Assembly: GCA_902793435.1 (NCBI GenBank)
Contig: CADBDF010000001.1
Location: 2,418-66,417 of the forward strand
DNA: 64,000 nt
DNA from: an uncultured Pseudomonadota bacterium
GTDB taxonomy: Bacteria > Pseudomonadota > Alphaproteobacteria > Rs-D84
Direction: 5' to 3'
The notes beneath the pieces were generated by a model. That model searched no databases and was not told the DNA's origin. It saw only the letters and a program-made list of their open reading frames with translations. The translations under genes and the position numbers were made by a program. Positions 1 to 64,000 of this stretch are shown piece by piece; the first letter of the stretch is position 1; each line of letters begins with the position of its first letter.

Positions 1-1188
1 GGCGTCACTGTCAAATTTTTTCACCAATTCATTTACCTTGGTGGTCAAAATTGTCTTGCGGGACGCGTATGCTTCGCCAAAAACATCTTCGCGTAAATCT
101 TCGTCTTGCAAATCAGCCTTGGTTGGTTTTTTGCCGTCATTAAATGTCATATAGCAATATTGGTTTGAACCAATTGTGTCGGTACATGCCGCGCGGAAGA
201 ATTTACGCACATCGCCCGCCATTTGTTTGCCAGTGCGCGTCGTATCAACCGTATCAACATCTAAACCACCAACAACAATCGATTGCGCCGCATTTACAAC
301 AGACCAATCAACATCTTCGACACAACTGTATGGGTTTTTCGCACATGCATTTGCAAAACATGTATCAACAACCTTGTAGCATGTATTTACCGCATTTGAT
401 GCCGCCAAAGCCGCACCGTCTTCGACCCATTGATGAACATCACCATCAGCCGTATATTGTCCCAATTGTTTATTAGATGGTTTTGTCGTTATTTTTTCAC
501 CAAATAATTGTTGGAACCCTTCTTTTTGGCAACGCGCCAATGTCGAATCGCACATTGTAGCCTGGCGTTTAAATTCGTCAGCAGATGTACATAATTCGAA
601 ATCTTCGCCACAAACATTATCTTTGGCCAAACATCTTTTATATTTTTTAACGCAATCCGCTGTATTTAATTTATTACGTGTTGCCGCGCCAATAATATCC
701 ATACCCATAACAGAACCATCAGTTGGATATGTATAACGCGCAACCTCACTGTTATTGGTGCCAGCAACATAGGAATCGACATTGGATAACGCGTCCAGAT
801 TACTGGTTCCCAATAATCTTTCAATCGCCGCAGGAGAGCATTGGTACAATGTACTGAAACATTCGGACATGTGTCCATGGAATAAAACATTTGTCGTGCA
901 TTCTTCAAATCCAGAACCACAGGCATTGTCGCCCTTCATACAATCGCGGTAATTATCAACGCATTCGGTATCGTCAATCAAACCCGTCCCGGTTGATGAC
1001 CCACTTGTCGATGACGATGTGGTCGTTGTAGCCGCAGATGATTTCATGACATTCGACAAAGATGGCAAACGACGCATCGCCGCCGCATTTGCCACAACGC
1101 CAACACGCGCAGGTGCAACCGCCGCCAAAGCCACGCCACATACGGACATAACCGCAATAAAACTAACAGAATTTTTGAAAAAATGCAT
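1..1188 (-). CDS. Secreted cysteine-rich protein, 3' end runs off the window (start ATG at 1188..1186)
   Basis: Manual translation of the minus strand from 1188 gives MHFFKNSVSFIAVMSVCGVALAAVAPA..., a signal-peptide-like start followed by a Cys-rich, Ser/Thr-rich sequence. The frame appears open to the window edge, and the ORF track omits it because no stop lies in the window. No family recognised. Confidence 0.45.
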   Translation of the reverse strand, partial: MHFFKNSVSFIAVMSVCGVALAAVAPARVGVVANAAAMRRLPSLSNVMKSSAATTTTSSSTSGSSTGTGLIDDTECVDNYRDCMKGDNACGSGFEECTTNVLFHGHMSECFSTLYQCSPAAIERLLGTSNLDALSNVDSYVAGTNNSEVARYTYPTDGSVMGMDIIGAATRNKLNTADCVKKYKRCLAKDNVCGEDFELCTSADEFKRQATMCDSTLARCQKEGFQQLFGEKITTKPSNKQLGQYTADGDVHQWVEDGAALAASNAVNTCYKVVDTCFANACAKNPYSCVEDVDWSVVNAAQSIVVGGLDVDTVDTTRTGKQMAGDVRKFFRAACTDTIGSNQYCYMTFNDGKKPTKADLQDEDLREDVFGEAYASRKTILTTKVNELVKKFDSDA

Positions 1189-1510
1189 CTCCTGACTCCT
1201 ATATTTATGATTTATTTTATCATATTTATAGACAAAAATAAAGCGCAATTTTCAAAGTTTGACACGTCACCAAAGGCTGTGGGTCACAGGCAAATTGCAA
1301 TAAATGAATTAAATACGAAAGTGTTTCACCAGGACCATGAGTGACGAACGTGGCAATCCGGGTGAATAATAAAAGTGTCGGCTTTGCCGACTGCATTATA
1401 TAAGACCTGGATCCTGACGACTGCGTTCGATTACTTATGGGGCATGCCCCAAAGCAATCTCACTGCGCTCAGGATGACAAAACACTTTCGTGTTTTATTT
1501 GATTGGGGTT

Positions 1511-2464
1511 TTATGAATTTTCTAAAATTTCTTTTAATTCCATCATATCGGCGGGCAATGGCGCCTTGAAAGTCATTTGTTTATGGTTTATAGGGTGTTT
1601 AAACGACAAATATGATGCATGCAACATTTGACCGTTGTGCGTCTTTAAAAATTCCAGCAACTCTGGATTTTTAACACTGCCCAATCTGGTTGTACCACGA
1701 CCATAGATTGGGTCGCACAAAACTGGAAAACCATGCGCCGATAAATGAACCCTGATTTGATGAGTGCGCCCGGTTAGCAAATTACATTTAAACTGTGAAA
1801 TACCAACCGTCCCCCACGCATCAACCACCAAAACCTCGGTCGTGGCAGGTTTGCCCCCGGATTTCACCATTGTCATTTTTTGTCTGTTGCGTGACGAACG
1901 CGCAATATTACCAGTTATCGTTGCACTTTCCCAACTTGGCACACCCCAAACAAACGCGTCATATTTACGCGTTAAATCGTGGGTTGAAAACATCTTGACC
2001 AATTCACGATATGCGGCATCTGTTTTTGCAAACACCATAACCCCAGATGTATCTTTGTCCAAACGATGAACAACCCCAGGTCGAACATCGCCACCAATTG
2101 ATGCCAACGATGTATAACACAACAAATTTTGAACCAATGTCCCAGTTTTGTTTCCAGCCGATGGATACATCACAACACCGCGCGGTTTATTTATCACAAT
2201 AATATCATCGTCTTGGTATAAAATATCCAGGTCAAAATCACATGAAATATTATCAGCCGCCACAGTTGCCCGCGGTGCATCAGGAACAATCACAATATAC
2301 AATTCACCAACGCGGACTTTGTCAGAAAACTTTACAGATGTTCCGCCACGTGATACAGAAAACTTTTGAATTTCACTACGCGAAAATTCAGGCATTTTGG
2401 ATGCTAAAAATTTATCAAGCCGTATGCCAACACTATCGTCATCAACAATAAATTCACGTTGCAT
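1511..2464 (-). CDS. rluD: 23S rRNA pseudouridine synthase, RluA/RluD family
   Basis: N-terminal S4-like region followed by the catalytic HRLDKDTSGVMVFAKTD motif; 317 aa. Confidence 0.8.
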   Translation of the reverse strand: MQREFIVDDDSVGIRLDKFLASKMPEFSRSEIQKFSVSRGGTSVKFSDKVRVGELYIVIVPDAPRATVAADNISCDFDLDILYQDDDIIVINKPRGVVMYPSAGNKTGTLVQNLLCYTSLASIGGDVRPGVVHRLDKDTSGVMVFAKTDAAYRELVKMFSTHDLTRKYDAFVWGVPSWESATITGNIARSSRNRQKMTMVKSGGKPATTEVLVVDAWGTVGISQFKCNLLTGRTHQIRVHLSAHGFPVLCDPIYGRGTTRLGSVKNPELLEFLKTHNGQMLHASYLSFKHPINHKQMTFKAPLPADMMELKEILENS

Positions 2465-2473
2465 TTTTAACCT

Positions 2474-2950
2474 TTATTTATACTTTGACCAATCGGGTCC
2501 CTTGTCACATTTTGACAAATCAATTTCCAATTCATAATCGCCCGATACATCACATGTTAAAATTCCGGTTGTTTCCGCCTGTTCTGCGTCCGCCCCGGCA
2601 TTGCGCCACGCAAATTTAATTTCACGCGGTGGATATATGCACACCAGGCGCAATTTATTTTCAGTTTTGCCAAATGAATCCAACCAAACACGAACGGAAT
2701 CAGCCTCGCCATAGCATGGAAAAGAATCCAAGTAATACAAAATCAAACCATTTTTTAACAACGATTTATCTGTTCCAACAAATTTACCCGTATATTGCGC
2801 CAACGGCAACCCTGTTATACCTGACCAATCCACAGTCGTTGAAAAAATACTGACACGCGGACCAATTGGTGCCGGTTGTGGTGGTGTGGTGGTATCTGCA
2901 AACGCAGGCACATAAAACAAACACGCAAGAAATGCAATTATTTTCTTCAT
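2474..2950 (-). CDS. Secreted hypothetical protein (signal peptide MKKIIAFLACLFYVPAFA), last gene of the prepilin-like operon
   Basis: Cleavable-looking signal peptide. A 4 bp overlap with the upstream zinc-ribbon gene implies translational coupling. Confidence 0.45.
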   Translation of the reverse strand: MKKIIAFLACLFYVPAFADTTTPPQPAPIGPRVSIFSTTVDWSGITGLPLAQYTGKFVGTDKSLLKNGLILYYLDSFPCYGEADSVRVWLDSFGKTENKLRLVCIYPPREIKFAWRNAGADAEQAETTGILTCDVSGDYELEIDLSKCDKGPDWSKYK

Positions 2951-3459
2951 TTTTCAAACTCCCCCAATTTTACAGAAATCTTTTTTACACCCGCCGATGG
3001 CGCACGCAAAGTATAAACAAATGCCGCACGCGCCCCAGATTCCAAAATTGGAACAGATGGGGTAAATTGTTCGCCAGAACCAATCTGCTTTCCATTTTCG
3101 TCGTACGATAAAACAATTATGTTTGGTGGGCTGTAAAATTCATCACTGCGATTTTCAATTATGCCCGATACAATGAAATGATTTATACCATTTCCGTCAG
3201 GTGCCAATTCTGTTTTGACGATTGATGCCGCCAATGGCGATTTTGATTCCATGTGCGAACGATATGTCGATACCGCAACAATCGAAAATATCACCGCAGA
3301 TATCAATGCGCATAATGCCGCCAAAAATAATAACAATGGATTTTTTCTGGCCCGGGTTTTAATCATCCATGAATGACCACAAATTGCACATTTAACCGGC
3401 ACCGCAGGTATTTTGGGTATCGTATATTCTGTTTTACAAAAATCACATTTTATTTTCAT
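2947..3459 (-). CDS. Zinc-ribbon (MJ0042-type CxxC...CxxC) single-pass membrane protein with a periplasmic domain; DUF3426-like architecture
   Basis: N-terminal CDFC...CAICG zinc ribbon, then a hydrophobic helix LLLFLAALCALISAVIFSIVAV, then a domain of about 100 aa. Confidence 0.5.
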   Translation of the reverse strand: MKIKCDFCKTEYTIPKIPAVPVKCAICGHSWMIKTRARKNPLLLFLAALCALISAVIFSIVAVSTYRSHMESKSPLAASIVKTELAPDGNGINHFIVSGIIENRSDEFYSPPNIIVLSYDENGKQIGSGEQFTPSVPILESGARAAFVYTLRAPSAGVKKISVKLGEFEK

Positions 3460-3481
3460 AACATACCTTTTATAGCATAAA

Positions 3482-4798
3482 TTATTGTAATTTCAACAAA
3501 CGATATTTTGCACGCACATCCGCAGCAATTTTATTCAACGCATTTTGATAATCAGCAACCGTCGCATTTGCATTGGCAGCAATAGATTTAAATGTTCGAC
3601 CGGCATTTGTTGTCGTATCAAATTCGGCACGCGGTAAATAACCAATCATTCTGTTCAAATCACCCAAAAACAAATCGTTAAAATTTGCAGATGAACTGCT
3701 GGCGTCCCAATAATAATTTGGATTTTGTGGGTCACTGATTTTTGATAAAACAGTTAATTTCGGGGTAATCGAACCCGCATAACCAACCGTCACATGCATT
3801 GCAGTAATACTGCCATAGCGCATTTTTACAGAACCATTTACAGTTAAAATTACAGGTTTGCCGTTTGCGTTATCTATGGTTAATGCCGGCAAAGTCAAAT
3901 TCGTCACCAGCAAATCGTTCGTTGTAAAAGATGAAAATTTACCCGTATCGGTCAAAGACAAACGACCAGATATTTCTAAATTTCGCGAATCCGATGTCAA
4001 AGAACCTGATACAGTCGCACTCTTGGTTGTAAATAAACTGTCAATCGTTGTGCGATTATCAAAAATCATATTGCGTGATGTTATTTTTCCAATGGTTAAA
4101 AATTCATCAAAAGAACCATCAATAAAACTCATATCTTTGACACCAATAATATCATGACCGCCCAAGTTTAATGACGAACGCATTGTCGCATCGTCTGGGT
4201 CATTTGATGGAACGCGCCACAGGTATAACGCATTATCACGATTTACCGTTGTTGTTCCAACCAACCCAGATGCCGCCGTCACACCCAAATCTGCAACAGA
4301 TGCACGCCAAGAATCATTTGCACCGTATGCTTTATTGCCATCAATAAAGCCAACCGCACCCCCAGACATATTTACAATTTGATGGGTTCGAAAAGGTGTA
4401 ATTTTATCCGATTCATAAACAACGATTCCTTGCAAAGTGGCCTGGCCATTAAAATCACGCGATTTTAAAACACGCAATTGATATTTAACATTTTTATCTG
4501 CGGCAATTTCTGTATCCAACCCATATTTTTCCAAATCAGCCAATTCAACACGTGTAATATTACGACCATAAGGCTTTAACATAGTTTCACGATTATCAAT
4601 AATATAACGTTCCAATGCGTTTTGTATTTCTGTCATCTGTTTTGTGACGACAATATTTTCACGACGTTCAATCGCCGAACGTTGATATTTAAACACAAAC
4701 GGAATTATCAACATAGCCAGCGCAACCGACAATAACAATTCCACCAGCATATTGCCGCTTTGATTCGTATTAAAAAATTTTATATTGTTTCGTTTCAT
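3482..4798 (-). CDS. Giant prepilin-like (pseudopilin-like) protein, 438 aa
   Basis: Class III signal: ...QSG|NMLVELLLSVALAMLII, with Gly at -1, Glu at +5 and a hydrophobic helix. Long S/T/N/G-rich C-terminal region. Shares a 4 bp overlap with the upstream gene. Confidence 0.55.
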   Translation of the reverse strand: MKRNNIKFFNTNQSGNMLVELLLSVALAMLIIPFVFKYQRSAIERRENIVVTKQMTEIQNALERYIIDNRETMLKPYGRNITRVELADLEKYGLDTEIAADKNVKYQLRVLKSRDFNGQATLQGIVVYESDKITPFRTHQIVNMSGGAVGFIDGNKAYGANDSWRASVADLGVTAASGLVGTTTVNRDNALYLWRVPSNDPDDATMRSSLNLGGHDIIGVKDMSFIDGSFDEFLTIGKITSRNMIFDNRTTIDSLFTTKSATVSGSLTSDSRNLEISGRLSLTDTGKFSSFTTNDLLVTNLTLPALTIDNANGKPVILTVNGSVKMRYGSITAMHVTVGYAGSITPKLTVLSKISDPQNPNYYWDASSSSANFNDLFLGDLNRMIGYLPRAEFDTTTNAGRTFKSIAANANATVADYQNALNKIAADVRAKYRLLKLQ

Positions 4799-6069
4799 TG
4801 TTCAGGCACACTTTCTTTGGTTTGCCAATCAGATGCCATAATCGCACTGAATTCATCTTTGTTTGGTGTTTGTGATATTGTTGTTCGTCCCAATTTAAAG
4901 GTCGAAAAACTGGGCATTTGATTTGACGGGAAAGACCAATTACCAATCTTTAATGGTGCGGACCCAGACATTAACAATTCACCAGACACCGTTAATCCAA
5001 AATCACCATAAAACACCATGTCATTTGCACTGATATATGGTGTATGAACAGAATTCGATGATATCGCAGTAAAAGCATTGATTGTTCGATTACTGGACGA
5101 TTTTAATTTAAACAAGTTTCCAATACGCACAGAATTTTTAATTGTTGCCCTGTCGGTAATAACCGCGCCAGTATTACTAAAATTATTTCCGTTCAGGTTA
5201 TTTGCAGTTATTGTGCGAAAACCACTGATATCGCCCAACGCACGTATCGTATCAATAACCGCATCGTTGCCTTGGATATTTGCACCAGACGAAAAATACG
5301 CAGAATCCGCGATAACATCATCAGCACGAATAAATGTTGTTTCTATATTTTTAACAGACACCGTTTCGGCATTTAATGTTCCAACATTTAACAAATCTTT
5401 GCCACCCATATTTAAATTGCGCAACATCGCATTTAAATTAAATTCTGCGGCATCTTTGGCAATTTCTTCTTCTGTTTTTTTGATTGTTATTTTTTTAGGC
5501 TTTGTTTCAACAATCGAATCCGATGCCGCACGATGCAAAAAATTCGTTCTGTCCATTGTCGCGAAATTATGCGATATACGATATATTAAATTACCAGGTT
5601 TAAAATCAGGACCCGATACCGCCCAACCTGTGCCATAGGCAACACCATCATCATCAACAATCGCGGCGGTGGCCCCAATTTGACGCGCAATTTGATTTAC
5701 CCGAACACGCGAATCGGTTATGTCAAATCCAAGATAAATATCTGTTATTGTTGTGCCACGAAATTGACGCTTGTCGATAAAACCACTGGATATAATTGGC
5801 GATATTTCTTGTAAATCTGTGGCGGTCATTTGTATTTCTGCAACATCAGGCCAATCTTCTTGGTGGGTACGAACAAAATTTAATGTTGCGTCTTGCAAAT
5901 CAACAATCTGTTGTGCCACAGAAATATTTTCCAAATCATCGTATGTGTTTGTCATTTGACGATACATAAACGGTGCCGCAACCGCAGCAATTGATATCGC
6001 CAATATCACCTCTAACAACGAGGCACCACGCGAATTATCGTTAAAGATTTTTGTTTTATATACAGTCAC
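4795..6069 (-). CDS. Giant prepilin-like protein, 424 aa
   Basis: Class III signal ...SRG|ASLLEVILAISIAAVAAPF with Glu at +5. The region after the helix is paralogous to its neighbours (ENI.V..Q...LQ pattern). Confidence 0.55.
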   Translation of the reverse strand: MTVYKTKIFNDNSRGASLLEVILAISIAAVAAPFMYRQMTNTYDDLENISVAQQIVDLQDATLNFVRTHQEDWPDVAEIQMTATDLQEISPIISSGFIDKRQFRGTTITDIYLGFDITDSRVRVNQIARQIGATAAIVDDDGVAYGTGWAVSGPDFKPGNLIYRISHNFATMDRTNFLHRAASDSIVETKPKKITIKKTEEEIAKDAAEFNLNAMLRNLNMGGKDLLNVGTLNAETVSVKNIETTFIRADDVIADSAYFSSGANIQGNDAVIDTIRALGDISGFRTITANNLNGNNFSNTGAVITDRATIKNSVRIGNLFKLKSSSNRTINAFTAISSNSVHTPYISANDMVFYGDFGLTVSGELLMSGSAPLKIGNWSFPSNQMPSFSTFKLGRTTISQTPNKDEFSAIMASDWQTKESVPEQ

Positions 6070-7417
6070 TGCGCCCCGCCATTAAACATTGTTTTGCATT
6101 TATTCTTTGTTCCAAACGTTCCCAGAACAAATATTCACACAGTATATGTTGTGCCAAAGAATTTGAATTATATACTTCGCCTAGACTTGCGACGATTGAA
6201 TTACATGTCACAGTTTCTGCATCATCTTTTTTTGGATTTTTCAAAATCGCAAAACCACCGTTATCAACATAAGACACACGAACATCGGGTAATACGGTTG
6301 TGCTGGCTGGACGAATATCTACAATAACCGCACCACTGTCGCCGGCATTTAACGCCTTGGACGTTTGGTCACGCAAAGTGACATGCGATGCAATCAGGGA
6401 ACCGGTTGAAATACCACTGGTTGAATTATACGATAAATGTCCAGAATCACCCGACACATAAACTTCTTGACCACTGCTGACATTTAAATAAGAACCGACA
6501 TCCAATGTTTCAGCACTCAACACGATATGTTCTGTTTCCAAATTACCGCGCACGTCCCATGTGACAGGCCCAGTAAATCCGGTACGCCCCGCCGTTAAAT
6601 CAAATGAATACACCGATGCAGAATCTGATTCAAAATTTCCCGTCGAACCGTATTGAGAAATTGTTTTTCCAAACACATTTTTTGCCCGCAAAGAACCACG
6701 TGTTAATGCCAATGCCGACCCACCAGATTTTGATTGGAATATACTTTTGTCTGCAACAAAATTTTTTATTTTATTTTTTGAATTCCTTTCGCCTTCATTC
6801 CCAGCAATATCCAATGTATCAAAATTTGCCACCCCAGATTCCAAATTATGCCCAATCACACTATTTGTATTTTCTATCGCAAAACCATTCATGTTCAAAT
6901 CTGTTAAAAATCCAGAATTATTTATGTCGGTTTCATTACGACGAACAACATCTTGGTATAATGTATTCAAAGGAATACCTACAATCAATCCGTCTTTACT
7001 TTTTTGTGCATAAAATCCAACACGACGAACCATTTCGGCAATTTGCATATTTGAAATTTTACCACCCGATACAACCAATGTTCCACCAACGCTTGCCTCG
7101 TCTTTATCAACAATCAAATAAATATCTTGCCCGAACGCAGTACGCGGAACATACCCCAAAGGCAAACCGTATGGTTCCAATGTATCTGCAAAATCCGGAC
7201 CACGAATAATTGTTCGACCATATGGCAAACTATCAACATTTTCACGAATAAAAATTCGTGCCGCAGTTTGTGCGGTATCAATTTGATGCGATGCAGAATA
7301 CATTTTTGCATCAACATCATTTACAATTAAACGATTTGTTAAAACCGGCATAAAAAGAAACAGCAAAGATATTGCCAGCAACGCCTGTAATAAAAAATTT
7401 CCCCTCTGGTTATGCAA
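6056..7417 (-). CDS. Giant prepilin-like protein lacking Glu+5 (GspK/PilX-like minor pseudopilin feature), 453 aa
   Basis: N-terminus ...QRG|NFLLQALLAISLLFLF has Gln instead of Glu at +5. It is the first gene of the operon; an AT-rich promoter region lies upstream. Confidence 0.55.
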   Translation of the reverse strand: MHNQRGNFLLQALLAISLLFLFMPVLTNRLIVNDVDAKMYSASHQIDTAQTAARIFIRENVDSLPYGRTIIRGPDFADTLEPYGLPLGYVPRTAFGQDIYLIVDKDEASVGGTLVVSGGKISNMQIAEMVRRVGFYAQKSKDGLIVGIPLNTLYQDVVRRNETDINNSGFLTDLNMNGFAIENTNSVIGHNLESGVANFDTLDIAGNEGERNSKNKIKNFVADKSIFQSKSGGSALALTRGSLRAKNVFGKTISQYGSTGNFESDSASVYSFDLTAGRTGFTGPVTWDVRGNLETEHIVLSAETLDVGSYLNVSSGQEVYVSGDSGHLSYNSTSGISTGSLIASHVTLRDQTSKALNAGDSGAVIVDIRPASTTVLPDVRVSYVDNGGFAILKNPKKDDAETVTCNSIVASLGEVYNSNSLAQHILCEYLFWERLEQRINAKQCLMAGRSDCI

Positions 7418-7583
7418 TAAAATCCCCTATTCTCTTTTTATATGTATATAGATTAGCAACTGAAAAAAGATATTGCAATCAGTTTTAAGATGTTTTATAT
7501 TACTGTCAGTTGTTAGTTGATTATTGTTAGAAATTTATATCAACTGAAAATTCCAAAAATAAAAAATTATAAAAAGAAAAAAT

Positions 7584-7922
7584 ATGCAAAATAAAAAAAA
7601 TCAGTCTAATGTTGGTTTGATGATTCAACGGTGTCATAAATGGCGTGTGCGTCGCAAACAATTTATTGACCAAGCACGTAATACACCCGACGAAATCGAA
7701 CGTGAACGTTTATTGCAAGCGGCAGAACACTGTGTTCGTATGACAAACGCCGAACAAGAAAAAATTGATTCTATACGCGATTCAAAAGAAAAAGCCGCCG
7801 CTGTCGCAGCCGCCGAGGCCGAAATGAAGGCAGCAGATGCAAAAGACGACAATGCCGATACAGAAAAAACCGATACAGACGAAGAAATGGGCTTTCCTGA
7901 TTTTATCACTGGATTGAATTAA
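7584..7922 (+). CDS. Hypothetical small acidic protein (112 aa), uncertain
   Basis: ORF only. It sits between the pilin-operon promoter region and dnaX and has a charged C-terminus. No recognisable family. Confidence 0.25.
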   Translation: MQNKKNQSNVGLMIQRCHKWRVRRKQFIDQARNTPDEIERERLLQAAEHCVRMTNAEQEKIDSIRDSKEKAAAVAAAEAEMKAADAKDDNADTEKTDTDEEMGFPDFITGLN

Positions 7923-7992
7923 AATCGTTTTACTTTGTTGTTGAAATTTTACTTTTCTTTGGTATGCTGAAACCACATAAGGAAAGTTCAAC

Positions 7993-9528
7993 ATGGATAA
8001 TAATTATACTGTTCTGGCGCGCAAGTATCGCAGTCAAGATTTCAATTCTTTGATTGGCCAAGATGTTTTGGTTAAAACATTGACAACCGCTATCAATACT
8101 GGCCGTATCGCACACGCATATATTTTTACAGGAATTCGTGGAACTGGAAAAACCAGTACCGCACGTATTCTGGCCAAGGCATTAAATTGTTTATCGTCAG
8201 ACGGACCAACCGCAACCCCATGTGGTGTATGTGAAAACTGTCGTGCAATCGCGGCGGGTCAGCATATCGATGTTATGGAAATTGACGCGGCATCACATAC
8301 AGGTGTTGATAATATCCGCGATATTTTAGATGCCGCACAATACAGACCAACAAATGGACGATACAAAGTTTATATAATCGACGAAGTCCATATGTTATCA
8401 ACGGCGGCCTTTAATGCGTTGCTTAAAACTTTGGAAGAACCACCTGCACATGTTATATTTATTTTGGCGACCACTGAAATTCGAAAGGTTCCCGTCACCA
8501 TATTATCGCGTTGCCAACGGTTTGATTTGGTGCGCGTGCCAATTGATACATTAAAAAAACACTTCGATTGGATTGCTACACAAGAAAAAATCGAACTGAC
8601 GGACGCGGCAAATGAAATGCTGGCACGCGCGGCGGACGGCTCTGTGCGTGATGGTTTATCTTTACTGGACCAGGCAATCGCACAAACAGGTGGTCATGTC
8701 GATGAACAGGCCGTTATGGACATGTTAAAACGCGCCGACAGAAATGTTGTTGTTGATTTTATGGATACAATTTTATCTGGGGACACCAGCAAAGCATTGG
8801 AAATGACAGATTCCATTTACACAAATGGCGCAGATTTAGTTATGTTGTTGAACGATATGATGGAATGGACACATTGGGCAACACGTATGCATCCATCGGT
8901 CAATGCAGGCGATGGGCTGTCATCACCATATACCGCCGATCAACGCGAAAAAACAAAAAAAATAAATTCACGAATTTCTTTGAATACCCTTTCACGTATT
9001 TGGCAGGTTATGGTCGCAGCAGTCAGCGAAATGCAAATGTCAGGAAACCAAAAACAATGTTTTGATATGTTGGTTGTTCGTTTGATGCATATTGCCGATA
9101 TGCCATCTGTCACAGAAATTTTAAAACAAAATGCGCCCACACCAGTGGCACAACAAAAACCGGTCGAACCCGTTGCGACACCAAAGCCTGCGAACACTAT
9201 AAACACCGCAGATGAATTAGGACGTGCAATGCAGGCCGATAAGGAAATTTTATTATACACATATTTTTCTGAAAATGTTGAAGTATGCGAAATCCAAAAT
9301 GGAAAATTAAACTATTTTGACCGCAAGGGTGATAAAGATTTTGCAAATAAATTATCGGCTTGGCTGGAAAAACATACCGGCATACATTGGGATTTGATAC
9401 ACTCTGCAACCTCATGTAATGTACCCACAGCGGTCGAGCATCAAAAACAAGAATTAGAAGCTGACCCGATGATGGCAAGCGCAATGGGATTGTTCGAAGG
9501 TGCTGAAATCGTTGAAGTTTCTAAATAG
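7993..9528 (+). CDS. dnaX: DNA polymerase III subunit tau/gamma
   Basis: Walker A GIRGTGKTSTARILAKALNC, the Zn module CGVCENC and the IIDEVHML box; 511 aa. Confidence 0.9.
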   Translation: MDNNYTVLARKYRSQDFNSLIGQDVLVKTLTTAINTGRIAHAYIFTGIRGTGKTSTARILAKALNCLSSDGPTATPCGVCENCRAIAAGQHIDVMEIDAASHTGVDNIRDILDAAQYRPTNGRYKVYIIDEVHMLSTAAFNALLKTLEEPPAHVIFILATTEIRKVPVTILSRCQRFDLVRVPIDTLKKHFDWIATQEKIELTDAANEMLARAADGSVRDGLSLLDQAIAQTGGHVDEQAVMDMLKRADRNVVVDFMDTILSGDTSKALEMTDSIYTNGADLVMLLNDMMEWTHWATRMHPSVNAGDGLSSPYTADQREKTKKINSRISLNTLSRIWQVMVAAVSEMQMSGNQKQCFDMLVVRLMHIADMPSVTEILKQNAPTPVAQQKPVEPVATPKPANTINTADELGRAMQADKEILLYTYFSENVEVCEIQNGKLNYFDRKGDKDFANKLSAWLEKHTGIHWDLIHSATSCNVPTAVEHQKQELEADPMMASAMGLFEGAEIVEVSK

Positions 9529-9555
9529 CAAAATATCAAGAGGGGGAAATTTGTA

Positions 9556-10014
9556 ATGACAAATGAATCTGGACGTTCTTTGATTGAAATGTTGGCAGTG
9601 TTGGCGATTGGTGCGGTTATGACCGCGGCGGCATACGGAACATACAATATGTTGCGAACAAACCAAACACGCAATTTGGCATTAAATGAAATGGAACAAA
9701 TTGCACGCAACACAAAGATATTATTGGAAACACGTGGTGATTATAACGGTGTGTCGGTTGATTATTTGATTAAGGCAGGCGCAATTACAAACCCAGATGC
9801 CCCAATCGGTGATGAAAACTGGTCAATAACATCATCAGTTGATGGAAAAACGTTTTCTATCAATTTAACTAATTTAACGCACAGCGATTGTTCTTATTTT
9901 GCAACAAAGAAAATCAGTTGGGCAAAATCTGTATCTGTGAACGGTTTAGAAAAAGCCGGTAGCGAAACATGTATATCGGCACCACGAAATTATATATCTA
10001 TCAATGTTGAATAA
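9556..10014 (+). CDS. Type IVa pilin-like protein (152 aa)
   Basis: Prepilin signal MTNESG|RSLIEMLAVLAIGAVM with Glu at +5, and a C-terminal Cys pair (SDCSYF...SETCIS) typical of the pilin D-region. Confidence 0.65.
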   Translation: MTNESGRSLIEMLAVLAIGAVMTAAAYGTYNMLRTNQTRNLALNEMEQIARNTKILLETRGDYNGVSVDYLIKAGAITNPDAPIGDENWSITSSVDGKTFSINLTNLTHSDCSYFATKKISWAKSVSVNGLEKAGSETCISAPRNYISINVE

Positions 10015-10678
10015 ATTAAAATATTTCTTTATTACACTATGTTTAACTGGCTGTATGCAATACACCAGTCCGGAACGTAATACATGGGATTATTATTTAA
10101 ATGGCGCCAGTTTTATGGATATGAACGAAGAATCTAAAATTGCAAAAAGACCAATATATCTTGGTAATGGCGGAAAAATACTTACCGCAACAAATGATGC
10201 AAAAAAATTAGAATATGGCGACAAGGCAACAAACGACAATATGGTCAGTGTCCAATATATGACAGAATTAGAACGCGATTTGTATGATGCCCTGCGTGCA
10301 GCAGGTGTATCGGTGGAACGCGCAGGCACAGACGTTGTTGTGATTTTGGTTCGTGGTGCGATTATGCGTATGGACGTTGCAGAAATATCATCAAATGGTG
10401 AAAATTTATTGGGAACGATTGCGCGTATTTTACGTAAATACAATTCAACCTATATTGAAATTGCGGGTTATACAGATGCGATGACTGATACATCGGCTGC
10501 AAAACGCATGTCTTTGGATATGGCGGAACGCGTTGGTGTATTTTTGGCGCGCAAAGAAATAAAACCCAGTCGCATGTTTATTGTGGGACGCGGTTCGGCA
10601 CGACCAATCGCCGCCCAGGATAGCATTGGGCGACTGACCAATCGCAGAATCGAAATTCGTATTGCACCAGCACGATAA
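10004..10678 (+). CDS. OmpA/MotB-family lipoprotein (peptidoglycan-binding C-terminal domain)
   Basis: Lipobox LTGC and the OmpA_C-like motif IEIAGYTDAMTDTSAAKRMSLDMAERV...NRRIEIRI. Overlaps the pilin gene by 11 bp. Confidence 0.65.
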   Translation: MLNKLKYFFITLCLTGCMQYTSPERNTWDYYLNGASFMDMNEESKIAKRPIYLGNGGKILTATNDAKKLEYGDKATNDNMVSVQYMTELERDLYDALRAAGVSVERAGTDVVVILVRGAIMRMDVAEISSNGENLLGTIARILRKYNSTYIEIAGYTDAMTDTSAAKRMSLDMAERVGVFLARKEIKPSRMFIVGRGSARPIAAQDSIGRLTNRRIEIRIAPAR

Positions 10679-10778
10679 CAATAATCTGCAAGAATAATTA
10701 TTTCTTTTATTTTAAATTTTTTATTGTTATACTGGGTGCGAACACAATTAAACCAATCAAAAAAAAAGGAAGGATAAC

Positions 10779-11435
10779 ATGGTAAAAACAAACACAAATA
10801 TTACAATTAAAAACTATAAAAAAACTGGCATTATCGCAGCCATCGTTTTGGTTGTTGCGGCGTTGGGAATTTGGGCGGTTGCATCTATGAATCGCGAAGT
10901 GTCTGTAAATGATGCGATTGCAGAGGTTTCAACCGATGCGGCATCTGGCGCAGATATGCGTATTGCAGTTATCCGCATGGACACAGTCCAAGCAGATGCG
11001 GCGGCTTTGAAAGATTTGCGCGCACAAAAAGAAAGTTATGAAAAAAAATTGCGCGATGAATTGACCGCTGAACAAAAAACATTAGAAAAAGAAAAAACAG
11101 AAATCGAAAAATCACAGGGTGTTTTGTCCCAGGAAGCATTGCAACACCGCGTTGTTGATTACCAAACACGCGTTGCAAAATTACAACGCAATTTAACAGA
11201 ACGCGCACAAAGCATCGAAGAATCTTATCAAAAAGCATTAAATGAATTGCAAACAAAACATCTGGACCCAGTTATCGAAGGCATTATCGCAAAAAAGAAT
11301 TTGTCTTTGGTTATTGACGGCCGTTTTGCCCGCACAGGTGCAAATGTTGGCAATTTAGATATTACAGATGAAGTCGTAAAGGCTTTGAATAAAAAAGTTT
11401 CTTCATCAAAAATGACAACACCAAAAGGTTTTTAA
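10779..11435 (+). CDS. Skp/OmpH-like periplasmic chaperone
   Basis: N-terminal hydrophobic segment, RIAVIRMDTV start of the OmpH domain, a long coiled coil, and a C-terminal ...DITDEVVKALN. Confidence 0.6.
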   Translation: MVKTNTNITIKNYKKTGIIAAIVLVVAALGIWAVASMNREVSVNDAIAEVSTDAASGADMRIAVIRMDTVQADAAALKDLRAQKESYEKKLRDELTAEQKTLEKEKTEIEKSQGVLSQEALQHRVVDYQTRVAKLQRNLTERAQSIEESYQKALNELQTKHLDPVIEGIIAKKNLSLVIDGRFARTGANVGNLDITDEVVKALNKKVSSSKMTTPKGF

Positions 11436-11451
11436 TAAGAAACCAACAAAT

Positions 11452-11482
11452 AAAAAATACCGGCGTTTGCCGGTGTTTTTTT
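11452..11482 (+). terminator. Rho-independent terminator, member of the ACCGGCRTTTGCCGGT hairpin family
   Basis: taccggcgtttgccggtg followed by a T-run, immediately after the skp-like stop. Confidence 0.6.
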
Positions 11483-11580
11483 ATTCCGGCCAATTCCACC
11501 CCATAGCCAAACCAGACAAAAGGCGCAATTGTGTCCGCCACCCGAAGGGTGGTCATTGCTCGCTCGGGATGACAAAAATG
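11468..11580. repeat. GC-rich intergenic repeat element (AATTCCACCCC terminus; CCACCC-GAA-GGGTGG hairpin; ...GCTCGGGATGACAAAA module)
   Basis: Shares the AATTCCACCCCATAG terminus with the element at 13141. Shares the GCGCTCRGGATGACAAAA module with the region at about 1395..1495. Confidence 0.45.
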
Positions 11581-11633
11581 TATTGCATTTTTGTTAATGA
11601 TATTTATTTGATTTTATTGTGTTTTTATTGATT

Positions 11634-11838
11634 AAACCGGTCTAAAAAAAACCTAGGTTTAAAAGCAACAACTTTTTTCAAAAATTTTAAAATTCACTTT
11701 TTTGTAAAAACAATGCGTTATTCAAAATCGCAATTCGCCAGATGTGGTGTCGAAAAAAACCTAGGTTTTTTGTATATTTGTTATATAGCGAAAAAGCGCG
11801 GATTTCCGCCAGTTTATAAAGTCGAGAGAGTTGCAAAA
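11634..11838 (+). promoter_or_regulatory. Conserved leader/promoter of paralog A with two AAACCTAGGTTT palindromes (11649..11660, 11757..11768)
   Basis: Near-identical, in inverted orientation, to 24483..24735 upstream of paralog B. It is AT-rich and contains perfect 12-bp palindromes about 108 bp apart. Confidence 0.55.
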
Positions 11839-13152
11839 ATGTCTGCAAAATGTGCATTTTTTAGTGTTTTTCAAAAAATAATGGTATTTTGCTGTGCCAT
11901 ATTTTTTGGATTTGCCGACGCATTTTCCGCAAATTTGCCAAGTGGGTATACGGAATTGGAATATATCGAATCCAGTGGAACACAATATATTGATACGGGA
12001 ATAAACGCCACTGGTAACCTTGATATTCAAGCCACTGTGAAAATATTATCCATGGATTCTTCTATTTCTGGTTTGTTTGGTGCCAGGAATATAAGTAACA
12101 ATTCAACTCTTGATGCGGTTTGGTTAGGGGTTTCAACATCAAGAACTTTGTGGCTATACAATAACAATACTACTAATAACCATTTGCCTGTTTGGGACAC
12201 CAATAAATGGTATGATGTGCATACGATTAATGGTGATTTATATTTAGATGCTTCGAAAATTGCTACATACGAAACCGCGACATTTTCTGGACCGTTAATA
12301 TATTTATTCTCGAGCAATAATGGTGGTTCGATACAGAAGGGGGGTGGGAATTTTCAGTTTTCTAGTTTTAAGATAAAACAAAACAATACTCTTGTTCAAG
12401 ATTTAATTCCCGCGAAACGCGATAGTGACGGTGAAATCGGTATGTACGATACGGTCAGCAACACATTCTTTACCAACGCCGGTACTGGTACATTTACCGC
12501 CGGTCCGGAGGTGTTGAATCCATGCCGGAATTTGTTTGATTCATCAGCATTTAATACAGATGTTGGACAAACTAATACTTGGTTACATTTTCAAGTACCA
12601 AACGGCACATACACAATGAGTACTAATTTTCCTCCTCAAACAGGACAAGTATATACAAATGTTTGGGTTTTGGCAGGAAATGTAACATCTGGAATTGATA
12701 GTGCAACAAATGGTGTTTCTCTTGGCCACCCAAAAACAATAACTGTCACAGACGGCTGGTATTCAGTGGTGTACAGAAGTGGCATACCTAATATTCCGAG
12801 AAATCCAAAAGATTATAACTGGCAACTTGAACAAGGTTCAACAGCAACCGAGTATGTGCCGTATAATGCCAGTTGCCACAATACAAATGGAATCAAAATC
12901 GCAACCACTGCATATAACAGCGCGCGTTTTAGTCCTGTTATGACTGATTTAAATACTACTATTGCTACAATTCGCGATATCGTGACGAATACGATAAATC
13001 AAACCGCCGCAATAGCCAGTTTGCAAGCGGACAAGCAGACCCGCCCGGAAGATGCTTGTCCCGCCGGCAAAAAATGCCTACTGGTCGAAACCGAAGAAAA
13101 CGGCGTTATTGTCCCGCATTGGTTCCCGATAATAGAGGCACCCGAAGAATAA
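11839..13152 (+). CDS. Secreted phage-receptor-binding-protein-like protein, paralog A (alternative start 11881)
   Basis: Begins with a conserved leader ORF MSAKCAFFSVFQKI, then a copy-specific signal peptide MVFCCAIFFGFADAFSA. Central motifs YTELEYIESSGTQYIDTG and NWQLEQGSTATEYVPY. The C-terminal 90 aa (IATTAYN...CPAGKKCLLVETEENGVIVPHWFPIIEAPEE) is about 85% identical to paralog B. Confidence 0.6.
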   Translation: MSAKCAFFSVFQKIMVFCCAIFFGFADAFSANLPSGYTELEYIESSGTQYIDTGINATGNLDIQATVKILSMDSSISGLFGARNISNNSTLDAVWLGVSTSRTLWLYNNNTTNNHLPVWDTNKWYDVHTINGDLYLDASKIATYETATFSGPLIYLFSSNNGGSIQKGGGNFQFSSFKIKQNNTLVQDLIPAKRDSDGEIGMYDTVSNTFFTNAGTGTFTAGPEVLNPCRNLFDSSAFNTDVGQTNTWLHFQVPNGTYTMSTNFPPQTGQVYTNVWVLAGNVTSGIDSATNGVSLGHPKTITVTDGWYSVVYRSGIPNIPRNPKDYNWQLEQGSTATEYVPYNASCHNTNGIKIATTAYNSARFSPVMTDLNTTIATIRDIVTNTINQTAAIASLQADKQTRPEDACPAGKKCLLVETEENGVIVPHWFPIIEAPEE

Positions 13153-13205
13153 TTCCACCCCATAGGGGCGGGGGACCGCCCGTCACCAAAGGTGGCGGGT
13201 GGTGG
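13141..13205. repeat. GC-rich repeat element abutting the paralog A stop codon (AATTCCACCCC...GGTGGCGGGGG)
   Basis: Same termini as the element at 22919..23030 at the homologous position after paralog B. The internal modules differ. Confidence 0.5.
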
Positions 13206-13207
13206 CG

Positions 13208-13240
13208 GGGGTAAAAAAAACGCCCGGTTGGGCGTTTTTT
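13208..13240. terminator. Bidirectional rho-independent terminator (aaaaaaaacgcccggttgggcgtttttt)
   Basis: GC hairpin flanked by an A-run and a T-run, between convergent paralog A and rpsO. Confidence 0.6.
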
Positions 13241-13241
13241 G

Positions 13242-13514
13242 TTATTTACGCAAGCCTAATTTTTTAATCAAGGCTTCATAGTCTGCTTCGTTACGGCGTT
13301 TGATATATGCCAATAACTTTTTACGACGATTAACCATCAATAACAAACCGCGTTTGCTGTGTTCGTCTTTGTGGTTGTTTTTCATGTGTTCTGTTAAATT
13401 ACGGATACGTTCGGTCAAAACTGCAACCTGGGTTGCCGCGCTGCCGCCGTTATCGTTTTCAGAAACTTTGAATTCTTTAATTAATTCAGTTTTTTTTGTT
13501 TTTGTAATGGACAT
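13242..13514 (-). CDS. rpsO: 30S ribosomal protein S15
   Basis: 90 aa MSITKTKK...LGLRK, typical S15. Confidence 0.9.
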   Translation of the reverse strand: MSITKTKKTELIKEFKVSENDNGGSAATQVAVLTERIRNLTEHMKNNHKDEHSKRGLLLMVNRRKKLLAYIKRRNEADYEALIKKLGLRK

Positions 13515-13526
13515 TACATTTCCTTT

Positions 13527-14408
13527 TTATATTGTGCGTTTTGGACGCAATTGTTTATCTTGTACAAAACCGATTCCAACCAAGGTATCATCGTTATACA
13601 CGCGTACCAAACCGTCCGGTTCTGTGGTTTTGATAAATCCACCATGCCTATAAAGTTCGGTGTCTTTATCGTCCAGATTTAAAACCGGAATGCCCCCCAG
13701 TCCTAAATCTATTGGCATCAAAAATTCATTGATGTCGCCATACATTTTAACCATATTTTCCAAAAAATCAAGTGTGACAGCATTTTTTAAATCAAAACCA
13801 TTTGTGGAAATTCGGCGAATTGCGGTGACTGTCGCAATGGTTTTACAATAATTTGCAATGTCGCGCGCCAAAGACCGAACATAAGTCCCGCGCCCACATT
13901 TTACATAAAAATTCCAATTTTCACCGTCAAAGCCATCATACCTTAAATCAAAAATATGAATTTTGCGTGGTGCAATATCAATGTTTTCGCCATTTCGCGC
14001 AATTTTATACGCACGCACCCCATCAACATGTACCGCACTGTAAATTGGTGGAACCTGCATAACATCACCAATAAAATGTGTCACAGAATCGTTTATTTGC
14101 GTGTCTGTGGGAATTTTGTTGTTTTGTTGTGTGATTGTGCCGGTTATGTCTAAACTGTCTGTGCTGATGCCAAATTTGCATGAAAACAGATATTCTTTTG
14201 TGCCATCGTTTGCAGATTCTACAAATGGAATCATTTTTGTTGCGTCGCCAATCGCGATTGGTAAAACCCCAGTCGCCATTGGGTCCAATGTTCCAATATG
14301 CCCAGATTTTTTATATCCAAACAAACGCGCCACGCGTGATGATGCACTGCGACTGAATAAACCCGATGATTTGTCTAAAATAATCCAACCAGACATTTTA
14401 TTCCCCAA
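13527..14408 (-). CDS. truB: tRNA pseudouridine(55) synthase
   Basis: TruB motif GTLDPMATGVLPIAIG; 293 aa; directly upstream of rpsO. Confidence 0.85.
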   Translation of the reverse strand: MGNKMSGWIILDKSSGLFSRSASSRVARLFGYKKSGHIGTLDPMATGVLPIAIGDATKMIPFVESANDGTKEYLFSCKFGISTDSLDITGTITQQNNKIPTDTQINDSVTHFIGDVMQVPPIYSAVHVDGVRAYKIARNGENIDIAPRKIHIFDLRYDGFDGENWNFYVKCGRGTYVRSLARDIANYCKTIATVTAIRRISTNGFDLKNAVTLDFLENMVKMYGDINEFLMPIDLGLGGIPVLNLDDKDTELYRHGGFIKTTEPDGLVRVYNDDTLVGIGFVQDKQLRPKRTI

Positions 14409-16923
14409 ACAAATTTAATTGTGGCGAATTTGATTCGTTTTTATGTTTTGGCGCACTTTTGGCTTTTTCAATTTTGATTTCATTTTTAACAGTTTTGTTT
14501 TCGCCACTTTCCAATCCCGCCAACACAGATTCTGCGCGTGCAACAACCGATTCTGGCATGCCCGCCATTTTTGCAACATGAATACCGTATGAACGATTCG
14601 CAACACCATTGACGATTTTATGCATAAATATAATTTCATTATTGTATTCACGCACATCAATTGTCAGGCATGAAACCATATTTAAAACACCGCCATTATC
14701 ACCCGACAAAGCGGTTAATTCATGATAATGTGTTGCAAATAAAGTGCGTGGTGCCATATTGTTTAAAAATTCTAATACTGATTGAGCAATTGCCATACCG
14801 TCGTATGTTGCGGTTCCGCGACCGATTTCATCAAATATAATAAAAGACCGATTTGTTGCGCGACGCAAAATATTTGCGGTCTCACTCATTTCTACCATAA
14901 ATGTCGATTGACCAGCCGCCAAATTATCGGACGCGCCAACGCGACTGAATAACTGGTCACAAATTCCAATTGTTGCAGATTTTGCTGGTACAAAAGACCC
15001 CAGGTGCGCCAACACAACAATCAACGCATTTTGACGCAGATATGTTGATTTTCCCGCCATATTTGGACCGGTAATAAGGGCAATTTTTTTATTTGATAAA
15101 TCGCAATCATTTTTTACAAAGTTATCACCATGTTTGCGTAATACGGCCTCTATTACTGGGTGGCGACCGCCAACGATGCAAAAATCTGGACCTGTTGTCA
15201 TTTCTGGACACGCCCAATCGTATTCAATCGCGACAAATGTCAAAGCCGACCAAACATCTAAATCCGCCAACAAATCAGCTGTTGCCAATAAATCGTCGGC
15301 AACATCACTGATTTTCGAAATAAATTTGTTAATGATTTCTTCTTCTATGGCAGCGGCCTTGTCGGACGCATTGCGAATATCGTTATCCAATTCAATCAGT
15401 TGTGATGTTGTAAAACGAACATTACCCGCCAGGGTTTGACGATGTATAAATCCAGATTCCGGTTTCATCATATCATCGGCGCGTGTTGCCGGAACCTCTA
15501 TAAAATATCCCAATATATTATTGAATTTTATTTTTAATGTATGAATCCCGGTTTGTTCAATATATTGTGACTGCAAACCTGCAACGGTATTGCGTGCGCC
15601 ATGTGATAATTCGCGCATTTTATCCAACGATAAATCAAACCCATCACGAATAATATTCCCGTCACGAAAAAATGTTGGCAATTCATCATTTAATGCACGA
15701 TTTAATTGCAAACCTAATTCGTCATGAGTTTTTATTGCGTATAACTTTTTTGCGAAATCGTCATCTAATGCATGGGACATCATTTTTAAATTTGGCAAAT
15801 TTATAATAAAATCGCGAACATGCGACATATCGCGTGGCGTGCCGCGACCCGCGGACAACCGCGCCAAAGAACGTCCAACATCCGGCATAGATGACAATTC
15901 ATGCGCAACATTTATTAAAACATTTCGATTAGAAATAAAATGATTTATATGTTTTTGACGCAGTTTTATTTCATCAATACTGCCCGACAAAGCACGCATA
16001 TACGCACGTAATTTTCGCGCCCCCGCGGCAGTTTTTGTTTTATCCAACACATCGACCAAACATGCACCACCGGCATTTATTGGTGCATCTATTTCCAAAC
16101 TTTTCCATGTTGCAGAATCGATTAATAATTGTGCATCGTTTTTGAACTGTCGTGGCGCACGAAAAGTTGTTGTCACACCACGACCCGCATTAAATAAATA
16201 CCCAGCCAACAAACAAATTGCGCTGTCTGCGGGGTCTGTTTTTATATCGCCGACAACACCACCAAAAACAGTTTCAACAATTTGTGAAATGTCGGAACGA
16301 ATATACAATTTTTCAAATACAGGTGTTGTTTTGAACACTGTGCGCATGTGAAATATAGTGTCGTTTTCCGCATGCGAAGATGGAAATATAACCTCGGCGG
16401 GATTTAATCGCACCAAATCATCAATTAAATCATTTGTTGCGCCAACAAAAAATTCCCCGGTTGAAATATCACAACCTGCGACATCAAATCCACCATTTTG
16501 CATTGGCACAATCGCAACCAAAAAATTTGCAGACTTTGGATTTAATAAATTTTCATCGGTCAGTGTCCCAGGTGTTAAAACACGAACAATTTTGCGTTCG
16601 ATATATTTATGTCCGCGTTCCTTTGCTTGTGCTGGGGTTTCCATTTGTTCAACCAATGCAACTTTGAATCCAGATTTTACCAATCGACCAAAATAATTAT
16701 CTGCCGCATGCCATGGAATACCGCACATTGGGATATTTGCGCCTGTTTCATCGGTTCCGCGTTTGGTTAAAACCAGACTCAAAGCTTCGCTGATGGTTTT
16801 GGCATCATCAAAGAAAGCCTCGTAAAAATCGCCCAAACGGAACAGCAACAAAGCCTCTGGGTTTTCGGCCTTCATATCCATATATTGTTGCATCACCGGT
16901 GAAAGTTTTTCTTTTGCCGCCAC
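14398..16923 (-). CDS. mutS: DNA mismatch repair protein MutS
   Basis: 841 aa with TPVMQQY, Walker A GPNMAGKSTYLRQ and the C-terminal ATPase domain. Overlaps truB by 11 bp. Confidence 0.9.
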   Translation of the reverse strand: MAAKEKLSPVMQQYMDMKAENPEALLLFRLGDFYEAFFDDAKTISEALSLVLTKRGTDETGANIPMCGIPWHAADNYFGRLVKSGFKVALVEQMETPAQAKERGHKYIERKIVRVLTPGTLTDENLLNPKSANFLVAIVPMQNGGFDVAGCDISTGEFFVGATNDLIDDLVRLNPAEVIFPSSHAENDTIFHMRTVFKTTPVFEKLYIRSDISQIVETVFGGVVGDIKTDPADSAICLLAGYLFNAGRGVTTTFRAPRQFKNDAQLLIDSATWKSLEIDAPINAGGACLVDVLDKTKTAAGARKLRAYMRALSGSIDEIKLRQKHINHFISNRNVLINVAHELSSMPDVGRSLARLSAGRGTPRDMSHVRDFIINLPNLKMMSHALDDDFAKKLYAIKTHDELGLQLNRALNDELPTFFRDGNIIRDGFDLSLDKMRELSHGARNTVAGLQSQYIEQTGIHTLKIKFNNILGYFIEVPATRADDMMKPESGFIHRQTLAGNVRFTTSQLIELDNDIRNASDKAAAIEEEIINKFISKISDVADDLLATADLLADLDVWSALTFVAIEYDWACPEMTTGPDFCIVGGRHPVIEAVLRKHGDNFVKNDCDLSNKKIALITGPNMAGKSTYLRQNALIVVLAHLGSFVPAKSATIGICDQLFSRVGASDNLAAGQSTFMVEMSETANILRRATNRSFIIFDEIGRGTATYDGMAIAQSVLEFLNNMAPRTLFATHYHELTALSGDNGGVLNMVSCLTIDVREYNNEIIFMHKIVNGVANRSYGIHVAKMAGMPESVVARAESVLAGLESGENKTVKNEIKIEKAKSAPKHKNESNSPQLNLFGE

Positions 16924-16937
16924 GATTTTACACCTAT

Positions 16938-17135
16938 TTATTCAGTAATTTTCAAAGTTTCGATTTTCAATTCGGCTTCTTTTAACAATTGTTCGCAGTA
17001 AGCCTTTAATTTAATACCTTGTTCGTATGCCGCCACAGAATCAGCCAATGGCAATTCACCAGATTCCATTTTTTTAACCAATTCGGTTAATTGTTTATAT
17101 GCTTCTTCAAAGGTTAATTTTTTTTCTTCTGCCAT
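16938..17135 (-). CDS. xseB: Exodeoxyribonuclease VII small subunit
   Basis: 65 aa helical MAEEKKLTFEEAYKQLTELVKKMESGELPL. Confidence 0.7.
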   Translation of the reverse strand: MAEEKKLTFEEAYKQLTELVKKMESGELPLADSVAAYEQGIKLKAYCEQLLKEAELKIETLKITE

Positions 17136-17147
17136 TTTCTTTCCTTT

Positions 17148-18581
17148 TTATAAATTGATATCCCATGTTGTACCATTTGGCGTATCTTTTAAAACGATAC
17201 CTTTGTCCAACAACTTGGTGCGCACGTTGTCCGCCGTTGCCCAATCTTTATTTTGTTTTGCCACTGCACGTTCATTGATATATTTTTCAATATCGCCAAC
17301 AGTTATATTGGAATTTTTTAATACAGTCGATTTTATATTGTTGATATATTCATCAGGATTTTTTTGTAATATATTCAACACACCGAACAATTCAACGATT
17401 TTATTTCCAATGCGTTTTAAATCATATTCGGTTGATTTTTTTGCCAATTCAGTATTGATAAAATTAAACCAACCAAACGCAGATGCAATAACTTCCAAAG
17501 TATTAAAATTATCGTTCATTGCGCGTTCAAATTCGTTTTTAATTTCATCGATTTTTGCGTTTGTTTTGTCGGCATCTGCGCCTGAAAAATCGCGTTCATT
17601 TAATGCCATCAGCCCAGAATACATTTTATAAATGTGTCGGCGTGATTCTGGAAACAAAGAATCTGTGATATCAATATCTGCCGAATATGTATTTCGCAAC
17701 AAAGCAAATCGTATTGTATCTGCATCGTATTTATCTAAAACATCTTTTAACAAAATACCGTTGCCAAGTGATTTGCTCATTTTTTGACCATTGATTTTGA
17801 CCAATCCGCAATGAATCCAATATTTTGCAAATTGTTTTCCGGTAAGTGATTCTGTTTGTGCAATTTCGTTTTCGTGGTGTGGAAAAACCAAATCACGACC
17901 ACCACCATGAATATCAATCTGTTCGCCCAAATATTTTAAATTCATCGCACTGCATTCAATGTGCCAGCCCGGTCGTCCCATACCCCATGGCGATTTCCAA
18001 GCAATTTCACCAGGTTTTGCAGATTTCCATAATGCAAAATCTAAATCATTTTGTTTGCCTGGTTCTGTTTCTTTGCGAACGCCAGTATCATTTTTATCAA
18101 CCTGGATATGAGATAACTTGCCGTATTCATTAAAACTGGATAACTTAAAATAAACATCGCCGAACTGCGAAACATAGGCATGCCCAGAATCAATCAATTT
18201 TTGCACAAAGTTTATAATATCATCAATACAATGTGTTGCACGTGCCATAATAGTTGGTTTTTCATTACCCAATTTATCCATTTCAATATCGGTCTGTGCT
18301 ATATATTTTTCAGCAAACTCCACAGGGTCTTCATTTGCGCGTGCTGCATTGGCAATAATTTTATCATCGACATCGGTATAGTTTCTAACATATTTAACAT
18401 CATATCCCAAATAACGCAGGTATCGTGTAATAACATCAAATACGACTGATTGATATGCATGCCCAATATGTGCATCGCCCGACACAGTAATACCACATGC
18501 GTACATATTAACGATTCCAGGGTTTAGTGGGACAAAATCTTGCTTTGTTCTGGACAAAACATTATAAACTTTCAATGCCAT
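17148..18581 (-). CDS. cysS: Cysteine--tRNA ligase
   Basis: HIGH motif (HIGHAYQ), KMSKS and Zn-binding cysteines; 477 aa. Confidence 0.9.
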   Translation of the reverse strand: MALKVYNVLSRTKQDFVPLNPGIVNMYACGITVSGDAHIGHAYQSVVFDVITRYLRYLGYDVKYVRNYTDVDDKIIANAARANEDPVEFAEKYIAQTDIEMDKLGNEKPTIMARATHCIDDIINFVQKLIDSGHAYVSQFGDVYFKLSSFNEYGKLSHIQVDKNDTGVRKETEPGKQNDLDFALWKSAKPGEIAWKSPWGMGRPGWHIECSAMNLKYLGEQIDIHGGGRDLVFPHHENEIAQTESLTGKQFAKYWIHCGLVKINGQKMSKSLGNGILLKDVLDKYDADTIRFALLRNTYSADIDITDSLFPESRRHIYKMYSGLMALNERDFSGADADKTNAKIDEIKNEFERAMNDNFNTLEVIASAFGWFNFINTELAKKSTEYDLKRIGNKIVELFGVLNILQKNPDEYINNIKSTVLKNSNITVGDIEKYINERAVAKQNKDWATADNVRTKLLDKGIVLKDTPNGTTWDINL

Positions 18582-18641
18582 GACAAATTCCTTTATATGC
18601 AGGATTCAAAATACACAATAAAAACCGAACTTTCAACAAGT

Positions 18642-19058
18642 TTAATTAAATTTTTTATCAAAAAATTTGCAGATAATATCTTTGAAATCTTGGTGCATGT
18701 CTAAATGTTCGGTGTCTTGACGATTTACCCATTTATAATCGGTGTGTTCAGGCGATAAAACAACATCACCTGAAACATATTTTGCGACGAACAAATACCC
18801 AAAAAATTGAGTGTCTTTGTTGTATGCAATACCCGTCCAACCAAATACGGGGTGGGGCATTGCATCTATGTTTAGTTTAACTTCTTCGTAAATTTCGCGT
18901 GTAATAGCCGTTTGAAAATTTTCACCAAATTCAATTTTTCCACCGGGTAAATCCCACATGCCCGGGAACACAGGTGTTTCTTTGTTTCGTTTTAACACCA
19001 AAATATTTCCCTGTGCATTATATATAATTATTTTTACGACACCCCGAAAATTTGCCAT
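18642..19058 (-). CDS. NUDIX hydrolase
   Basis: Nudix box GGKIEFGENFQTAITREIYEEVKL. Confidence 0.7.
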   Translation of the reverse strand: MANFRGVVKIIIYNAQGNILVLKRNKETPVFPGMWDLPGGKIEFGENFQTAITREIYEEVKLNIDAMPHPVFGWTGIAYNKDTQFFGYLFVAKYVSGDVVLSPEHTDYKWVNRQDTEHLDMHQDFKDIICKFFDKKFN

Positions 19059-19080
19059 TTTATAAATCCATTATTTACGA

Positions 19081-19110
19081 AAAAACACCGACACTTGCCG
19101 GTGTTTTTAT
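19081..19110. terminator. Bidirectional terminator hairpin (aaaaacaccgacacttgccggtgtttttat), variant of the CCGG-family hairpin
   Basis: Inverted repeat with flanking A and T tracts downstream of mreB. Confidence 0.5.
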
Positions 19111-19121
19111 ACGATTTTGTA

Positions 19122-20174
<1,053 letters not shown>

Positions 20175-20290
20175 TCAATCCTTATCTTTTTGTCGTGCAA
20201 ACTATAAAACGATATATGTGAAAAATCAAGCGTCCTAAACAAAAAATGTTTTTATTTGATTTCTTGGATTTTTGGGGCATAATACCCGTC

Positions 20291-20725
20291 ATGAGAAATA
20301 CAATAAAAAATCATAAAGATTTTATAACCCCGCGCGATTTTCCATATGCGGTAATGGATTGGTTTTCTGTGCATACCAAATTGGCAAAATATCCAGATGA
20401 TGCGCGTTATGGACTGACTGTGGCAAAACGTAATTTTCGTTATGCGGTTCAACGCAATCGTGCGAAGCGTCTGTTGCGTGATTGGATTGCGTTTGCAAAT
20501 CGTTATATGTGTCCAGATTTAGATTATATTTTCTTTGCGCGTCCTGGTATATTAAACGACGATGTCACGCGTGATGCCGGCCGTCAAGCGATGGTGCGCG
20601 CATTAAAAGATATTCGTCACAGAAACGATTTTCGTAAAAATGGATACCAAAAAAAACCAAAAACTAATCCCCAAAACAAATCTCAAAATGCGTGTGATAA
20701 AACAAAAAAATCCAACGAAAAGTAA
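20291..20725 (+). CDS. rnpA: RNase P protein component (start chosen at [11 protein letters not shown]; the ORF extends upstream to 20246)
   Basis: RnpA-like basic core ...[27 protein letters not shown], with a Lys-rich C-terminal tail overlapping yidD. No rpmH was found upstream. Confidence 0.7.
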
Positions 20726-20762
20726 TTCGTTTTTAACCAACGTTGGTGTGCGTTTGGTAAAA

Positions 20763-20948
20763 ATGTATCAATCGTGTATATCGCCATTTATTGGCGGTCG
20801 ATGTGCCTGCCGTTTTGTTCCCTCATGCAGTGAATACACCAAAATTGCAATTGAAAGATACGGATTGTTTCGTGGAATTTGGTTGGGTATAAACCGAATA
20901 TCGCGTTGTCGTCCGGGTGGTGGGTTTGGATATGACCCGGTACCTTGA
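20763..20948 (+). CDS. yidD: Membrane protein insertion efficiency factor YidD
   Basis: [25 protein letters not shown]... has the characteristic Cys pattern, and the gene sits in the canonical position after rnpA. The ORF-track start at 20640 is likely too far upstream. Confidence 0.75.
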
Positions 20949-21029
20949 CTTTTTGCGTATGTGTGGTAAAATTTAATTAAAACACTTGAAAAATATATTG
21001 GTGTAATAGAGTTTATAAAAGGATAAAAA

Positions 21030-21470
21030 ATGTCATTTCGTGCGACCGTTGAATCTATGTCAAAAATCATGGACGATATGGGAATAACAGAATTGGATTT
21101 GGAACGTCAATTTTTATTTGGCGTATATCGCAAACATATTCATTTGTCCAAAGGAACCGCTGTTGCGATGCCAACTTTTTCTGCGGATAAAACAATTAAA
21201 AATTCAACGACTTCTGCGGCATCTGCGCCTGAATATGCAAATGCGCTAAAATCCCCAATGGTTGGTGTTGTATATTTGGCAACCGAACCGGGTGCAAAAC
21301 CGTTTGTTCGTGTTGGCGATACGGTGCATGCTGGCGATACAGTCGCCTTGGTCGAGGCTATGAAAACATTTAATCCAATCAAGGCAACAACCGATGGTGT
21401 CGTCAAAGAAATTTTGGTGACTGATGCCCAGGCGGTTGAATTTGACCAGCCTTTGATTGTTATAGAGTAA
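21030..21470 (+). CDS. accB: Biotin carboxyl carrier protein of acetyl-CoA carboxylase
   Basis: C-terminal biotinyl domain EAMKTFNPI (AMK biotinylation motif). Confidence 0.85.
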   Translation: MSFRATVESMSKIMDDMGITELDLERQFLFGVYRKHIHLSKGTAVAMPTFSADKTIKNSTTSAASAPEYANALKSPMVGVVYLATEPGAKPFVRVGDTVHAGDTVALVEAMKTFNPIKATTDGVVKEILVTDAQAVEFDQPLIVIE

Positions 21471-21476
21471 TTTAAT

Positions 21477-22871
21477 ATGTCACAAATAAAAAAAGTTTTA
21501 ATCGCAAATCGTGGTGAAATTGCATTGCGTATAATTCGTGCGTGTCGTGATATGGGTATTCGCACAGTTGCGGTTTATTCGACCGCTGATAAAAATGCGA
21601 TGCACACACAATTGGCTGATGAAAGTGTATGTATTGGACCTGCGCCATCACGTGATTCTTACCTTAATGAATCTGCAATTTTAACTGCGGCGTTGCTGAC
21701 AAATGCGGACGCAATCCACCCAGGATATGGTTTTCTATCGGAAAATGCCGGATTTGCGCGCAAGGTTGAATCCCATGGTATGATTTGGATTGGACCATCA
21801 CCTGATATGATTGTTCGTATGGGGGACAAGGTTAATGCAAAAAAAACGGCTATTGCGTGTGGTTTGCCGGTTGTGCCGGGGTCAAGTGGTGCGGTAAATT
21901 CTTTGGCTGATGCCAAAGCATGCGCGGAAAAAATTGGTTATCCTGTAATGTTAAAGGCTGCATCTGGTGGGGGTGGTCGCGGTATTCGTGCGGTTTTTAA
22001 ACCCGAAGATTTAGCCGAGGCTTTTGCCACAACTCGTGCCGAGGCAAAATCCAGTTTTGGTGACGAAACATTATACATGGAAAAATTATTGTTGCACCCA
22101 CGTCATATTGAATTTCAAATATTGGGTGACAAACATGGAAATGTTGTTGTATTGGGCGAACGCGATTGTTCGTTGCAACGCAAAAATCAAAAGTTAATCG
22201 AAGAATGTCCTGCGGCGATTTTATCACAAAAACAACGCGATGATATGATTGAAATTTGCAAAACTGCCGCTAAAAAAATGGGGTATTTCAGTACAGGAAC
22301 TTTTGAGTTTATGTATGAAGACGGCAAATTTTATTTCTTGGAAACAAATACCAGACTCCAAGTTGAACACCCGGTCACAGAAATGGTTTATGGCATAGAT
22401 TTGGTGCGCGAACAGATTCGTATTGCGGCGGGCGAAAGGTTGGGCTATTCCCAGGCGAATATCGTGCCACATGGCCACGCGATTGAATTTCGTATCAATG
22501 CCGAAGACCCTGAAACATTTATTCCAAACCCAGGGACGATATCATTGTATGCGCCATCTGGTGGATTAGGCGTGCGTGTGGATTCCGCCGTCTATACTGG
22601 ATATACGATTCCACCGACATACGATTCCATGATTGCGAAATTGATTGTGCATAACACGTCACGTGCGACATGTATAATGCGTGCAACGCGTGCGTTGGAA
22701 GAATTTGTAATCGAAGGTGTTAAAACCACAATTCCATTACATAAAAAATTGTTAAACAATCGTGATTTCAGGCAACTGAATTTTGATAATCATTGGTTGG
22801 AAAATTATTTGTCATCTGCGCCAAATCCAGATGATGAAATAACCCCAACCGAAGAAAATTCACAAGAATAA
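21477..22871 (+). CDS. accC: Biotin carboxylase
   Basis: ATP-grasp fold with KVLIANRGEIALRIIRAC and MLKASGGGGGRG. Confidence 0.9.
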   Translation: MSQIKKVLIANRGEIALRIIRACRDMGIRTVAVYSTADKNAMHTQLADESVCIGPAPSRDSYLNESAILTAALLTNADAIHPGYGFLSENAGFARKVESHGMIWIGPSPDMIVRMGDKVNAKKTAIACGLPVVPGSSGAVNSLADAKACAEKIGYPVMLKAASGGGGRGIRAVFKPEDLAEAFATTRAEAKSSFGDETLYMEKLLLHPRHIEFQILGDKHGNVVVLGERDCSLQRKNQKLIEECPAAILSQKQRDDMIEICKTAAKKMGYFSTGTFEFMYEDGKFYFLETNTRLQVEHPVTEMVYGIDLVREQIRIAAGERLGYSQANIVPHGHAIEFRINAEDPETFIPNPGTISLYAPSGGLGVRVDSAVYTGYTIPPTYDSMIAKLIVHNTSRATCIMRATRALEEFVIEGVKTTIPLHKKLLNNRDFRQLNFDNHWLENYLSSAPNPDDEITPTEENSQE

Positions 22872-22887
22872 ATAAAAAATACACAAT

Positions 22888-22919
22888 AAAAACACCGGCA
22901 TTTGCCGGTGTTTTTTTTT
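22888..22919. terminator. Terminator hairpin aaaaacaccggcatttgccggtgttttttttt (canonical ACCGGCATTTGCCGGT family member)
   Basis: Perfect 7-bp stem with a TTT loop and flanking A and T runs. Serves convergent accC and paralog B. Confidence 0.65.
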
Positions 22920-23030
22920 ACCCCCGCCACCCGCTTTCGCTTCGCTTCAGCGAGGTTCCCCGCCCCAAGCGTCACCCACAAAATTTTACAAATTTTGCGG
23001 GGCCCGATTGGGGTGGAATTATTATTCGGG
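22919..23030. repeat. GC-rich mosaic repeat element, full-length type (CCCCCGCCACCCGCTTTCGCTTCGCTTCAGCGAGG...AT-rich module...GGGGTGGAATT)
   Basis: About 90% identical to 33638..33752 and to the shorter 63428..63495. Abuts the stop codon of paralog B. Confidence 0.6.
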
Positions 23031-24362
23031 TGCCTCTATAATTGGATACCAGTGCGGGACAATAACACCGTTTTCCTCGGTTTCGACCAATAAACATTTT
23101 TTGCCGGCGGGGCATTGTTCGTCCGGGCGGGTCTGCTTGTCCGCTTGCAAACTGGCTATCGCGGCGGTTTGATTTATCGTTTTTGTGACTATTTCGCGAA
23201 TTGTTGCAATCGTAGTATTTAAATCAGTCACCACTGGATTAAATTGCGCAGTATTATATGCCGTTGTCGCGATTTTGATACCCAATTCCAGGCTATTCGA
23301 CACAAGTGTTTGACCGTTTTGCAACAAAGTACGAATCGTTGTGGCAATCGTTCCATTATTCTGTATAACCGGCGCGGTGGTCATGGTCTGTCCCGCAACA
23401 GATTCCGTTGTCGGTTCTGCAAGTGGGTATATTACGATTACAGGTGTTCCCGCTGCATACTGGTCGGCAATATATCTTTTCCAATCGGTAACTGTTGGAA
23501 AATCAGTTACAATATTATAGAAGTTTAAATCTGCACTGCCATCTATTTCGATTTTAGACGACACAGATTCTGTTATATTGCTTAATGGCACAGTTTTTGC
23601 TCTTGCAATACTTCTAAGGACCATAGTCGTATACCCACTCCTCCAAGGACTCCAATTCTCCTTTCCATTAAACACCATGACACCGACTTTGCGGGTAATG
23701 ACGCCAGTGTTGATATTTTGTTCATCGGCATAGTCACCAACCGCAAACAAAGTTTCCACATTCGCGGAATGATTCGCACTGTCGCGCACAGTCTCCCCCG
23801 CCCCTTCGGTGTAAATTGAACCGTATGGATGATACGTCGTTGCGGTTGAACCTTTTTCAAACTGTGCATTTGCATAAGTTGTACTCGCATTACCGCCATC
23901 ACGTCCTGTGATTCTAATAAATGCGACACCAGACGGAATATTTATCTGATATGCACTTGATGCTTGTGCCAAGACAGATGATACAAAATTTTTATTATTA
24001 TCATAAAAACAATGATATGCTGGAACACCTAGTGAACTCGTAAAACCAGATAAATAATATGTTGTATTTTGCTGAACAGGTATATAGTCAGAATATCCCC
24101 ATACGATAGACCCTGTTTTTGTTCCGTCTTGAGCCAAATAATCGCCATGTGTCCAAGTGCTTACTTTAAACAAATTCTTACTCAGTTTTATCGCCCCATT
24201 ATTGGTCACGATATTGACGGGATTGCTGGGGGTTGGGGTGCCGGATTGCTCGGTTGCACCAACGACGGTGACACTGGATATCGATTCGCCATCGGCGTAT
24301 ACAGGGGATGCGGTAATTAGCACCGTTAACGCAAGCAGTAAAGATGATAAAAACTTTTTCAT
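23022..24362 (-). CDS. Secreted phage-receptor-binding-protein-like protein, paralog B (start at MKKFLSSLLLALTVLITASPVYA)
   Basis: Own signal peptide and an unrelated central region containing AQFEKGSTATTYHPY. The C-terminal IATTAYN...CPAGKKCLLVETEENGVIVPHWYPIIEAPE is conserved with paralog A. The ORF-track extension to 24488 reads through a repeat element and is unlikely to be translated. Confidence 0.6.
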   Translation of the reverse strand: MKKFLSSLLLALTVLITASPVYADGESISSVTVVGATEQSGTPTPSNPVNIVTNNGAIKLSKNLFKVSTWTHGDYLAQDGTKTGSIVWGYSDYIPVQQNTTYYLSGFTSSLGVPAYHCFYDNNKNFVSSVLAQASSAYQINIPSGVAFIRITGRDGGNASTTYANAQFEKGSTATTYHPYGSIYTEGAGETVRDSANHSANVETLFAVGDYADEQNINTGVITRKVGVMVFNGKENWSPWRSGYTTMVLRSIARAKTVPLSNITESVSSKIEIDGSADLNFYNIVTDFPTVTDWKRYIADQYAAGTPVIVIYPLAEPTTESVAGQTMTTAPVIQNNGTIATTIRTLLQNGQTLVSNSLELGIKIATTAYNTAQFNPVVTDLNTTIATIREIVTKTINQTAAIASLQADKQTRPDEQCPAGKKCLLVETEENGVIVPHWYPIIEAPE

Positions 24363-24482
24363 ACTCCCCCGTTTTCTTTTCCTTTGCCTATAACCCCCTC
24401 CGTCACTCTCGTTGCGTTGCAACTTGGTGACCCGCCTCCCCGGTCGCGCTTGCGCGCTGGGGCGGAATTCTGGACGCACAAA
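24363..24482. repeat. GC-rich repeat element inserted between the conserved leader and the paralog B start codon (…GGGGCGGAATTCTGG terminus)
   Basis: Shares CCCCCTCC and GGGGCGGAATT modules with the other elements. Absent from the homologous position in copy A. Truncates the conserved MSAK leader ORF (24359..24601). Confidence 0.5.
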
Positions 24483-24735
24483 AACCACCAGATTTTTTGT
24501 AAAACACCAAAAAATGCACGTTTTGCAGACATTTTCGCAACTCTCTCGATTTTATAAACTGGCGGAAATCCGCACCTTTTTGCCATGTTTTGATTATACA
24601 AAAAACCTAGGTTTTTTTCGACACCACATCTGGCAAATTGCGATTTTGAATAACGTATTGTTTTTACAAAAAAAGTGAATTTTAAAATTTTTGAAAAAAG
24701 TTGTTGCTTTTAAACCTAGGTTTTTTTTAGACCGG
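24483..24735 (-). promoter_or_regulatory. Conserved leader/promoter of paralog B (inverted copy of 11634..11880), with AAACCTAGGTTT palindromes at 24603..24614 and 24712..24723
   Basis: Reverse complement matches copy A almost base-for-base, including the leader ORF start MSAK(R)AFFGVLQKI. Confidence 0.55.
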
Positions 24736-24770
24736 TTTAATAAATAAAAACAGGCTATATTTAATTGGTT

Positions 24771-24805
24771 ATAAAAAAACACCCAACATGTTGTCGGGTG
24801 TTTTT
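24771..24805. terminator. Terminator hairpin (acacccaacatgttgtcgggtgttttt)
   Basis: Inverted repeat plus a T-run downstream of the TPR gene. Confidence 0.45.
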
Positions 24806-24822
24806 GTAAGACTTTTCAACCT

Positions 24823-25905
24823 TTATTGTTCAACAGATTCAGGTTGTGGTTCCACATTTGGTTGTTGTATTGGTTCCGCAACAGGTTCTGGTTGTGGTTC
24901 AGGTTCGGCACCTGTTGCCATTTCAACCTGGTCAATGGTGACAACTTTGCCTTGGCCGGCATCAATCGATGCCTGTAAATCTGCAATCAATTGATCCAGG
25001 CGCGATACACTTTCGGTATCATTTAATGCAACCGCAATTTGACGCGCACCTTGTAAATTATTCAATGCCGCCTGTTTGTTATCCATTTTCAAATATAATG
25101 CCGCACTTTTTTCAGTGTATAACATTACATCGCGTGATAATTTTTCGCCTTCGGCAACATCGGTCACACCACCCAATTGTTCTTTGATAACCTGCATCGC
25201 AGAATTGTAATCGGTTATCGCATCGGCATAATTACCTTTGGCGGTGTATGCCTCGGCACGTTCGGCATATACATCAGGATTAACTGTGCCGTCTGGGCGT
25301 GCCAATGAATTTGTATAATCCGCAATCGCACCGTCCCAATTTTTTTGCCACAAATTTAACTGGCCACGTTTTGCGTAAATATCACGCAATGGAACAGATG
25401 GATTTGTACTAGACGCGGCAACAACCAGCGCATTGTTCAAATCAATCATTGCCGAATCATAATCTTCGACACGCATTTCCAACAATGCTTTATCATAAAA
25501 TGCCAAAACATTTGTCGAATCGTGTTCAATCGCAGAATTAAAATCAGCCATCGCTTTTTTATAATCACCCAACAACAAATATGCTTCGCCACGCGCAATG
25601 TATGCAGTTCCAGATACAACACCAGAATCCACAACCGCCGTCAAATCAGCAATTGCGCCTTGGATATCGCCATCTTTTAATTTTGCCTGGCCTGCATTGT
25701 AATAATCCGTTGCCTGCATCAAAATTTCTTCATTTAATGTCGCAGGATTATGAATCATTCCATGACTGCGTCCAAGAATATAAAATGTTGCAGCAATGAA
25801 AAATAAAATAATTACCCAATAAACATAAATTGGTGTCGTCCAACCGTTTGTCTTAACAGTTGCAGTACGCGGTTTATCAGTGTTCTTTGTGGTGATTTTA
25901 GGCAT
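24823..25905 (-). CDS. Membrane-anchored TPR-repeat protein with a Pro/Glu-rich C-terminal tail
   Basis: N-terminal TM segment IYVYWVIILFFIAATFYIL, multiple TPR-like A..Y..G repeats, and a PEPQPEP tail. Confidence 0.55.
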   Translation of the reverse strand: MPKITTKNTDKPRTATVKTNGWTTPIYVYWVIILFFIAATFYILGRSHGMIHNPATLNEEILMQATDYYNAGQAKLKDGDIQGAIADLTAVVDSGVVSGTAYIARGEAYLLLGDYKKAMADFNSAIEHDSTNVLAFYDKALLEMRVEDYDSAMIDLNNALVVAASSTNPSVPLRDIYAKRGQLNLWQKNWDGAIADYTNSLARPDGTVNPDVYAERAEAYTAKGNYADAITDYNSAMQVIKEQLGGVTDVAEGEKLSRDVMLYTEKSAALYLKMDNKQAALNNLQGARQIAVALNDTESVSRLDQLIADLQASIDAGQGKVVTIDQVEMATGAEPEPQPEPVAEPIQQPNVEPQPESVEQ

Positions 25906-25942
25906 TTAATTCCCCCCTTTGTATTCTCTTTACAATTAAATA

Positions 25943-26638
25943 TTAAAGAGTTTTCAAGAGTTCGTCAATACCTTTCTGTGATACTTTGATAATTTTTCCG
26001 GGTGCCAAATTTCCCAACCGCAAATTTCCAAATGATTCGCGATGTAATTTTTGAACAGGCGCACCACACGCACGCATAACAATTCGAATTTCGTTCTTTT
26101 TACCCTCGGTTACCGTCACACGAATTTTGCCTGGCGCAATTTCATCAATCACCATTGGTCGATAATGCACACCATCAATCGTTGCACCCGTACGCGCAAT
26201 TTCATAATTCGGTTTTTTTCCACCAACACGTGCAATATATACTCGCGGAATTTTATTCGTTGGTAATGTCAATCGGCGCGCCAAATCGCCATCATTTGTC
26301 ATTAACAACAATCCTGTGGTTTTGTAATCCAATCGCCCAACATAACGCAAATGTTTGTATTCATCACCCAACACATCATAAATCGTTTTACGTTGCATTG
26401 GGTCGTGTGATGTTGTCATCACATTTAATGGTTTATGAAACATATAAAGTTCTGGTGCTTTTTGTGGTTCAACGACATTACCATTGACGGTGACAACATC
26501 TGTATCCGCGACATTTATTGCCGGCGAATCTATCGTTGTTCCATTTATAGCAACCGCGCCAGATAAGATTAATTTTTCTGCGTCCCTGCGTGATGCAATT
26601 CCAGAATGTGCGATAAATTTTGCAATTCGTGTCGTCAT
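25943..26638 (-). CDS. Pseudouridine synthase, RsuA/RluB family
   Basis: S4 domain RIAKFIAHSGIASRRDAEKLI plus the catalytic GRLDYKTTGLLLMTNDG motif. Confidence 0.75.
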   Translation of the reverse strand: MTTRIAKFIAHSGIASRRDAEKLILSGAVAINGTTIDSPAINVADTDVVTVNGNVVEPQKAPELYMFHKPLNVMTTSHDPMQRKTIYDVLGDEYKHLRYVGRLDYKTTGLLLMTNDGDLARRLTLPTNKIPRVYIARVGGKKPNYEIARTGATIDGVHYRPMVIDEIAPGKIRVTVTEGKKNEIRIVMRACGAPVQKLHRESFGNLRLGNLAPGKIIKVSQKGIDELLKTL

Positions 26639-27291
26639 GGCAACACCTTGGATATTGCAATCGGCGCCGCGACTTCTGCACGCAAAATTGTTTTTCCCAA
26701 TGACAAACCAGCCGCACCGTTTTTATCCAGCGCATCAAATTCAGTATTAGAAAAACCACCTTCGGGACCGACCAATATATTTTTTTTATCATTATATCGC
26801 GTTGGTATATCGGCACCGTATGCCGCACGTTCGTCTGCAAACACCAATTTATCAAAAGGCAATTCATTAAATTTAATCGGTGCAGTAATATTCGGTACGG
26901 AATTTCGATTTGATTGTTCGGCAGCCTCTATCACTATTTTCTTCATACGTTCCCAATTTATATGATTTGCAACTGTGCGTTCTGTTATCACAGGAACAAA
27001 TGTTTTTACACCCATTTGCGTCGCCATATTTAACATGTCGTCCAATCTTTTAATCGGTGCAAAATACAAAGTAATATCGTTTGATGGGTCAATGTGGTCT
27101 GTTTTTTCACCAATCGTCATTGTTTTTCCATCAGAATTCAAATTCGCAACGTATTCATTACCATCACCAAAAACCAAACAATCGTTTCTGCGCATAACAT
27201 GTGATAAATAATGTGCCACAGATTTATCAACCGGTATTATACTACCAGTATTTATGTTATCGCCTATAAAAATTCTGGGTATATTTTTCAT
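26635..27291 (-). CDS. rsmE: 16S rRNA (uracil1498-N3)-methyltransferase
   Basis: 218 aa with the PRIFIGDNI start and a C-terminal SPOUT-like LGKTILRAE; 4 bp overlap with the downstream gene. Confidence 0.7.
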   Translation of the reverse strand: MKNIPRIFIGDNINTGSIIPVDKSVAHYLSHVMRRNDCLVFGDGNEYVANLNSDGKTMTIGEKTDHIDPSNDITLYFAPIKRLDDMLNMATQMGVKTFVPVITERTVANHINWERMKKIVIEAAEQSNRNSVPNITAPIKFNELPFDKLVFADERAAYGADIPTRYNDKKNILVGPEGGFSNTEFDALDKNGAAGLSLGKTILRAEVAAPIAISKVLP

Positions 27292-27347
27292 AATTTTTTT
27301 ATTTCGTGATTTATCAATCTTGATTTTTATGTTATAATGTTATCACC

Positions 27348-29621
27348 ATGGTTGAAAAATTCAAGATTTTATCTGTTGGCGGTTCGTCCAAAGGATTAAA
27401 CATTTTTAAATCGTCGGCTTATAAAGAGCACGAGGCGGGGCAATTCGCCCAAATGTTTTGGATATTCCGCTGGAACGCTATGATTTGGTGCATTTGCGCA
27501 CTGATGTTTGGGTTTGCATTTATTATCGAACATATTTTCAGGTATGGGTGGTCGCCCGCATCGTTGCATTGGTCTGGTATTTTTTTGGGACATGCATTGC
27601 ATTCTTTTGGGCTGTCTGTGGTTGCAGAGGTTCCTAATTGGATTATGCGTGCAATATTTAACCCTGATTTCGAATGTATTGTGCCAATTATACCTATTAT
27701 CGCTTTCTATTTTATGGCAGATGATACATTGACCAAGGAATTTAACCCACATGGCAAAGATATGTACGACGAAAAATCTTCGCGCAAGGCAAATGCAAAT
27801 GATATTAAAAAAATGGGAAAATTTGCATGGAAAACAAAAATGGGTTTGTTCCAAGGCTTTATGATGGTTTTGGGATATTTCAAAGACGGAAAAACATCTA
27901 AACCTTTGATGATGGACGAAACATTGTCTGTGTTGTGTGTGGCGCCTCCGGGAACCGGTAAAACCGCCGGGGTTGTGATTCCTACGATTGTTGAATGTGA
28001 TAATGTTTCCATGATTATCAATGACCCAAAGCCTGAATTGAAACAATTAACATCCGCATATCGCGCGACCATTGGTCCGGTGTTCATTATGAATTGGGCG
28101 GGACAAGACGATCCAGAACGCGGAATATTTTATCCATCTTGGAATCCGTTATCCCCAGAACATGTCCCAACCGAAGTCGAACAACGCGATTTGTATGTTG
28201 ATACAATATGCAAAGTGTTGGTACCTGATGCAACCGGGTCAAGTGCAGACCCGCACTGGTCAATATCTGGACGCGCAGGATTATCTGGATTTATTCAATA
28301 TATTGTTTCAAAAATAGAACGCGCCAAAGCCGATGATTATTTTTATGCACGTTTGCAATCTGGCGAATTTAACCAAGAAGACGCAAATGTTTTGATGGAT
28401 TATTATTTATCTATGTCGTCTAATCAAAACGCGTATGCGGCATTGGGATTATTACAACGCGGTGAATTAAATACGATGAATTATGTGCATGTTGGGTCTT
28501 GGCGACATATCCCAGATGCTTGGTTGGGTAAAGAGGCATCTTTGTCCATGATTTTGGATTGGTTAAACGCATCACAATTGGCAAACGCCGCACAAATGGA
28601 AGAACGGCGCAAACAAGGCGACCAAATGGTTGCGTTGGCTGACCCAATGAAAGACGTTTTAGAAGATGCTGTAAATGAGGCTGTAGAGTTTGCATATTCG
28701 CATCGTGCGGTATTGGAATTGACGCAACTGGCAAATACACCTGATAAAGAACGCGGGTCTATTTTATCAACAATTATGGCAGGATTAGGCATTTTCCGTA
28801 ATGCCGCAGTGCGCAACAGAACATCACATTCCGATTTCCATTTCGAAGATTTAAGAGGATTAAAAGACCCACGTGATGGCAAAATTAAACCTGTATCGGT
28901 GTATCTATCTATTAACATGGTCGATGCCCAGGCTTTGAACCCAATTACTGGAATTTTCATTGAATTGATGTCTAATTATCTGTTGGTAAATACCCCAGAT
29001 GTTATTAGCACGTCTGGTAAAAGATTGGGGCCATACCCGGTATTGTTCGTGTTGGACGAAATGCCAAAAATGCAAAAATTAGATGCGGTTATCCAAGGAC
29101 CTGATTTGGGACGTGGGCAACAAATTTCTTATCTGATTATTGGCCAGGATTTACACCAAATCCAAGAAAAATATGGCGCGGACGCAGCGGCAACTATTAT
29201 TTCAACAACCGCGGCAAAAATCATTATGCGTCAAAATGACCCGGATACCGCAAAACGCTTTTCCGACATGATTGGAAAAGAAATCAAAAAAGAAAAAAAG
29301 AAAGACAAAGACGGAAAAGAAACCATTGAAACCAAGGCACCAAAAGATTTATACTCGCCAATGGATATTATGACCCTGCCCGAAGGCAAGCAGATTGTTT
29401 TGTTCCAAGGTTGGTATCATAGACCGATTGAGGCCGACCAAGAAAGACATTTTTTGGAAAAGAACGATATTCAAAAGAAACTGCACGCCAAAGTGGCAAT
29501 GGGCGAATCTGCACCTATGCCTGAATTCTTGGTACCGGCACACTATCGTGCGATGGGGTATAGTGGCCCAATTAAATTCTTGGACCCAACCACAAAGACA
29601 ATTAAAGTTTTGGCTGAATAA
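27348..29621 (+). CDS. Type IV secretion coupling protein (VirD4/TraG family), orphan
   Basis: N-terminal TM helices, Walker A VLCVAPPGTGKTAGVVIPT and Walker B/arginine-finger region VLFVLDEMPKM...GRGQQISYLIIGQD. A Lys-rich C-terminal extension is present. No relaxase or VirB genes are in the window. Confidence 0.65.
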   Translation: MVEKFKILSVGGSSKGLNIFKSSAYKEHEAGQFAQMFWIFRWNAMIWCICALMFGFAFIIEHIFRYGWSPASLHWSGIFLGHALHSFGLSVVAEVPNWIMRAIFNPDFECIVPIIPIIAFYFMADDTLTKEFNPHGKDMYDEKSSRKANANDIKKMGKFAWKTKMGLFQGFMMVLGYFKDGKTSKPLMMDETLSVLCVAPPGTGKTAGVVIPTIVECDNVSMIINDPKPELKQLTSAYRATIGPVFIMNWAGQDDPERGIFYPSWNPLSPEHVPTEVEQRDLYVDTICKVLVPDATGSSADPHWSISGRAGLSGFIQYIVSKIERAKADDYFYARLQSGEFNQEDANVLMDYYLSMSSNQNAYAALGLLQRGELNTMNYVHVGSWRHIPDAWLGKEASLSMILDWLNASQLANAAQMEERRKQGDQMVALADPMKDVLEDAVNEAVEFAYSHRAVLELTQLANTPDKERGSILSTIMAGLGIFRNAAVRNRTSHSDFHFEDLRGLKDPRDGKIKPVSVYLSINMVDAQALNPITGIFIELMSNYLLVNTPDVISTSGKRLGPYPVLFVLDEMPKMQKLDAVIQGPDLGRGQQISYLIIGQDLHQIQEKYGADAAATIISTTAAKIIMRQNDPDTAKRFSDMIGKEIKKEKKKDKDGKETIETKAPKDLYSPMDIMTLPEGKQIVLFQGWYHRPIEADQERHFLEKNDIQKKLHAKVAMGESAPMPEFLVPAHYRAMGYSGPIKFLDPTTKTIKVLAE

Positions 29622-30884
29622 TTGATGAAAAGTTTTGTATCTGCTTTTGTTATTTTGACGATATTAAACGGATGCGCAACAATCGCCACCAGCGAATTAA
29701 CCGAATTGCGCGATGGATTCGCAAATGATAATTTTGTTGTGGCGGCTGATAAATATTCAAATGGCACCGATATTCAATCCCAAGATAGTTTGCAGTTAAT
29801 GATGACGGGACTTGCCAATTTTCAAGAAAAAAATTATCAAGTCAGCGATGATGCTTTTGAAGAATTCAACCGGAGAAATTATGACACCACCGGGGGCAGC
29901 ATTATTCGCGAAGCAAAAATATTTCTGGGTGGCGGTTTGGCGGCTGAATACAAACCGTCTATGATGGATTCTTTGTTTGTTTCGTATTATCAAATATGGG
30001 ACGCGATTGGTTTGGGGCATAAAAACGATGTACGCGTAATTATTAATCAATCTTATGCACGACAACAAGAAATGTCACGCGCATACGCCGACTTGGTTGA
30101 AAAAAACCAATCACGTATAACAGATGAAAACAAAGGTTTATTGGATAAAATACAACAAGAAAGCGCCACATGGGGTGCATATACCGATATTATGAATCCT
30201 GCGTTAATGTATTTATCTGGGATATGGTTTTTGAATTCTGGTGATTTTAATGATGCCGAAACATATTTAAAACGCGCGGTTGGTATGGCGCCAAAAAACA
30301 CATACGTTGCAACAGATTTAAAATCTGCAGAATCAAAATCGCGACCAAATAATACAACATGGATTTTTATTGAATCAGGATTCGCACCAATATTACATGA
30401 ACAAACGATATCTTTGCCGGTTATTACCAGCAACGGTATAATTGTTCCAGAAATATCAATTGCGGAACCCGTATTTAACAACAGCAAATTTTCTGTTGGT
30501 GGCGCACAAGATTTGGCTGATGTAAATGCAATGTTTATGACCGAATTTAATGAATACAGAATAAATGATGCTTTGCGTGCATGGAGTTCCGCTGTCGCAC
30601 GCACAATCGCCCAGGCGACCGCATATAATTCAAACAGCAAATATGCTGGTTTGATTGGTTTGGGTTCCACTTTATTTTCAATATCAACCACAAATGCAGA
30701 AGTGCGTTCTTGGGTGACATTACCAGAAAAAATTAGTGTTATTCGCGTAAAAACAGGCGACTTGATTGCAAACAATTTTAATGATAAACTGGGCACTGAT
30801 ATAAAATTACCGAAATCTGGGAATCATTTAATTTATATGCGTCAATTAAGTAAAAAACCAATTGTGCATATATTCGATTTATAA
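29622..30884 (+). CDS. Lipoprotein of unknown function (420 aa), co-operonic with the LpoB-like gene
   Basis: Lipobox ILNGCA. Start codon directly abuts the T4CP stop. No family confidently recognised. Confidence 0.45.
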   Translation: MMKSFVSAFVILTILNGCATIATSELTELRDGFANDNFVVAADKYSNGTDIQSQDSLQLMMTGLANFQEKNYQVSDDAFEEFNRRNYDTTGGSIIREAKIFLGGGLAAEYKPSMMDSLFVSYYQIWDAIGLGHKNDVRVIINQSYARQQEMSRAYADLVEKNQSRITDENKGLLDKIQQESATWGAYTDIMNPALMYLSGIWFLNSGDFNDAETYLKRAVGMAPKNTYVATDLKSAESKSRPNNTTWIFIESGFAPILHEQTISLPVITSNGIIVPEISIAEPVFNNSKFSVGGAQDLADVNAMFMTEFNEYRINDALRAWSSAVARTIAQATAYNSNSKYAGLIGLGSTLFSISTTNAEVRSWVTLPEKISVIRVKTGDLIANNFNDKLGTDIKLPKSGNHLIYMRQLSKKPIVHIFDL

Positions 30885-30903
30885 AAAACAAAGGAGTAAA
30901 TAA

Positions 30904-31509
30904 ATGAAAAAAATATTACCATTGGCACTGTGTGCGGTGTTGGCGGCATGTGGTGGAACACGCGTTGTTGATTTGGAAAATGAACGCGATGTCCAAACCA
31001 TGCAAGATGTAATGGAATTGGAATATCGTGATTGGGAAAAAACCGCAACAAAAATGACAGAATCTATGTTGAAAAGCAATGCATTTGCCGGAATTTCAAA
31101 ACCTGTGATTGCGGTTGCAGACATTAAAAACGACACAATGCAAAGATTAGATAGCGATATTTTGGTAAAGAAAATTCGCACAACAATTTTGAAATCTGGT
31201 CGCGCACAAATTGCCACAAACTTTACTGGCGAAGACACAACATCTAACAAAATGCGCAACACACGTGGAAATACCGAATATGACCAATCGACATTTGCCG
31301 ATACTAGAACATTGGTTGCCCCAAACATGTCTTTGTCTGGCAAAATGATTCAACGCAATTTAAAATTGGAATCAGGTTGGTTTTCATCGGTTGATACACG
31401 CGTAGAATATTATTTGCAATTAACATTGACCGATTTGAAAACAGGCCTGGCTGTGTGGGAAGACGAACAACCAATCGTCAAAGAAGGCACCCATGCACCA
31501 ACATGGTAA
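30904..31509 (+). CDS. LpoB-like lipoprotein (COG3417 family)
   Basis: Lipobox LAACGG. The layout of conserved blocks resembles E. coli LpoB: W..T...M..SML, a VADIKNDT...ILKSG block, and a C-terminal YYLQLTLTDLKTG. Confidence 0.5.
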   Translation: MKKILPLALCAVLAACGGTRVVDLENERDVQTMQDVMELEYRDWEKTATKMTESMLKSNAFAGISKPVIAVADIKNDTMQRLDSDILVKKIRTTILKSGRAQIATNFTGEDTTSNKMRNTRGNTEYDQSTFADTRTLVAPNMSLSGKMIQRNLKLESGWFSSVDTRVEYYLQLTLTDLKTGLAVWEDEQPIVKEGTHAPTW

Positions 31510-31529
31510 TCAATATACATAAATATAAA

Positions 31530-31560
31530 ACACCCGATTTTCATCGGGTGTTTTTTGTGA
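31530..31560. terminator. Bidirectional terminator (aaacacccgattttcatcgggtgttttttg)
   Basis: Hairpin with an A/T flank between convergent lpoB-like and der. Confidence 0.55.
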
Positions 31561-31586
31561 CGGATAGATTTTGATTAATGTTGCCA

Positions 31587-32924
31587 TCAATCAAATGGAT
31601 TTTCCGCTTTTTCGTATTCAATTACAATTGGCAAGTGTTCCCAATGCAATGCCGTTGCAATTCCACGTCGCAAATAACGTGTATATGATTCTGGAATATC
31701 CGATGCACCGCCAACATTTATCAATATTCTCATTGGGTGGCGACCTGTTTGACGCGCAAATTTTATGCGCATTGCACGTTTCAATCGCGACATTGGTGGT
31801 TGGCGTTCGGCAACCAATTTTTCAACAATTCTATTTAATAAACTGGTTGGGACATTCGCCATGGATATATCATATTGTTCATAAATGCGTTTAAACATAT
31901 TTTGAACACCGGTACCCTGTTCCGCAGATATCGCCAATATCATCGGTTTTATTATTTGATGAAATGAATTTGTAAATTGATGTTTTAACTTTAATAATTT
32001 TTCATCACGAATTTCAGGTTCAACCAAATCCCACTTATTTAATGCAACACATAAAATCTTGCCCGCATCATAAACACGCGCCGCAATACCTAATGCCTGG
32101 TTTTCTATATTTTTTGTTGCATCAACAACCAAAATTACTATATCTGCGCGTTCAATCGAATCCAATGCCTTTAACGCAGACAATGTTTCAACATCGTCGG
32201 TCACCCCAGATTTACGGCGTAATCCCGCCGTATCCATCAGCAATATATCACGACCATAAAAACGCGTTGGAATTTTTACTGTATCACGTGTGATTCCAGG
32301 TGCGTCCATAACAATTTGACGGTTTTCGCCCAATACACGATTTACAAATGTCGATTTACCCACATTTGGCTGACCCAAAACAGCAATTTTTATACGTGTA
32401 TCTGGTTCGGGCTCGATGGCATTTATATCAATATTTTTTTCCAGTGCGATTTTATCCAAAAATTCAAAAATTTCATCAAAACCGCGTTTATGTTCCGCAG
32501 ATACCATTACAGCCGCACCACAACCCAATTTCAAAAATTCATGTATATCTGCAATTTTTTTGTTAGATTCTGTTTTATTCGCCAACAATAAAATTGGCGC
32601 CTTTGTTTTACGATGAATTAGTTTCGCCCATTCTATATCCATCGCATTTAATCCAGCACGTCCATCAACAACAAATAACACCGCGTCCGCAGATGCAATC
32701 GCATTTATCGCGATATTCGTAGAATCTGCGGCTATCCCAGTTTTAGCATTTTCCAAACCCGCCGTATCAAATAATTCATACGGACGATTTTTGATTTGCC
32801 CGGATACCATATCACGCGTCACCCCAGGGCGATCATGCACCAGCGCATCACGCGACCCAGTCAGCGCGTTAAATAAAGTTGATTTTCCCGTATTGGGGCG
32901 ACCCGCTATTATTACTTTCATCAT
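31587..32924 (-). CDS. der: Ribosome-biogenesis GTPase Der (EngA)
   Basis: Two tandem GTPase domains (GRPNTGKSTLFN, GQPNVGKSTFVN) and a KH-like C-terminus. Confidence 0.9.
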   Translation of the reverse strand: MMKVIIAGRPNTGKSTLFNALTGSRDALVHDRPGVTRDMVSGQIKNRPYELFDTAGLENAKTGIAADSTNIAINAIASADAVLFVVDGRAGLNAMDIEWAKLIHRKTKAPILLLANKTESNKKIADIHEFLKLGCGAAVMVSAEHKRGFDEIFEFLDKIALEKNIDINAIEPEPDTRIKIAVLGQPNVGKSTFVNRVLGENRQIVMDAPGITRDTVKIPTRFYGRDILLMDTAGLRRKSGVTDDVETLSALKALDSIERADIVILVVDATKNIENQALGIAARVYDAGKILCVALNKWDLVEPEIRDEKLLKLKHQFTNSFHQIIKPMILAISAEQGTGVQNMFKRIYEQYDISMANVPTSLLNRIVEKLVAERQPPMSRLKRAMRIKFARQTGRHPMRILINVGGASDIPESYTRYLRRGIATALHWEHLPIVIEYEKAENPFD

Positions 32925-32995
32925 TTGTTTTTCTCGTTGATTTTTTGTTATTATAAAGCAAAAATAGAAATAAGCAAATCAAAGGGAGTTAAAAT

Positions 32996-33592
32996 ATGCA
33001 CTACAAAACAAAAAAATTGCTGAATAATATTCGCGACGCAATTATCAACCCCAAAAGTTTTTTCAAAAAAATTGTCGCTGATGGTGATTTGGAAGAATCT
33101 ATGCTTATGGCATTTATATATGGATTGATTGGGGGTGCGTTGGTGTTGTTTTTCCGCTTAATTGGTGGTGCAACAATCACAATTGGAACTGTATTTTCTC
33201 AATTAATTATCGTTCCGGTTTTGGCGGTGGCTTTGTTATTTATCATGGGCGGATTGCTGATGCTGATTTCCGAAATTACTGGTGGCGAACGCGATTGGGA
33301 AATTGCAATCAAAGGTTTGGCATCTGTATTTTTTATGTATCCTGTGATATTGTTATTAAATTCTTGCGCGTTTAACTGTTGGTCAATGTGGGTAATTAGT
33401 TTATTAGTTGATGCATGGATTTTATACATGCTGTATTGTCTGTCTGTTTATTGCATGCGTGGCGCTCGATTTAATGTGTTGTTAGTTATTGGTATTTTGG
33501 CTGTATTTATTTTAACAGTATATGTCAGTGATTACAGAATTAGTTGGTTTATGATGAAAAATGCCGGCGCAACACTTTCGTGTTTGTTATAA
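32996..33592 (+). CDS. Yip1-domain-like polytopic membrane protein
   Basis: About five TM helices; the N-terminal PKSFFKKI region is typical of the Yip1/DUF1282 family. Confidence 0.45.
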   Translation: MHYKTKKLLNNIRDAIINPKSFFKKIVADGDLEESMLMAFIYGLIGGALVLFFRLIGGATITIGTVFSQLIIVPVLAVALLFIMGGLLMLISEITGGERDWEIAIKGLASVFFMYPVILLLNSCAFNCWSMWVISLLVDAWILYMLYCLSVYCMRGARFNVLLVIGILAVFILTVYVSDYRISWFMMKNAGATLSCLL

Positions 33593-33637
33593 TCAAACGG
33601 GCAATGCCCGTTTTTTTTAAGTATGGTGCTTTTTGTA

Positions 33638-33752
33638 ACACCCCCTCCACCCGCTTTCGCTTCGCTGCAGCGAGGTCCCCCTCCCCAATGCTTACCCAAA
33701 AAATTTTTACAAATTTTTCGAGGCCCAGCGGGGCGGAATTTATTTGCAAATG
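33638..33752. repeat. GC-rich mosaic repeat element, full-length type
   Basis: CCCCCTCCACCCGCTTTCGCTTCGCTGCAGCGAGGTCCCCCTCCCCA...TTTTTACAAATTTTTCGAGGCCCAGCGGGGCGGAATT; homolog of 22919..23030. Confidence 0.6.
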
Positions 33753-33902
33753 GGAATTTTTGATTTTATAATACGACGGTTGCGGGGGGCAATTGTTCAT
33801 TTTTGCACTTTTATTGTTTTTTATTTTTAGCACGAGTGTAAAAACGAATAATTTTCTCCGCAAAATAAACTTTAATTTAACAATAAAAAATGGAGAAAAC
33901 TG

Positions 33903-36086
33903 ATGTTATTTGGTTTATTAAATAAAAATAACAAAGATGCAGATGCGCATCCTTTGAATCACCCAGTCGCAGTTGAAATCAAATATGGTGATGAAACATT
34001 GCGTTTGGAAACAGGCCGTATGGCAAAACAGGCAAATGGTTCTGTGTTTGCAACAATGGGCGGAACAATGGTTTTGGCAACTGTGTGCGCCGAAAAAACC
34101 GCGGTCGAAGGTCAAGATTTCTTTCCTTTGACGGTTGATTATCAAGAAAAATTTGCGTCATCTGGTCGTATTCCGGGTTCCCGCGACAGACGTGAAGGCA
34201 AACCATCAACCAGCGAAACATTGATTGCGCGTTTGATTGACCGCCCTATTCGTCCATTGTTTCCAGAAACATTTAAAAACAAAGTTCAAATTATTGCCCA
34301 GGTGTTTTCATACGATAAAAAAAATCAACCTGATATTTTGGCTATGATTGCGTCAAGTGCGGCATTGGCTTTGTCTGGTGTTCCTTTCCAAGGTCCAATT
34401 GGTGCGGCACGTGTTGGTTATGTCGATGGCAAATATGTATTGAATCCTTCGAAACGCGATGTCGATACACAATCTGAAATGGATTTGGTTGTTGCCGCAA
34501 CACATGATGGTGTGTTGATGGTCGAATCCGAAATCGGCGAATTAGACGAAGAAACAACTTTGGGTGCGGTTAAATTCGGTTTTGATGCACAACAAACTGT
34601 GATTGATGCCATCAATGAATTGGTCCAACAGGCCGGTAAGGAACGTTGGGAAATTCCACAAAATACCGCTGAATATGACGCAATGGTTGCAGATTTTGCT
34701 CAATTCGAACCACAAATTAGTGATGCTTTGTTAATCAAAGAAAAACTGCACAGATTGGAAACATTGGCGGAAATTCATGCCGCTGCCAAGGCACGAATCC
34801 CAGAATTGTTCAACGACACAACAACCGCAACATCAACTTTGGAATCATGGGCTGATGAAATTATTGAAAATTTGACCGCTAAAATTATGCGCGGAAACAT
34901 ATTGGCTGGGAAACCACGTATTGATGGACGTGATACAAAAACTGTGCGTCCAATCGAAATTGAATTGGGCGTATTACCACGCGCACATGGTTCCGCATTA
35001 TTTACACGCGGCGAAACCCAGGCTTTGGTTTCATTGACATTGGGTGGCGGCAAAGATGCATTGCCAATCGAAAGTTTGGACGGTGCCGATGAACGCGATT
35101 TCATTTTGAACTATAATTTCCCAGGTTATTCTGTGGGCGAAGCCAAAGGTTTAAAATCCCCAGGTCGTCGTGAATTGGGGCATGGTAATTTGGCATGGCG
35201 TGCATTGCACCCAATGATGCCAAGTCGTGAAAAATTCGATTATGTCGTACGTGTTTGCAGTGATATTTTAGAATCTAATGGTTCTTCATCAATGGCAACA
35301 ACATGTGGCGCGACATTGGCAATGATGGACGGTGGTGTGCCTATTACTCGTCCGGTTGCAGGTATCGCAATGGGATTGATTAAAGAAGGCGACGATTATG
35401 CAATATTGACCGATATTTTGGGCGACGAAGACCACTTGGGCGATATGGACTTTAAAGTGACCGGAACCAAAGACGGTATTACTGCATTGCAAATGGATAT
35501 CAAAATCACTTCTATCACATTTGATATTATGAAACATGCGTTGGAACAGGCAAAGGCTGGTCGTATGCACATTTTGGGCAAAATTACCGATGCCATTGCA
35601 GAACCACGCAATACGGTTTCTAAATATGCACCACAGGTTTATACAATCAATATCAATCCTGAAAAAGTACGCGATGTTATCGGCAAAGGCGGCGTTGTTA
35701 TCCAGGCTTTGGTTAGAGAAACAAACACAACCATTGATTTGGAAGACGACGGAACCGTCAAGATTTTGGCAACAACCAAAGAGGACGCAGACGCCGCAAT
35801 CGCACGCATCAAAGAAATCTGCGCAGAACCAGAGGTTGGCCATATTTACAAAGGAACCGTCACTGGCGTAAAAGACTTTGGTATTTTCGTTAAAATTATG
35901 AACAATTTTGAATCCATGGTTCATATTTCCGAAATATCCAAAAAACGCCTGAAAAAGATTGAAGACGCCGGCATCAAAGAAGGCGACACCGTATATGTAA
36001 GATACACCGGTATCGATGCACGCGGTAAGACCCATTTGTCTATGCTGGGTATCAATCAAGAAACAGGCGAAGAAGTCGAACAATAA
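33903..36086 (+). CDS. pnp: Polyribonucleotide nucleotidyltransferase
   Basis: 727 aa with two RNase PH domains plus KH and S1 domains. It is not preceded by rpsO, which lies at 13.2 kb. Confidence 0.9.
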   Translation: MLFGLLNKNNKDADAHPLNHPVAVEIKYGDETLRLETGRMAKQANGSVFATMGGTMVLATVCAEKTAVEGQDFFPLTVDYQEKFASSGRIPGSRDRREGKPSTSETLIARLIDRPIRPLFPETFKNKVQIIAQVFSYDKKNQPDILAMIASSAALALSGVPFQGPIGAARVGYVDGKYVLNPSKRDVDTQSEMDLVVAATHDGVLMVESEIGELDEETTLGAVKFGFDAQQTVIDAINELVQQAGKERWEIPQNTAEYDAMVADFAQFEPQISDALLIKEKLHRLETLAEIHAAAKARIPELFNDTTTATSTLESWADEIIENLTAKIMRGNILAGKPRIDGRDTKTVRPIEIELGVLPRAHGSALFTRGETQALVSLTLGGGKDALPIESLDGADERDFILNYNFPGYSVGEAKGLKSPGRRELGHGNLAWRALHPMMPSREKFDYVVRVCSDILESNGSSSMATTCGATLAMMDGGVPITRPVAGIAMGLIKEGDDYAILTDILGDEDHLGDMDFKVTGTKDGITALQMDIKITSITFDIMKHALEQAKAGRMHILGKITDAIAEPRNTVSKYAPQVYTININPEKVRDVIGKGGVVIQALVRETNTTIDLEDDGTVKILATTKEDADAAIARIKEICAEPEVGHIYKGTVTGVKDFGIFVKIMNNFESMVHISEISKKRLKKIEDAGIKEGDTVYVRYTGIDARGKTHLSMLGINQETGEEVEQ

Positions 36087-36097
36087 AAAACAATATT

Positions 36098-36128
36098 CAG
36101 CCCTGGGATTTTCCAGGGCTGAATCATA
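36098..36128 (+). terminator. Terminator hairpin cagccctgggattttccagggctg
   Basis: Perfect 9-bp stem immediately after the pnp stop. Confidence 0.55.
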
Positions 36129-36147
36129 ACAGTTAAGGATTTTATGT

Positions 36148-36531
36148 ATGAAAAACAAACCTGTGAGAAATACTGTTGCGGGTCGCTGGGCGGATGCAAA
36201 TGGATACAGCATTCACAAGGCAATCATTTATCGGCACAGATTAAAACAAAACATCCGTTTTGGTTGTGCAAAAACGGGATACAGAGATACGTTTTTAACA
36301 TGCCTTGATAAGCCATATTACCATTTTGCTATTTATTATCGCCAGGATGATGAATGGTTATTGTATGGCATTAACGACCATTGGGAATTTCGGTCTGAAT
36401 ACGAAGTGGCAGAGTTTGCAAACAAACATTTAATACCGTTCTATGAATTGGATTCTGGGTTTGCAAATATGTGCAAAGTGCCAAATAATGCAGTACAATT
36501 ATTACGCATAAATAAACAAAGGATAAAATAA
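36148..36531 (+). CDS. Hypothetical protein (127 aa), translationally coupled to ybaB
   Basis: ORF; its stop overlaps the ybaB start (TAATG). No family recognised. Confidence 0.4.
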   Translation: MKNKPVRNTVAGRWADANGYSIHKAIIYRHRLKQNIRFGCAKTGYRDTFLTCLDKPYYHFAIYYRQDDEWLLYGINDHWEFRSEYEVAEFANKHLIPFYELDSGFANMCKVPNNAVQLLRINKQRIK

Positions 36532-36830
36532 TGGATTTAAACGAAATGTTGGCCCAGGCCAAAGATTTACAAGCCCGCGTGGCAGATGTTCAAAACTCTT
36601 TGGATAATATTACAGTCAAAGGTTTGGCTGGAAATGGCGCGTGCATTGTTGAATTAACCGGGAAATACGATTTGGTTAATGTGACCATCGCAGAAAGCGC
36701 AATGCAAAACACCGCCGATAACATGTCTAAAATCGTCGCAGACGCGTTTAAAGATGCAAAAGCAAAAGCAGATGCCATAATCGACGAAAAGATGTCTGCG
36801 GCGACAAATGGCGTTAATTTACCGTTTTAA
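36531..36830 (+). CDS. ybaB: Nucleoid-associated protein YbaB/EbfC
   Basis: 99 aa MDLNEMLAQAKDLQ...VELTGKYDLVNVTI, typical YbaB. Confidence 0.8.
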   Translation: MDLNEMLAQAKDLQARVADVQNSLDNITVKGLAGNGACIVELTGKYDLVNVTIAESAMQNTADNMSKIVADAFKDAKAKADAIIDEKMSAATNGVNLPF

Positions 36831-36835
36831 TCCGC

Positions 36836-36905
36836 TTGCGCTACGCTACAGCGAGACAGGTCCGTTTATGCCCTGGTGGGATACAGCGAGATTACAGGGT
36901 TCAAT
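36836..36905. repeat. GC-rich repeat variant (GCGCTACGCTACAGCGAG module)
   Basis: Related to the GCTTCGCTTCAGCGAGG core of the main repeat family. Confidence 0.35.
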
Positions 36906-36932
36906 AAATGCGTATGGCAAAGACATACAACA

Positions 36933-37151
36933 TTACTTATATGTGCGGACAGCGGTTAATGCCAGCCCACGATGAAACAAAGCACACATCAAGTCTGGTG
37001 GCACAGGCTGTTTGCCAGATTCGTATTTATGTAAATCACGAACAGATATTTTTAATATTTTAGCGGCATCATTGGTATTTATACGCAATCCACGACGGGC
37101 ACGCCGTAATTGTTCGCCAACATGGCGTGCATCAATTAAAACGATAGACAT
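36933..37151 (-). CDS. Small HTH (XRE-like) transcriptional regulator
   Basis: 72 aa; LRRARRGLRINTNDAAKILKISVRDLHKYESG matches the helix-turn-helix pattern. Confidence 0.45.
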   Translation of the reverse strand: MSIVLIDARHVGEQLRRARRGLRINTNDAAKILKISVRDLHKYESGKQPVPPDLMCALFHRGLALTAVRTYK

Positions 37152-37415
37152 TTTCTTTCCTCCCCTTGATTTAAAAAAAATACCGCAAAAAATGTGCGGT
37201 TGGAGGCAAGAAAAACTACTACCAAGAATAGCGTTGCTTATTCAAAATATTCGCAACCCTCCAACCACATGGTGCTGGAGATAACTTGGTAATAAGGGTT
37301 TTCTTGTCCCACATTGGCAACCCACCAATGCAAGTGTATTTTAACCGATATGTTATAAATTTGCAAATCTTTTATTTATTTTTGACATCAAAATACCGCC
37401 CATTTGGGCGGTGTT

Positions 37416-37958
37416 TTATTTTTTAGCGGGCGCAACGATTATTGATTTTGTTCTTTCATCTGGTTTGGATTTTGATTCCAATGTGCCGCGTTCCCCGATT
37501 ATTTCCAAAATGTGTGCGAATAATTCAGGAATCGCGTCACGACCCTGACCCAAAACCCTTTTGTTACCCTTGGTCATAACAGAGATTTTTACTTTGTCGC
37601 CGTCACCCAAAAATTCAAAAACCTTTTTCATTTTAATTTGCAAATCGTTTTCTTCGATAAATGGTTTTACCCACACATCACGCAAACTGGTTGTTTTTTG
37701 GTTTTTGCGAGCCTCGGCCGCACGTTTTTTCTGGTCGTATTTATATTTGCCATAATCCATTATTTTTACGATAGGTGTATCGCCATTGCTGTTGATTTCA
37801 ACCAAATCTAAGCCGGCATTTGCCGCCATTTCCAAGGCAGCGGTTGTTGGCATTACGCCCATATTTTGTCCGTCAGCATTGATTACCTGGACAGATTTTG
37901 CAAAAATCCGGTTGTTTATACGCGGACCCATATCGCGGCGATTGTCACGGTTATTCAT
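37416..37958 (-). CDS. infC: Translation initiation factor IF-3
   Basis: 180 aa with ...INEEIRA-like N and C domains (VKIMDYGKYKYDQKKR). Solitary: no thrS, rpmI or rplT nearby. Confidence 0.85.
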   Translation of the reverse strand: MNNRDNRRDMGPRINNRIFAKSVQVINADGQNMGVMPTTAALEMAANAGLDLVEINSNGDTPIVKIMDYGKYKYDQKKRAAEARKNQKTTSLRDVWVKPFIEENDLQIKMKKVFEFLGDGDKVKISVMTKGNKRVLGQGRDAIPELFAHILEIIGERGTLESKSKPDERTKSIIVAPAKK

Positions 37959-38010
37959 GTGTTTTTAGGCTCCTTTATTTTTTTACCTGTAATCAAATTA
38001 TTAAATATAT

Positions 38011-38784
38011 TTATTGGTTTTTCAACATTTTTTGCAATTCTTGTAATGCCGTCCATGCATCGCGTTTCGCCGATGGTTTTAACATTAAATAATTCGGGTG
38101 ATAAATCGACATTACCGTTGTGCCGCTTTCTGTGACTGATACGCGTCCATGCGCGTGCGCCAGTTGAATTCCCGCAATTTCCATTGCCGGTGTTGCACCA
38201 AGTGTTAAAATCATTTTTGGTGATAAAAATTCTAATATTCTGTTTAAAAATGGACGCGTCAAAGCCAATTCATCCGCCGTTGGGGTGCGACCACCCGGGG
38301 TGCGCCAAAATACAATCGGCACAATCGAAACATTGTCACGCGACATGCCAATCGCAGACAACATTTTATCAAATAATTCCCCTGCCCCACCTGATAAAAC
38401 ACAACCAGACGCATCATCATCGGCACCCGGCACATCGGTTATTACAACCAATCCGTTTGGATTTTTTGCAATGTTTGGGAAAACTGTCTTGGTTGCAACA
38501 GAACGCAAAGGATGATTAAATTCCCCAATCATGCGAATCAAATTATCCAAATCCCCAGGACGAGATGCCATAGAAATTGCCGTATCAACAGATACAGTTT
38601 CAATTGGTGAAATTGGTGGTACAACCGTCACATGTTGCAAACCCGCATGCACATTGGGGGTTGTCGTTGTTTGTGTTTGTGTATTTTGTGCGCCATTCCA
38701 TTTTGCACGCAATACAAACGGAACATCTGCCAATTCCCATTTAACCCCAGCCAATTCTAAATCGCGTATATTATAGTCGTTCAT
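38011..38784 (-). CDS. Uracil-DNA glycosylase superfamily protein (family 4/5-like) with an N-terminal extension of about 110 aa
   Basis: Motif A-like VITDVPGADDD and a C-terminal HPNYLMLKPSAKRDAW (HPS.LLRNP..K..AW pattern). Confidence 0.55.
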   Translation of the reverse strand: MNDYNIRDLELAGVKWELADVPFVLRAKWNGAQNTQTQTTTTPNVHAGLQHVTVVPPISPIETVSVDTAISMASRPGDLDNLIRMIGEFNHPLRSVATKTVFPNIAKNPNGLVVITDVPGADDDASGCVLSGGAGELFDKMLSAIGMSRDNVSIVPIVFWRTPGGRTPTADELALTRPFLNRILEFLSPKMILTLGATPAMEIAGIQLAHAHGRVSVTESGTTVMSIYHPNYLMLKPSAKRDAWTALQELQKMLKNQ

Positions 38785-38866
38785 TTTTTATGTTTTCCCA
38801 CTTGCTTTTAGACTTATTTTAGTATAAAATAAACCACGAGTAACAAAAACTCAAGGGAGTATTTTC

Positions 38867-39283
38867 ATGAAAGTAAGAAACTTTGCTTTGTTGGCTGGTG
38901 TTGCTGGTATGTTGGCCGCCTGTGGTGGTTCAAATATTGTCGAACCTGCTGACTTGAATAATCAACGCGTGTTCTTCGCATTTAATTCTTCTGAAATTTC
39001 CAAAGAAGCCAATGACAATTTGTTGGCACAATCTTTGTATATGAAAAATCACGAAGATGTTAAAGTCCAAATTGCTGGTAATTGCGACGAACGTGGTTCC
39101 ACAGAATACAACTTGGCATTGGGCGCACGTCGTGCAAACGCTGCTAAATCAGTGTTAGTCAATGACGGTATCGATGCAAAACGTATTTCCACAATTTCAT
39201 ACGGTAAAGAACGTCCTTTGGTTAAAGGAACCGGCGAATCCGTATGGCAATGGAACCGTAACGCAACAACAACTGTTAAATAA
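38867..39283 (+). CDS. pal: Peptidoglycan-associated lipoprotein (OmpA family)
   Basis: Lipobox LAACGG; OmpA_C motifs NCDERGSTEYNLALGARRANA. Solitary: no tolB is adjacent. Confidence 0.8.
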   Translation: MKVRNFALLAGVAGMLAACGGSNIVEPADLNNQRVFFAFNSSEISKEANDNLLAQSLYMKNHEDVKVQIAGNCDERGSTEYNLALGARRANAAKSVLVNDGIDAKRISTISYGKERPLVKGTGESVWQWNRNATTTVK

Positions 39284-39303
39284 TAGTTAGTTGAAAGATT
39301 CAA

Positions 39304-39404
39304 AAAAATACCGGCAATTGTCGGTATTTTTTTAAATTCAGTGTTCAACACACAGAGTTCGGTTATGGCATAAAAAATACCGGCATTTGCCGGTATTTTT
39401 TGCT
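39304..39404. terminator. Tandem pair of terminator hairpins (taccggcaattgtcggta; taccggcatttgccggta), ACCGGCATTTGCCGGT family
   Basis: Two hairpins 68 bp apart, each with A/T flanks, between convergent pal and parB. Confidence 0.55.
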
Positions 39405-39418
39405 ATTTTTTAACATTT

Positions 39419-40297
39419 TTATTTGATTAGTTTTGAAATCAATTCGTTCATTTCAACGCGGGTGTTGAATTTCAAAACTATTTGCCCCGCCCCGCCCCGT
39501 TTTTCAAGGATTTTTGCAGAAACATTTAACGATTTTTGAATATCATTTTCCATGCGTTTTATATCAGCGGCGGCAATTGTTTTGCTTACAAACTGCCGGG
39601 CTTTGCCGGTTCTTTTTGTATTTTTTACCAAAGCCGATGTATCCGCCACAGACATTTTTTTATTTACAATTTCTTGGGCCAATTTTTCGGGGTTTTCGGC
39701 GACCGCGATTGTGCGTGCGTGTGATGCCGATAATTCACCATTTGAAACCATTGAACGCACAGATTCAGGCAATTCCAAAATCCGCATTGAATTACGAATA
39801 TAACTGGCAGATTTACCAATTAAACGCGACACATCGTCCATTTCATAATTACATTTTTCTATCAAATTTTTGTATGCGGCAGCCTCTTCCACTGGGTCCA
39901 GATTTTCGCGTTGCACATTTTCAATTAGTGCAATTTCCATTGCGTTATTATCGTCTAACTTTTTAACAACAGCCGGAATTTCGGTCAAGCCCGCCAATTT
40001 AGATGCACGAAAACGACGTTCGCCAGCAACAATTTCATAATTATACGGGCGTCCAGCAACCGCACGCAATAAAATCGGTTGCAAAACACCTTTTTCTTTG
40101 ATTGATGCCGCCAAATCATTTAATTCGGCATCACGAAATGTTTTACGTGGCTGGTCTGGATTTGCACCAATTTGCACCAGTGGTATTTGCTTAATCACGA
40201 CACGTTCGCCACCTGTTAAAATCGAAATATCCGGCAAAGCGCCCTGTGCCATTTGAATATCCGCAAGACCTCGTCCCAATCCAAATTTAGATGCCAT
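39419..40297 (-). CDS. parB: Chromosome partitioning protein ParB
   Basis: ParB box GERRFRA and the HTH region. Confidence 0.9.
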   Translation of the reverse strand: MASKFGLGRGLADIQMAQGALPDISILTGGERVVIKQIPLVQIGANPDQPRKTFRDAELNDLAASIKEKGVLQPILLRAVAGRPYNYEIVAGERRFRASKLAGLTEIPAVVKKLDDNNAMEIALIENVQRENLDPVEEAAAYKNLIEKCNYEMDDVSRLIGKSASYIRNSMRILELPESVRSMVSNGELSASHARTIAVAENPEKLAQEIVNKKMSVADTSALVKNTKRTGKARQFVSKTIAAADIKRMENDIQKSLNVSAKILEKRGGAGQIVLKFNTRVEMNELISKLIK

Positions 40298-40299
40298 TT

Positions 40300-41100
40300 T
40301 TAACCCTCTTGTTCCAATTTATTTACAATTTCTGTGGCGACACGCAAATACGCCTGGGCACCGGTTGAATTAAAATCATAAAACAGTGCCGGTTTGCCAT
40401 GGCTTGGTGCCTCGGACACACGAACATTGCGCGGAATAACCGTTTTAAACACCGTATCACCAAATGTTTTGCGCACATCATTTTCAACATCGCGCGTCAC
40501 AGAATAACGTTTATCATACATTGTCAGCAATACGCCCAATATACGCAAATCAGGATTCCATTTTTGCTGGACTACATTGATTGTATTAACCAACTGACGA
40601 ATACCTTCCAACGCAAAAAATTCGCATTGCAACGGTATAATCACACTGTCGGCAGCATTTAATGCGTTTAACGTCAAATGTCCCAATGCGGGCGGACAAT
40701 CCAATAATATAAAGTCGTAATAATCCAAAATTGGTTGCAAAGCATCACGCAATCGGTATTCGCGATTTTCCACGTCCAATAAATCAACCTCGGCCCCGGC
40801 AAGTTCAATACCCGAAGGCAATAAATGCAATCCAGGAACCGCAGTTGATAAAATATTATCAACAATATTATCCGTTCCCATTATAACCCCATAAACACTT
40901 TGTGGATGTTCGGCACGAACAAAACCCAAACCTGTACCGGCATTTCCCTGTTGGTCTAAATCTATTAACAATACGCGTTTTTTTATCGCCGCCAAAGATG
41001 CACCAATATTTATTGCAGTTGTAGTTTTACCAACACCGCCCTTTTGATTTGCAAATGCTATTATCCTGACCATTGTAAATTCACTTCCTTTTTTTATCAC
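40300..41100 (-). CDS. parA: Chromosome partitioning ATPase ParA
   Basis: Deviant Walker A KGGVGKTT. Confidence 0.9.
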   Translation of the reverse strand: MIKKGSEFTMVRIIAFANQKGGVGKTTTAINIGASLAAIKKRVLLIDLDQQGNAGTGLGFVRAEHPQSVYGVIMGTDNIVDNILSTAVPGLHLLPSGIELAGAEVDLLDVENREYRLRDALQPILDYYDFILLDCPPALGHLTLNALNAADSVIIPLQCEFFALEGIRQLVNTINVVQQKWNPDLRILGVLLTMYDKRYSVTRDVENDVRKTFGDTVFKTVIPRNVRVSEAPSHGKPALFYDFNSTGAQAYLRVATEIVNKLEQEG

Positions 41101-41185
41101 AACAAATGATATTTATTCGTTTCGATTCGGTCAAGGAATATAAAACCAAAACACAAAAATCGCGCAGAATCAAAATATTATTTTT

Positions 41186-41379
41186 TATTTCACATGAAAC
41201 AACAATCATTTTACACATATTTATTTATAACCGGTTTTTTAACAATTTTTATCAAAAGCGCCGGCAAAAGCCGTTAATTTTTTTTAACAAACATATTTAT
41301 AATAAAACACCGGTATTCGCCGGTCTTTTTTCTGTTTTTACGCATTTTCAATATGTTATATTTTATTTCACATGAAATA
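41186..41379. promoter_or_regulatory. Two parS-like 16-mers (TATTTCACATGAAACA at 41186..41201; TATTTCACATGAAATA at 41364..41379) plus two family terminators, in the rsmG-parA intergenic region
   Basis: 14/16 and 13/16 matches to the parS consensus TGTTTCACGTGAAACA. Confidence 0.4.
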
Positions 41380-41415
41380 ACGCAAAAAAATGCCGGCATT
41401 TACCGGTGTTTTTTT

Positions 41416-41970
41416 TTACTTTTTTATTATATGCACAACAAACCCATCACCTGTCTTGGACGAAAACAATTCATAATCAAATTTATATTTTTGTTTGGCT
41501 GTTGCAATTTCATTTAAAATATCCCTGCCCTTTAACAAAAATAATTCATAATTTGTTTTGCCCACATAATTCAAAATCTTTATCAGTGGCGCAAACGCAC
41601 GCGCCGTAAATACATATTTTTTATTACGCGGTAATGTTGCAATAAAATCTTCTATACGACCATGATACACAGTCAAATTATCTAAATCCAATTCTTGCTT
41701 TACCGCATTTAAAAAAGAAACCTTTTTACCAATAGATTCTGTTGCCGTCACATGCCAACCCAAAACAGCCAAAACAACCGCCGGAAAACCCGCCCCAGAC
41801 CCCAAATCAATAATATCAATATCGCGTGGCAAATAATCCGCCAACTGGGCAGAATCCGCGATATGACGCGTATCAATATCGTTTAATGTACTGGGCGCAA
41901 CCAGGTTCATTTTTGACGACCAATCGCGTAAAATATTTTTGTACAAATTAAATTTATCTTGGTTTTCCAT
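41416..41970 (-). CDS. rsmG: 16S rRNA m7G527 methyltransferase
   Basis: SAM motif IIDLGSGAGFPAVVLA; conserved position upstream of parAB. Confidence 0.85.
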   Translation of the reverse strand: MENQDKFNLYKNILRDWSSKMNLVAPSTLNDIDTRHIADSAQLADYLPRDIDIIDLGSGAGFPAVVLAVLGWHVTATESIGKKVSFLNAVKQELDLDNLTVYHGRIEDFIATLPRNKKYVFTARAFAPLIKILNYVGKTNYELFLLKGRDILNEIATAKQKYKFDYELFSSKTGDGFVVHIIKK

Positions 41971-41996
41971 AAAGATTATTCTAACATATAAAAATC

Positions 41997-43616
41997 ATGA
42001 AACCAATAAAAACATTTTTGTGGGTGTCGGGGGGATTGGTTGCCGGATTGGTGGCCGTTCATTTGCTGGGCACCAAAACCGCCACTGTTCAACCAAGTGG
42101 CACAATTCCAACAACCAGTTATGGCGCATTTTTGGCAGCACAACACGCGCTTTATACAAATAATTTCGACAAGGCTGATGAATTTATCGCCAATATCGAT
42201 GAAAATGCACGCGATTATAAATCTGTGCAAGAGATGCGTATTTTAACAGACTTTTTAAATGGAAAAATACCGGAAAACACCGACAATTTGGCGAAACAAA
42301 AAAACATTGTTTCGCGTGTTGTTTTAAATGCCAAATTGGCAAATGATGGTAAATGGATTGAGATTTACAACAAACATAAAACTGATAAAATGCGTATGAT
42401 GGCACCATTTCGTATTTGGTCTGGGGTCGCAATCAACCATATTACAGAAACTTTGAAATTCATAGACTCTTTGGACACAAACCCATCATGGCAATCGTTT
42501 TTACGCGGTCAAATATTTGCAGAGCAGGGCAAAATACAAAAAGCCGCAGACGAATTCGATAAAGTACGTCCAGAATTCATGAATATAAACGATTATTTAT
42601 ATTTAATGTCTTTCTATAAACACAATGGTTTAGACACGAACGCAAACAAATTGCGGACCGCATTTACAACAAAACCTGGCAGTATGTTTATGATTAATTA
42701 TACAGACATTCCAGATTGGTCAAAATATGCCGGGTATAAAAATCAGTTGGCTTTTAATTTTGTTCAAACGATTGCACATACACAATCTATGTCGCATTCT
42801 GATTTGTCTTTGTTGTTGTTGCATTTTGCAAAAAATGTCGGCGATGAAAATTCTGTACAGTTAGATGCAATAAATTATCATTCTGGATTGTATATGATTT
42901 CAAATATGGGAAATTACGATAAATATTTTTCCAAAGTTTCACAAACCAGTCCATATTATCCATTTGTAAATTTGCGCTTGGCTGAATTAAAACATGACGA
43001 AAATGCCGTAAAACGCGCGATTGATGCCCAGCCTTTGTTTATGCCGGCAACTAATTTGTATGTCGGTTGGCAAATTCAATCTGGCGATAAATCTGGTGCA
43101 TTAAAGACAATAGATAAAGCATTATCAAACGCAGATATTTCAACCGGTGCGCGTGCGTACCTGTATAAAATGCGTGCGGAAACCAACTTTATTTTTGAAG
43201 ATTTAGACGCATCACAAAAAGATTTGGATTCTGCATTTATATTGATTCAAAAACCAGACCCAGATGTATTTAGTATCCAGGCACGTCTGTGGGCGGCACG
43301 TGGCGAAAACCTGGATAAAGCATACGCGTATAGTTTGAGTTTGGTTCAATTTGCACCAACCGACACATGCACATGGGATACACTGGGTTATGTAATGCGT
43401 GCCCGCGAAGGTCTGGACGCCGCATTAGATGTAATGCAACGTGTTGGCGAATTCGCAAATTCTTGTTCGGCTTTGTTCGAACATTTGGGCGACATGTACA
43501 TAGAAAGTGGCGATAATAAATTGGCACGTGATGCATATTTGCGCGCAATCGAATTATCCGATGATGGATTGTCTGTAAAACCTGTTTTGGAAAAGAAATT
43601 AAAAAGGATTAAATAA
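41997..43616 (+). CDS. Membrane-anchored TPR-repeat protein (539 aa)
   Basis: N-terminal TM segment and C-terminal TPR-like repeats (LGDMYIESGDNKLARDAYLRAIEL). Confidence 0.5.
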   Translation: MKPIKTFLWVSGGLVAGLVAVHLLGTKTATVQPSGTIPTTSYGAFLAAQHALYTNNFDKADEFIANIDENARDYKSVQEMRILTDFLNGKIPENTDNLAKQKNIVSRVVLNAKLANDGKWIEIYNKHKTDKMRMMAPFRIWSGVAINHITETLKFIDSLDTNPSWQSFLRGQIFAEQGKIQKAADEFDKVRPEFMNINDYLYLMSFYKHNGLDTNANKLRTAFTTKPGSMFMINYTDIPDWSKYAGYKNQLAFNFVQTIAHTQSMSHSDLSLLLLHFAKNVGDENSVQLDAINYHSGLYMISNMGNYDKYFSKVSQTSPYYPFVNLRLAELKHDENAVKRAIDAQPLFMPATNLYVGWQIQSGDKSGALKTIDKALSNADISTGARAYLYKMRAETNFIFEDLDASQKDLDSAFILIQKPDPDVFSIQARLWAARGENLDKAYAYSLSLVQFAPTDTCTWDTLGYVMRAREGLDAALDVMQRVGEFANSCSALFEHLGDMYIESGDNKLARDAYLRAIELSDDGLSVKPVLEKKLKRIK

Positions 43617-44530
43617 TGTTATATAAAACCGTTGGTATTATCGGTGCAGGCGCGTGGGGAACTGCGTTGGCGATAAATATCGCACGGGGAGGGACAAATG
43701 TCGTTCTGTGGTCATTTGACGGCGAATGCGCGCATTTTGATAATGTTAATATGCCAGACAATTTAACAGTGGTACAAAATCCAAGTGATTTAGCAGATAC
43801 AGATGTTTGGTTATTGGTGACACCGGCATCGTTTGTTCGCGAAACATTACATAAGTTTGCAACAGTATATAACAACCAACCAATTATTATCTGTACCAAG
43901 GGCGCAGACAGTAAAACACACGAATTTATGAGCGAGGTTTTAACAGACGTATTGCCTAAATGTACTGATTTTGGTGTATTGTCTGGCCCACAATTCGCAG
44001 TCGAGGTTGCACAAGGTGCGCCCACCGGTTCAACATTGGCTGGGACATCACAAAATGTACTGACTGCGGGTTTGCAGGTGTTAAACTTGGCACATTTAGA
44101 TGTCACAGATGATATTATCGGCACACAAATTGCTGGGGTTGGTAAAAATATTATCGCGTTGATTTCTGGATATATTCACGAAACAGTTTCATCAGAAAAC
44201 GAACGCGCAATGATTTTTACATTGTGTTGTCATGAAATTATCAAGGTCGGTTTGGCGTTGGGTGCTAAATTAGAAACATTTACAGGACTTTGCGGATTGG
44301 GCGATTTGTTTTTGTCAGCAACATCACCAACCAGTCGTAATTATTCTGGGGGTGTGGCGATTGCGCATAACGAAAAACTGCAAGGCACAATTGAAGGTAT
44401 ATACGCGTACGAAACCATTGTTGTTCGTGCGAACAAGGCCAATTGTGATACACCAACATTGGAAAAAATTCGCGCAGAAATCCATAAAATCATCAGGAAA
44501 TCCGCGCATTACCAAGATTTATTCAAATAA
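43616..44530 (+). CDS. gpsA: NAD(P)H-dependent glycerol-3-phosphate dehydrogenase
   Basis: Rossmann motif GIIGAGAWGTALA; 304 aa. Confidence 0.85.
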   Translation: MLYKTVGIIGAGAWGTALAINIARGGTNVVLWSFDGECAHFDNVNMPDNLTVVQNPSDLADTDVWLLVTPASFVRETLHKFATVYNNQPIIICTKGADSKTHEFMSEVLTDVLPKCTDFGVLSGPQFAVEVAQGAPTGSTLAGTSQNVLTAGLQVLNLAHLDVTDDIIGTQIAGVGKNIIALISGYIHETVSSENERAMIFTLCCHEIIKVGLALGAKLETFTGLCGLGDLFLSATSPTSRNYSGGVAIAHNEKLQGTIEGIYAYETIVVRANKANCDTPTLEKIRAEIHKIIRKSAHYQDLFK

Positions 44531-44556
44531 AAAACCGCCGATTTGGCGGTTTTTTT
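44524..44556. terminator. Terminator (aaaaaccgccgatttggcggttttttt)
   Basis: Hairpin plus a T-run after gpsA. Confidence 0.55.
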
Positions 44557-44796
44557 ATCTAATACGACCATATAACCAATCTTTGACATTTTGGAATATT
44601 TCCGTCATCGCTGTATCTTTGATTCTACGATTTTCAGGAATAATCCGTCCATTTGGCAATACAAGTTCCCCAGTATTATTTTTATATTCTTCAAAACTGT
44701 ACCGTATTTTATATATACCAGGTTTATTTGCACATTTCATTAAAAGCCCCTTGCTATTACACAAGCAATATTAACACAAAACATACCATTGTCAAA

Positions 44797-45708
44797 TTAA
44801 AACATAGAATACACATAAAAACCGTATGCGATTAGGAATACAAAACCTGTGATACGGTGAATTTTACCCATAATACCGCACACCAACAGCAAAAGTGTTG
44901 CGGCGGTCATAACACCAAAACTTTGCCACATTTGCGGAACATGTGTCGGTTTTACCACACCAATCGTTCCCAAAATCAAAAATATGTTTGCAATATTACT
45001 GCCCACGATATTACCAAACGCAATTGCACTTTGTTTATGGATTGCTGCAACTGTGGATACTGTAATTTCTGGTAAAGATGTTCCAAATGCTATCAATGTT
45101 AATCCCATGACTGATTTTGATACCCCCAGTGCGGTTGCTATTTTTGATGCGTTATCAACCAACAAGTCCGCACCATACACAATCGCACCTATACCTATGG
45201 CAGAAAACACGCCCAACACCCATGCAGATTTATTAAATTTTGCGTGATGCCGGGAATCGTCGTGGTTGTTATTATCGTGACATATCACAAAATACCCAGC
45301 AATAAACAATAATAAAAATGTACCTATTACTCGGTCCAGATACCCGAATAACATTATCATATACAGCATTACAACAGACAACAATATAAACAATCCATCA
45401 CGACGAAATCCAACACGATTTATATGTATAGGATTGATAAAAGACGCCAAGCCTAATATAAATAAAATGTTTGTGATATTTGACCCAATAACATTACCAA
45501 ACGCAATCCCAGGGGTAGGGGGATTCGCCACCATTGCGGTCACAGATGCAGATAATTCCGGCAACGATGTTCCAACACCCATTAAAACAATACCGATGAT
45601 TAATGGGTTCAGGCGCATTTTATGTGCCAATGCCATACCTGATTGTACCAACAATTCGCCACCACCAACCAATAAAGCCAATCCAAGAGCAAATAAAAAG
45701 TATGTCAC
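44797..45708 (-). CDS. Ca2+/Na+ antiporter (CaCA/YrbG family)
   Basis: Two alpha-repeat motifs: GNVIGSNITNILFILG and GNIVGSNIANIFLILG. Confidence 0.75.
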   Translation of the reverse strand: MTYFLFALGLALLVGGGELLVQSGMALAHKMRLNPLIIGIVLMGVGTSLPELSASVTAMVANPPTPGIAFGNVIGSNITNILFILGLASFINPIHINRVGFRRDGLFILLSVVMLYMIMLFGYLDRVIGTFLLLFIAGYFVICHDNNNHDDSRHHAKFNKSAWVLGVFSAIGIGAIVYGADLLVDNASKIATALGVSKSVMGLTLIAFGTSLPEITVSTVAAIHKQSAIAFGNIVGSNIANIFLILGTIGVVKPTHVPQMWQSFGVMTAATLLLLVCGIMGKIHRITGFVFLIAYGFYVYSMF

Positions 45709-45722
45709 ATGTTTCCTTTTTA

Positions 45723-46940
45723 TTATTCGTAACGCAAACTGTCAATCGGGTTTAATTTTGCCGCCTTAATCGCCGGAAAAACCCCAGACGCCAAACCAAC
45801 CACAATCGCAACCGTCACAGATACCACAACCGGCCAAATACTCAAAGGAACATTATATCCTAGGGCAAAACGACCGACACCTTGGGCTAAACCTTCGCCC
45901 AGTACCAAACCAGTCATGGAACCTATAAAAGAAATCAATATAGATTCCGATAAAAATTGAATAATTATGTTTTTTTCACGCGCACCGATTGCCTTGCGCA
46001 CACCGATTTCACGCGTTCTTTCCGCAACAGATACCAACATCATATTCATAATACCAATCGAACCAACCAATAACGACACCGCCGCAATAGCAACCAACAA
46101 TAATTTAATATAACCCGTCACTGTATTCATTGTTTCCATTACCTGTTTCATATCTGTAATTTGGAAATCGTCATCATCGCCGTCTTTTAACCTATGGCGC
46201 GAACGCAAAATCGCCGTAATCTGTTCAGTTGCAATATTGTTGTCTGCATCTTGGTATAATTTTAATACTATCGCTTGGACCGAATTAGGAAAACGACTGC
46301 CGGACAGGCGTTTCTTTAATGTTGTGATTGGAATTAAAACCATGTCATCAGGACTGCCCATTGCGGAATCGCCCTTGGCCTTGGTGACACCGATAATTAC
46401 AAACGGTGTATTCATAATTCGAATTATTTGTCCAACTGGATTTGATGGCAAATCTAATTCTTTGGCAGTATCAGGACCAATTACCGCGTATGTAGATGCA
46501 CTTTTTACCGCATCCATATCAAAGAAGGTTCCATATTCTATATCTATATTTTGAACTGTTTGATAATCAGGATAAACACCAACCAATGATGTTCCCCAAT
46601 TTTTATTTCCAAATACAACCTGGGCGGCAGAATTCTGCATTGGGCTGACCGCCGCAACATCAGGCATTCTTGCCAAATATTCTGCATCGTCGGTGGTTAA
46701 TGTTTGACGATTTCCAGTACGCACACCACCAACACGCGCCGCACCCGCACGAATAACTATTGTATTTGTCCCAAGGGATGAAAATTGGTCTGTGATTGAT
46801 TGTTGTACCGTTTCGCCAACAGCAACCATTATAACCACCGCCATAACACCAATAATAATACCCAATACGGTCAAAAAAGAACGCAATTTATTGCCACTGA
46901 TTGACAGCCAAGATTCTTTCATAATATCATTAAAGGTCAT
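45723..46940 (-). CDS. ABC transporter permease, MacB/FtsX family
   Basis: N-terminal TM segment, periplasmic MacB_PCD-like region, and C-terminal FtsX TM helices. Confidence 0.8.
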   Translation of the reverse strand: MTFNDIMKESWLSISGNKLRSFLTVLGIIIGVMAVVIMVAVGETVQQSITDQFSSLGTNTIVIRAGAARVGGVRTGNRQTLTTDDAEYLARMPDVAAVSPMQNSAAQVVFGNKNWGTSLVGVYPDYQTVQNIDIEYGTFFDMDAVKSASTYAVIGPDTAKELDLPSNPVGQIIRIMNTPFVIIGVTKAKGDSAMGSPDDMVLIPITTLKKRLSGSRFPNSVQAIVLKLYQDADNNIATEQITAILRSRHRLKDGDDDDFQITDMKQVMETMNTVTGYIKLLLVAIAAVSLLVGSIGIMNMMLVSVAERTREIGVRKAIGAREKNIIIQFLSESILISFIGSMTGLVLGEGLAQGVGRFALGYNVPLSIWPVVVSVTVAIVVGLASGVFPAIKAAKLNPIDSLRYE

Positions 46941-47686
46941 TTTTTGTCCTTTTTATGTTTTGGCATTAAATCGGCTTCGTTGCGCGGTATTTTTCCATCG
47001 TATGTTATACGACCATCGTAAATATGAATCAGCCTCGACGAATATTTTGCAATATCAAATTCGTGCGTTATCATCACGATTGTTATTCCCATATCTTTAT
47101 TCAATTTTTTAAAAAATTGCAAAATTTCATTTCCCATTTTGGAATCTAAAGCACCCGTAGGTTCGTCTGCTAAAATCAATTTTGGGTCGCCAGCCAATGC
47201 ACGTGCAATCGCAACACGTTGTTTCATACCACCAGACAACTGTGTCGGCAGATACGTTTCAAATTTTTCCAAACCAACCAGTTTTAACATTTCGCGAGCA
47301 CGACGGATTCTTTCGTCCATTGGCAGACCGCGATACATCAAGGGCAACATAACATTGTCCAAAATATTCCTTTTAGATAACAAATTAAAGTTTTGAAAAA
47401 CAAAACCTATATATTCATTTCGCACCACCGCCAATTCATCAGCCGTCATTGTTGATATATCACGACCGTATAATTTATATACCCCAGATGTCGCACTGTC
47501 CAGCGCACCAACAATATTCATACATGTCGATTTTCCAGAACCAGACGGTCCCATTATCGATACAAATTCGCCAGATTTAACATTAAAAGTTATATCAAAT
47601 AAAACCTGTTGGACACCGCCGATTTCCAGCGGAAAACTTTTACAAATTTTATTCATTGATATTATATCAGGTTGCGATATTGCCAT
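46937..47686 (-). CDS. ABC transporter ATP-binding protein (MacB/LolD-like)
   Basis: Walker A GPSGSGKST, signature LSGGMKQR and Walker B ILADEPT. Confidence 0.85.
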   Translation of the reverse strand: MAISQPDIISMNKICKSFPLEIGGVQQVLFDITFNVKSGEFVSIMGPSGSGKSTCMNIVGALDSATSGVYKLYGRDISTMTADELAVVRNEYIGFVFQNFNLLSKRNILDNVMLPLMYRGLPMDERIRRAREMLKLVGLEKFETYLPTQLSGGMKQRVAIARALAGDPKLILADEPTGALDSKMGNEILQFFKKLNKDMGITIVMITHEFDIAKYSSRLIHIYDGRITYDGKIPRNEADLMPKHKKDKK

Positions 47687-47703
47687 TTTTTCAAACCACT
47701 ATG

Positions 47704-48897
47704 TTATCTGGGGCCACCGCCCATTGGTCCGCCACGCATCGTGGATTTTTTCGTTGTTGATTCTTGACCAACACGACCAACGATTATTCTGTCACCAGAT
47801 TTTACATCGTTGGAAATAATTTCTGTTTCGGTTGCGGTGACCAAACCTTTTTCATAATCAATAATAACCACTTTTTTATCACGCAATACAGCCAAATGAT
47901 TTGCCGTTGATACATTTGCAGCCGCCGGATCTATGTTTGCAAATGATTTTAATAAAAATGCAGAATTTTGTGCCTTCCACACATCTTCGGCACGATTGAC
48001 AACAATGGTCACAAATGCGGTCATACCAGGCATCAATTTTAAATCTGCATTATCAACATCAATTACAACCGTATAAACAACAACATTAGATGTCATTGTT
48101 GGCGATAAACGAATTTGGCGCACAACACCTTTGAATTTATCACCTGCGTATGCATCAACTGTAAAATTAACCGATTGACCAGTTTGAATCATACCTATAT
48201 CAGCCTCGCTGACAGCGGTTTCAATTTGCATTTTCGTTAAATCTTCGGCGATTTCAAATAAATCTGGGGTTTGGAAAGATGCCGCAACAGTTTGACCTTT
48301 ATCGACCTTGCGCGAGATGACCGTTCCATTTACAGGTGATGTAATTGTTGCATAACCCAAATTTGTGACGGCTTTGTCATATTGTGATTGCGCACGAACA
48401 ACGGCGGCCTCGGCCTGTTCATATTGTGCCTGGGATTTTTCCATTTCGGCACGCGCAATAAAACCATCGTTATATAAAGAACGGTCGCGGATATAGTCAC
48501 TTTTTGCCAAATTACGTTGCGATTTTGCAGAATCCAAAGACGCCTTGGCCTCGGTCACAGATGCCTGTAATACAGACGGTTCAATTTTTAACAAAACTTC
48601 GCCTTGTTTAACCTGGGAATTAAAATCAACAAAAATGTCTTCTATTGTACCAGACACCTGGGAACCAACACTGACGGTATTTACGGGGCTGATTTCGCCA
48701 GTTGCACTAACAACCTGTTCCATATCGCCACGCGTGATTTTTACAGTCACAAAATCACCCTTGTTTGATTTTTTGGACGCACCACCAAATATCAAAAACA
48801 ATGCAATCACAACAATAATTATTATCAATGACCACCATTTATGACGCAATGGCCATGATAAAATATTTTTTATTTTACTTAACATTTGTCCCCCCAT
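47704..48897 (-). CDS. Efflux periplasmic adaptor (HlyD/MacA family)
   Basis: N-terminal TM segment with coiled-coil and beta-barrel regions; overlaps tolC by 23 bp. Confidence 0.8.
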   Translation of the reverse strand: MGGQMLSKIKNILSWPLRHKWWSLIIIIVVIALFLIFGGASKKSNKGDFVTVKITRGDMEQVVSATGEISPVNTVSVGSQVSGTIEDIFVDFNSQVKQGEVLLKIEPSVLQASVTEAKASLDSAKSQRNLAKSDYIRDRSLYNDGFIARAEMEKSQAQYEQAEAAVVRAQSQYDKAVTNLGYATITSPVNGTVISRKVDKGQTVAASFQTPDLFEIAEDLTKMQIETAVSEADIGMIQTGQSVNFTVDAYAGDKFKGVVRQIRLSPTMTSNVVVYTVVIDVDNADLKLMPGMTAFVTIVVNRAEDVWKAQNSAFLLKSFANIDPAAANVSTANHLAVLRDKKVVIIDYEKGLVTATETEIISNDVKSGDRIIVGRVGQESTTKKSTMRGGPMGGGPR

Positions 48898-50233
48898 CTA
48901 TTTGTGATTGTATATCACCAATCGCCAGCGCAACCGCCGCGCGTTTTACATACAAATCATATTTTGCCGCATTGTTTTGATTGCGCGCATCCGCCAAATC
49001 ACTTTGCGCCTGTTGCCAATCCAACATAGTGGAACGCCCAACCTTGTACATGCCCGATGTGACACGTTCTGTTTCGGTTGCAGATTTCAACAAAGCATCC
49101 GTTTGTTCTAATACTGTTTTCGCAGTTTTATAATTTTGATATGCCGTAAAAACATCCATCATTGCATTATTTTTAACCGCACGTTCGTTTTCAACCGCCG
49201 TTTCATAATTTGAATTTGCAGCACGCAATCCATACATATTTGCAAACCCGGCAAATATTGGCATAGACGCACGAATACCAATCGAGCCACTTAAATCATT
49301 ACTGCTTGGGCTGAAAGTATCACTAAAACTATCATCACCCCAACCAAGCGATGCCGATGCAGAAATCGATGGTAAATTTTTCAAAAACGCACTGGCACGA
49401 CGATTCCATGCCGCATCTTTGTTCGCCGATGCTTTCAACAGGTCAGGGCGTTTTTTACGCGCAACCTCTATCAGTTTATCAATATTTTCACTTTCGGCAT
49501 CACTGCCAAACGAAGCCGGCATATCAGCAATTGTTATTTCTTGATCTGCCGAAAAAGATAATTTTGTAAGAAGGGTTCCCTTGGCAATTTCACGATTATT
49601 TTTTGCACGTTCTAATTTTAATTCCGCAGATGCCAATGTCGTATCCGCACGATAAACATCAGCCTTGGCAACCGCACCAGCCTTGAATTTTTTATCCGCT
49701 GTATCTTTGGCGGTTTGTGCAACCTTTAATGTCATTTTTGCCGCCTCGACAGATGCGTCTGCGTTCAACAATTCATAGTATGCCCCAATGACAGAATAGA
49801 CATAATTTTGAATTGATTCATCATAATCAAATCCAGCCGCACGATATTGTGCCAAAGTCGCCGCAAAATCTGCACTGCGTTTTCCAAAATCAAATATTAA
49901 ATACGATGCCGATAAAGATGCACTGTAATTCCAATCTTGCCAACCCGTTTTAACATTTGGTCCTGTTGAATTTTTACTGACATAATTTTTTCCAGCCGAC
50001 ACACCCGCCGACACAGATGGTAAATATGCCGCATAACCCGCATTTTTATTAAAATGTGATGCACGATACGATGCGTATGCCGCCGCCGTTTGCGGATTAC
50101 GACACAACCCATAATCAACAACCTGTTGCAGAGTCAAAACTGTATCTGGGACCGTACGAATTGTCGCACAATCGTCCGCACCAAATGCGACACATGGCGC
50201 AAAAACAAAAAATAATATGCTTTTTTTCATCAA
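48875..50233 (-). CDS. TolC-family outer membrane efflux protein
   Basis: Signal peptide plus two repeated TolC-type helical and barrel halves. Confidence 0.75.
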   Translation of the reverse strand: MMKKSILFFVFAPCVAFGADDCATIRTVPDTVLTLQQVVDYGLCRNPQTAAAYASYRASHFNKNAGYAAYLPSVSAGVSAGKNYVSKNSTGPNVKTGWQDWNYSASLSASYLIFDFGKRSADFAATLAQYRAAGFDYDESIQNYVYSVIGAYYELLNADASVEAAKMTLKVAQTAKDTADKKFKAGAVAKADVYRADTTLASAELKLERAKNNREIAKGTLLTKLSFSADQEITIADMPASFGSDAESENIDKLIEVARKKRPDLLKASANKDAAWNRRASAFLKNLPSISASASLGWGDDSFSDTFSPSSNDLSGSIGIRASMPIFAGFANMYGLRAANSNYETAVENERAVKNNAMMDVFTAYQNYKTAKTVLEQTDALLKSATETERVTSGMYKVGRSTMLDWQQAQSDLADARNQNNAAKYDLYVKRAAVALAIGDIQSQIDGGTNVK

Positions 50234-50388
50234 TCTCTCTCACAAAATTTTATCTTTGATATTATACGGTAAATCAACAAGTTATTGCAACAAAAAACCG
50301 TTATTTATACTACCGATTTTTATCACAAATTTTATGGTTGCAATGGCATATTTTTTCGTTTAATATGACTGCACACGTTGTGAAAGAT

Positions 50389-50463
50389 GGCCAGGTGGCA
50401 GAGTGGTTATGCAGAGGACTGCAAATCCTTGTATGCCGGTTCGATTCCGACCCTGGCCTCCAA
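50389..50463 (+). tRNA. tRNA-Cys (GCA)
   Basis: Cloverleaf GGCCAGG acceptor stem, anticodon loop CTGCAAATC, T-arm GGTTCGATTCC and an encoded CCA. Confidence 0.85.
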
Positions 50464-50474
50464 TTTTTTCCATT

Positions 50475-51560
50475 ATGATTAACTGTTTGACCCTGAACGA
50501 TTTTCGTAATCATAAAATTTCACGCATAAATGTGCGTGATGCAAAAAACATTATTATTGTTGGCGAAAACGGGGCAGGTAAAACCGCAATATTGGAAGCA
50601 ATTTCTATGTTGGCTGGCGACCGCGGTATGCGTGGTGCAGACATGAGTGAAATTGCACGATTTGATGGTTCTGGCGGTTTTTCGGTATATGCTGAAACAG
50701 ATGATGGGGATTCGATATCTGTATATTTTAATTCTGGGGATAATAATCGACATGCAAAGATAAATGATGAATCTGCGAATTTAAGCAATCTGGGGAAATT
50801 ATTACAAATCGTTTGGATTTCCCCAAAAGAAGACAGATTGTTTGTGGATTCTGGTGCCGATAGACGTGCCTTTTTCGACAGATTAGCCAACACATTTGAT
50901 ACAAACCATAATGGCAGATGTGCGAATTTTTCGAAATTATTAACATCGCGCGCATTTGCATTAAAAAATGGCGCAGACCCAAAATGGCTGAACGCATTAG
51001 ATGACCAGTTGGCAGCAGCAGCGGTGGCAATATCTGCAGCACGCGTGCAATACGCCGGTGAATTAAATTATTTTTTGGATAAATTTTCTGTATCGGTTGA
51101 TGGCTTAACCGAAAAAATGATTATCAATGGTATGCCGGTGGCGGCGGTCGAACGTGAATACAGAAATTATTTGGAACAAAACAGAATATTGGCTGGCGAC
51201 AAAATGGTTCTGGACGGACCACACAAGGCAGATTTTGGTATGTTTAACAACGAATTAAAATTACCTGTAAAACTAACCAGTACCGGTCAGCAAAAAATGG
51301 CTTTGTTTGATTTAATTTTGGCACATACAAATTTATTACACACAAAGACCAAGCGCAAATGTATTGTTTTATTTGACGAAGCCGCCGCACATTTGGACGC
51401 GGGTGCGCGCGCAAAGATTTTTGGTTCGTTAAAACAAACACATACCCAGGTTTGGGCAACAGGTCTGGATAAAAATTCTTTTATCGATATCGATGATGCA
51501 ATATTTGTCACTTGCAACAATGGTGAAATAAATAATATACTGTATGCCAAAGAAGGATAA
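50475..51560 (+). CDS. recF: DNA replication and repair protein RecF
   Basis: MINCLTLNDFRNH...GENGAGKTAILEAI Walker A and an SMC-like C-terminus. The ORF-track start at 50403 overlaps the tRNA and is rejected. Confidence 0.8.
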   Translation: MINCLTLNDFRNHKISRINVRDAKNIIIVGENGAGKTAILEAISMLAGDRGMRGADMSEIARFDGSGGFSVYAETDDGDSISVYFNSGDNNRHAKINDESANLSNLGKLLQIVWISPKEDRLFVDSGADRRAFFDRLANTFDTNHNGRCANFSKLLTSRAFALKNGADPKWLNALDDQLAAAAVAISAARVQYAGELNYFLDKFSVSVDGLTEKMIINGMPVAAVEREYRNYLEQNRILAGDKMVLDGPHKADFGMFNNELKLPVKLTSTGQQKMALFDLILAHTNLLHTKTKRKCIVLFDEAAAHLDAGARAKIFGSLKQTHTQVWATGLDKNSFIDIDDAIFVTCNNGEINNILYAKEG

Positions 51561-52026
51561 CATGGCACGAATTGATTACCAATTATTGTTGGATAATGCT
51601 TTAAAATCTGTGGTCAAAGATGCTTTGATTCATGCGCAAATAAATGGCTTGGGCGATGGGTCGCATTTTTTTATCACTTTCAAAACGCGTGATGCGGGTG
51701 TTGTTTTGCCTGATTTTCTGCGTATGCGGTATCCTGATGTTATGACAATCGTGTTGCAATATTCTTATAATAATTTGCATGTTTCCGATAAAGAGTTTGG
51801 TGTGCAACTGACTTTTGATGGACGACCATTTTTTATTCGCGTGCCTTTTTCGGCATTGGTTGAATTCAAAGACCCGTCCGTTGATTTTATTTTGACTTTT
51901 CAACATAAATCATCACCAGATGCCGCCGATAACGATATGGAATTGCCTTTGGACGGCGAAAAAGGTGTGCAAGATGATGCACGCGTTGTATCATTGGACG
52001 AATTTAGAAAACGCAAAAACAGTTAA
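51544..52026 (+). CDS. sspB: SspB(alpha)-like ClpXP adaptor
   Basis: Close match to the Caulobacter SspB-alpha pattern HFFITF...YP..MTIVLQ...L.V.D..F.V.L.F.G.P....VPFSA...F.DPSV. Confidence 0.6.
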   Translation: MPKKDNMARIDYQLLLDNALKSVVKDALIHAQINGLGDGSHFFITFKTRDAGVVLPDFLRMRYPDVMTIVLQYSYNNLHVSDKEFGVQLTFDGRPFFIRVPFSALVEFKDPSVDFILTFQHKSSPDAADNDMELPLDGEKGVQDDARVVSLDEFRKRKNS

Positions 52027-52074
52027 ATATATATGATTTTGATAAAAAAATTACCCGCAATTTATGCGGGATTT

Positions 52075-52599
52075 TTATTTATTCAATATTTCGCCACGAA
52101 ATTCTGGGTCGTCCAAGAAATTATATGAACAACGATACGTACAAAGATTTGCACACTGTCCAGGATTTTCATATTCACCACGATAAACCCATTTACTGGG
52201 GCTGGATTTATGGACATTGTTAGTTGTTGCGATAATTTTACACCAACAATTTGCACCACGCGTTTCGCCCGCCGCAAAATATGTATCCGTATTTTTGGAA
52301 TACGAATTACATGTGGCGGTGCCCAGAACCTGGGTTTCGCCGTTAAATGCATGCCAATCCCCAGGATTTAATCCGGTCGCATGACTTTGCGCGGTTCCGT
52401 CCAATTCAAAATACCCAGACGAAAATTCGCGCCATGCAATGCCTGTATCATCAATATACCCAGGCGCATTTAACTGTTCCAACAATGCGACATTTTCAGG
52501 AATTGGATTTGTATCAACATCAACATATTCAACATAACCGTCTGTTGCAAATGCCGGCATACAAATCAAACATAAAAAAATCGTAAATAAATTTTTCAT
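52075..52599 (-). CDS. Secreted Cys-rich hypothetical protein (174 aa)
   Basis: Signal peptide MKNLFTIFLCLICMPAFA and eight or more cysteines. Confidence 0.4.
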   Translation of the reverse strand: MKNLFTIFLCLICMPAFATDGYVEYVDVDTNPIPENVALLEQLNAPGYIDDTGIAWREFSSGYFELDGTAQSHATGLNPGDWHAFNGETQVLGTATCNSYSKNTDTYFAAGETRGANCWCKIIATTNNVHKSSPSKWVYRGEYENPGQCANLCTYRCSYNFLDDPEFRGEILNK

Positions 52600-52677
52600 T
52601 GTGTTTTATATTATATCACAAAAATAAATATAAAAAAAGGGGCGTTTAATCGCCCCCACTATTTTTTACAAAATCAA

Positions 52678-55077
52678 TTAAATTTCGGCACGAACCTCGG
52701 TGACCTCGTAACATTCGACACGGTCGCCTTCTTTCAGGTCGTTATATTTGTCGAAACTCATACCAAATTCAACACCATTTGATACTTCTTTGACTTCGTT
52801 TTTTTCGCGACGCAACTCGCCGATTTTACCGTCATAAATCACGACATTGTTGCGCAACAAACGAACAAAGGCATCTTTTTTAATTACACCTTCGGTCATA
52901 CGACAACCGGCAACACGCGTACCTTTGCCAACGGTAAATAATGCGATAACATCGGCATAACCGATAAATGTTTCGCGTTTTTCAGGTGCTAATTTACCCG
53001 ACAATATTTCTTTGATTTCATCGGTGATACGATAAACAACACTGTGATAACGGATATCAACACCGCCGGCACGCGCCATATCACGAACGGCGCTGTCGGC
53101 ACGAACATTAAACGCAATAATAACCGCACCAGATGCCGTCGCCAAACGAATATCGCCTTCGGTAATTTGACCAACCCCAGACGACAATATATCAACACCA
53201 ACTTTGTCGGTATTTATGCCGCGCAACATGTCGGTAATGGCTTCAACAGAACCTTGCACATCGGCACGCAAAATAACCGGCAACATTAATTTTTTAGATT
53301 CGTCACGTGCTGCGAACAAATCTTGCAATGATGAACGTTTAACCGCGTTGGCCTTATCTTTGGCCTGTTGCACACGATATGCGGCAACCTCACGCGTTTG
53401 GGCCTCGGTTTCCATAACACGCAATTCATCACCCGCAGATGGCACAGAATCCAAACCCAACACCATAACTGGTTGTCCAGGTTTTACAGATTTAACACGT
53501 TCGCCAAAAGAATTTATCAACCCACGAACACGACCAAATGTTTCACCAACAACAAAAACATCGCCAATTTTTAATGTTCCCTGCCTGATAATCATTGTTG
53601 CAACGGCGCCCAAGCCCCGTTCCATTTTTGCCTCTACAACATTGGCAACCGCAGGCATATCAGCGTCCGCACGCAAATCCATCATGGCCGCTTGCAATAA
53701 AATCGCCTCTTCTAATTTGTCCAAATTGGTTCTTTTCTTGGCAGAAATTTCAACACATTGAACATCACCACCCATTGATTCAACCTGGACTTCTTGTTGC
53801 AGTAAGTCAATTTTAACCTTTTCAGGATTGGCTTCGGGCAGGTCGCATTTATTTATTGCAACAATAAATGGAACATTTGCTGCACGAATATGATTTATCG
53901 CCTCTATGGTTTGTGGCATAATTGAATCATTTGCCGCAACAACCAATACAACGATGTCTGCCATTTGGGCACCACGCGCACGCATAGCCGTAAATGTTTC
54001 GTGACCAGGTGTATCCAAAAATGTAATCATTTGACCAGACGATGTTTTAACCTCGTACGATGAAATATGTTGTGTGATTCCACCAGCCTCGCCAGCCACA
54101 ACATTTGCATTACGGAATGCGTCCAGCAAAGATGTTTTACCATGATCGACATGTCCCACAACAGTCACAATTGGCGCACGTGGGGTTAGATTTTCTGGGT
54201 TTGGTTCGCGTTCTAATTGGTCGGCATACGGTTTAACAACAACACGTTTTACCGTTGCACCAAATTCGCCCGCAATCAGTTCGGCTGTATCGGCATCAAT
54301 AGATTGATTAACAGATACCATCATACCCATTTCCATCAATTTTTTGATAACATTGCCAACCTTTTCCGCCAGCGCATTTGCTAAATCTTTGACAACAATG
54401 GTTTCACCCAGATTCACAACACGTTCAACCTTTTGTGGTGCAGAAAATACCGCACGCGCCTTTTCACGAAAACGTTTTAACGATGCCTCGGACCGACGAC
54501 GGTTGGCGCCACGCAATTCAATTTCATCATCATCGTCATCGTTGCTGATAATAATGTCATGAATAGAAATTTTGCCAGATTTTTTGAAATCTTTTTTGAA
54601 AGATTTTGTATTATTTTTTGGCGTAGAATCTTCATCGTCATTATTACGATTTGGGCGCTGATGTTGTGTAAATTGTTGTTTTTTGTTGTTATTGCGTTCG
54701 TCACGAACAGGCGCAACATCGGGTTCAGGGGTCACATCAGGTTCCGCGTTTAATTCATTTTCACGCGCAGACAACTGAGATTTAACCTGTTCGTATTCTG
54801 CGGCCTCGCGGGCAATTTCAGCCTCGCGAGCGGCGGCGGCAGCAGCCTCGGCAGCCTGACGTTGTTTCTGTTCTTCTTCGCGAGCCTTTGCTGCCTCTAA
54901 AACGGCACGCAATTTTTCGTCCGCAGCATTATGTTGCACAACCTTTTCAGGTTCGTCACGTAATTCATGACTGCCAGGTGCGACAATACGACGGCGACGT
55001 TCAACAAAAACGGAATCACCCTTTTTGCTATGCACCGCGTCCAAAGTCACAGATTTTCCAAGTGTTAATGTTGCCAT
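52678..55077 (-). CDS. infB: Translation initiation factor IF-2
   Basis: G domain [14 protein letters not shown]; 799 aa; directly downstream of nusA. Confidence 0.9.
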
Positions 55078-55106
55078 TAATTTTGTTCCCTTAATTTATT
55101 TTTTGT

Positions 55107-56639
55107 TTAGTCTTGTTTAATACCGTATGCCAATTCACGTGCCTTCATAATTACACGACCAGCCAAACGCGATGACATTGTATCTTCGCCCAATATTTCA
55201 ACCAATTCGTCTGCAGACAAATCAGCCAAATCATTCAATGTTTTAATACCAGCATTTCCCAATTTCATTAAAATTGGACGTTGAACAAACGAAAAGTTTA
55301 ATAAATCGTCACTCATGCCAATTGCATGACCGGATTCGATATAATCTTGTTCTTGTTTATTCAAATATTCTTTGGCACGTTTTTGTAATTCAGCCGCCAA
55401 TTCTGCATTGAAACTTTCGATAGATTCTAATTCTTGGATATCAACAAATGCGATTTCTTCGATTGTACGGAATCCTTCGTTGATTAAAATTTGTGCAATC
55501 ATTTCATCGACATCCAAACCACGAATAAACAATTCTGTTTTTTCTTTTGTTTCTTTGGCTCTGCGTTCTTGTTCTTCTTCTTCGCTTAACACATCGATTT
55601 CCCAACCAGTTAATTGAGAAGCAAGACGAACATTTTGACCACGACGACCAATAGCCAAAGATTGTTGGTCAGGATTTACCACGATTGCAGCACGATGATT
55701 GTCTTCATCAATAATGATTTTTGCAACTTTTGCCGGTTGCATCGCATTGACAATATAAACCGCAGGGTCTTCGGAATACAAAATCACATCGATTTTTTCA
55801 CCATTGCATTCGTTTATAACAGGTTGAATACGTGTTCCTTTGATACCAACAGTCATACCAACTGCATCAATAGATGGGTCGGTTGCTTCGACTGCGATTT
55901 TTGCATGCGACCCAGGTGCGCGTGATACAGATTTGATTTTGATAATACCCTCATAGATTTCTGGAACTTCTTGGGTGAATAATTTTTCCATAAACGATGG
56001 GTGCGTACGCGTTAAATAAATTTGTGGGCCAGAATTTGAACGTTCCACATTCATAATCAATGCACGCACACGATCACCGACAGCCAAACGTTCCCCAGGT
56101 ATTAATTCTGTGCTTTTAATATAACCTTCGGCTTTGCCGTTGATATCAACATAGACATTGCCAAATTCCAAACGTTTAACAACACCACTGACAATTGTGC
56201 CAATTTCGTCTTTGAAATCTTCGTATTGGTGTCCTTTTTCAGCGTCCCTGACACGACCAATCATAATTTGACGCGCGGTTTGAAACGCAACACGACCAAA
56301 ATCAGGTTCTGGTAATGGGTCTGTGACAACATCGCCAACAACCGGATTTTCAGCATATTTCTTTGCCTGGGCCACAGTCAGCATTGTATTTGGGTCGTAT
56401 TCATCACCCATTGATTCAGGTGATTCAATAACTGTAAATAAACGCTGGGTATGAATTGCACCGTTTTTGCGGTCAATAGATGCAGTTATGTTGAATTCTT
56501 CGCCATATTTATGCTTTGCAATTTTTGCAATCGCCAATTCCAAAGATTCAAACACAATTTCTTTGTCTATGTTTTTTTCAGCAGCCAAAGATTTAATACC
56601 TTCTAATAAATCTTGACGAGGCATAGAAACAAACGCCAT
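55107..56639 (-). CDS. nusA: Transcription termination/antitermination factor NusA
   Basis: S1 and KH domains plus C-terminal acidic repeats; 510 aa. No rimP is adjacent. Confidence 0.9.
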   Translation of the reverse strand: MAFVSMPRQDLLEGIKSLAAEKNIDKEIVFESLELAIAKIAKHKYGEEFNITASIDRKNGAIHTQRLFTVIESPESMGDEYDPNTMLTVAQAKKYAENPVVGDVVTDPLPEPDFGRVAFQTARQIMIGRVRDAEKGHQYEDFKDEIGTIVSGVVKRLEFGNVYVDINGKAEGYIKSTELIPGERLAVGDRVRALIMNVERSNSGPQIYLTRTHPSFMEKLFTQEVPEIYEGIIKIKSVSRAPGSHAKIAVEATDPSIDAVGMTVGIKGTRIQPVINECNGEKIDVILYSEDPAVYIVNAMQPAKVAKIIIDEDNHRAAIVVNPDQQSLAIGRRGQNVRLASQLTGWEIDVLSEEEEQERRAKETKEKTELFIRGLDVDEMIAQILINEGFRTIEEIAFVDIQELESIESFNAELAAELQKRAKEYLNKQEQDYIESGHAIGMSDDLLNFSFVQRPILMKLGNAGIKTLNDLADLSADELVEILGEDTMSSRLAGRVIMKARELAYGIKQD

Positions 56640-56784
56640 TTTTTACTCCTGTTGTTTATATTTTAATTTTATTAAAAGGGCGGGGTTTTTATGCCCCGCC
56701 CTTAAAAAAACTATTTTTTAAGAACACTTGTATTATGACATGCTTTTTTGTAATTGCAAGAAAATTTATAAATAATTTGACGGT

Positions 56785-57876
56785 GTGGGTTTTGGGCTCT
56801 ATACTTATTCTATTATGAGAATTATAAATAGGTATCTTTCCCGGCAACTGATTGCAATTTTTGTTATGCTGTTGCTGATATTGACGGGGTTGGCATGGAC
56901 CATGCAGATTATGGCCATGATGAAATTTTTATTAAATTATGGTATAAATTTTGGCAGTTTTATCGGTTTGGTTGCATTTTTAATACCTTTTATAATTTCT
57001 ATTATTATTCCATTTGTGACATTTATTGCGGTTATTTTCGTATATAATAAAACAATTGCTGATAATGAAGTGTCGGTTATGATGGCGTCCGGCCTGTCGC
57101 CATGGCAACTGGCCCGGCCGGCAATTAGATTTGCAACAATTTTAACCGTTTTGAATTTGATTTTAAATATTTGGTTGGTGCCAATCAGTCAAAGTTATTT
57201 TTATGACACACAATGGAACCTGCGTTATGGATTGGCACATTTAAAAGTTCAAGAATCTGCATTTACAAATATTACCGATGGTTTGGTCGTTTATGTTGAT
57301 AAGGTTTCTGGACACGACATGTCCCAGGTTATGCTATCCGATACACGAAACGAAAAAAATAATATGGTTGTTTTTGCAGAAACTGGAAAATTGGTGACAA
57401 CACCACGCGGTTTATCAATTGTTATGGAAAACGGCTCTTTGCAATCACATGGTCGCGCAATGGTGACCGGAACATTTGACACATTTGATATGGATTTAGG
57501 ATTGGCAGAACAAGAAAATTCGGGGGCTTTTCGTGTGCGTAGAATTTCATCTGGTAATTTATTGAAATATGTTCGCAACCCTGTTGGCGATGCCAAGCAA
57601 CAAAAGGCTGTTTTGAGCGAATTAAGCAATCGATTTTTGATGCCGTTTATGAATTTAATTTTGGCAATTGTGTGTGCAACAATATTATTAAAAACATCTT
57701 TGTTGCGTCGTCGCGCCAGTTTTTCACCTGCGATGGCGGTGTTGTCTATGGCAATTTTAATGACATTGTATATGACATCTGCAAATATGTTAGTATCGTT
57801 AAATGACTTTTATATACTGGCATTTGGGGTATTTTTGGTATTGGGTGTATCCATAATGGTATTACGCAAAAAATGA
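56785..57876 (+). CDS. LPS export permease, LptF/LptG (YjgP/YjgQ) family
   Basis: MRIINRYLSRQL start typical of the family; six TM helices with a periplasmic beta-jellyroll region. Confidence 0.7.
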   Translation: MGFGLYTYSIMRIINRYLSRQLIAIFVMLLLILTGLAWTMQIMAMMKFLLNYGINFGSFIGLVAFLIPFIISIIIPFVTFIAVIFVYNKTIADNEVSVMMASGLSPWQLARPAIRFATILTVLNLILNIWLVPISQSYFYDTQWNLRYGLAHLKVQESAFTNITDGLVVYVDKVSGHDMSQVMLSDTRNEKNNMVVFAETGKLVTTPRGLSIVMENGSLQSHGRAMVTGTFDTFDMDLGLAEQENSGAFRVRRISSGNLLKYVRNPVGDAKQQKAVLSELSNRFLMPFMNLILAIVCATILLKTSLLRRRASFSPAMAVLSMAILMTLYMTSANMLVSLNDFYILAFGVFLVLGVSIMVLRKK

Positions 57877-59888
57877 AAAAAGGCATTATTAATTTTTGGT
57901 TAGTGTTTTTATATTGTGCAACTGCAAATGCGTTGCCTGGGGCGGTTAATGTTGATGAACCCAAGACGATTGTGGCTGATAAAATCGAATATGATTTACA
58001 TAGTGCAGAAATAAAAACAGTTGGAAAAACAACGGTCACGAATCAATCAGGACAAACATTAAAACTAACAGATTCCAGTTTTTCTAATCGTGGAACAAAA
58101 ATAGATGGCAAAGATGTTGAATTATGGTTGGGTGACCATGTTTATATTAGTGCAGAATCCATCACACGCGATGGCGATTTGACCGTTGCAAAACATGCGG
58201 TATTTACCGCGTGTGATGGTTGTGATTCATTTGGTAATGCATGGGAAATTTCTGCATCAAAAATTAAACACGATTACGCAGAACGCAATTTATATTTTTA
58301 TAATCCTGTGTTATGGGTATATGAATTGCCGGTGTTCTGGTTTCCATATTATTCTATGCCAGACCCAGGTGTTAAATATCGTTCTGGTTTGTTGATGCCT
58401 GATTTCCGTTCCACAAACAACATGGGAACACAAATAAATATTCCGTTGTATTTAAATTTCAGTGATTATCATGACGCAACGGTGACATTGTCTTATTTAA
58501 CCGCAGAAAACCCATTAATTCAGTTAGAACATCGGTTAAATGGCGAACATAGTGAATACAGAACACGCGGGTCTTTTACGCAAAATCGTAATGGTGAAAA
58601 CCGGTGGCATATATTTAATAATGATGTTATCGAATTTGGTGAATATACACGTATGAAGGTTGCTTTGGAACGCGTGTCCGACAAGACATATTTGCAAAAA
58701 TATGGATTTTATGATGACCAACCGTATTTGGATTCTGGGGCAGAAATAGAATTATTTGGGCAATCAGGTTATATTGTTGCAGATACGCACATATTCCAGG
58801 AATTGCGTGATTCTAATTCAAATGAAGCAACCGTTAATGGAAACATTTTACCAAATATACGTGGCGTTTTTCAAACCGCACCGATATTCCAAGAAACCTA
58901 TGCGATATTTGCGAGTGATATTTTGGCGGTTGATGGACATGATAATACATCAATGCAACGCGTGATTGGTGATGCACGAATTGTTTCGCCATGGACATTA
59001 TGGGGCGGAAACAGATTTACACTCAGTTTGGATACACGATATGATGTTTATAATTTCAGGAATTATAATTTAATAGATACCCCAGAATATACCGGTATGA
59101 AAAATAGATTTTTACCATCAGGTTATGCAGAGTGGTCTTTGCCGTTATTTCGTCCCGGACACACATGGACACACATTATTGAACCACGTGCCAGAATTAC
59201 GGTTATGCGTCACACAGAAACCCAAGAATTATTTGCAACACGCGAAGCCAGCGATTCTGCAGGTGCATTATTATCCGATACAACTTTATTTTCAAACAAT
59301 CGTTTTGCCGGGTATGATTTGTGGGAAAATGGGACGTTTGCTGACTATGGGGTGCGTTGGGCAACATTTAGTAATGACGGTGAATCCGCAGAAGTATTTT
59401 TAGGTCAAAGTTATGATTTAAGTGCGCGCGCAAAAACCGATCCAAACAGCGGATTTCACAAAGATGCGTCTGATTATGTTGGACGGGTTAGTTTGGATAA
59501 TGGTTCTTGGTTAGGATTAAATTCCAGATTCCGTCTGGATCGCGATTCTTTGGCATTACGCCATATTGAAACAGATGGTCGCATTGGAACGTCACATAAT
59601 TATATATATGTCGGGCACATTTGGTCAGAACAATTAGATGAAGCATTTTTGGGTCAAGATATAAATGAAACCGCTGGTGGTCTCAGGATTCAATTAACAG
59701 AACGGTTGTCTTTTAATTTTGATGCGATATATAATAACACGTATAACCAATTCCAAAGACACTCTGGACAGTTGTATTATAAACACCCATGCTATTTCTT
59801 GTCATTGGGATATCATCGTGATTACGCAATTCGCGAAGATTATACAGGAAACACAACATTCCAGTTCAGGTTTGGTTTAGATTATTAA
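57873..59888 (+). CDS. lptD: LPS-assembly protein LptD
   Basis: Signal peptide, an OstA-like N-terminal domain and a large C-terminal beta-barrel. Canonical position upstream of surA. Confidence 0.75.
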   Translation: MKKGIINFWLVFLYCATANALPGAVNVDEPKTIVADKIEYDLHSAEIKTVGKTTVTNQSGQTLKLTDSSFSNRGTKIDGKDVELWLGDHVYISAESITRDGDLTVAKHAVFTACDGCDSFGNAWEISASKIKHDYAERNLYFYNPVLWVYELPVFWFPYYSMPDPGVKYRSGLLMPDFRSTNNMGTQINIPLYLNFSDYHDATVTLSYLTAENPLIQLEHRLNGEHSEYRTRGSFTQNRNGENRWHIFNNDVIEFGEYTRMKVALERVSDKTYLQKYGFYDDQPYLDSGAEIELFGQSGYIVADTHIFQELRDSNSNEATVNGNILPNIRGVFQTAPIFQETYAIFASDILAVDGHDNTSMQRVIGDARIVSPWTLWGGNRFTLSLDTRYDVYNFRNYNLIDTPEYTGMKNRFLPSGYAEWSLPLFRPGHTWTHIIEPRARITVMRHTETQELFATREASDSAGALLSDTTLFSNNRFAGYDLWENGTFADYGVRWATFSNDGESAEVFLGQSYDLSARAKTDPNSGFHKDASDYVGRVSLDNGSWLGLNSRFRLDRDSLALRHIETDGRIGTSHNYIYVGHIWSEQLDEAFLGQDINETAGGLRIQLTERLSFNFDAIYNNTYNQFQRHSGQLYYKHPCYFLSLGYHRDYAIREDYTGNTTFQFRFGLDY

Positions 59889-59903
59889 TTAAAGGAAGGA
59901 AAG

Positions 59904-60725
59904 ATGAAAAAATATATTATTGCAATGTTATGTATGTTTTTGATGTTGCCAGCAAATGCAACAACTGTTGTTGCAACAGTAAATGGCAAAGTTATTACAG
60001 ACGCAGATATTACAGCAAGAACAAAACTAATGTCATACCAAGGTAAAATATCAACTGATAATCGACGCGTTGCATTGCAAAATATTATTGATGATGTGGT
60101 TAAATTAAACTATGCCAGTAATTTTGGTGTAAATATACCTGATAAAGATGTTGATGCAGAAATAAAACGTATGAATTTACCAGAACTTTCCACAAATGAA
60201 AAAAATATTGCGCGCGATGCCGTACGCGCCGGTATTGCATGGCAGATTGTTGTTGCAAAAACTGTATTGCCAATGGTTGATGTGACCGATGCAGATATTG
60301 CCGCAGAACGCACTGAATTGGCACGAGACCGCGGTTTGCCTTTAAATGTGACATTGGTGCGATTGGTTGATGTTCCGGAATCTGTGCGTGCAAATTTAAG
60401 TTCGCCAAAAAACTGTGATGATGCAATGCGTATGGCGGAAAACTTTGGTGGCGCGCCACAAAAAATTACCGCGAAACAATATGAATTATCCCCAGATGTC
60501 AGGGACGCAATCGCCGAATTACCAAAATTAACATGGTCTAAGCCGGTAAATTCGTCTGTATTTTTGGTGTGTGACACAAAAAAGACAGATGAATATAAAA
60601 ACCTGGATAAAATCATTAAACAAAATGCCGAATACAAACAGGCTATGTTTATGGCAGACCAACAACTAAAACAATTACGGCGTCGTGCTATGATTGTTAT
60701 TAAGGACGAAAGATATAAATTATGA
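59904..60725 (+). CDS. SurA N-terminal-domain chaperone-like protein (no obvious PPIase domain)
   Basis: Signal peptide and SurA_N-like helical region; synteny after lptD. Confidence 0.5.
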   Translation: MKKYIIAMLCMFLMLPANATTVVATVNGKVITDADITARTKLMSYQGKISTDNRRVALQNIIDDVVKLNYASNFGVNIPDKDVDAEIKRMNLPELSTNEKNIARDAVRAGIAWQIVVAKTVLPMVDVTDADIAAERTELARDRGLPLNVTLVRLVDVPESVRANLSSPKNCDDAMRMAENFGGAPQKITAKQYELSPDVRDAIAELPKLTWSKPVNSSVFLVCDTKKTDEYKNLDKIIKQNAEYKQAMFMADQQLKQLRRRAMIVIKDERYKL

Positions 60726-61813
60726 AACCTGTTTTATTTTCATTTAATGATGCAGAATTACAAAAATTCGTTATGGACATGGGCGAGCCCAAATTTCGCG
60801 CCGCGCAAATTCGCGATTGGTTGCAACGCGGGGCACCTGATGCAGCATCTATGAAAAATTTGCCTGCAAACTTGCGTGAAAAACTTGATTTGGTTGCACA
60901 AACTTTACCCGTTAAAATTGTTAAAAAACTGCAATCTGGGGACGGGGAAACAACCAAATTTTTATTAGAATTAAATGACGCTGAACAAATCGAGTGCGTG
61001 TTAATGCGAACAACATACGGAAATTCTGTGTGTGTATCCAGTCAGGCCGGTTGTGCCATGGGATGTAAATTTTGTGCCAGCACTTTATTGGGATTAAAAC
61101 GCAATTTGACCCCAGATGAAATATATTCACAAATTTTGGTTGCACAATGGGAATTACGAAATGGCGATGTAAAAATTCGTGCAAATGGTGACGCAAATAA
61201 CAATGATGTTTCGCATATTGTTGTTATGGGAACGGGCGAACCATTGCAAAACACCGAAAATGTTATTGGATTTCTGGAACGCGCAAATAGCGAATTAAAT
61301 ATTTCTTGGCGACGCATGACGGTTTCAACATGTGGAATTGTACCGGGAATTTATGATTTAATAAAATGGGGACGACCGATAAATTTGGCGGTATCATTGC
61401 ATGCACCAACCGACGAATTACGTTCAACAATAATGCCAATCAATAACAAATATAAAATTGCAGAGGTTTTAACGGCAGCAGACGAATTTACAAATTTGCA
61501 CAATCGCCAATTAATGATTGAATATATTTTATTAGGTAAAAAAGATAAAAATGGCGAAACAATATTATACAACTGCACACCAGAATATGCCGAAACTTTA
61601 TCAAAATTATTGACTGGTAAAAATTGTATGGTAAATTTAATTCCATGGAACGCGGTTGATGAACGCGATTTTGTGTCCCCCTCTGGCAACGCCGTTCATC
61701 GTTTCCAAGATATTTTAATTAAAAACGGAATACATACACGCATACGGCGAGAGAGAGGGACCGATATTGGTTCTGCATGTGGGCAACTGCGATTGAATAA
61801 CAAAAAGGATTAA
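60722..61813 (+). CDS. rlmN: 23S rRNA/tRNA m2A methyltransferase RlmN (radical SAM)
   Basis: CAMGCKFCAS radical-SAM cysteine motif and a C-terminal GSACGQL. Confidence 0.85.
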   Translation: MKPVLFSFNDAELQKFVMDMGEPKFRAAQIRDWLQRGAPDAASMKNLPANLREKLDLVAQTLPVKIVKKLQSGDGETTKFLLELNDAEQIECVLMRTTYGNSVCVSSQAGCAMGCKFCASTLLGLKRNLTPDEIYSQILVAQWELRNGDVKIRANGDANNNDVSHIVVMGTGEPLQNTENVIGFLERANSELNISWRRMTVSTCGIVPGIYDLIKWGRPINLAVSLHAPTDELRSTIMPINNKYKIAEVLTAADEFTNLHNRQLMIEYILLGKKDKNGETILYNCTPEYAETLSKLLTGKNCMVNLIPWNAVDERDFVSPSGNAVHRFQDILIKNGIHTRIRRERGTDIGSACGQLRLNNKKD

Positions 61814-61815
61814 AT

Positions 61816-62595
61816 ATGAATATACGGTATATAACATGTTCTGACCCACGCAATCATAATACACACGATGAAATGTTTGATTTGTGGAAAATTGACCCAC
61901 GTGTTGAAATCGCGGTTCAAATGCACCCAGGCAAAGTTTCACCCGACACAGAAAGATATAAATGGATTCGCCAATTGGTTGATAAAGCATCTCAATCCAG
62001 CGAAAATGCGCCCAGGTTGGCGGTTCATGTAAATAATGATTGGTGTGATGAAATTTGTAATGGGAAAATTCCTGGACCTTTGGCATTTGTATTCACTACC
62101 AGGAATATTGACGATTTTTTCCCTGTGGTTGAACGCATTCAATTAAACATGCCACAAAAAACCGCAGACAATTTTAATCCTGAAAAATTAAAGCGTGTGA
62201 TTGATCATTTTGGTGATATTTCATTTATTATCCAATATAACAATCGCACCAAAGATGCGACGGATAAATTGTATAAAACCGGCGCACAATTTGGTTTGTT
62301 ATTTGATGCATCGGGTGGCCGCGGTGAATCCCCAGAATCATGGCAAAAACCTGTTTATGGTCCCGAATATTTGCAAGGTTATGCGGGTGGATTAAAACCT
62401 GAAACTGTGGGTACAGAATTGGATAAAATTGTAAAGGTTGCCCGCAATCGTGATATCTGGGTTGATATCGAAGGTGGCGTGCAAAAACCAACCGGTGAAT
62501 TAAAACCCGATGGCAAACCAATAAAATTATTTCACGCACCATTTGCGGCGGAATATATTCGCAATACTTTGGCGTGGGAACAAAAACACAGATAA
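61816..62595 (+). CDS. Hypothetical protein with a TrpF (PRAI)-like C-terminal half
   Basis: DASGGRGESPESW ... YAGGLKPETV ... IWVDIEGGVQ resembles the phosphate-binding and barrel-closing motifs of phosphoribosylanthranilate isomerase. The N-terminal half is unrecognised. Confidence 0.35.
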   Translation: MNIRYITCSDPRNHNTHDEMFDLWKIDPRVEIAVQMHPGKVSPDTERYKWIRQLVDKASQSSENAPRLAVHVNNDWCDEICNGKIPGPLAFVFTTRNIDDFFPVVERIQLNMPQKTADNFNPEKLKRVIDHFGDISFIIQYNNRTKDATDKLYKTGAQFGLLFDASGGRGESPESWQKPVYGPEYLQGYAGGLKPETVGTELDKIVKVARNRDIWVDIEGGVQKPTGELKPDGKPIKLFHAPFAAEYIRNTLAWEQKHR

Positions 62596-62616
62596 AAAAA
62601 CATCTGGATTTTATTT

Positions 62617-63378
62617 TTGTTTTGCACCAGAATTAGACTGATAAAAAAGGAGAGTTATTTCATGAAAAAAATATCACTGTGGTATGTTGGTATAATCGCA
62701 CTGGGGTTATTGTTTGTTGGATTTTTCCCGGGGTATTATTATTACAAATCTAAATTTAATTATAATGCCGTAACGGTCAAAGGTTTGGCGGAAACCGATG
62801 TCGAGGCAAACCTGGCGATTTGGGAAATTAAATTTGTCGCAACCGGAAACGATGTTGTAAAAACAAAAAATGATTTGGAAAAACAGACAGATGCAATTGT
62901 AAATTTCTTGCATGACAATGGTTTTAACGACAATGAAATTGAAATGGGTGGAACAGAAACAAATGATTTGATGGCAAACCCATATCGCGGAAACGAGGCT
63001 ATTACATCGCGGTTCATTTTAACACGCACGATGACCCTGCGTTCAAACCAGGTGCATAATGTCGCAGAAACTTATACAAAAACAGGTGATTTAATTAGCC
63101 ATGGTGTTGTATTTGAAAATCGCTACGATTCGCCAATTTCATATATATTTACCAGCCTGAACGAAATTAAACCACAATTATTGGAAACAGCGACCAAAAA
63201 CGCGCGTCAGGCGGCATTGGAATTCGCAAAATCCAGCGATAGCAAAGTTGGTAAAATACACAGCGCAAATCAGGGTGTAATTTCAATTTTGCCACGCGAT
63301 AATTCCAACGCACCAGAATCACAACAGATAAACAAAAAAGTTCGCGTTGTTGCAACGGTAGAATACTTCTTGGAATAA
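62617..63378 (+). CDS. SIMPL/DUF541-family periplasmic protein (likely start MKKISLWYV at 62662)
   Basis: N-terminal TM or signal segment; C-terminal pattern VVATVEYFLE is typical of YggE/SIMPL. Confidence 0.5.
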   Translation: MFCTRIRLIKKESYFMKKISLWYVGIIALGLLFVGFFPGYYYYKSKFNYNAVTVKGLAETDVEANLAIWEIKFVATGNDVVKTKNDLEKQTDAIVNFLHDNGFNDNEIEMGGTETNDLMANPYRGNEAITSRFILTRTMTLRSNQVHNVAETYTKTGDLISHGVVFENRYDSPISYIFTSLNEIKPQLLETATKNARQAALEFAKSSDSKVGKIHSANQGVISILPRDNSNAPESQQINKKVRVVATVEYFLE

Positions 63379-63427
63379 TTTAACAAAAGCCCATTCGGGC
63401 TTTTGTTACACAATTATTGTGCTTTTT

Positions 63428-63495
63428 GTAAAACCCCCTCCACCCGCTTTCGCTTCGCTTCAGCGAGGTCCCCCTCCCCACGGGGGCGGAATTAA
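63428..63495. repeat. GC-rich mosaic repeat element, short (internal-deletion) type
   Basis: CCCCCTCCACCCGCTTTCGCTTCGCTTCAGCGAGGTCCCCCTCCCCACGGGGGCGGAATT. Same termini as 22919 and 33638 but lacking the AT-rich middle module. Confidence 0.6.
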
Positions 63496-63601
63496 CAACC
63501 AAAAATGAATCGGTTTTTGTGCAAAAAGCACCGGTATTTTGGTATTTATTAAAAAAACTAGACAATGAAAAAAATTAATCTATAATCAAATTACCTTTGT
63601 T

Positions 63602-63678
63602 GGATGTTTAGCTCAGTTGGCTAGAGCATCTGCTTTACACGCAGAGGGTCAGGGGTTCGAGTCCCTTAACATCCACCA
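63602..63678 (+). tRNA. tRNA-Val (TAC)
   Basis: Acceptor GGATGTT/AACATCC, D-arm AGCTCAGTTGG, anticodon loop TTTACAC and T-arm GGTTCGAGTCC, with an encoded CCA. Confidence 0.85.
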
Positions 63679-63763
63679 TCGTTTGGTTGTTTGTAAATTG
63701 CCCGCCCCCGCGGGCAATTTTTATTTGCAAAACAAAAATTTATTGTTATAATGCTTTGGCTTT

Positions 63764-63840
63764 GGGTGGTTAGCTCAGTTGGCTAGAGCGTCACGTTGAC
63801 ATCGTGGAGGTCGTTGGTTCGAGCCCAATACCACCCACCA
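63764..63840 (+). tRNA. tRNA-Val (GAC)
   Basis: Acceptor GGGTGGT/ACCACCC, anticodon loop TTGACAT and T-arm GGTTCGAGCCC, with an encoded CCA. Confidence 0.85.
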
Positions 63841-63901
63841 GAATTTTAAGAAAAACGACCAAAGTATTGGTCGTTTTTTTATTAAGACCCAGGGGGCAAA
63901 T

Positions 63902-64000
63902 ATGGCACAAAAATATTTGATTACATCGGCTTTACCATATGTGAATAATCAACTGCATATTGGACATTTAATTGGCTGTCTGTTGCCAAGTGATGTGTAT
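63902..64000 (+). CDS. metG: Methionine--tRNA ligase, 5' end (continues past the window)
   Basis: [25 protein letters not shown]... class I HIGH motif. Confidence 0.8.

Follow-up and report, generated by a model that had tools for sequence, protein, structure and literature searches.

The 5' region of gene B is probably a mosaic that was built by the grafting of modules, in which the MSAK codons derive from the true start of class-A genes and the DNA further upstream forms a candidate switch. The window, that is the whole stretch of DNA analyzed, comprises 64,000 nt of an uncultured member of the Alphaproteobacteria lineage Rs-D84 (GCA_902793435.1, contig CADBDF010000001.1, positions 2,418-66,417). 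Gene B is one of many members of a recombining family whose products are secreted and phage-tail-fibre-like, found in uncultured rumen and gut Alphaproteobacteria. Read from 5' to 3' on the minus strand, its front consists of a promoter module, a 5' UTR, a relic class-A start, a GC-rich repeat, and finally a Shine-Dalgarno (SD) sequence and ATG of its own.

Two genes of this family are compared here. Gene B (23022..24362, minus strand) encodes 446 amino acids, for which the open reading frame and structure prediction indicate a signal peptide (MKKFLSS..VYA), jelly-roll modules and a conserved C-terminal module of 86 amino acids. Gene A (11839..13152, plus strand), re-annotated from MSAK by comparison with other class-A genes, encodes 437 amino acids including a putative 31-residue signal peptide that ends AFSA/N. 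Paralogy between A and B is confined to the leader and the last 86 amino acids (88% identity), while their middles are unrelated. The leaders share a near-identical upstream block of about 255 nt (11620-11879 in A, 24752-24492 in B). Leader B is limited upstream by the terminator-like hairpin of a TPR gene, AAAAACACCCGACAACATGTTGGGTGTTTTT (24775..24805, minus strand), and an equivalent hairpin also lies upstream of the leaders at loci L007, L010 and L011. Since an independent assembly (L026) is 99.93% identical across 4447 nt with zero gaps, the arrangement of copy B is not an assembly error.

Sequence searches of both proteins against Pfam, PHROGs and the PDB returned nothing useful. In comparisons of the predicted structure, phage tail-fibre and distal-tail proteins emerge as matches, the lowest E-value being 3e-12, and among PDB entries Foldseek found only weak matches to CBMs and depolymerases. 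Orthologous loci carry different cassettes, as seen for L027 compared with copy A and for L002 and L010 compared with copy B. The module structure of the 5' region can be observed directly. The suggested picture is one of phase-variable surface or secreted proteins with shuffled cassettes, assembled from phage tail-fibre modules, in a lineage for which metagenomes are the sole source.

How did a class-A start come to stand in front of gene B? The earlier note rightly saw that both copies contain the same short open reading frame, which we find as MSAKCAFFSVFQKI at 11839 (plus strand) and as MSAKRAFFGVLQKI at 24532 (minus strand), and it offered as one option a regulatory upstream ORF conserved for its own sake. 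The wider family speaks against this option. In every one of the 11 class-A leaders, which comprise 10 distinct sequences, MSAK, or its variants MSVK and MSIK, is the N-terminus of the main ORF, in frame and free of indels with the rest of the putative 31-residue signal peptide. Codon 15 of the 10 distinct sequences is ATG in four, GTG in three, GCG in one and ACG in two; because it is not a start codon in three of the ten, translation must begin at MSAK. The proteins P0069, P0074 and P0102 likewise support this start, and even a distant genome, that of L021 and P0073, retains GAGAGAG with ATG TCT after it. Type-1b leaders have ATT at the position of the MSAK ATG.

The codons themselves tell the same story. 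Across the 31 codons of the 10 distinct class-A N-termini, variable sites number 12, 5 and 14 at codon positions 1, 2 and 3. Within the first 14 codons the corresponding numbers are 5, 4 and 3, an absence of third-position excess that disagrees with a codon-level constraint on the short ORF, and the three differences between A and B in the MSAK ORF are all non-synonymous. Judged by eye, the putative class-A signal peptide features K4 and K13, the core IMVFCCAIFFGF and the end AFSA/N, its length being invariant in 10 genes. Copy A does run in frame from MSAK into a hydrophobic stretch, as had been described, but this stretch is common to all class-A genes and not specific to the copy. On the evidence of these comparisons, MSAK is the true start of the 31-residue signal peptide in class-A genes, copy A included, and only in copy B and at L010 and L013 is the MSAK ORF separate from the main ORF. 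Gene A should accordingly be annotated from MSAK, neither from its second Met nor with the 479-residue upstream extension of the public calls, and the public 485-residue call for gene B begins within a repeat.

What copy B has kept is a relic of such a start (24472..24532, minus strand): class-A comparison identifies ATG MSAKRAFFGVLQKI and, behind it, a degenerate VVFV.. stretch from which 1 nt has been deleted. Homology had been thought to stop after the shared short ORF. Close identity does end after QKI, with a GC-rich stretch next, but about 19 nt of residual class-A homology (24490-24472) can still be recognized, TGGTGGTTTTTGTGCGTCC compared with ATGGTGGTTTGCTGTGCC in L007, and the 1-nt deletion within them has changed the frame. 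It is also correct that the leader ORF (24359-24601) ends in another frame and that gene B opens with a separate ATG at 24362. Counted from MSAK, the resulting upstream ORF has 57 codons (24359..24532, minus strand), and its TGA stop at 24361-24359 overlaps the main ATG as ATGA.

From its sequence we read copy B as a graft, in which an MKKFLSS gene with its own SD and ATG has received the promoter, the 5' UTR and roughly the first 20 codons of a class-A gene. The relic codons would have arrived when this 5' module recombined onto an MKKFLSS-type gene, and the truncation of the class-A start would be a product of the same recombination inside a mosaic gene family. The SD of gene B, GGGGGAG (24364..24370, minus strand), is kept in L001, L002 and L017. 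The graft junction cannot be placed exactly, and in the type-2 leader TGGTGGTTT also forms the 3' terminator arm. The second option of the earlier note, a remodelling of copy B by repeat insertion, thus survives with regard to the remodelling, with the grafting of a 5' module taking the place of the insertion.

The relic start retains the full initiation context of genuine class-A starts and is probably used by ribosomes. Translation from it would cross the repeat, extend over 57 codons and end on the main start, from which a coupling of translation could result. It is a further step to regard the MSAK ORF of copy B as a functional regulatory uORF, whose translation through the structured repeat to the ATGA sets the level of gene B. 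We hold this to be distinctly unlikely. It would fit the retained initiation context, an ORF that runs uninterrupted over 57 codons and terminates 1 nt inside the main start, and a repeat that folds at -31 kcal/mol; L010 and L013 have the same layout in front of another gene, with an ORF of 19 codons and a stop-start overlap GTGA. However, conservation of the peptide does not extend past QKI, a frame relation of this kind arises by chance in one case out of three, and ATGA or GTGA follows from Lys or Arg as second codon. In L017 the ORF stops early, 251 nt before the main start is reached, gene B itself possesses a strong SD, and MSAK is conserved because it serves as the gene start elsewhere, in the class-A genes.

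The graft is also the better description when the GC-rich repeat is considered. What had been reported as a 120-bp GC-rich element at 24363..24482 is indeed GC-rich (0.60 compared with 0.397 in the whole window), but the repeat proper measures only 77 nt (24393..24469, minus strand). It is palindromic and consists of AATTCCGCCCC, a hairpin, GGGGAGG, a second hairpin and GGAGGGGGT, the two ends showing only imperfect pairing with each other, and the 24363-24392 part is a purine-rich SD region outside it. The claim that this repeat truncated the leader ORF does not stand. The same subtype with the same 3' flank (TATAGGCAAA..RBS) precedes MKKFLSS or VKTFFSS genes at three other loci, L002, L017 and L020, each with a different upstream leader (type-1b in L017 and L020), so the repeat is an old resident of the MKKFLSS-type 5' UTR. 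Of the relatives compared at the syntenic position, L002 combines a different leader with the same element and SD, and L001 is without that element and also without the MSAK leader.

Could a recent insertion of the repeat into an intact class-A leader or gene have truncated the ORF nevertheless? The repeat starts about 3 nt past the last recognizable class-A homology, a single restored A would bring MSAK, repeat and gene B into one frame, and type-1b leaders do have repeats within the region coding for the signal peptide. Against this, the subtype, its 3' flank and the SD recur behind unrelated leaders, downstream of the repeat one finds another signal peptide and another mature protein instead of class-A sequence, and no target-site duplication emerges when the filled site is set against the empty one in L001. 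We consider such an insertion highly improbable.

The repeat belongs to a dispersed family that is seen directly in the DNA, with 6 copies in the 64-kb window and 17 in 207 kb. The copies measure 47-101 nt, have conserved ends and variable hairpins, and are mostly intergenic; in the window the 5' box is present 6 times, where 1.4 are expected. A second copy lies directly past the stop of gene B in gene orientation (22920..23020, minus strand), and another overlaps the stop codon of gene A (13151..13212, plus strand). The fold z-scores of the repeat copies range from -0.2 to -3.0, and the hairpins are supported by differing stem sequences. In front of gene B the repeat is in frame with the upstream ORF and 1 nt out of frame with the gene, while the frame is kept through the repeat in the relatives P0006, P0030, P0062, P0066, P0082, P0088, L003, L009 and L020. 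Searched with Rfam at gathering thresholds, the whole window yielded tRNAs only. In E-value mode, BSnc120 and the rimP leader appeared for L002, L004 and L005 as sub-threshold matches on post-stop GC repeats and were discarded as chance. Integron attC-like sites were considered, since copies of the repeat flank gene B as direct repeats, and were set aside: the copies at 33640-33740 and 63433-63493 adjoin housekeeping genes in opposite orientation, and no integrase was seen.

The upstream part of the grafted module brings us to the candidate switch. The shared 5' UTR (24533..24586, minus strand), delimited by leader comparison, contains a small hairpin, GCGGATTTCCGC (24562-24573), and an SD-like GAGAGAG (24541-24547); taken as a whole, the 5' UTR of B is not an unusually stable structure (z = +0.96). 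In front of it stands a sigma-70-like promoter (24593..24621, minus strand) with TCGAAA, a 17-nt spacer and TATAAT, which agrees with 10 of 12 consensus positions and is a consensus match only, such matches being no commoner than in shuffled sequence. Copy A has the same arrangement at 11750-11778. The promoter spacer of B coincides with a palindrome, GTCGAAAAAAACCTAGGTTTTTTG (24599..24622, minus strand), whose CCTAGG core (24606-24611) lies between the -35-like and -10-like hexamers. A distal palindrome, TCTAAAAAAAACCTAGGTTTAAAAG (24707..24731, minus strand), has its core at 24715-24720. Between the two cores extends an AT-rich segment of 103 nt (24612..24714), so that TCGAAA is inside the segment and TATAAT outside. 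The corresponding parts of copy A (11641..11772, plus strand) are the distal site at 11641-11665, the segment at 11658-11759 and the proximal site at 11749-11772.

Four CCTAGG palindromes occur in the window, all within the two leaders, compared with 0.1 expected. They form inverted repeats of 15-18 nt, with CCTAGG at the centre, that flank the segment, as in invertons. The distal site is found in 22 of 22 leaders for which the contig extends far enough upstream, at a core-to-core distance of 108-119 nt. Relative to orientation 1, seen here, the segment is reverse-complemented in 3 of 23 leaders (L011, L024 and L025), and in two cases orthologous loci show the other orientation. When L011 is aligned by blastn with L007, a locus with orthologous flanks, the segment matches at 88.7% identity on the minus strand and the flanks match on the plus strand; similarly, the segment of L025 is inverted compared with the orthologous L022 and L023. 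Both orientations of one locus are thus observed, between samples or genomes only. L024 and L025 come from one genome, in which orientation 2 may be fixed, and the core of L025 is mutated to CTTAGG. A MITE was considered for the 103-nt segment and dismissed, as the segment is inverted in place between identical flanks; a scan of viral contigs for the leader gave 0 matches. The segment sits just upstream of the interval treated in the earlier note and does not feature there.

Inversion would alter the sequence upstream of the -10, and we infer a candidate phase-variation switch. A promoter-like site is found in orientation 1 leaders and none in L011. Orientation 2 creates TTGC(A/T)T-18-TATA(A/T)T, for example TTGCAT-18-TATATT, which is the promoter form of type-2 leaders, so ON and OFF are not assignable to the two orientations. 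In practical terms, two A6-7CCTAGGT6-7 palindromes about 109 bp apart provide a signature by which the state of the switch can be read from metagenomic reads.

The palindromes might instead be operators for a dimeric repressor, which would close a loop of about 109 bp of bent, AT-rich DNA over the promoter; on this view, the observed inversions are rare evolutionary accidents between short inverted repeats and no programmed switch. The proximal palindrome within the promoter spacer suits this explanation, and so does the near-constant spacing of 108-119 nt, which is kept even where the intervening sequence has diverged (L021). In each genome seen, all leaders share one orientation (four leaders in orientation 1 in RUG14746, two in orientation 2 in Ga0392372). 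No recombinase was found among the window ORFs by regular expressions or in 222 kb by tblastn with Hin and XerD, and 103 bp is short for recombinase-mediated looping, which counts against a switch. Yet three clean in-place inversions among 23 leaders have their breakpoints exactly in the palindromes and represent at least two independent events at different loci and in different lineages, and the inner half-sites resemble those of Din-family invertases. We therefore regard operators with accidental inversion as an unlikely account, if one to be taken seriously; operator and switch are not mutually exclusive.

A broader scenario can be offered tentatively, as a possibility well short of even: a trans-acting invertase might flip 103-bp promoter switches genome-wide, at least four per genome and each before a different tail-fibre-like protein, and thereby generate combinatorial adhesin-like phase variation. 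The repeats of sister leaders would be translated, as long in-frame extensions that precede the signal peptide, in the manner of Rickettsia palindromic elements (RPE), and other members would be under an undescribed riboswitch-like terminator leader. For this type-2 leader, RNAalifold recovered only the invariant antiterminator pairing, the automatic alignment mis-registering the variable helices.

Among known systems, the segment is close in layout to invertons such as E. coli fimS, Salmonella hin, the Mpi promoters of Bacteroides fragilis, and the cwpV and flagellar switches of C. difficile. These likewise place a short segment flanked by inverted repeats before surface or secreted genes, with many copies per genome, both orientations in nature and part of the promoter on the segment; invertons have been reported mainly beside surface and adhesion genes (PMC11602134, PMC11892184). 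The present segment, at 103 bp, does not reach the length of the classic ones, each of its flanking repeats forms a palindrome of its own around a symmetric core, only the -35 region would be exchanged, orientations differ only between genomes or samples, and the 222 kb revealed no recombinase.

The site model of the Din family (Hin/Gin) has 26 bp, TTC---AAAC- -A -GTTT---GAA, with an asymmetric 2-bp core; hixL, for instance, is TTCTTGAAAACC AA GGTTTTTGATAA (PMC3241671, Table 3). Like the hix, gix, cix and pix sites, the palindromes have inner half-sites AAACC and GGTTT around a 2-bp centre, TA, with A second. They differ in that the outer TTC and GAA are unmatched, the A/T tracts are 2-3 nt longer, and the TA core is symmetric, known cores being AA or GA. 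A promoter of 200 bp can be flipped by Hin (PMC2427008). The genes under the candidate switch are tail-fibre-like, as in the tail-fibre switching of phages by Gin, Cin and Pin, but here neither an invertase gene nor an enhancer is in or near the segment, and inversion would act on a promoter and not on alternative 3' gene ends.

The GC-rich repeats resemble REP/BIME, MITEs and RPE in being small (47-101 nt), GC-rich, hairpin-forming and dispersed between genes, often right past stop codons; QMITE2 of Coxiella is found mainly in 3' UTRs (PMC10969869). Clear terminal inverted repeats and a target-site duplication, as in MITEs, are not seen in them, and no Rfam similarity exceeds the threshold. 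As with RPE, relatives carry them within ORFs with the frame kept, the copy 5' of gene B being 1 nt out of frame. Mosaic families such as Mycoplasma vsp/vlp, Neisseria opa/pil and Borrelia vls also have conserved ends and variable cassettes; here the 5' regions and C-terminal modules are near-identical at the DNA level and the middles unrelated, no silent cassette archive is seen, and the proteins consist of phage-tail-fibre-like and CBM-like modules.

The region in front of gene B (the 446-aa secreted-protein gene at 23022..24362, minus strand) reads 5' to 3', from 24820 to 24200 (-), as a terminator-like hairpin belonging to the TPR gene upstream, an AT-rich leader, an MSAK start, a GC-rich stretch, GGGGGAG and the gene B ATG. 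The relic MSAK start, ATG TCT GCA AAA CGT (MSAKRAFFGVLQKI), has its ATG at 24532 in the minus-strand sequence, and gene B itself begins with ATG AAA AAG (MKKFLSS) at 24362 after the GGGGGAG. The interval 24359-24601 (minus strand), which an earlier note took for a leader ORF truncated by a GC-rich insertion, is a mechanical ORF of 80 aa from a TTG. The GC-rich stretch itself is borne out, with a GC content of 0.60 for 24363-24482 against 0.397 window-wide, and so is the in-frame arrangement described for copy A, where the counterpart MSAKCAFFSVFQKI at 11839 (+) continues into the remainder of the 437-aa gene. The upstream regions of A (~11620 to 11879) and B (24752 to 24492) align nearly base for base. 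An independent assembly (L026) has 99.93% identity to the window across a gap-free 4447 nt, this leader included, so the copy B leader is a real sequence.

A leader scan with a 21- to 23-mer returned four copies in RUG14746, a species-representative MAG (L007-L010), and ten metagenome loci (L011-L020); L022-L027 were added through protein look-ups. In 11/11 class-A leaders (10 distinct sequences), in which promoter and 5' UTR run into the signal peptide, the ATG plus 31 codons lead without an indel to ..CCAIFFGFANAFSA before NLPSGYTELEY. Codon 15, the Met of the "MVF" highlighted previously, is ATG in four, GTG in three, GCG in one and ACG in two of the distinct sequences, with the same picture in the related proteins P0069, P0074 and P0102; where it is GCG or ACG, a start at this codon is impossible. 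Across the 31 codons, the variable sites at codon positions 1, 2 and 3 number 12, 5 and 14, a pattern that fits coding DNA; in the first 14 codons they number 5, 4 and 3, a loosely constrained n-region. A distant genome (L021/P0073) retains GAGAGAG, then ATG TCT, plus a homologous signal peptide. The indel-free 31-codon fusion, the codon-15 variation, the coding-type variable sites and the conservation in L021 together argue for a start of gene A at 11839. "MSAK..QKI" would thus be conserved as the beginning of the signal peptide, which it opens in every class-A leader, and not as a leader peptide kept for its own sake. Public gene calls lie too far upstream for both genes: P0099 (479 aa, 11713-13152) starts inside the candidate invertible segment treated below, and P0001 (485 aa, 23022-24488) inside the GC-rich repeat.

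How was copy B assembled? It tracks the class-A sequence through QKI and then for ~19 nt in degenerate form (TGGTGGTTTTTGTGCGTCC versus ATGGTGGTTTGCTGTGCC in L007, one A being absent in B), followed 5' to 3' by a 77-nt repeat (24393-24469), TATAGGCAAAGGAAAAGAAAACGGGGGAGT and the ATG. A repeat of this subtype (AATTCCGCCCCAGCGCGCAAGCGCGA..GGTCACCAAGTTGCAACGCAACGAGAGTGACGGAGGGGGT), with this 3' flank and SD, also lies 5' of MKKFLSS/VKTFFSS genes at three other loci: at L017 and L020 behind type-1b leaders, and at L002, a syntenic locus with flanks 95-97% identical to the window, behind a type-2 leader that has a second repeat copy nested inside it. Since subtype, flank and SD recur behind other leaders, the repeat is probably a long-standing component of the MKKFLSS 5' UTR. 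What appears specific to the window is the joining of a class-A promoter, UTR and start module onto this repeat-bearing UTR. The earlier note offered remodelling of copy B by repeat insertion as one of two options and looked to orthologous loci without the insertion; the remodelling stands, while the repeat seems to predate it, being kept at L002. L001 encodes a product with 73% identity to that of gene B and is without both the B-subtype repeat and the MSAK leader. An exact position for the graft junction, which may be a micro-homology crossover, is precluded by TGGTGGTTT, which doubles as the 3' arm of the type-2 leader terminator.

The relic ATG in B retains the class-A initiation context, and its 57-codon ORF crosses the repeat to a TGA stop overlapping the main ATG (ATGA); L010 and L013 follow the same design with a 19-codon ORF ending in GTGA. 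Translational coupling to gene B is possible on this layout, although such a frame relation arises by chance one time in three, the SD that precedes gene B is itself strong, and the entire UTR is no more structured than usual (z = +0.96).

The GC-rich element is dispersed. Its 5' box AATTCC[G/A]CCCC occurs six times in the window (1.4 expected) and its 3' box nine times (3.5 expected), and a pattern search yielded 17 copies of 47-101 nt in 207 kb, whose ends and central G-run are conserved and whose hairpins differ in sequence yet remain hairpins. The stop codons of A and B each have a copy placed directly on them (13151-13212 and 22920-23020); a degenerate one is found upstream of leader A (from 11492), and in the opposite orientation the element occurs near housekeeping genes (33640-33740, 63433-63493). 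No Rfam family scored above threshold. The element is best described as REP/MITE-like, and its copy in the B UTR can be likened to REP/MITE-type repeats (PMC10969869), from which it differs in its weak terminal repeats and in showing no visible target duplication. A second small repeat family (..CACTCGCTCGGGATGAC.. / complement GTCATCCTGAGCGAAG..) adjoins GC-rich repeats and lies directly upstream of leader A (11492-11575; also L003:3130-3200 and L017:2620-2700). A terminator-like hairpin, AAAACACCGGCATTTGCCGGTGTTTTT, has eight copies (family D1; 11442-11486, 19070-19114, 22877-22921, 39293-39406, 41243-41419) and is probably a repeated intrinsic-terminator unit.

Type-1b leaders begin (T/A)TG ACT GAA AAA CGG (MTEKRQFLRIAKK..). 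In P0011 this start leads straight into the signal peptide; in P0006, P0030, P0062, P0066, P0082 and P0088, as in L003, L009 and L020, GC repeats lie inside the coding region and the frame is open from (T/A)TG MTEKRQF.. across 230-360 nt of them into the downstream gene (L003:2958-3212; L009:3864-4095; L020 3627-3264, minus strand). Variants differ by in-frame or compensated indels only, which with the open frame suggests that these repeats are translated, as RPEs are, into a ~80-aa extension preceding the signal peptide. At L017 the leader is not in frame with the gene, which, like that in window B, comes with an SD and ATG of its own.

The type-2 leader (~190 nt) comprises a TTGCAT-18-TATAAT promoter, an invariant GGTTGGAGGG and CCTCCAACC, which overlaps an intrinsic terminator; GGTTGGAGGG has two possible pairing partners, an upstream CTCCAAC and CCTCCAACC. 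Several helices covary across six sequences, changing in sequence and keeping complementarity, among them a long-range pairing (TAATATCAAG/CTTGATATTA in L002, TAATGTAAG/CTTACATTA in L008, TCAAATAG/CTATTTGA in L017), and the P2 loop is complementary to, and pairs with, the bases immediately 5' of CCTCCAACC. Copies precede family genes (L002:1972-2155; L005:2290-2474; L008:1118-1312; L017:676-868; L012:7612-7770); the one in the window (37165-37345, minus strand) lies 5' of an HTH gene that comes after infC. It had no match in Rfam, and its architecture is riboswitch-like.

A feature missing from the earlier account is a 103-nt segment found in both orientations. It is bounded by two palindromes, A6-8 CCTAGG T3-7, with cores 108-119 nt apart in each of the 22 leaders whose contig extends over the upstream part; L018 ends at a contig edge, leaving the proximal palindrome alone visible. 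CCTAGG is nearly absent elsewhere (five copies in the window, four of them in leaders; none outside leaders at other loci), and for the 18-mer palindrome the window has four occurrences where 0.1 would be expected. In L011 the 103 nt separating the cores are reverse-complemented (aligner score 87 inverted, -4 direct): blastn against L007, which shares both flanks, places the segment on the minus strand at 88.7% identity and the flanks on the plus strand. It is likewise inverted in L024 and L025, on the same 251-kb contig. L025 lies between MscS (upstream) and BOF (downstream) and is orthologous to L022/L023, where the segment has the common orientation. This makes 3/23 leaders in orientation 2, and De Bruijn assemblers produce no such inversion from 16-nt repeats unless reads support it.

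Orientation 1 provides a promoter-like TCGAAA-17-TATAAT, whose -35 hexamer lies within the segment and whose -10 hexamer lies beyond it; a search for the promoter-like site in L011 (orientation 2) found none. Orientation 2 yields TTGC(A/T)T-18-TATA(A/T)T, and TTGCAT-18-TATAAT is the promoter form of type-2 leaders, so either orientation may be the ON state. The inner half-sites AAACC TA GGTTT are similar to Din-family invertase sites, for example hixL (TTCTTGAAAACC AA GGTTTTTGATAA; PMC3241671), and a 200-bp promoter can be flipped by Hin (PMC2427008); the sites depart from that family in their outer positions and in having a symmetric core. A search of 222 kb found no recombinase gene. A live rival is that the CCTAGG palindromes are repressor operators, looping over ~109 bp, a role that may coexist with a switch.

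The genes thus equipped were called paralogs, which holds for their aligned upstream regions and their last 86 residues (88% identity in BLASTP); the remaining parts are unrelated. By sequence neither protein matched Pfam, PHROGs or PDB, and a homology search gave 807 relatives, every one of them from a metagenome or a MAG under the label Alphaproteobacteria or Proteobacteria. The AlphaFold model of B is of low overall confidence (mean pLDDT 60); residues 60-170 form a well-predicted jelly-roll, and the model further contains a long C-terminal helix and a beta hairpin. Foldseek matched it to 69 viral models at E <= 0.001 (best 3e-12; tail fibre, distal tail and neck-passage proteins) and, weakly, to CBM and depolymerase structures in PDB. 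Together these results lead us to read the family as probably secreted, modular, tail-fibre/CBM-like proteins sharing a conserved C-terminal module. In some members (L008:6195-7820 (-); P0002) this module sits mid-protein, followed by a second class-A-type domain (..PHWFPIIENICGVPSGYTCLDYIQASGTQYIDTG..), so modules can be concatenated. Several adjacent ORFs have prepilin-like N-termini, and near the family genes a 757-aa ORF is VirD4/TraG-like (3482-7417 (-), 9556-10014 (+), 27348-29621 (+)); in L003 secretin and TcpQ lie directly 5' of the family gene.

Recombination within the family appears to be frequent. In RUG14746 (L010) the TPR-side flank and leader (window 29108-24505) run into a different, 274-aa gene, whose C-terminal module joins window 12892-15751. 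The ~10-kb block 13169-23002 between two convergent family genes (rpsO, truB, mutS, cysS, mreB, rnpA, yidD, accB, accC) is there joined the other way round, with one breakpoint seen and the breakpoints located inside family genes. These junctions indicate that the stretch between A and B was rearranged, consistent with an inversion. The locus orthologous to that of copy A, L027, with OmpH before and rpsO and truB after the gene, has a 331-aa gene in place of the 437-aa one.

Compared with known systems, the 103-nt segment resembles an inverton (PMC11602134, PMC11892184), sited 5' of a mosaic surface-protein family. The inverton-like segment, the mosaic family and the REP/MITE-like UTR repeat would each be of a known kind rather than a new category, here in a lineage known only from metagenomes.
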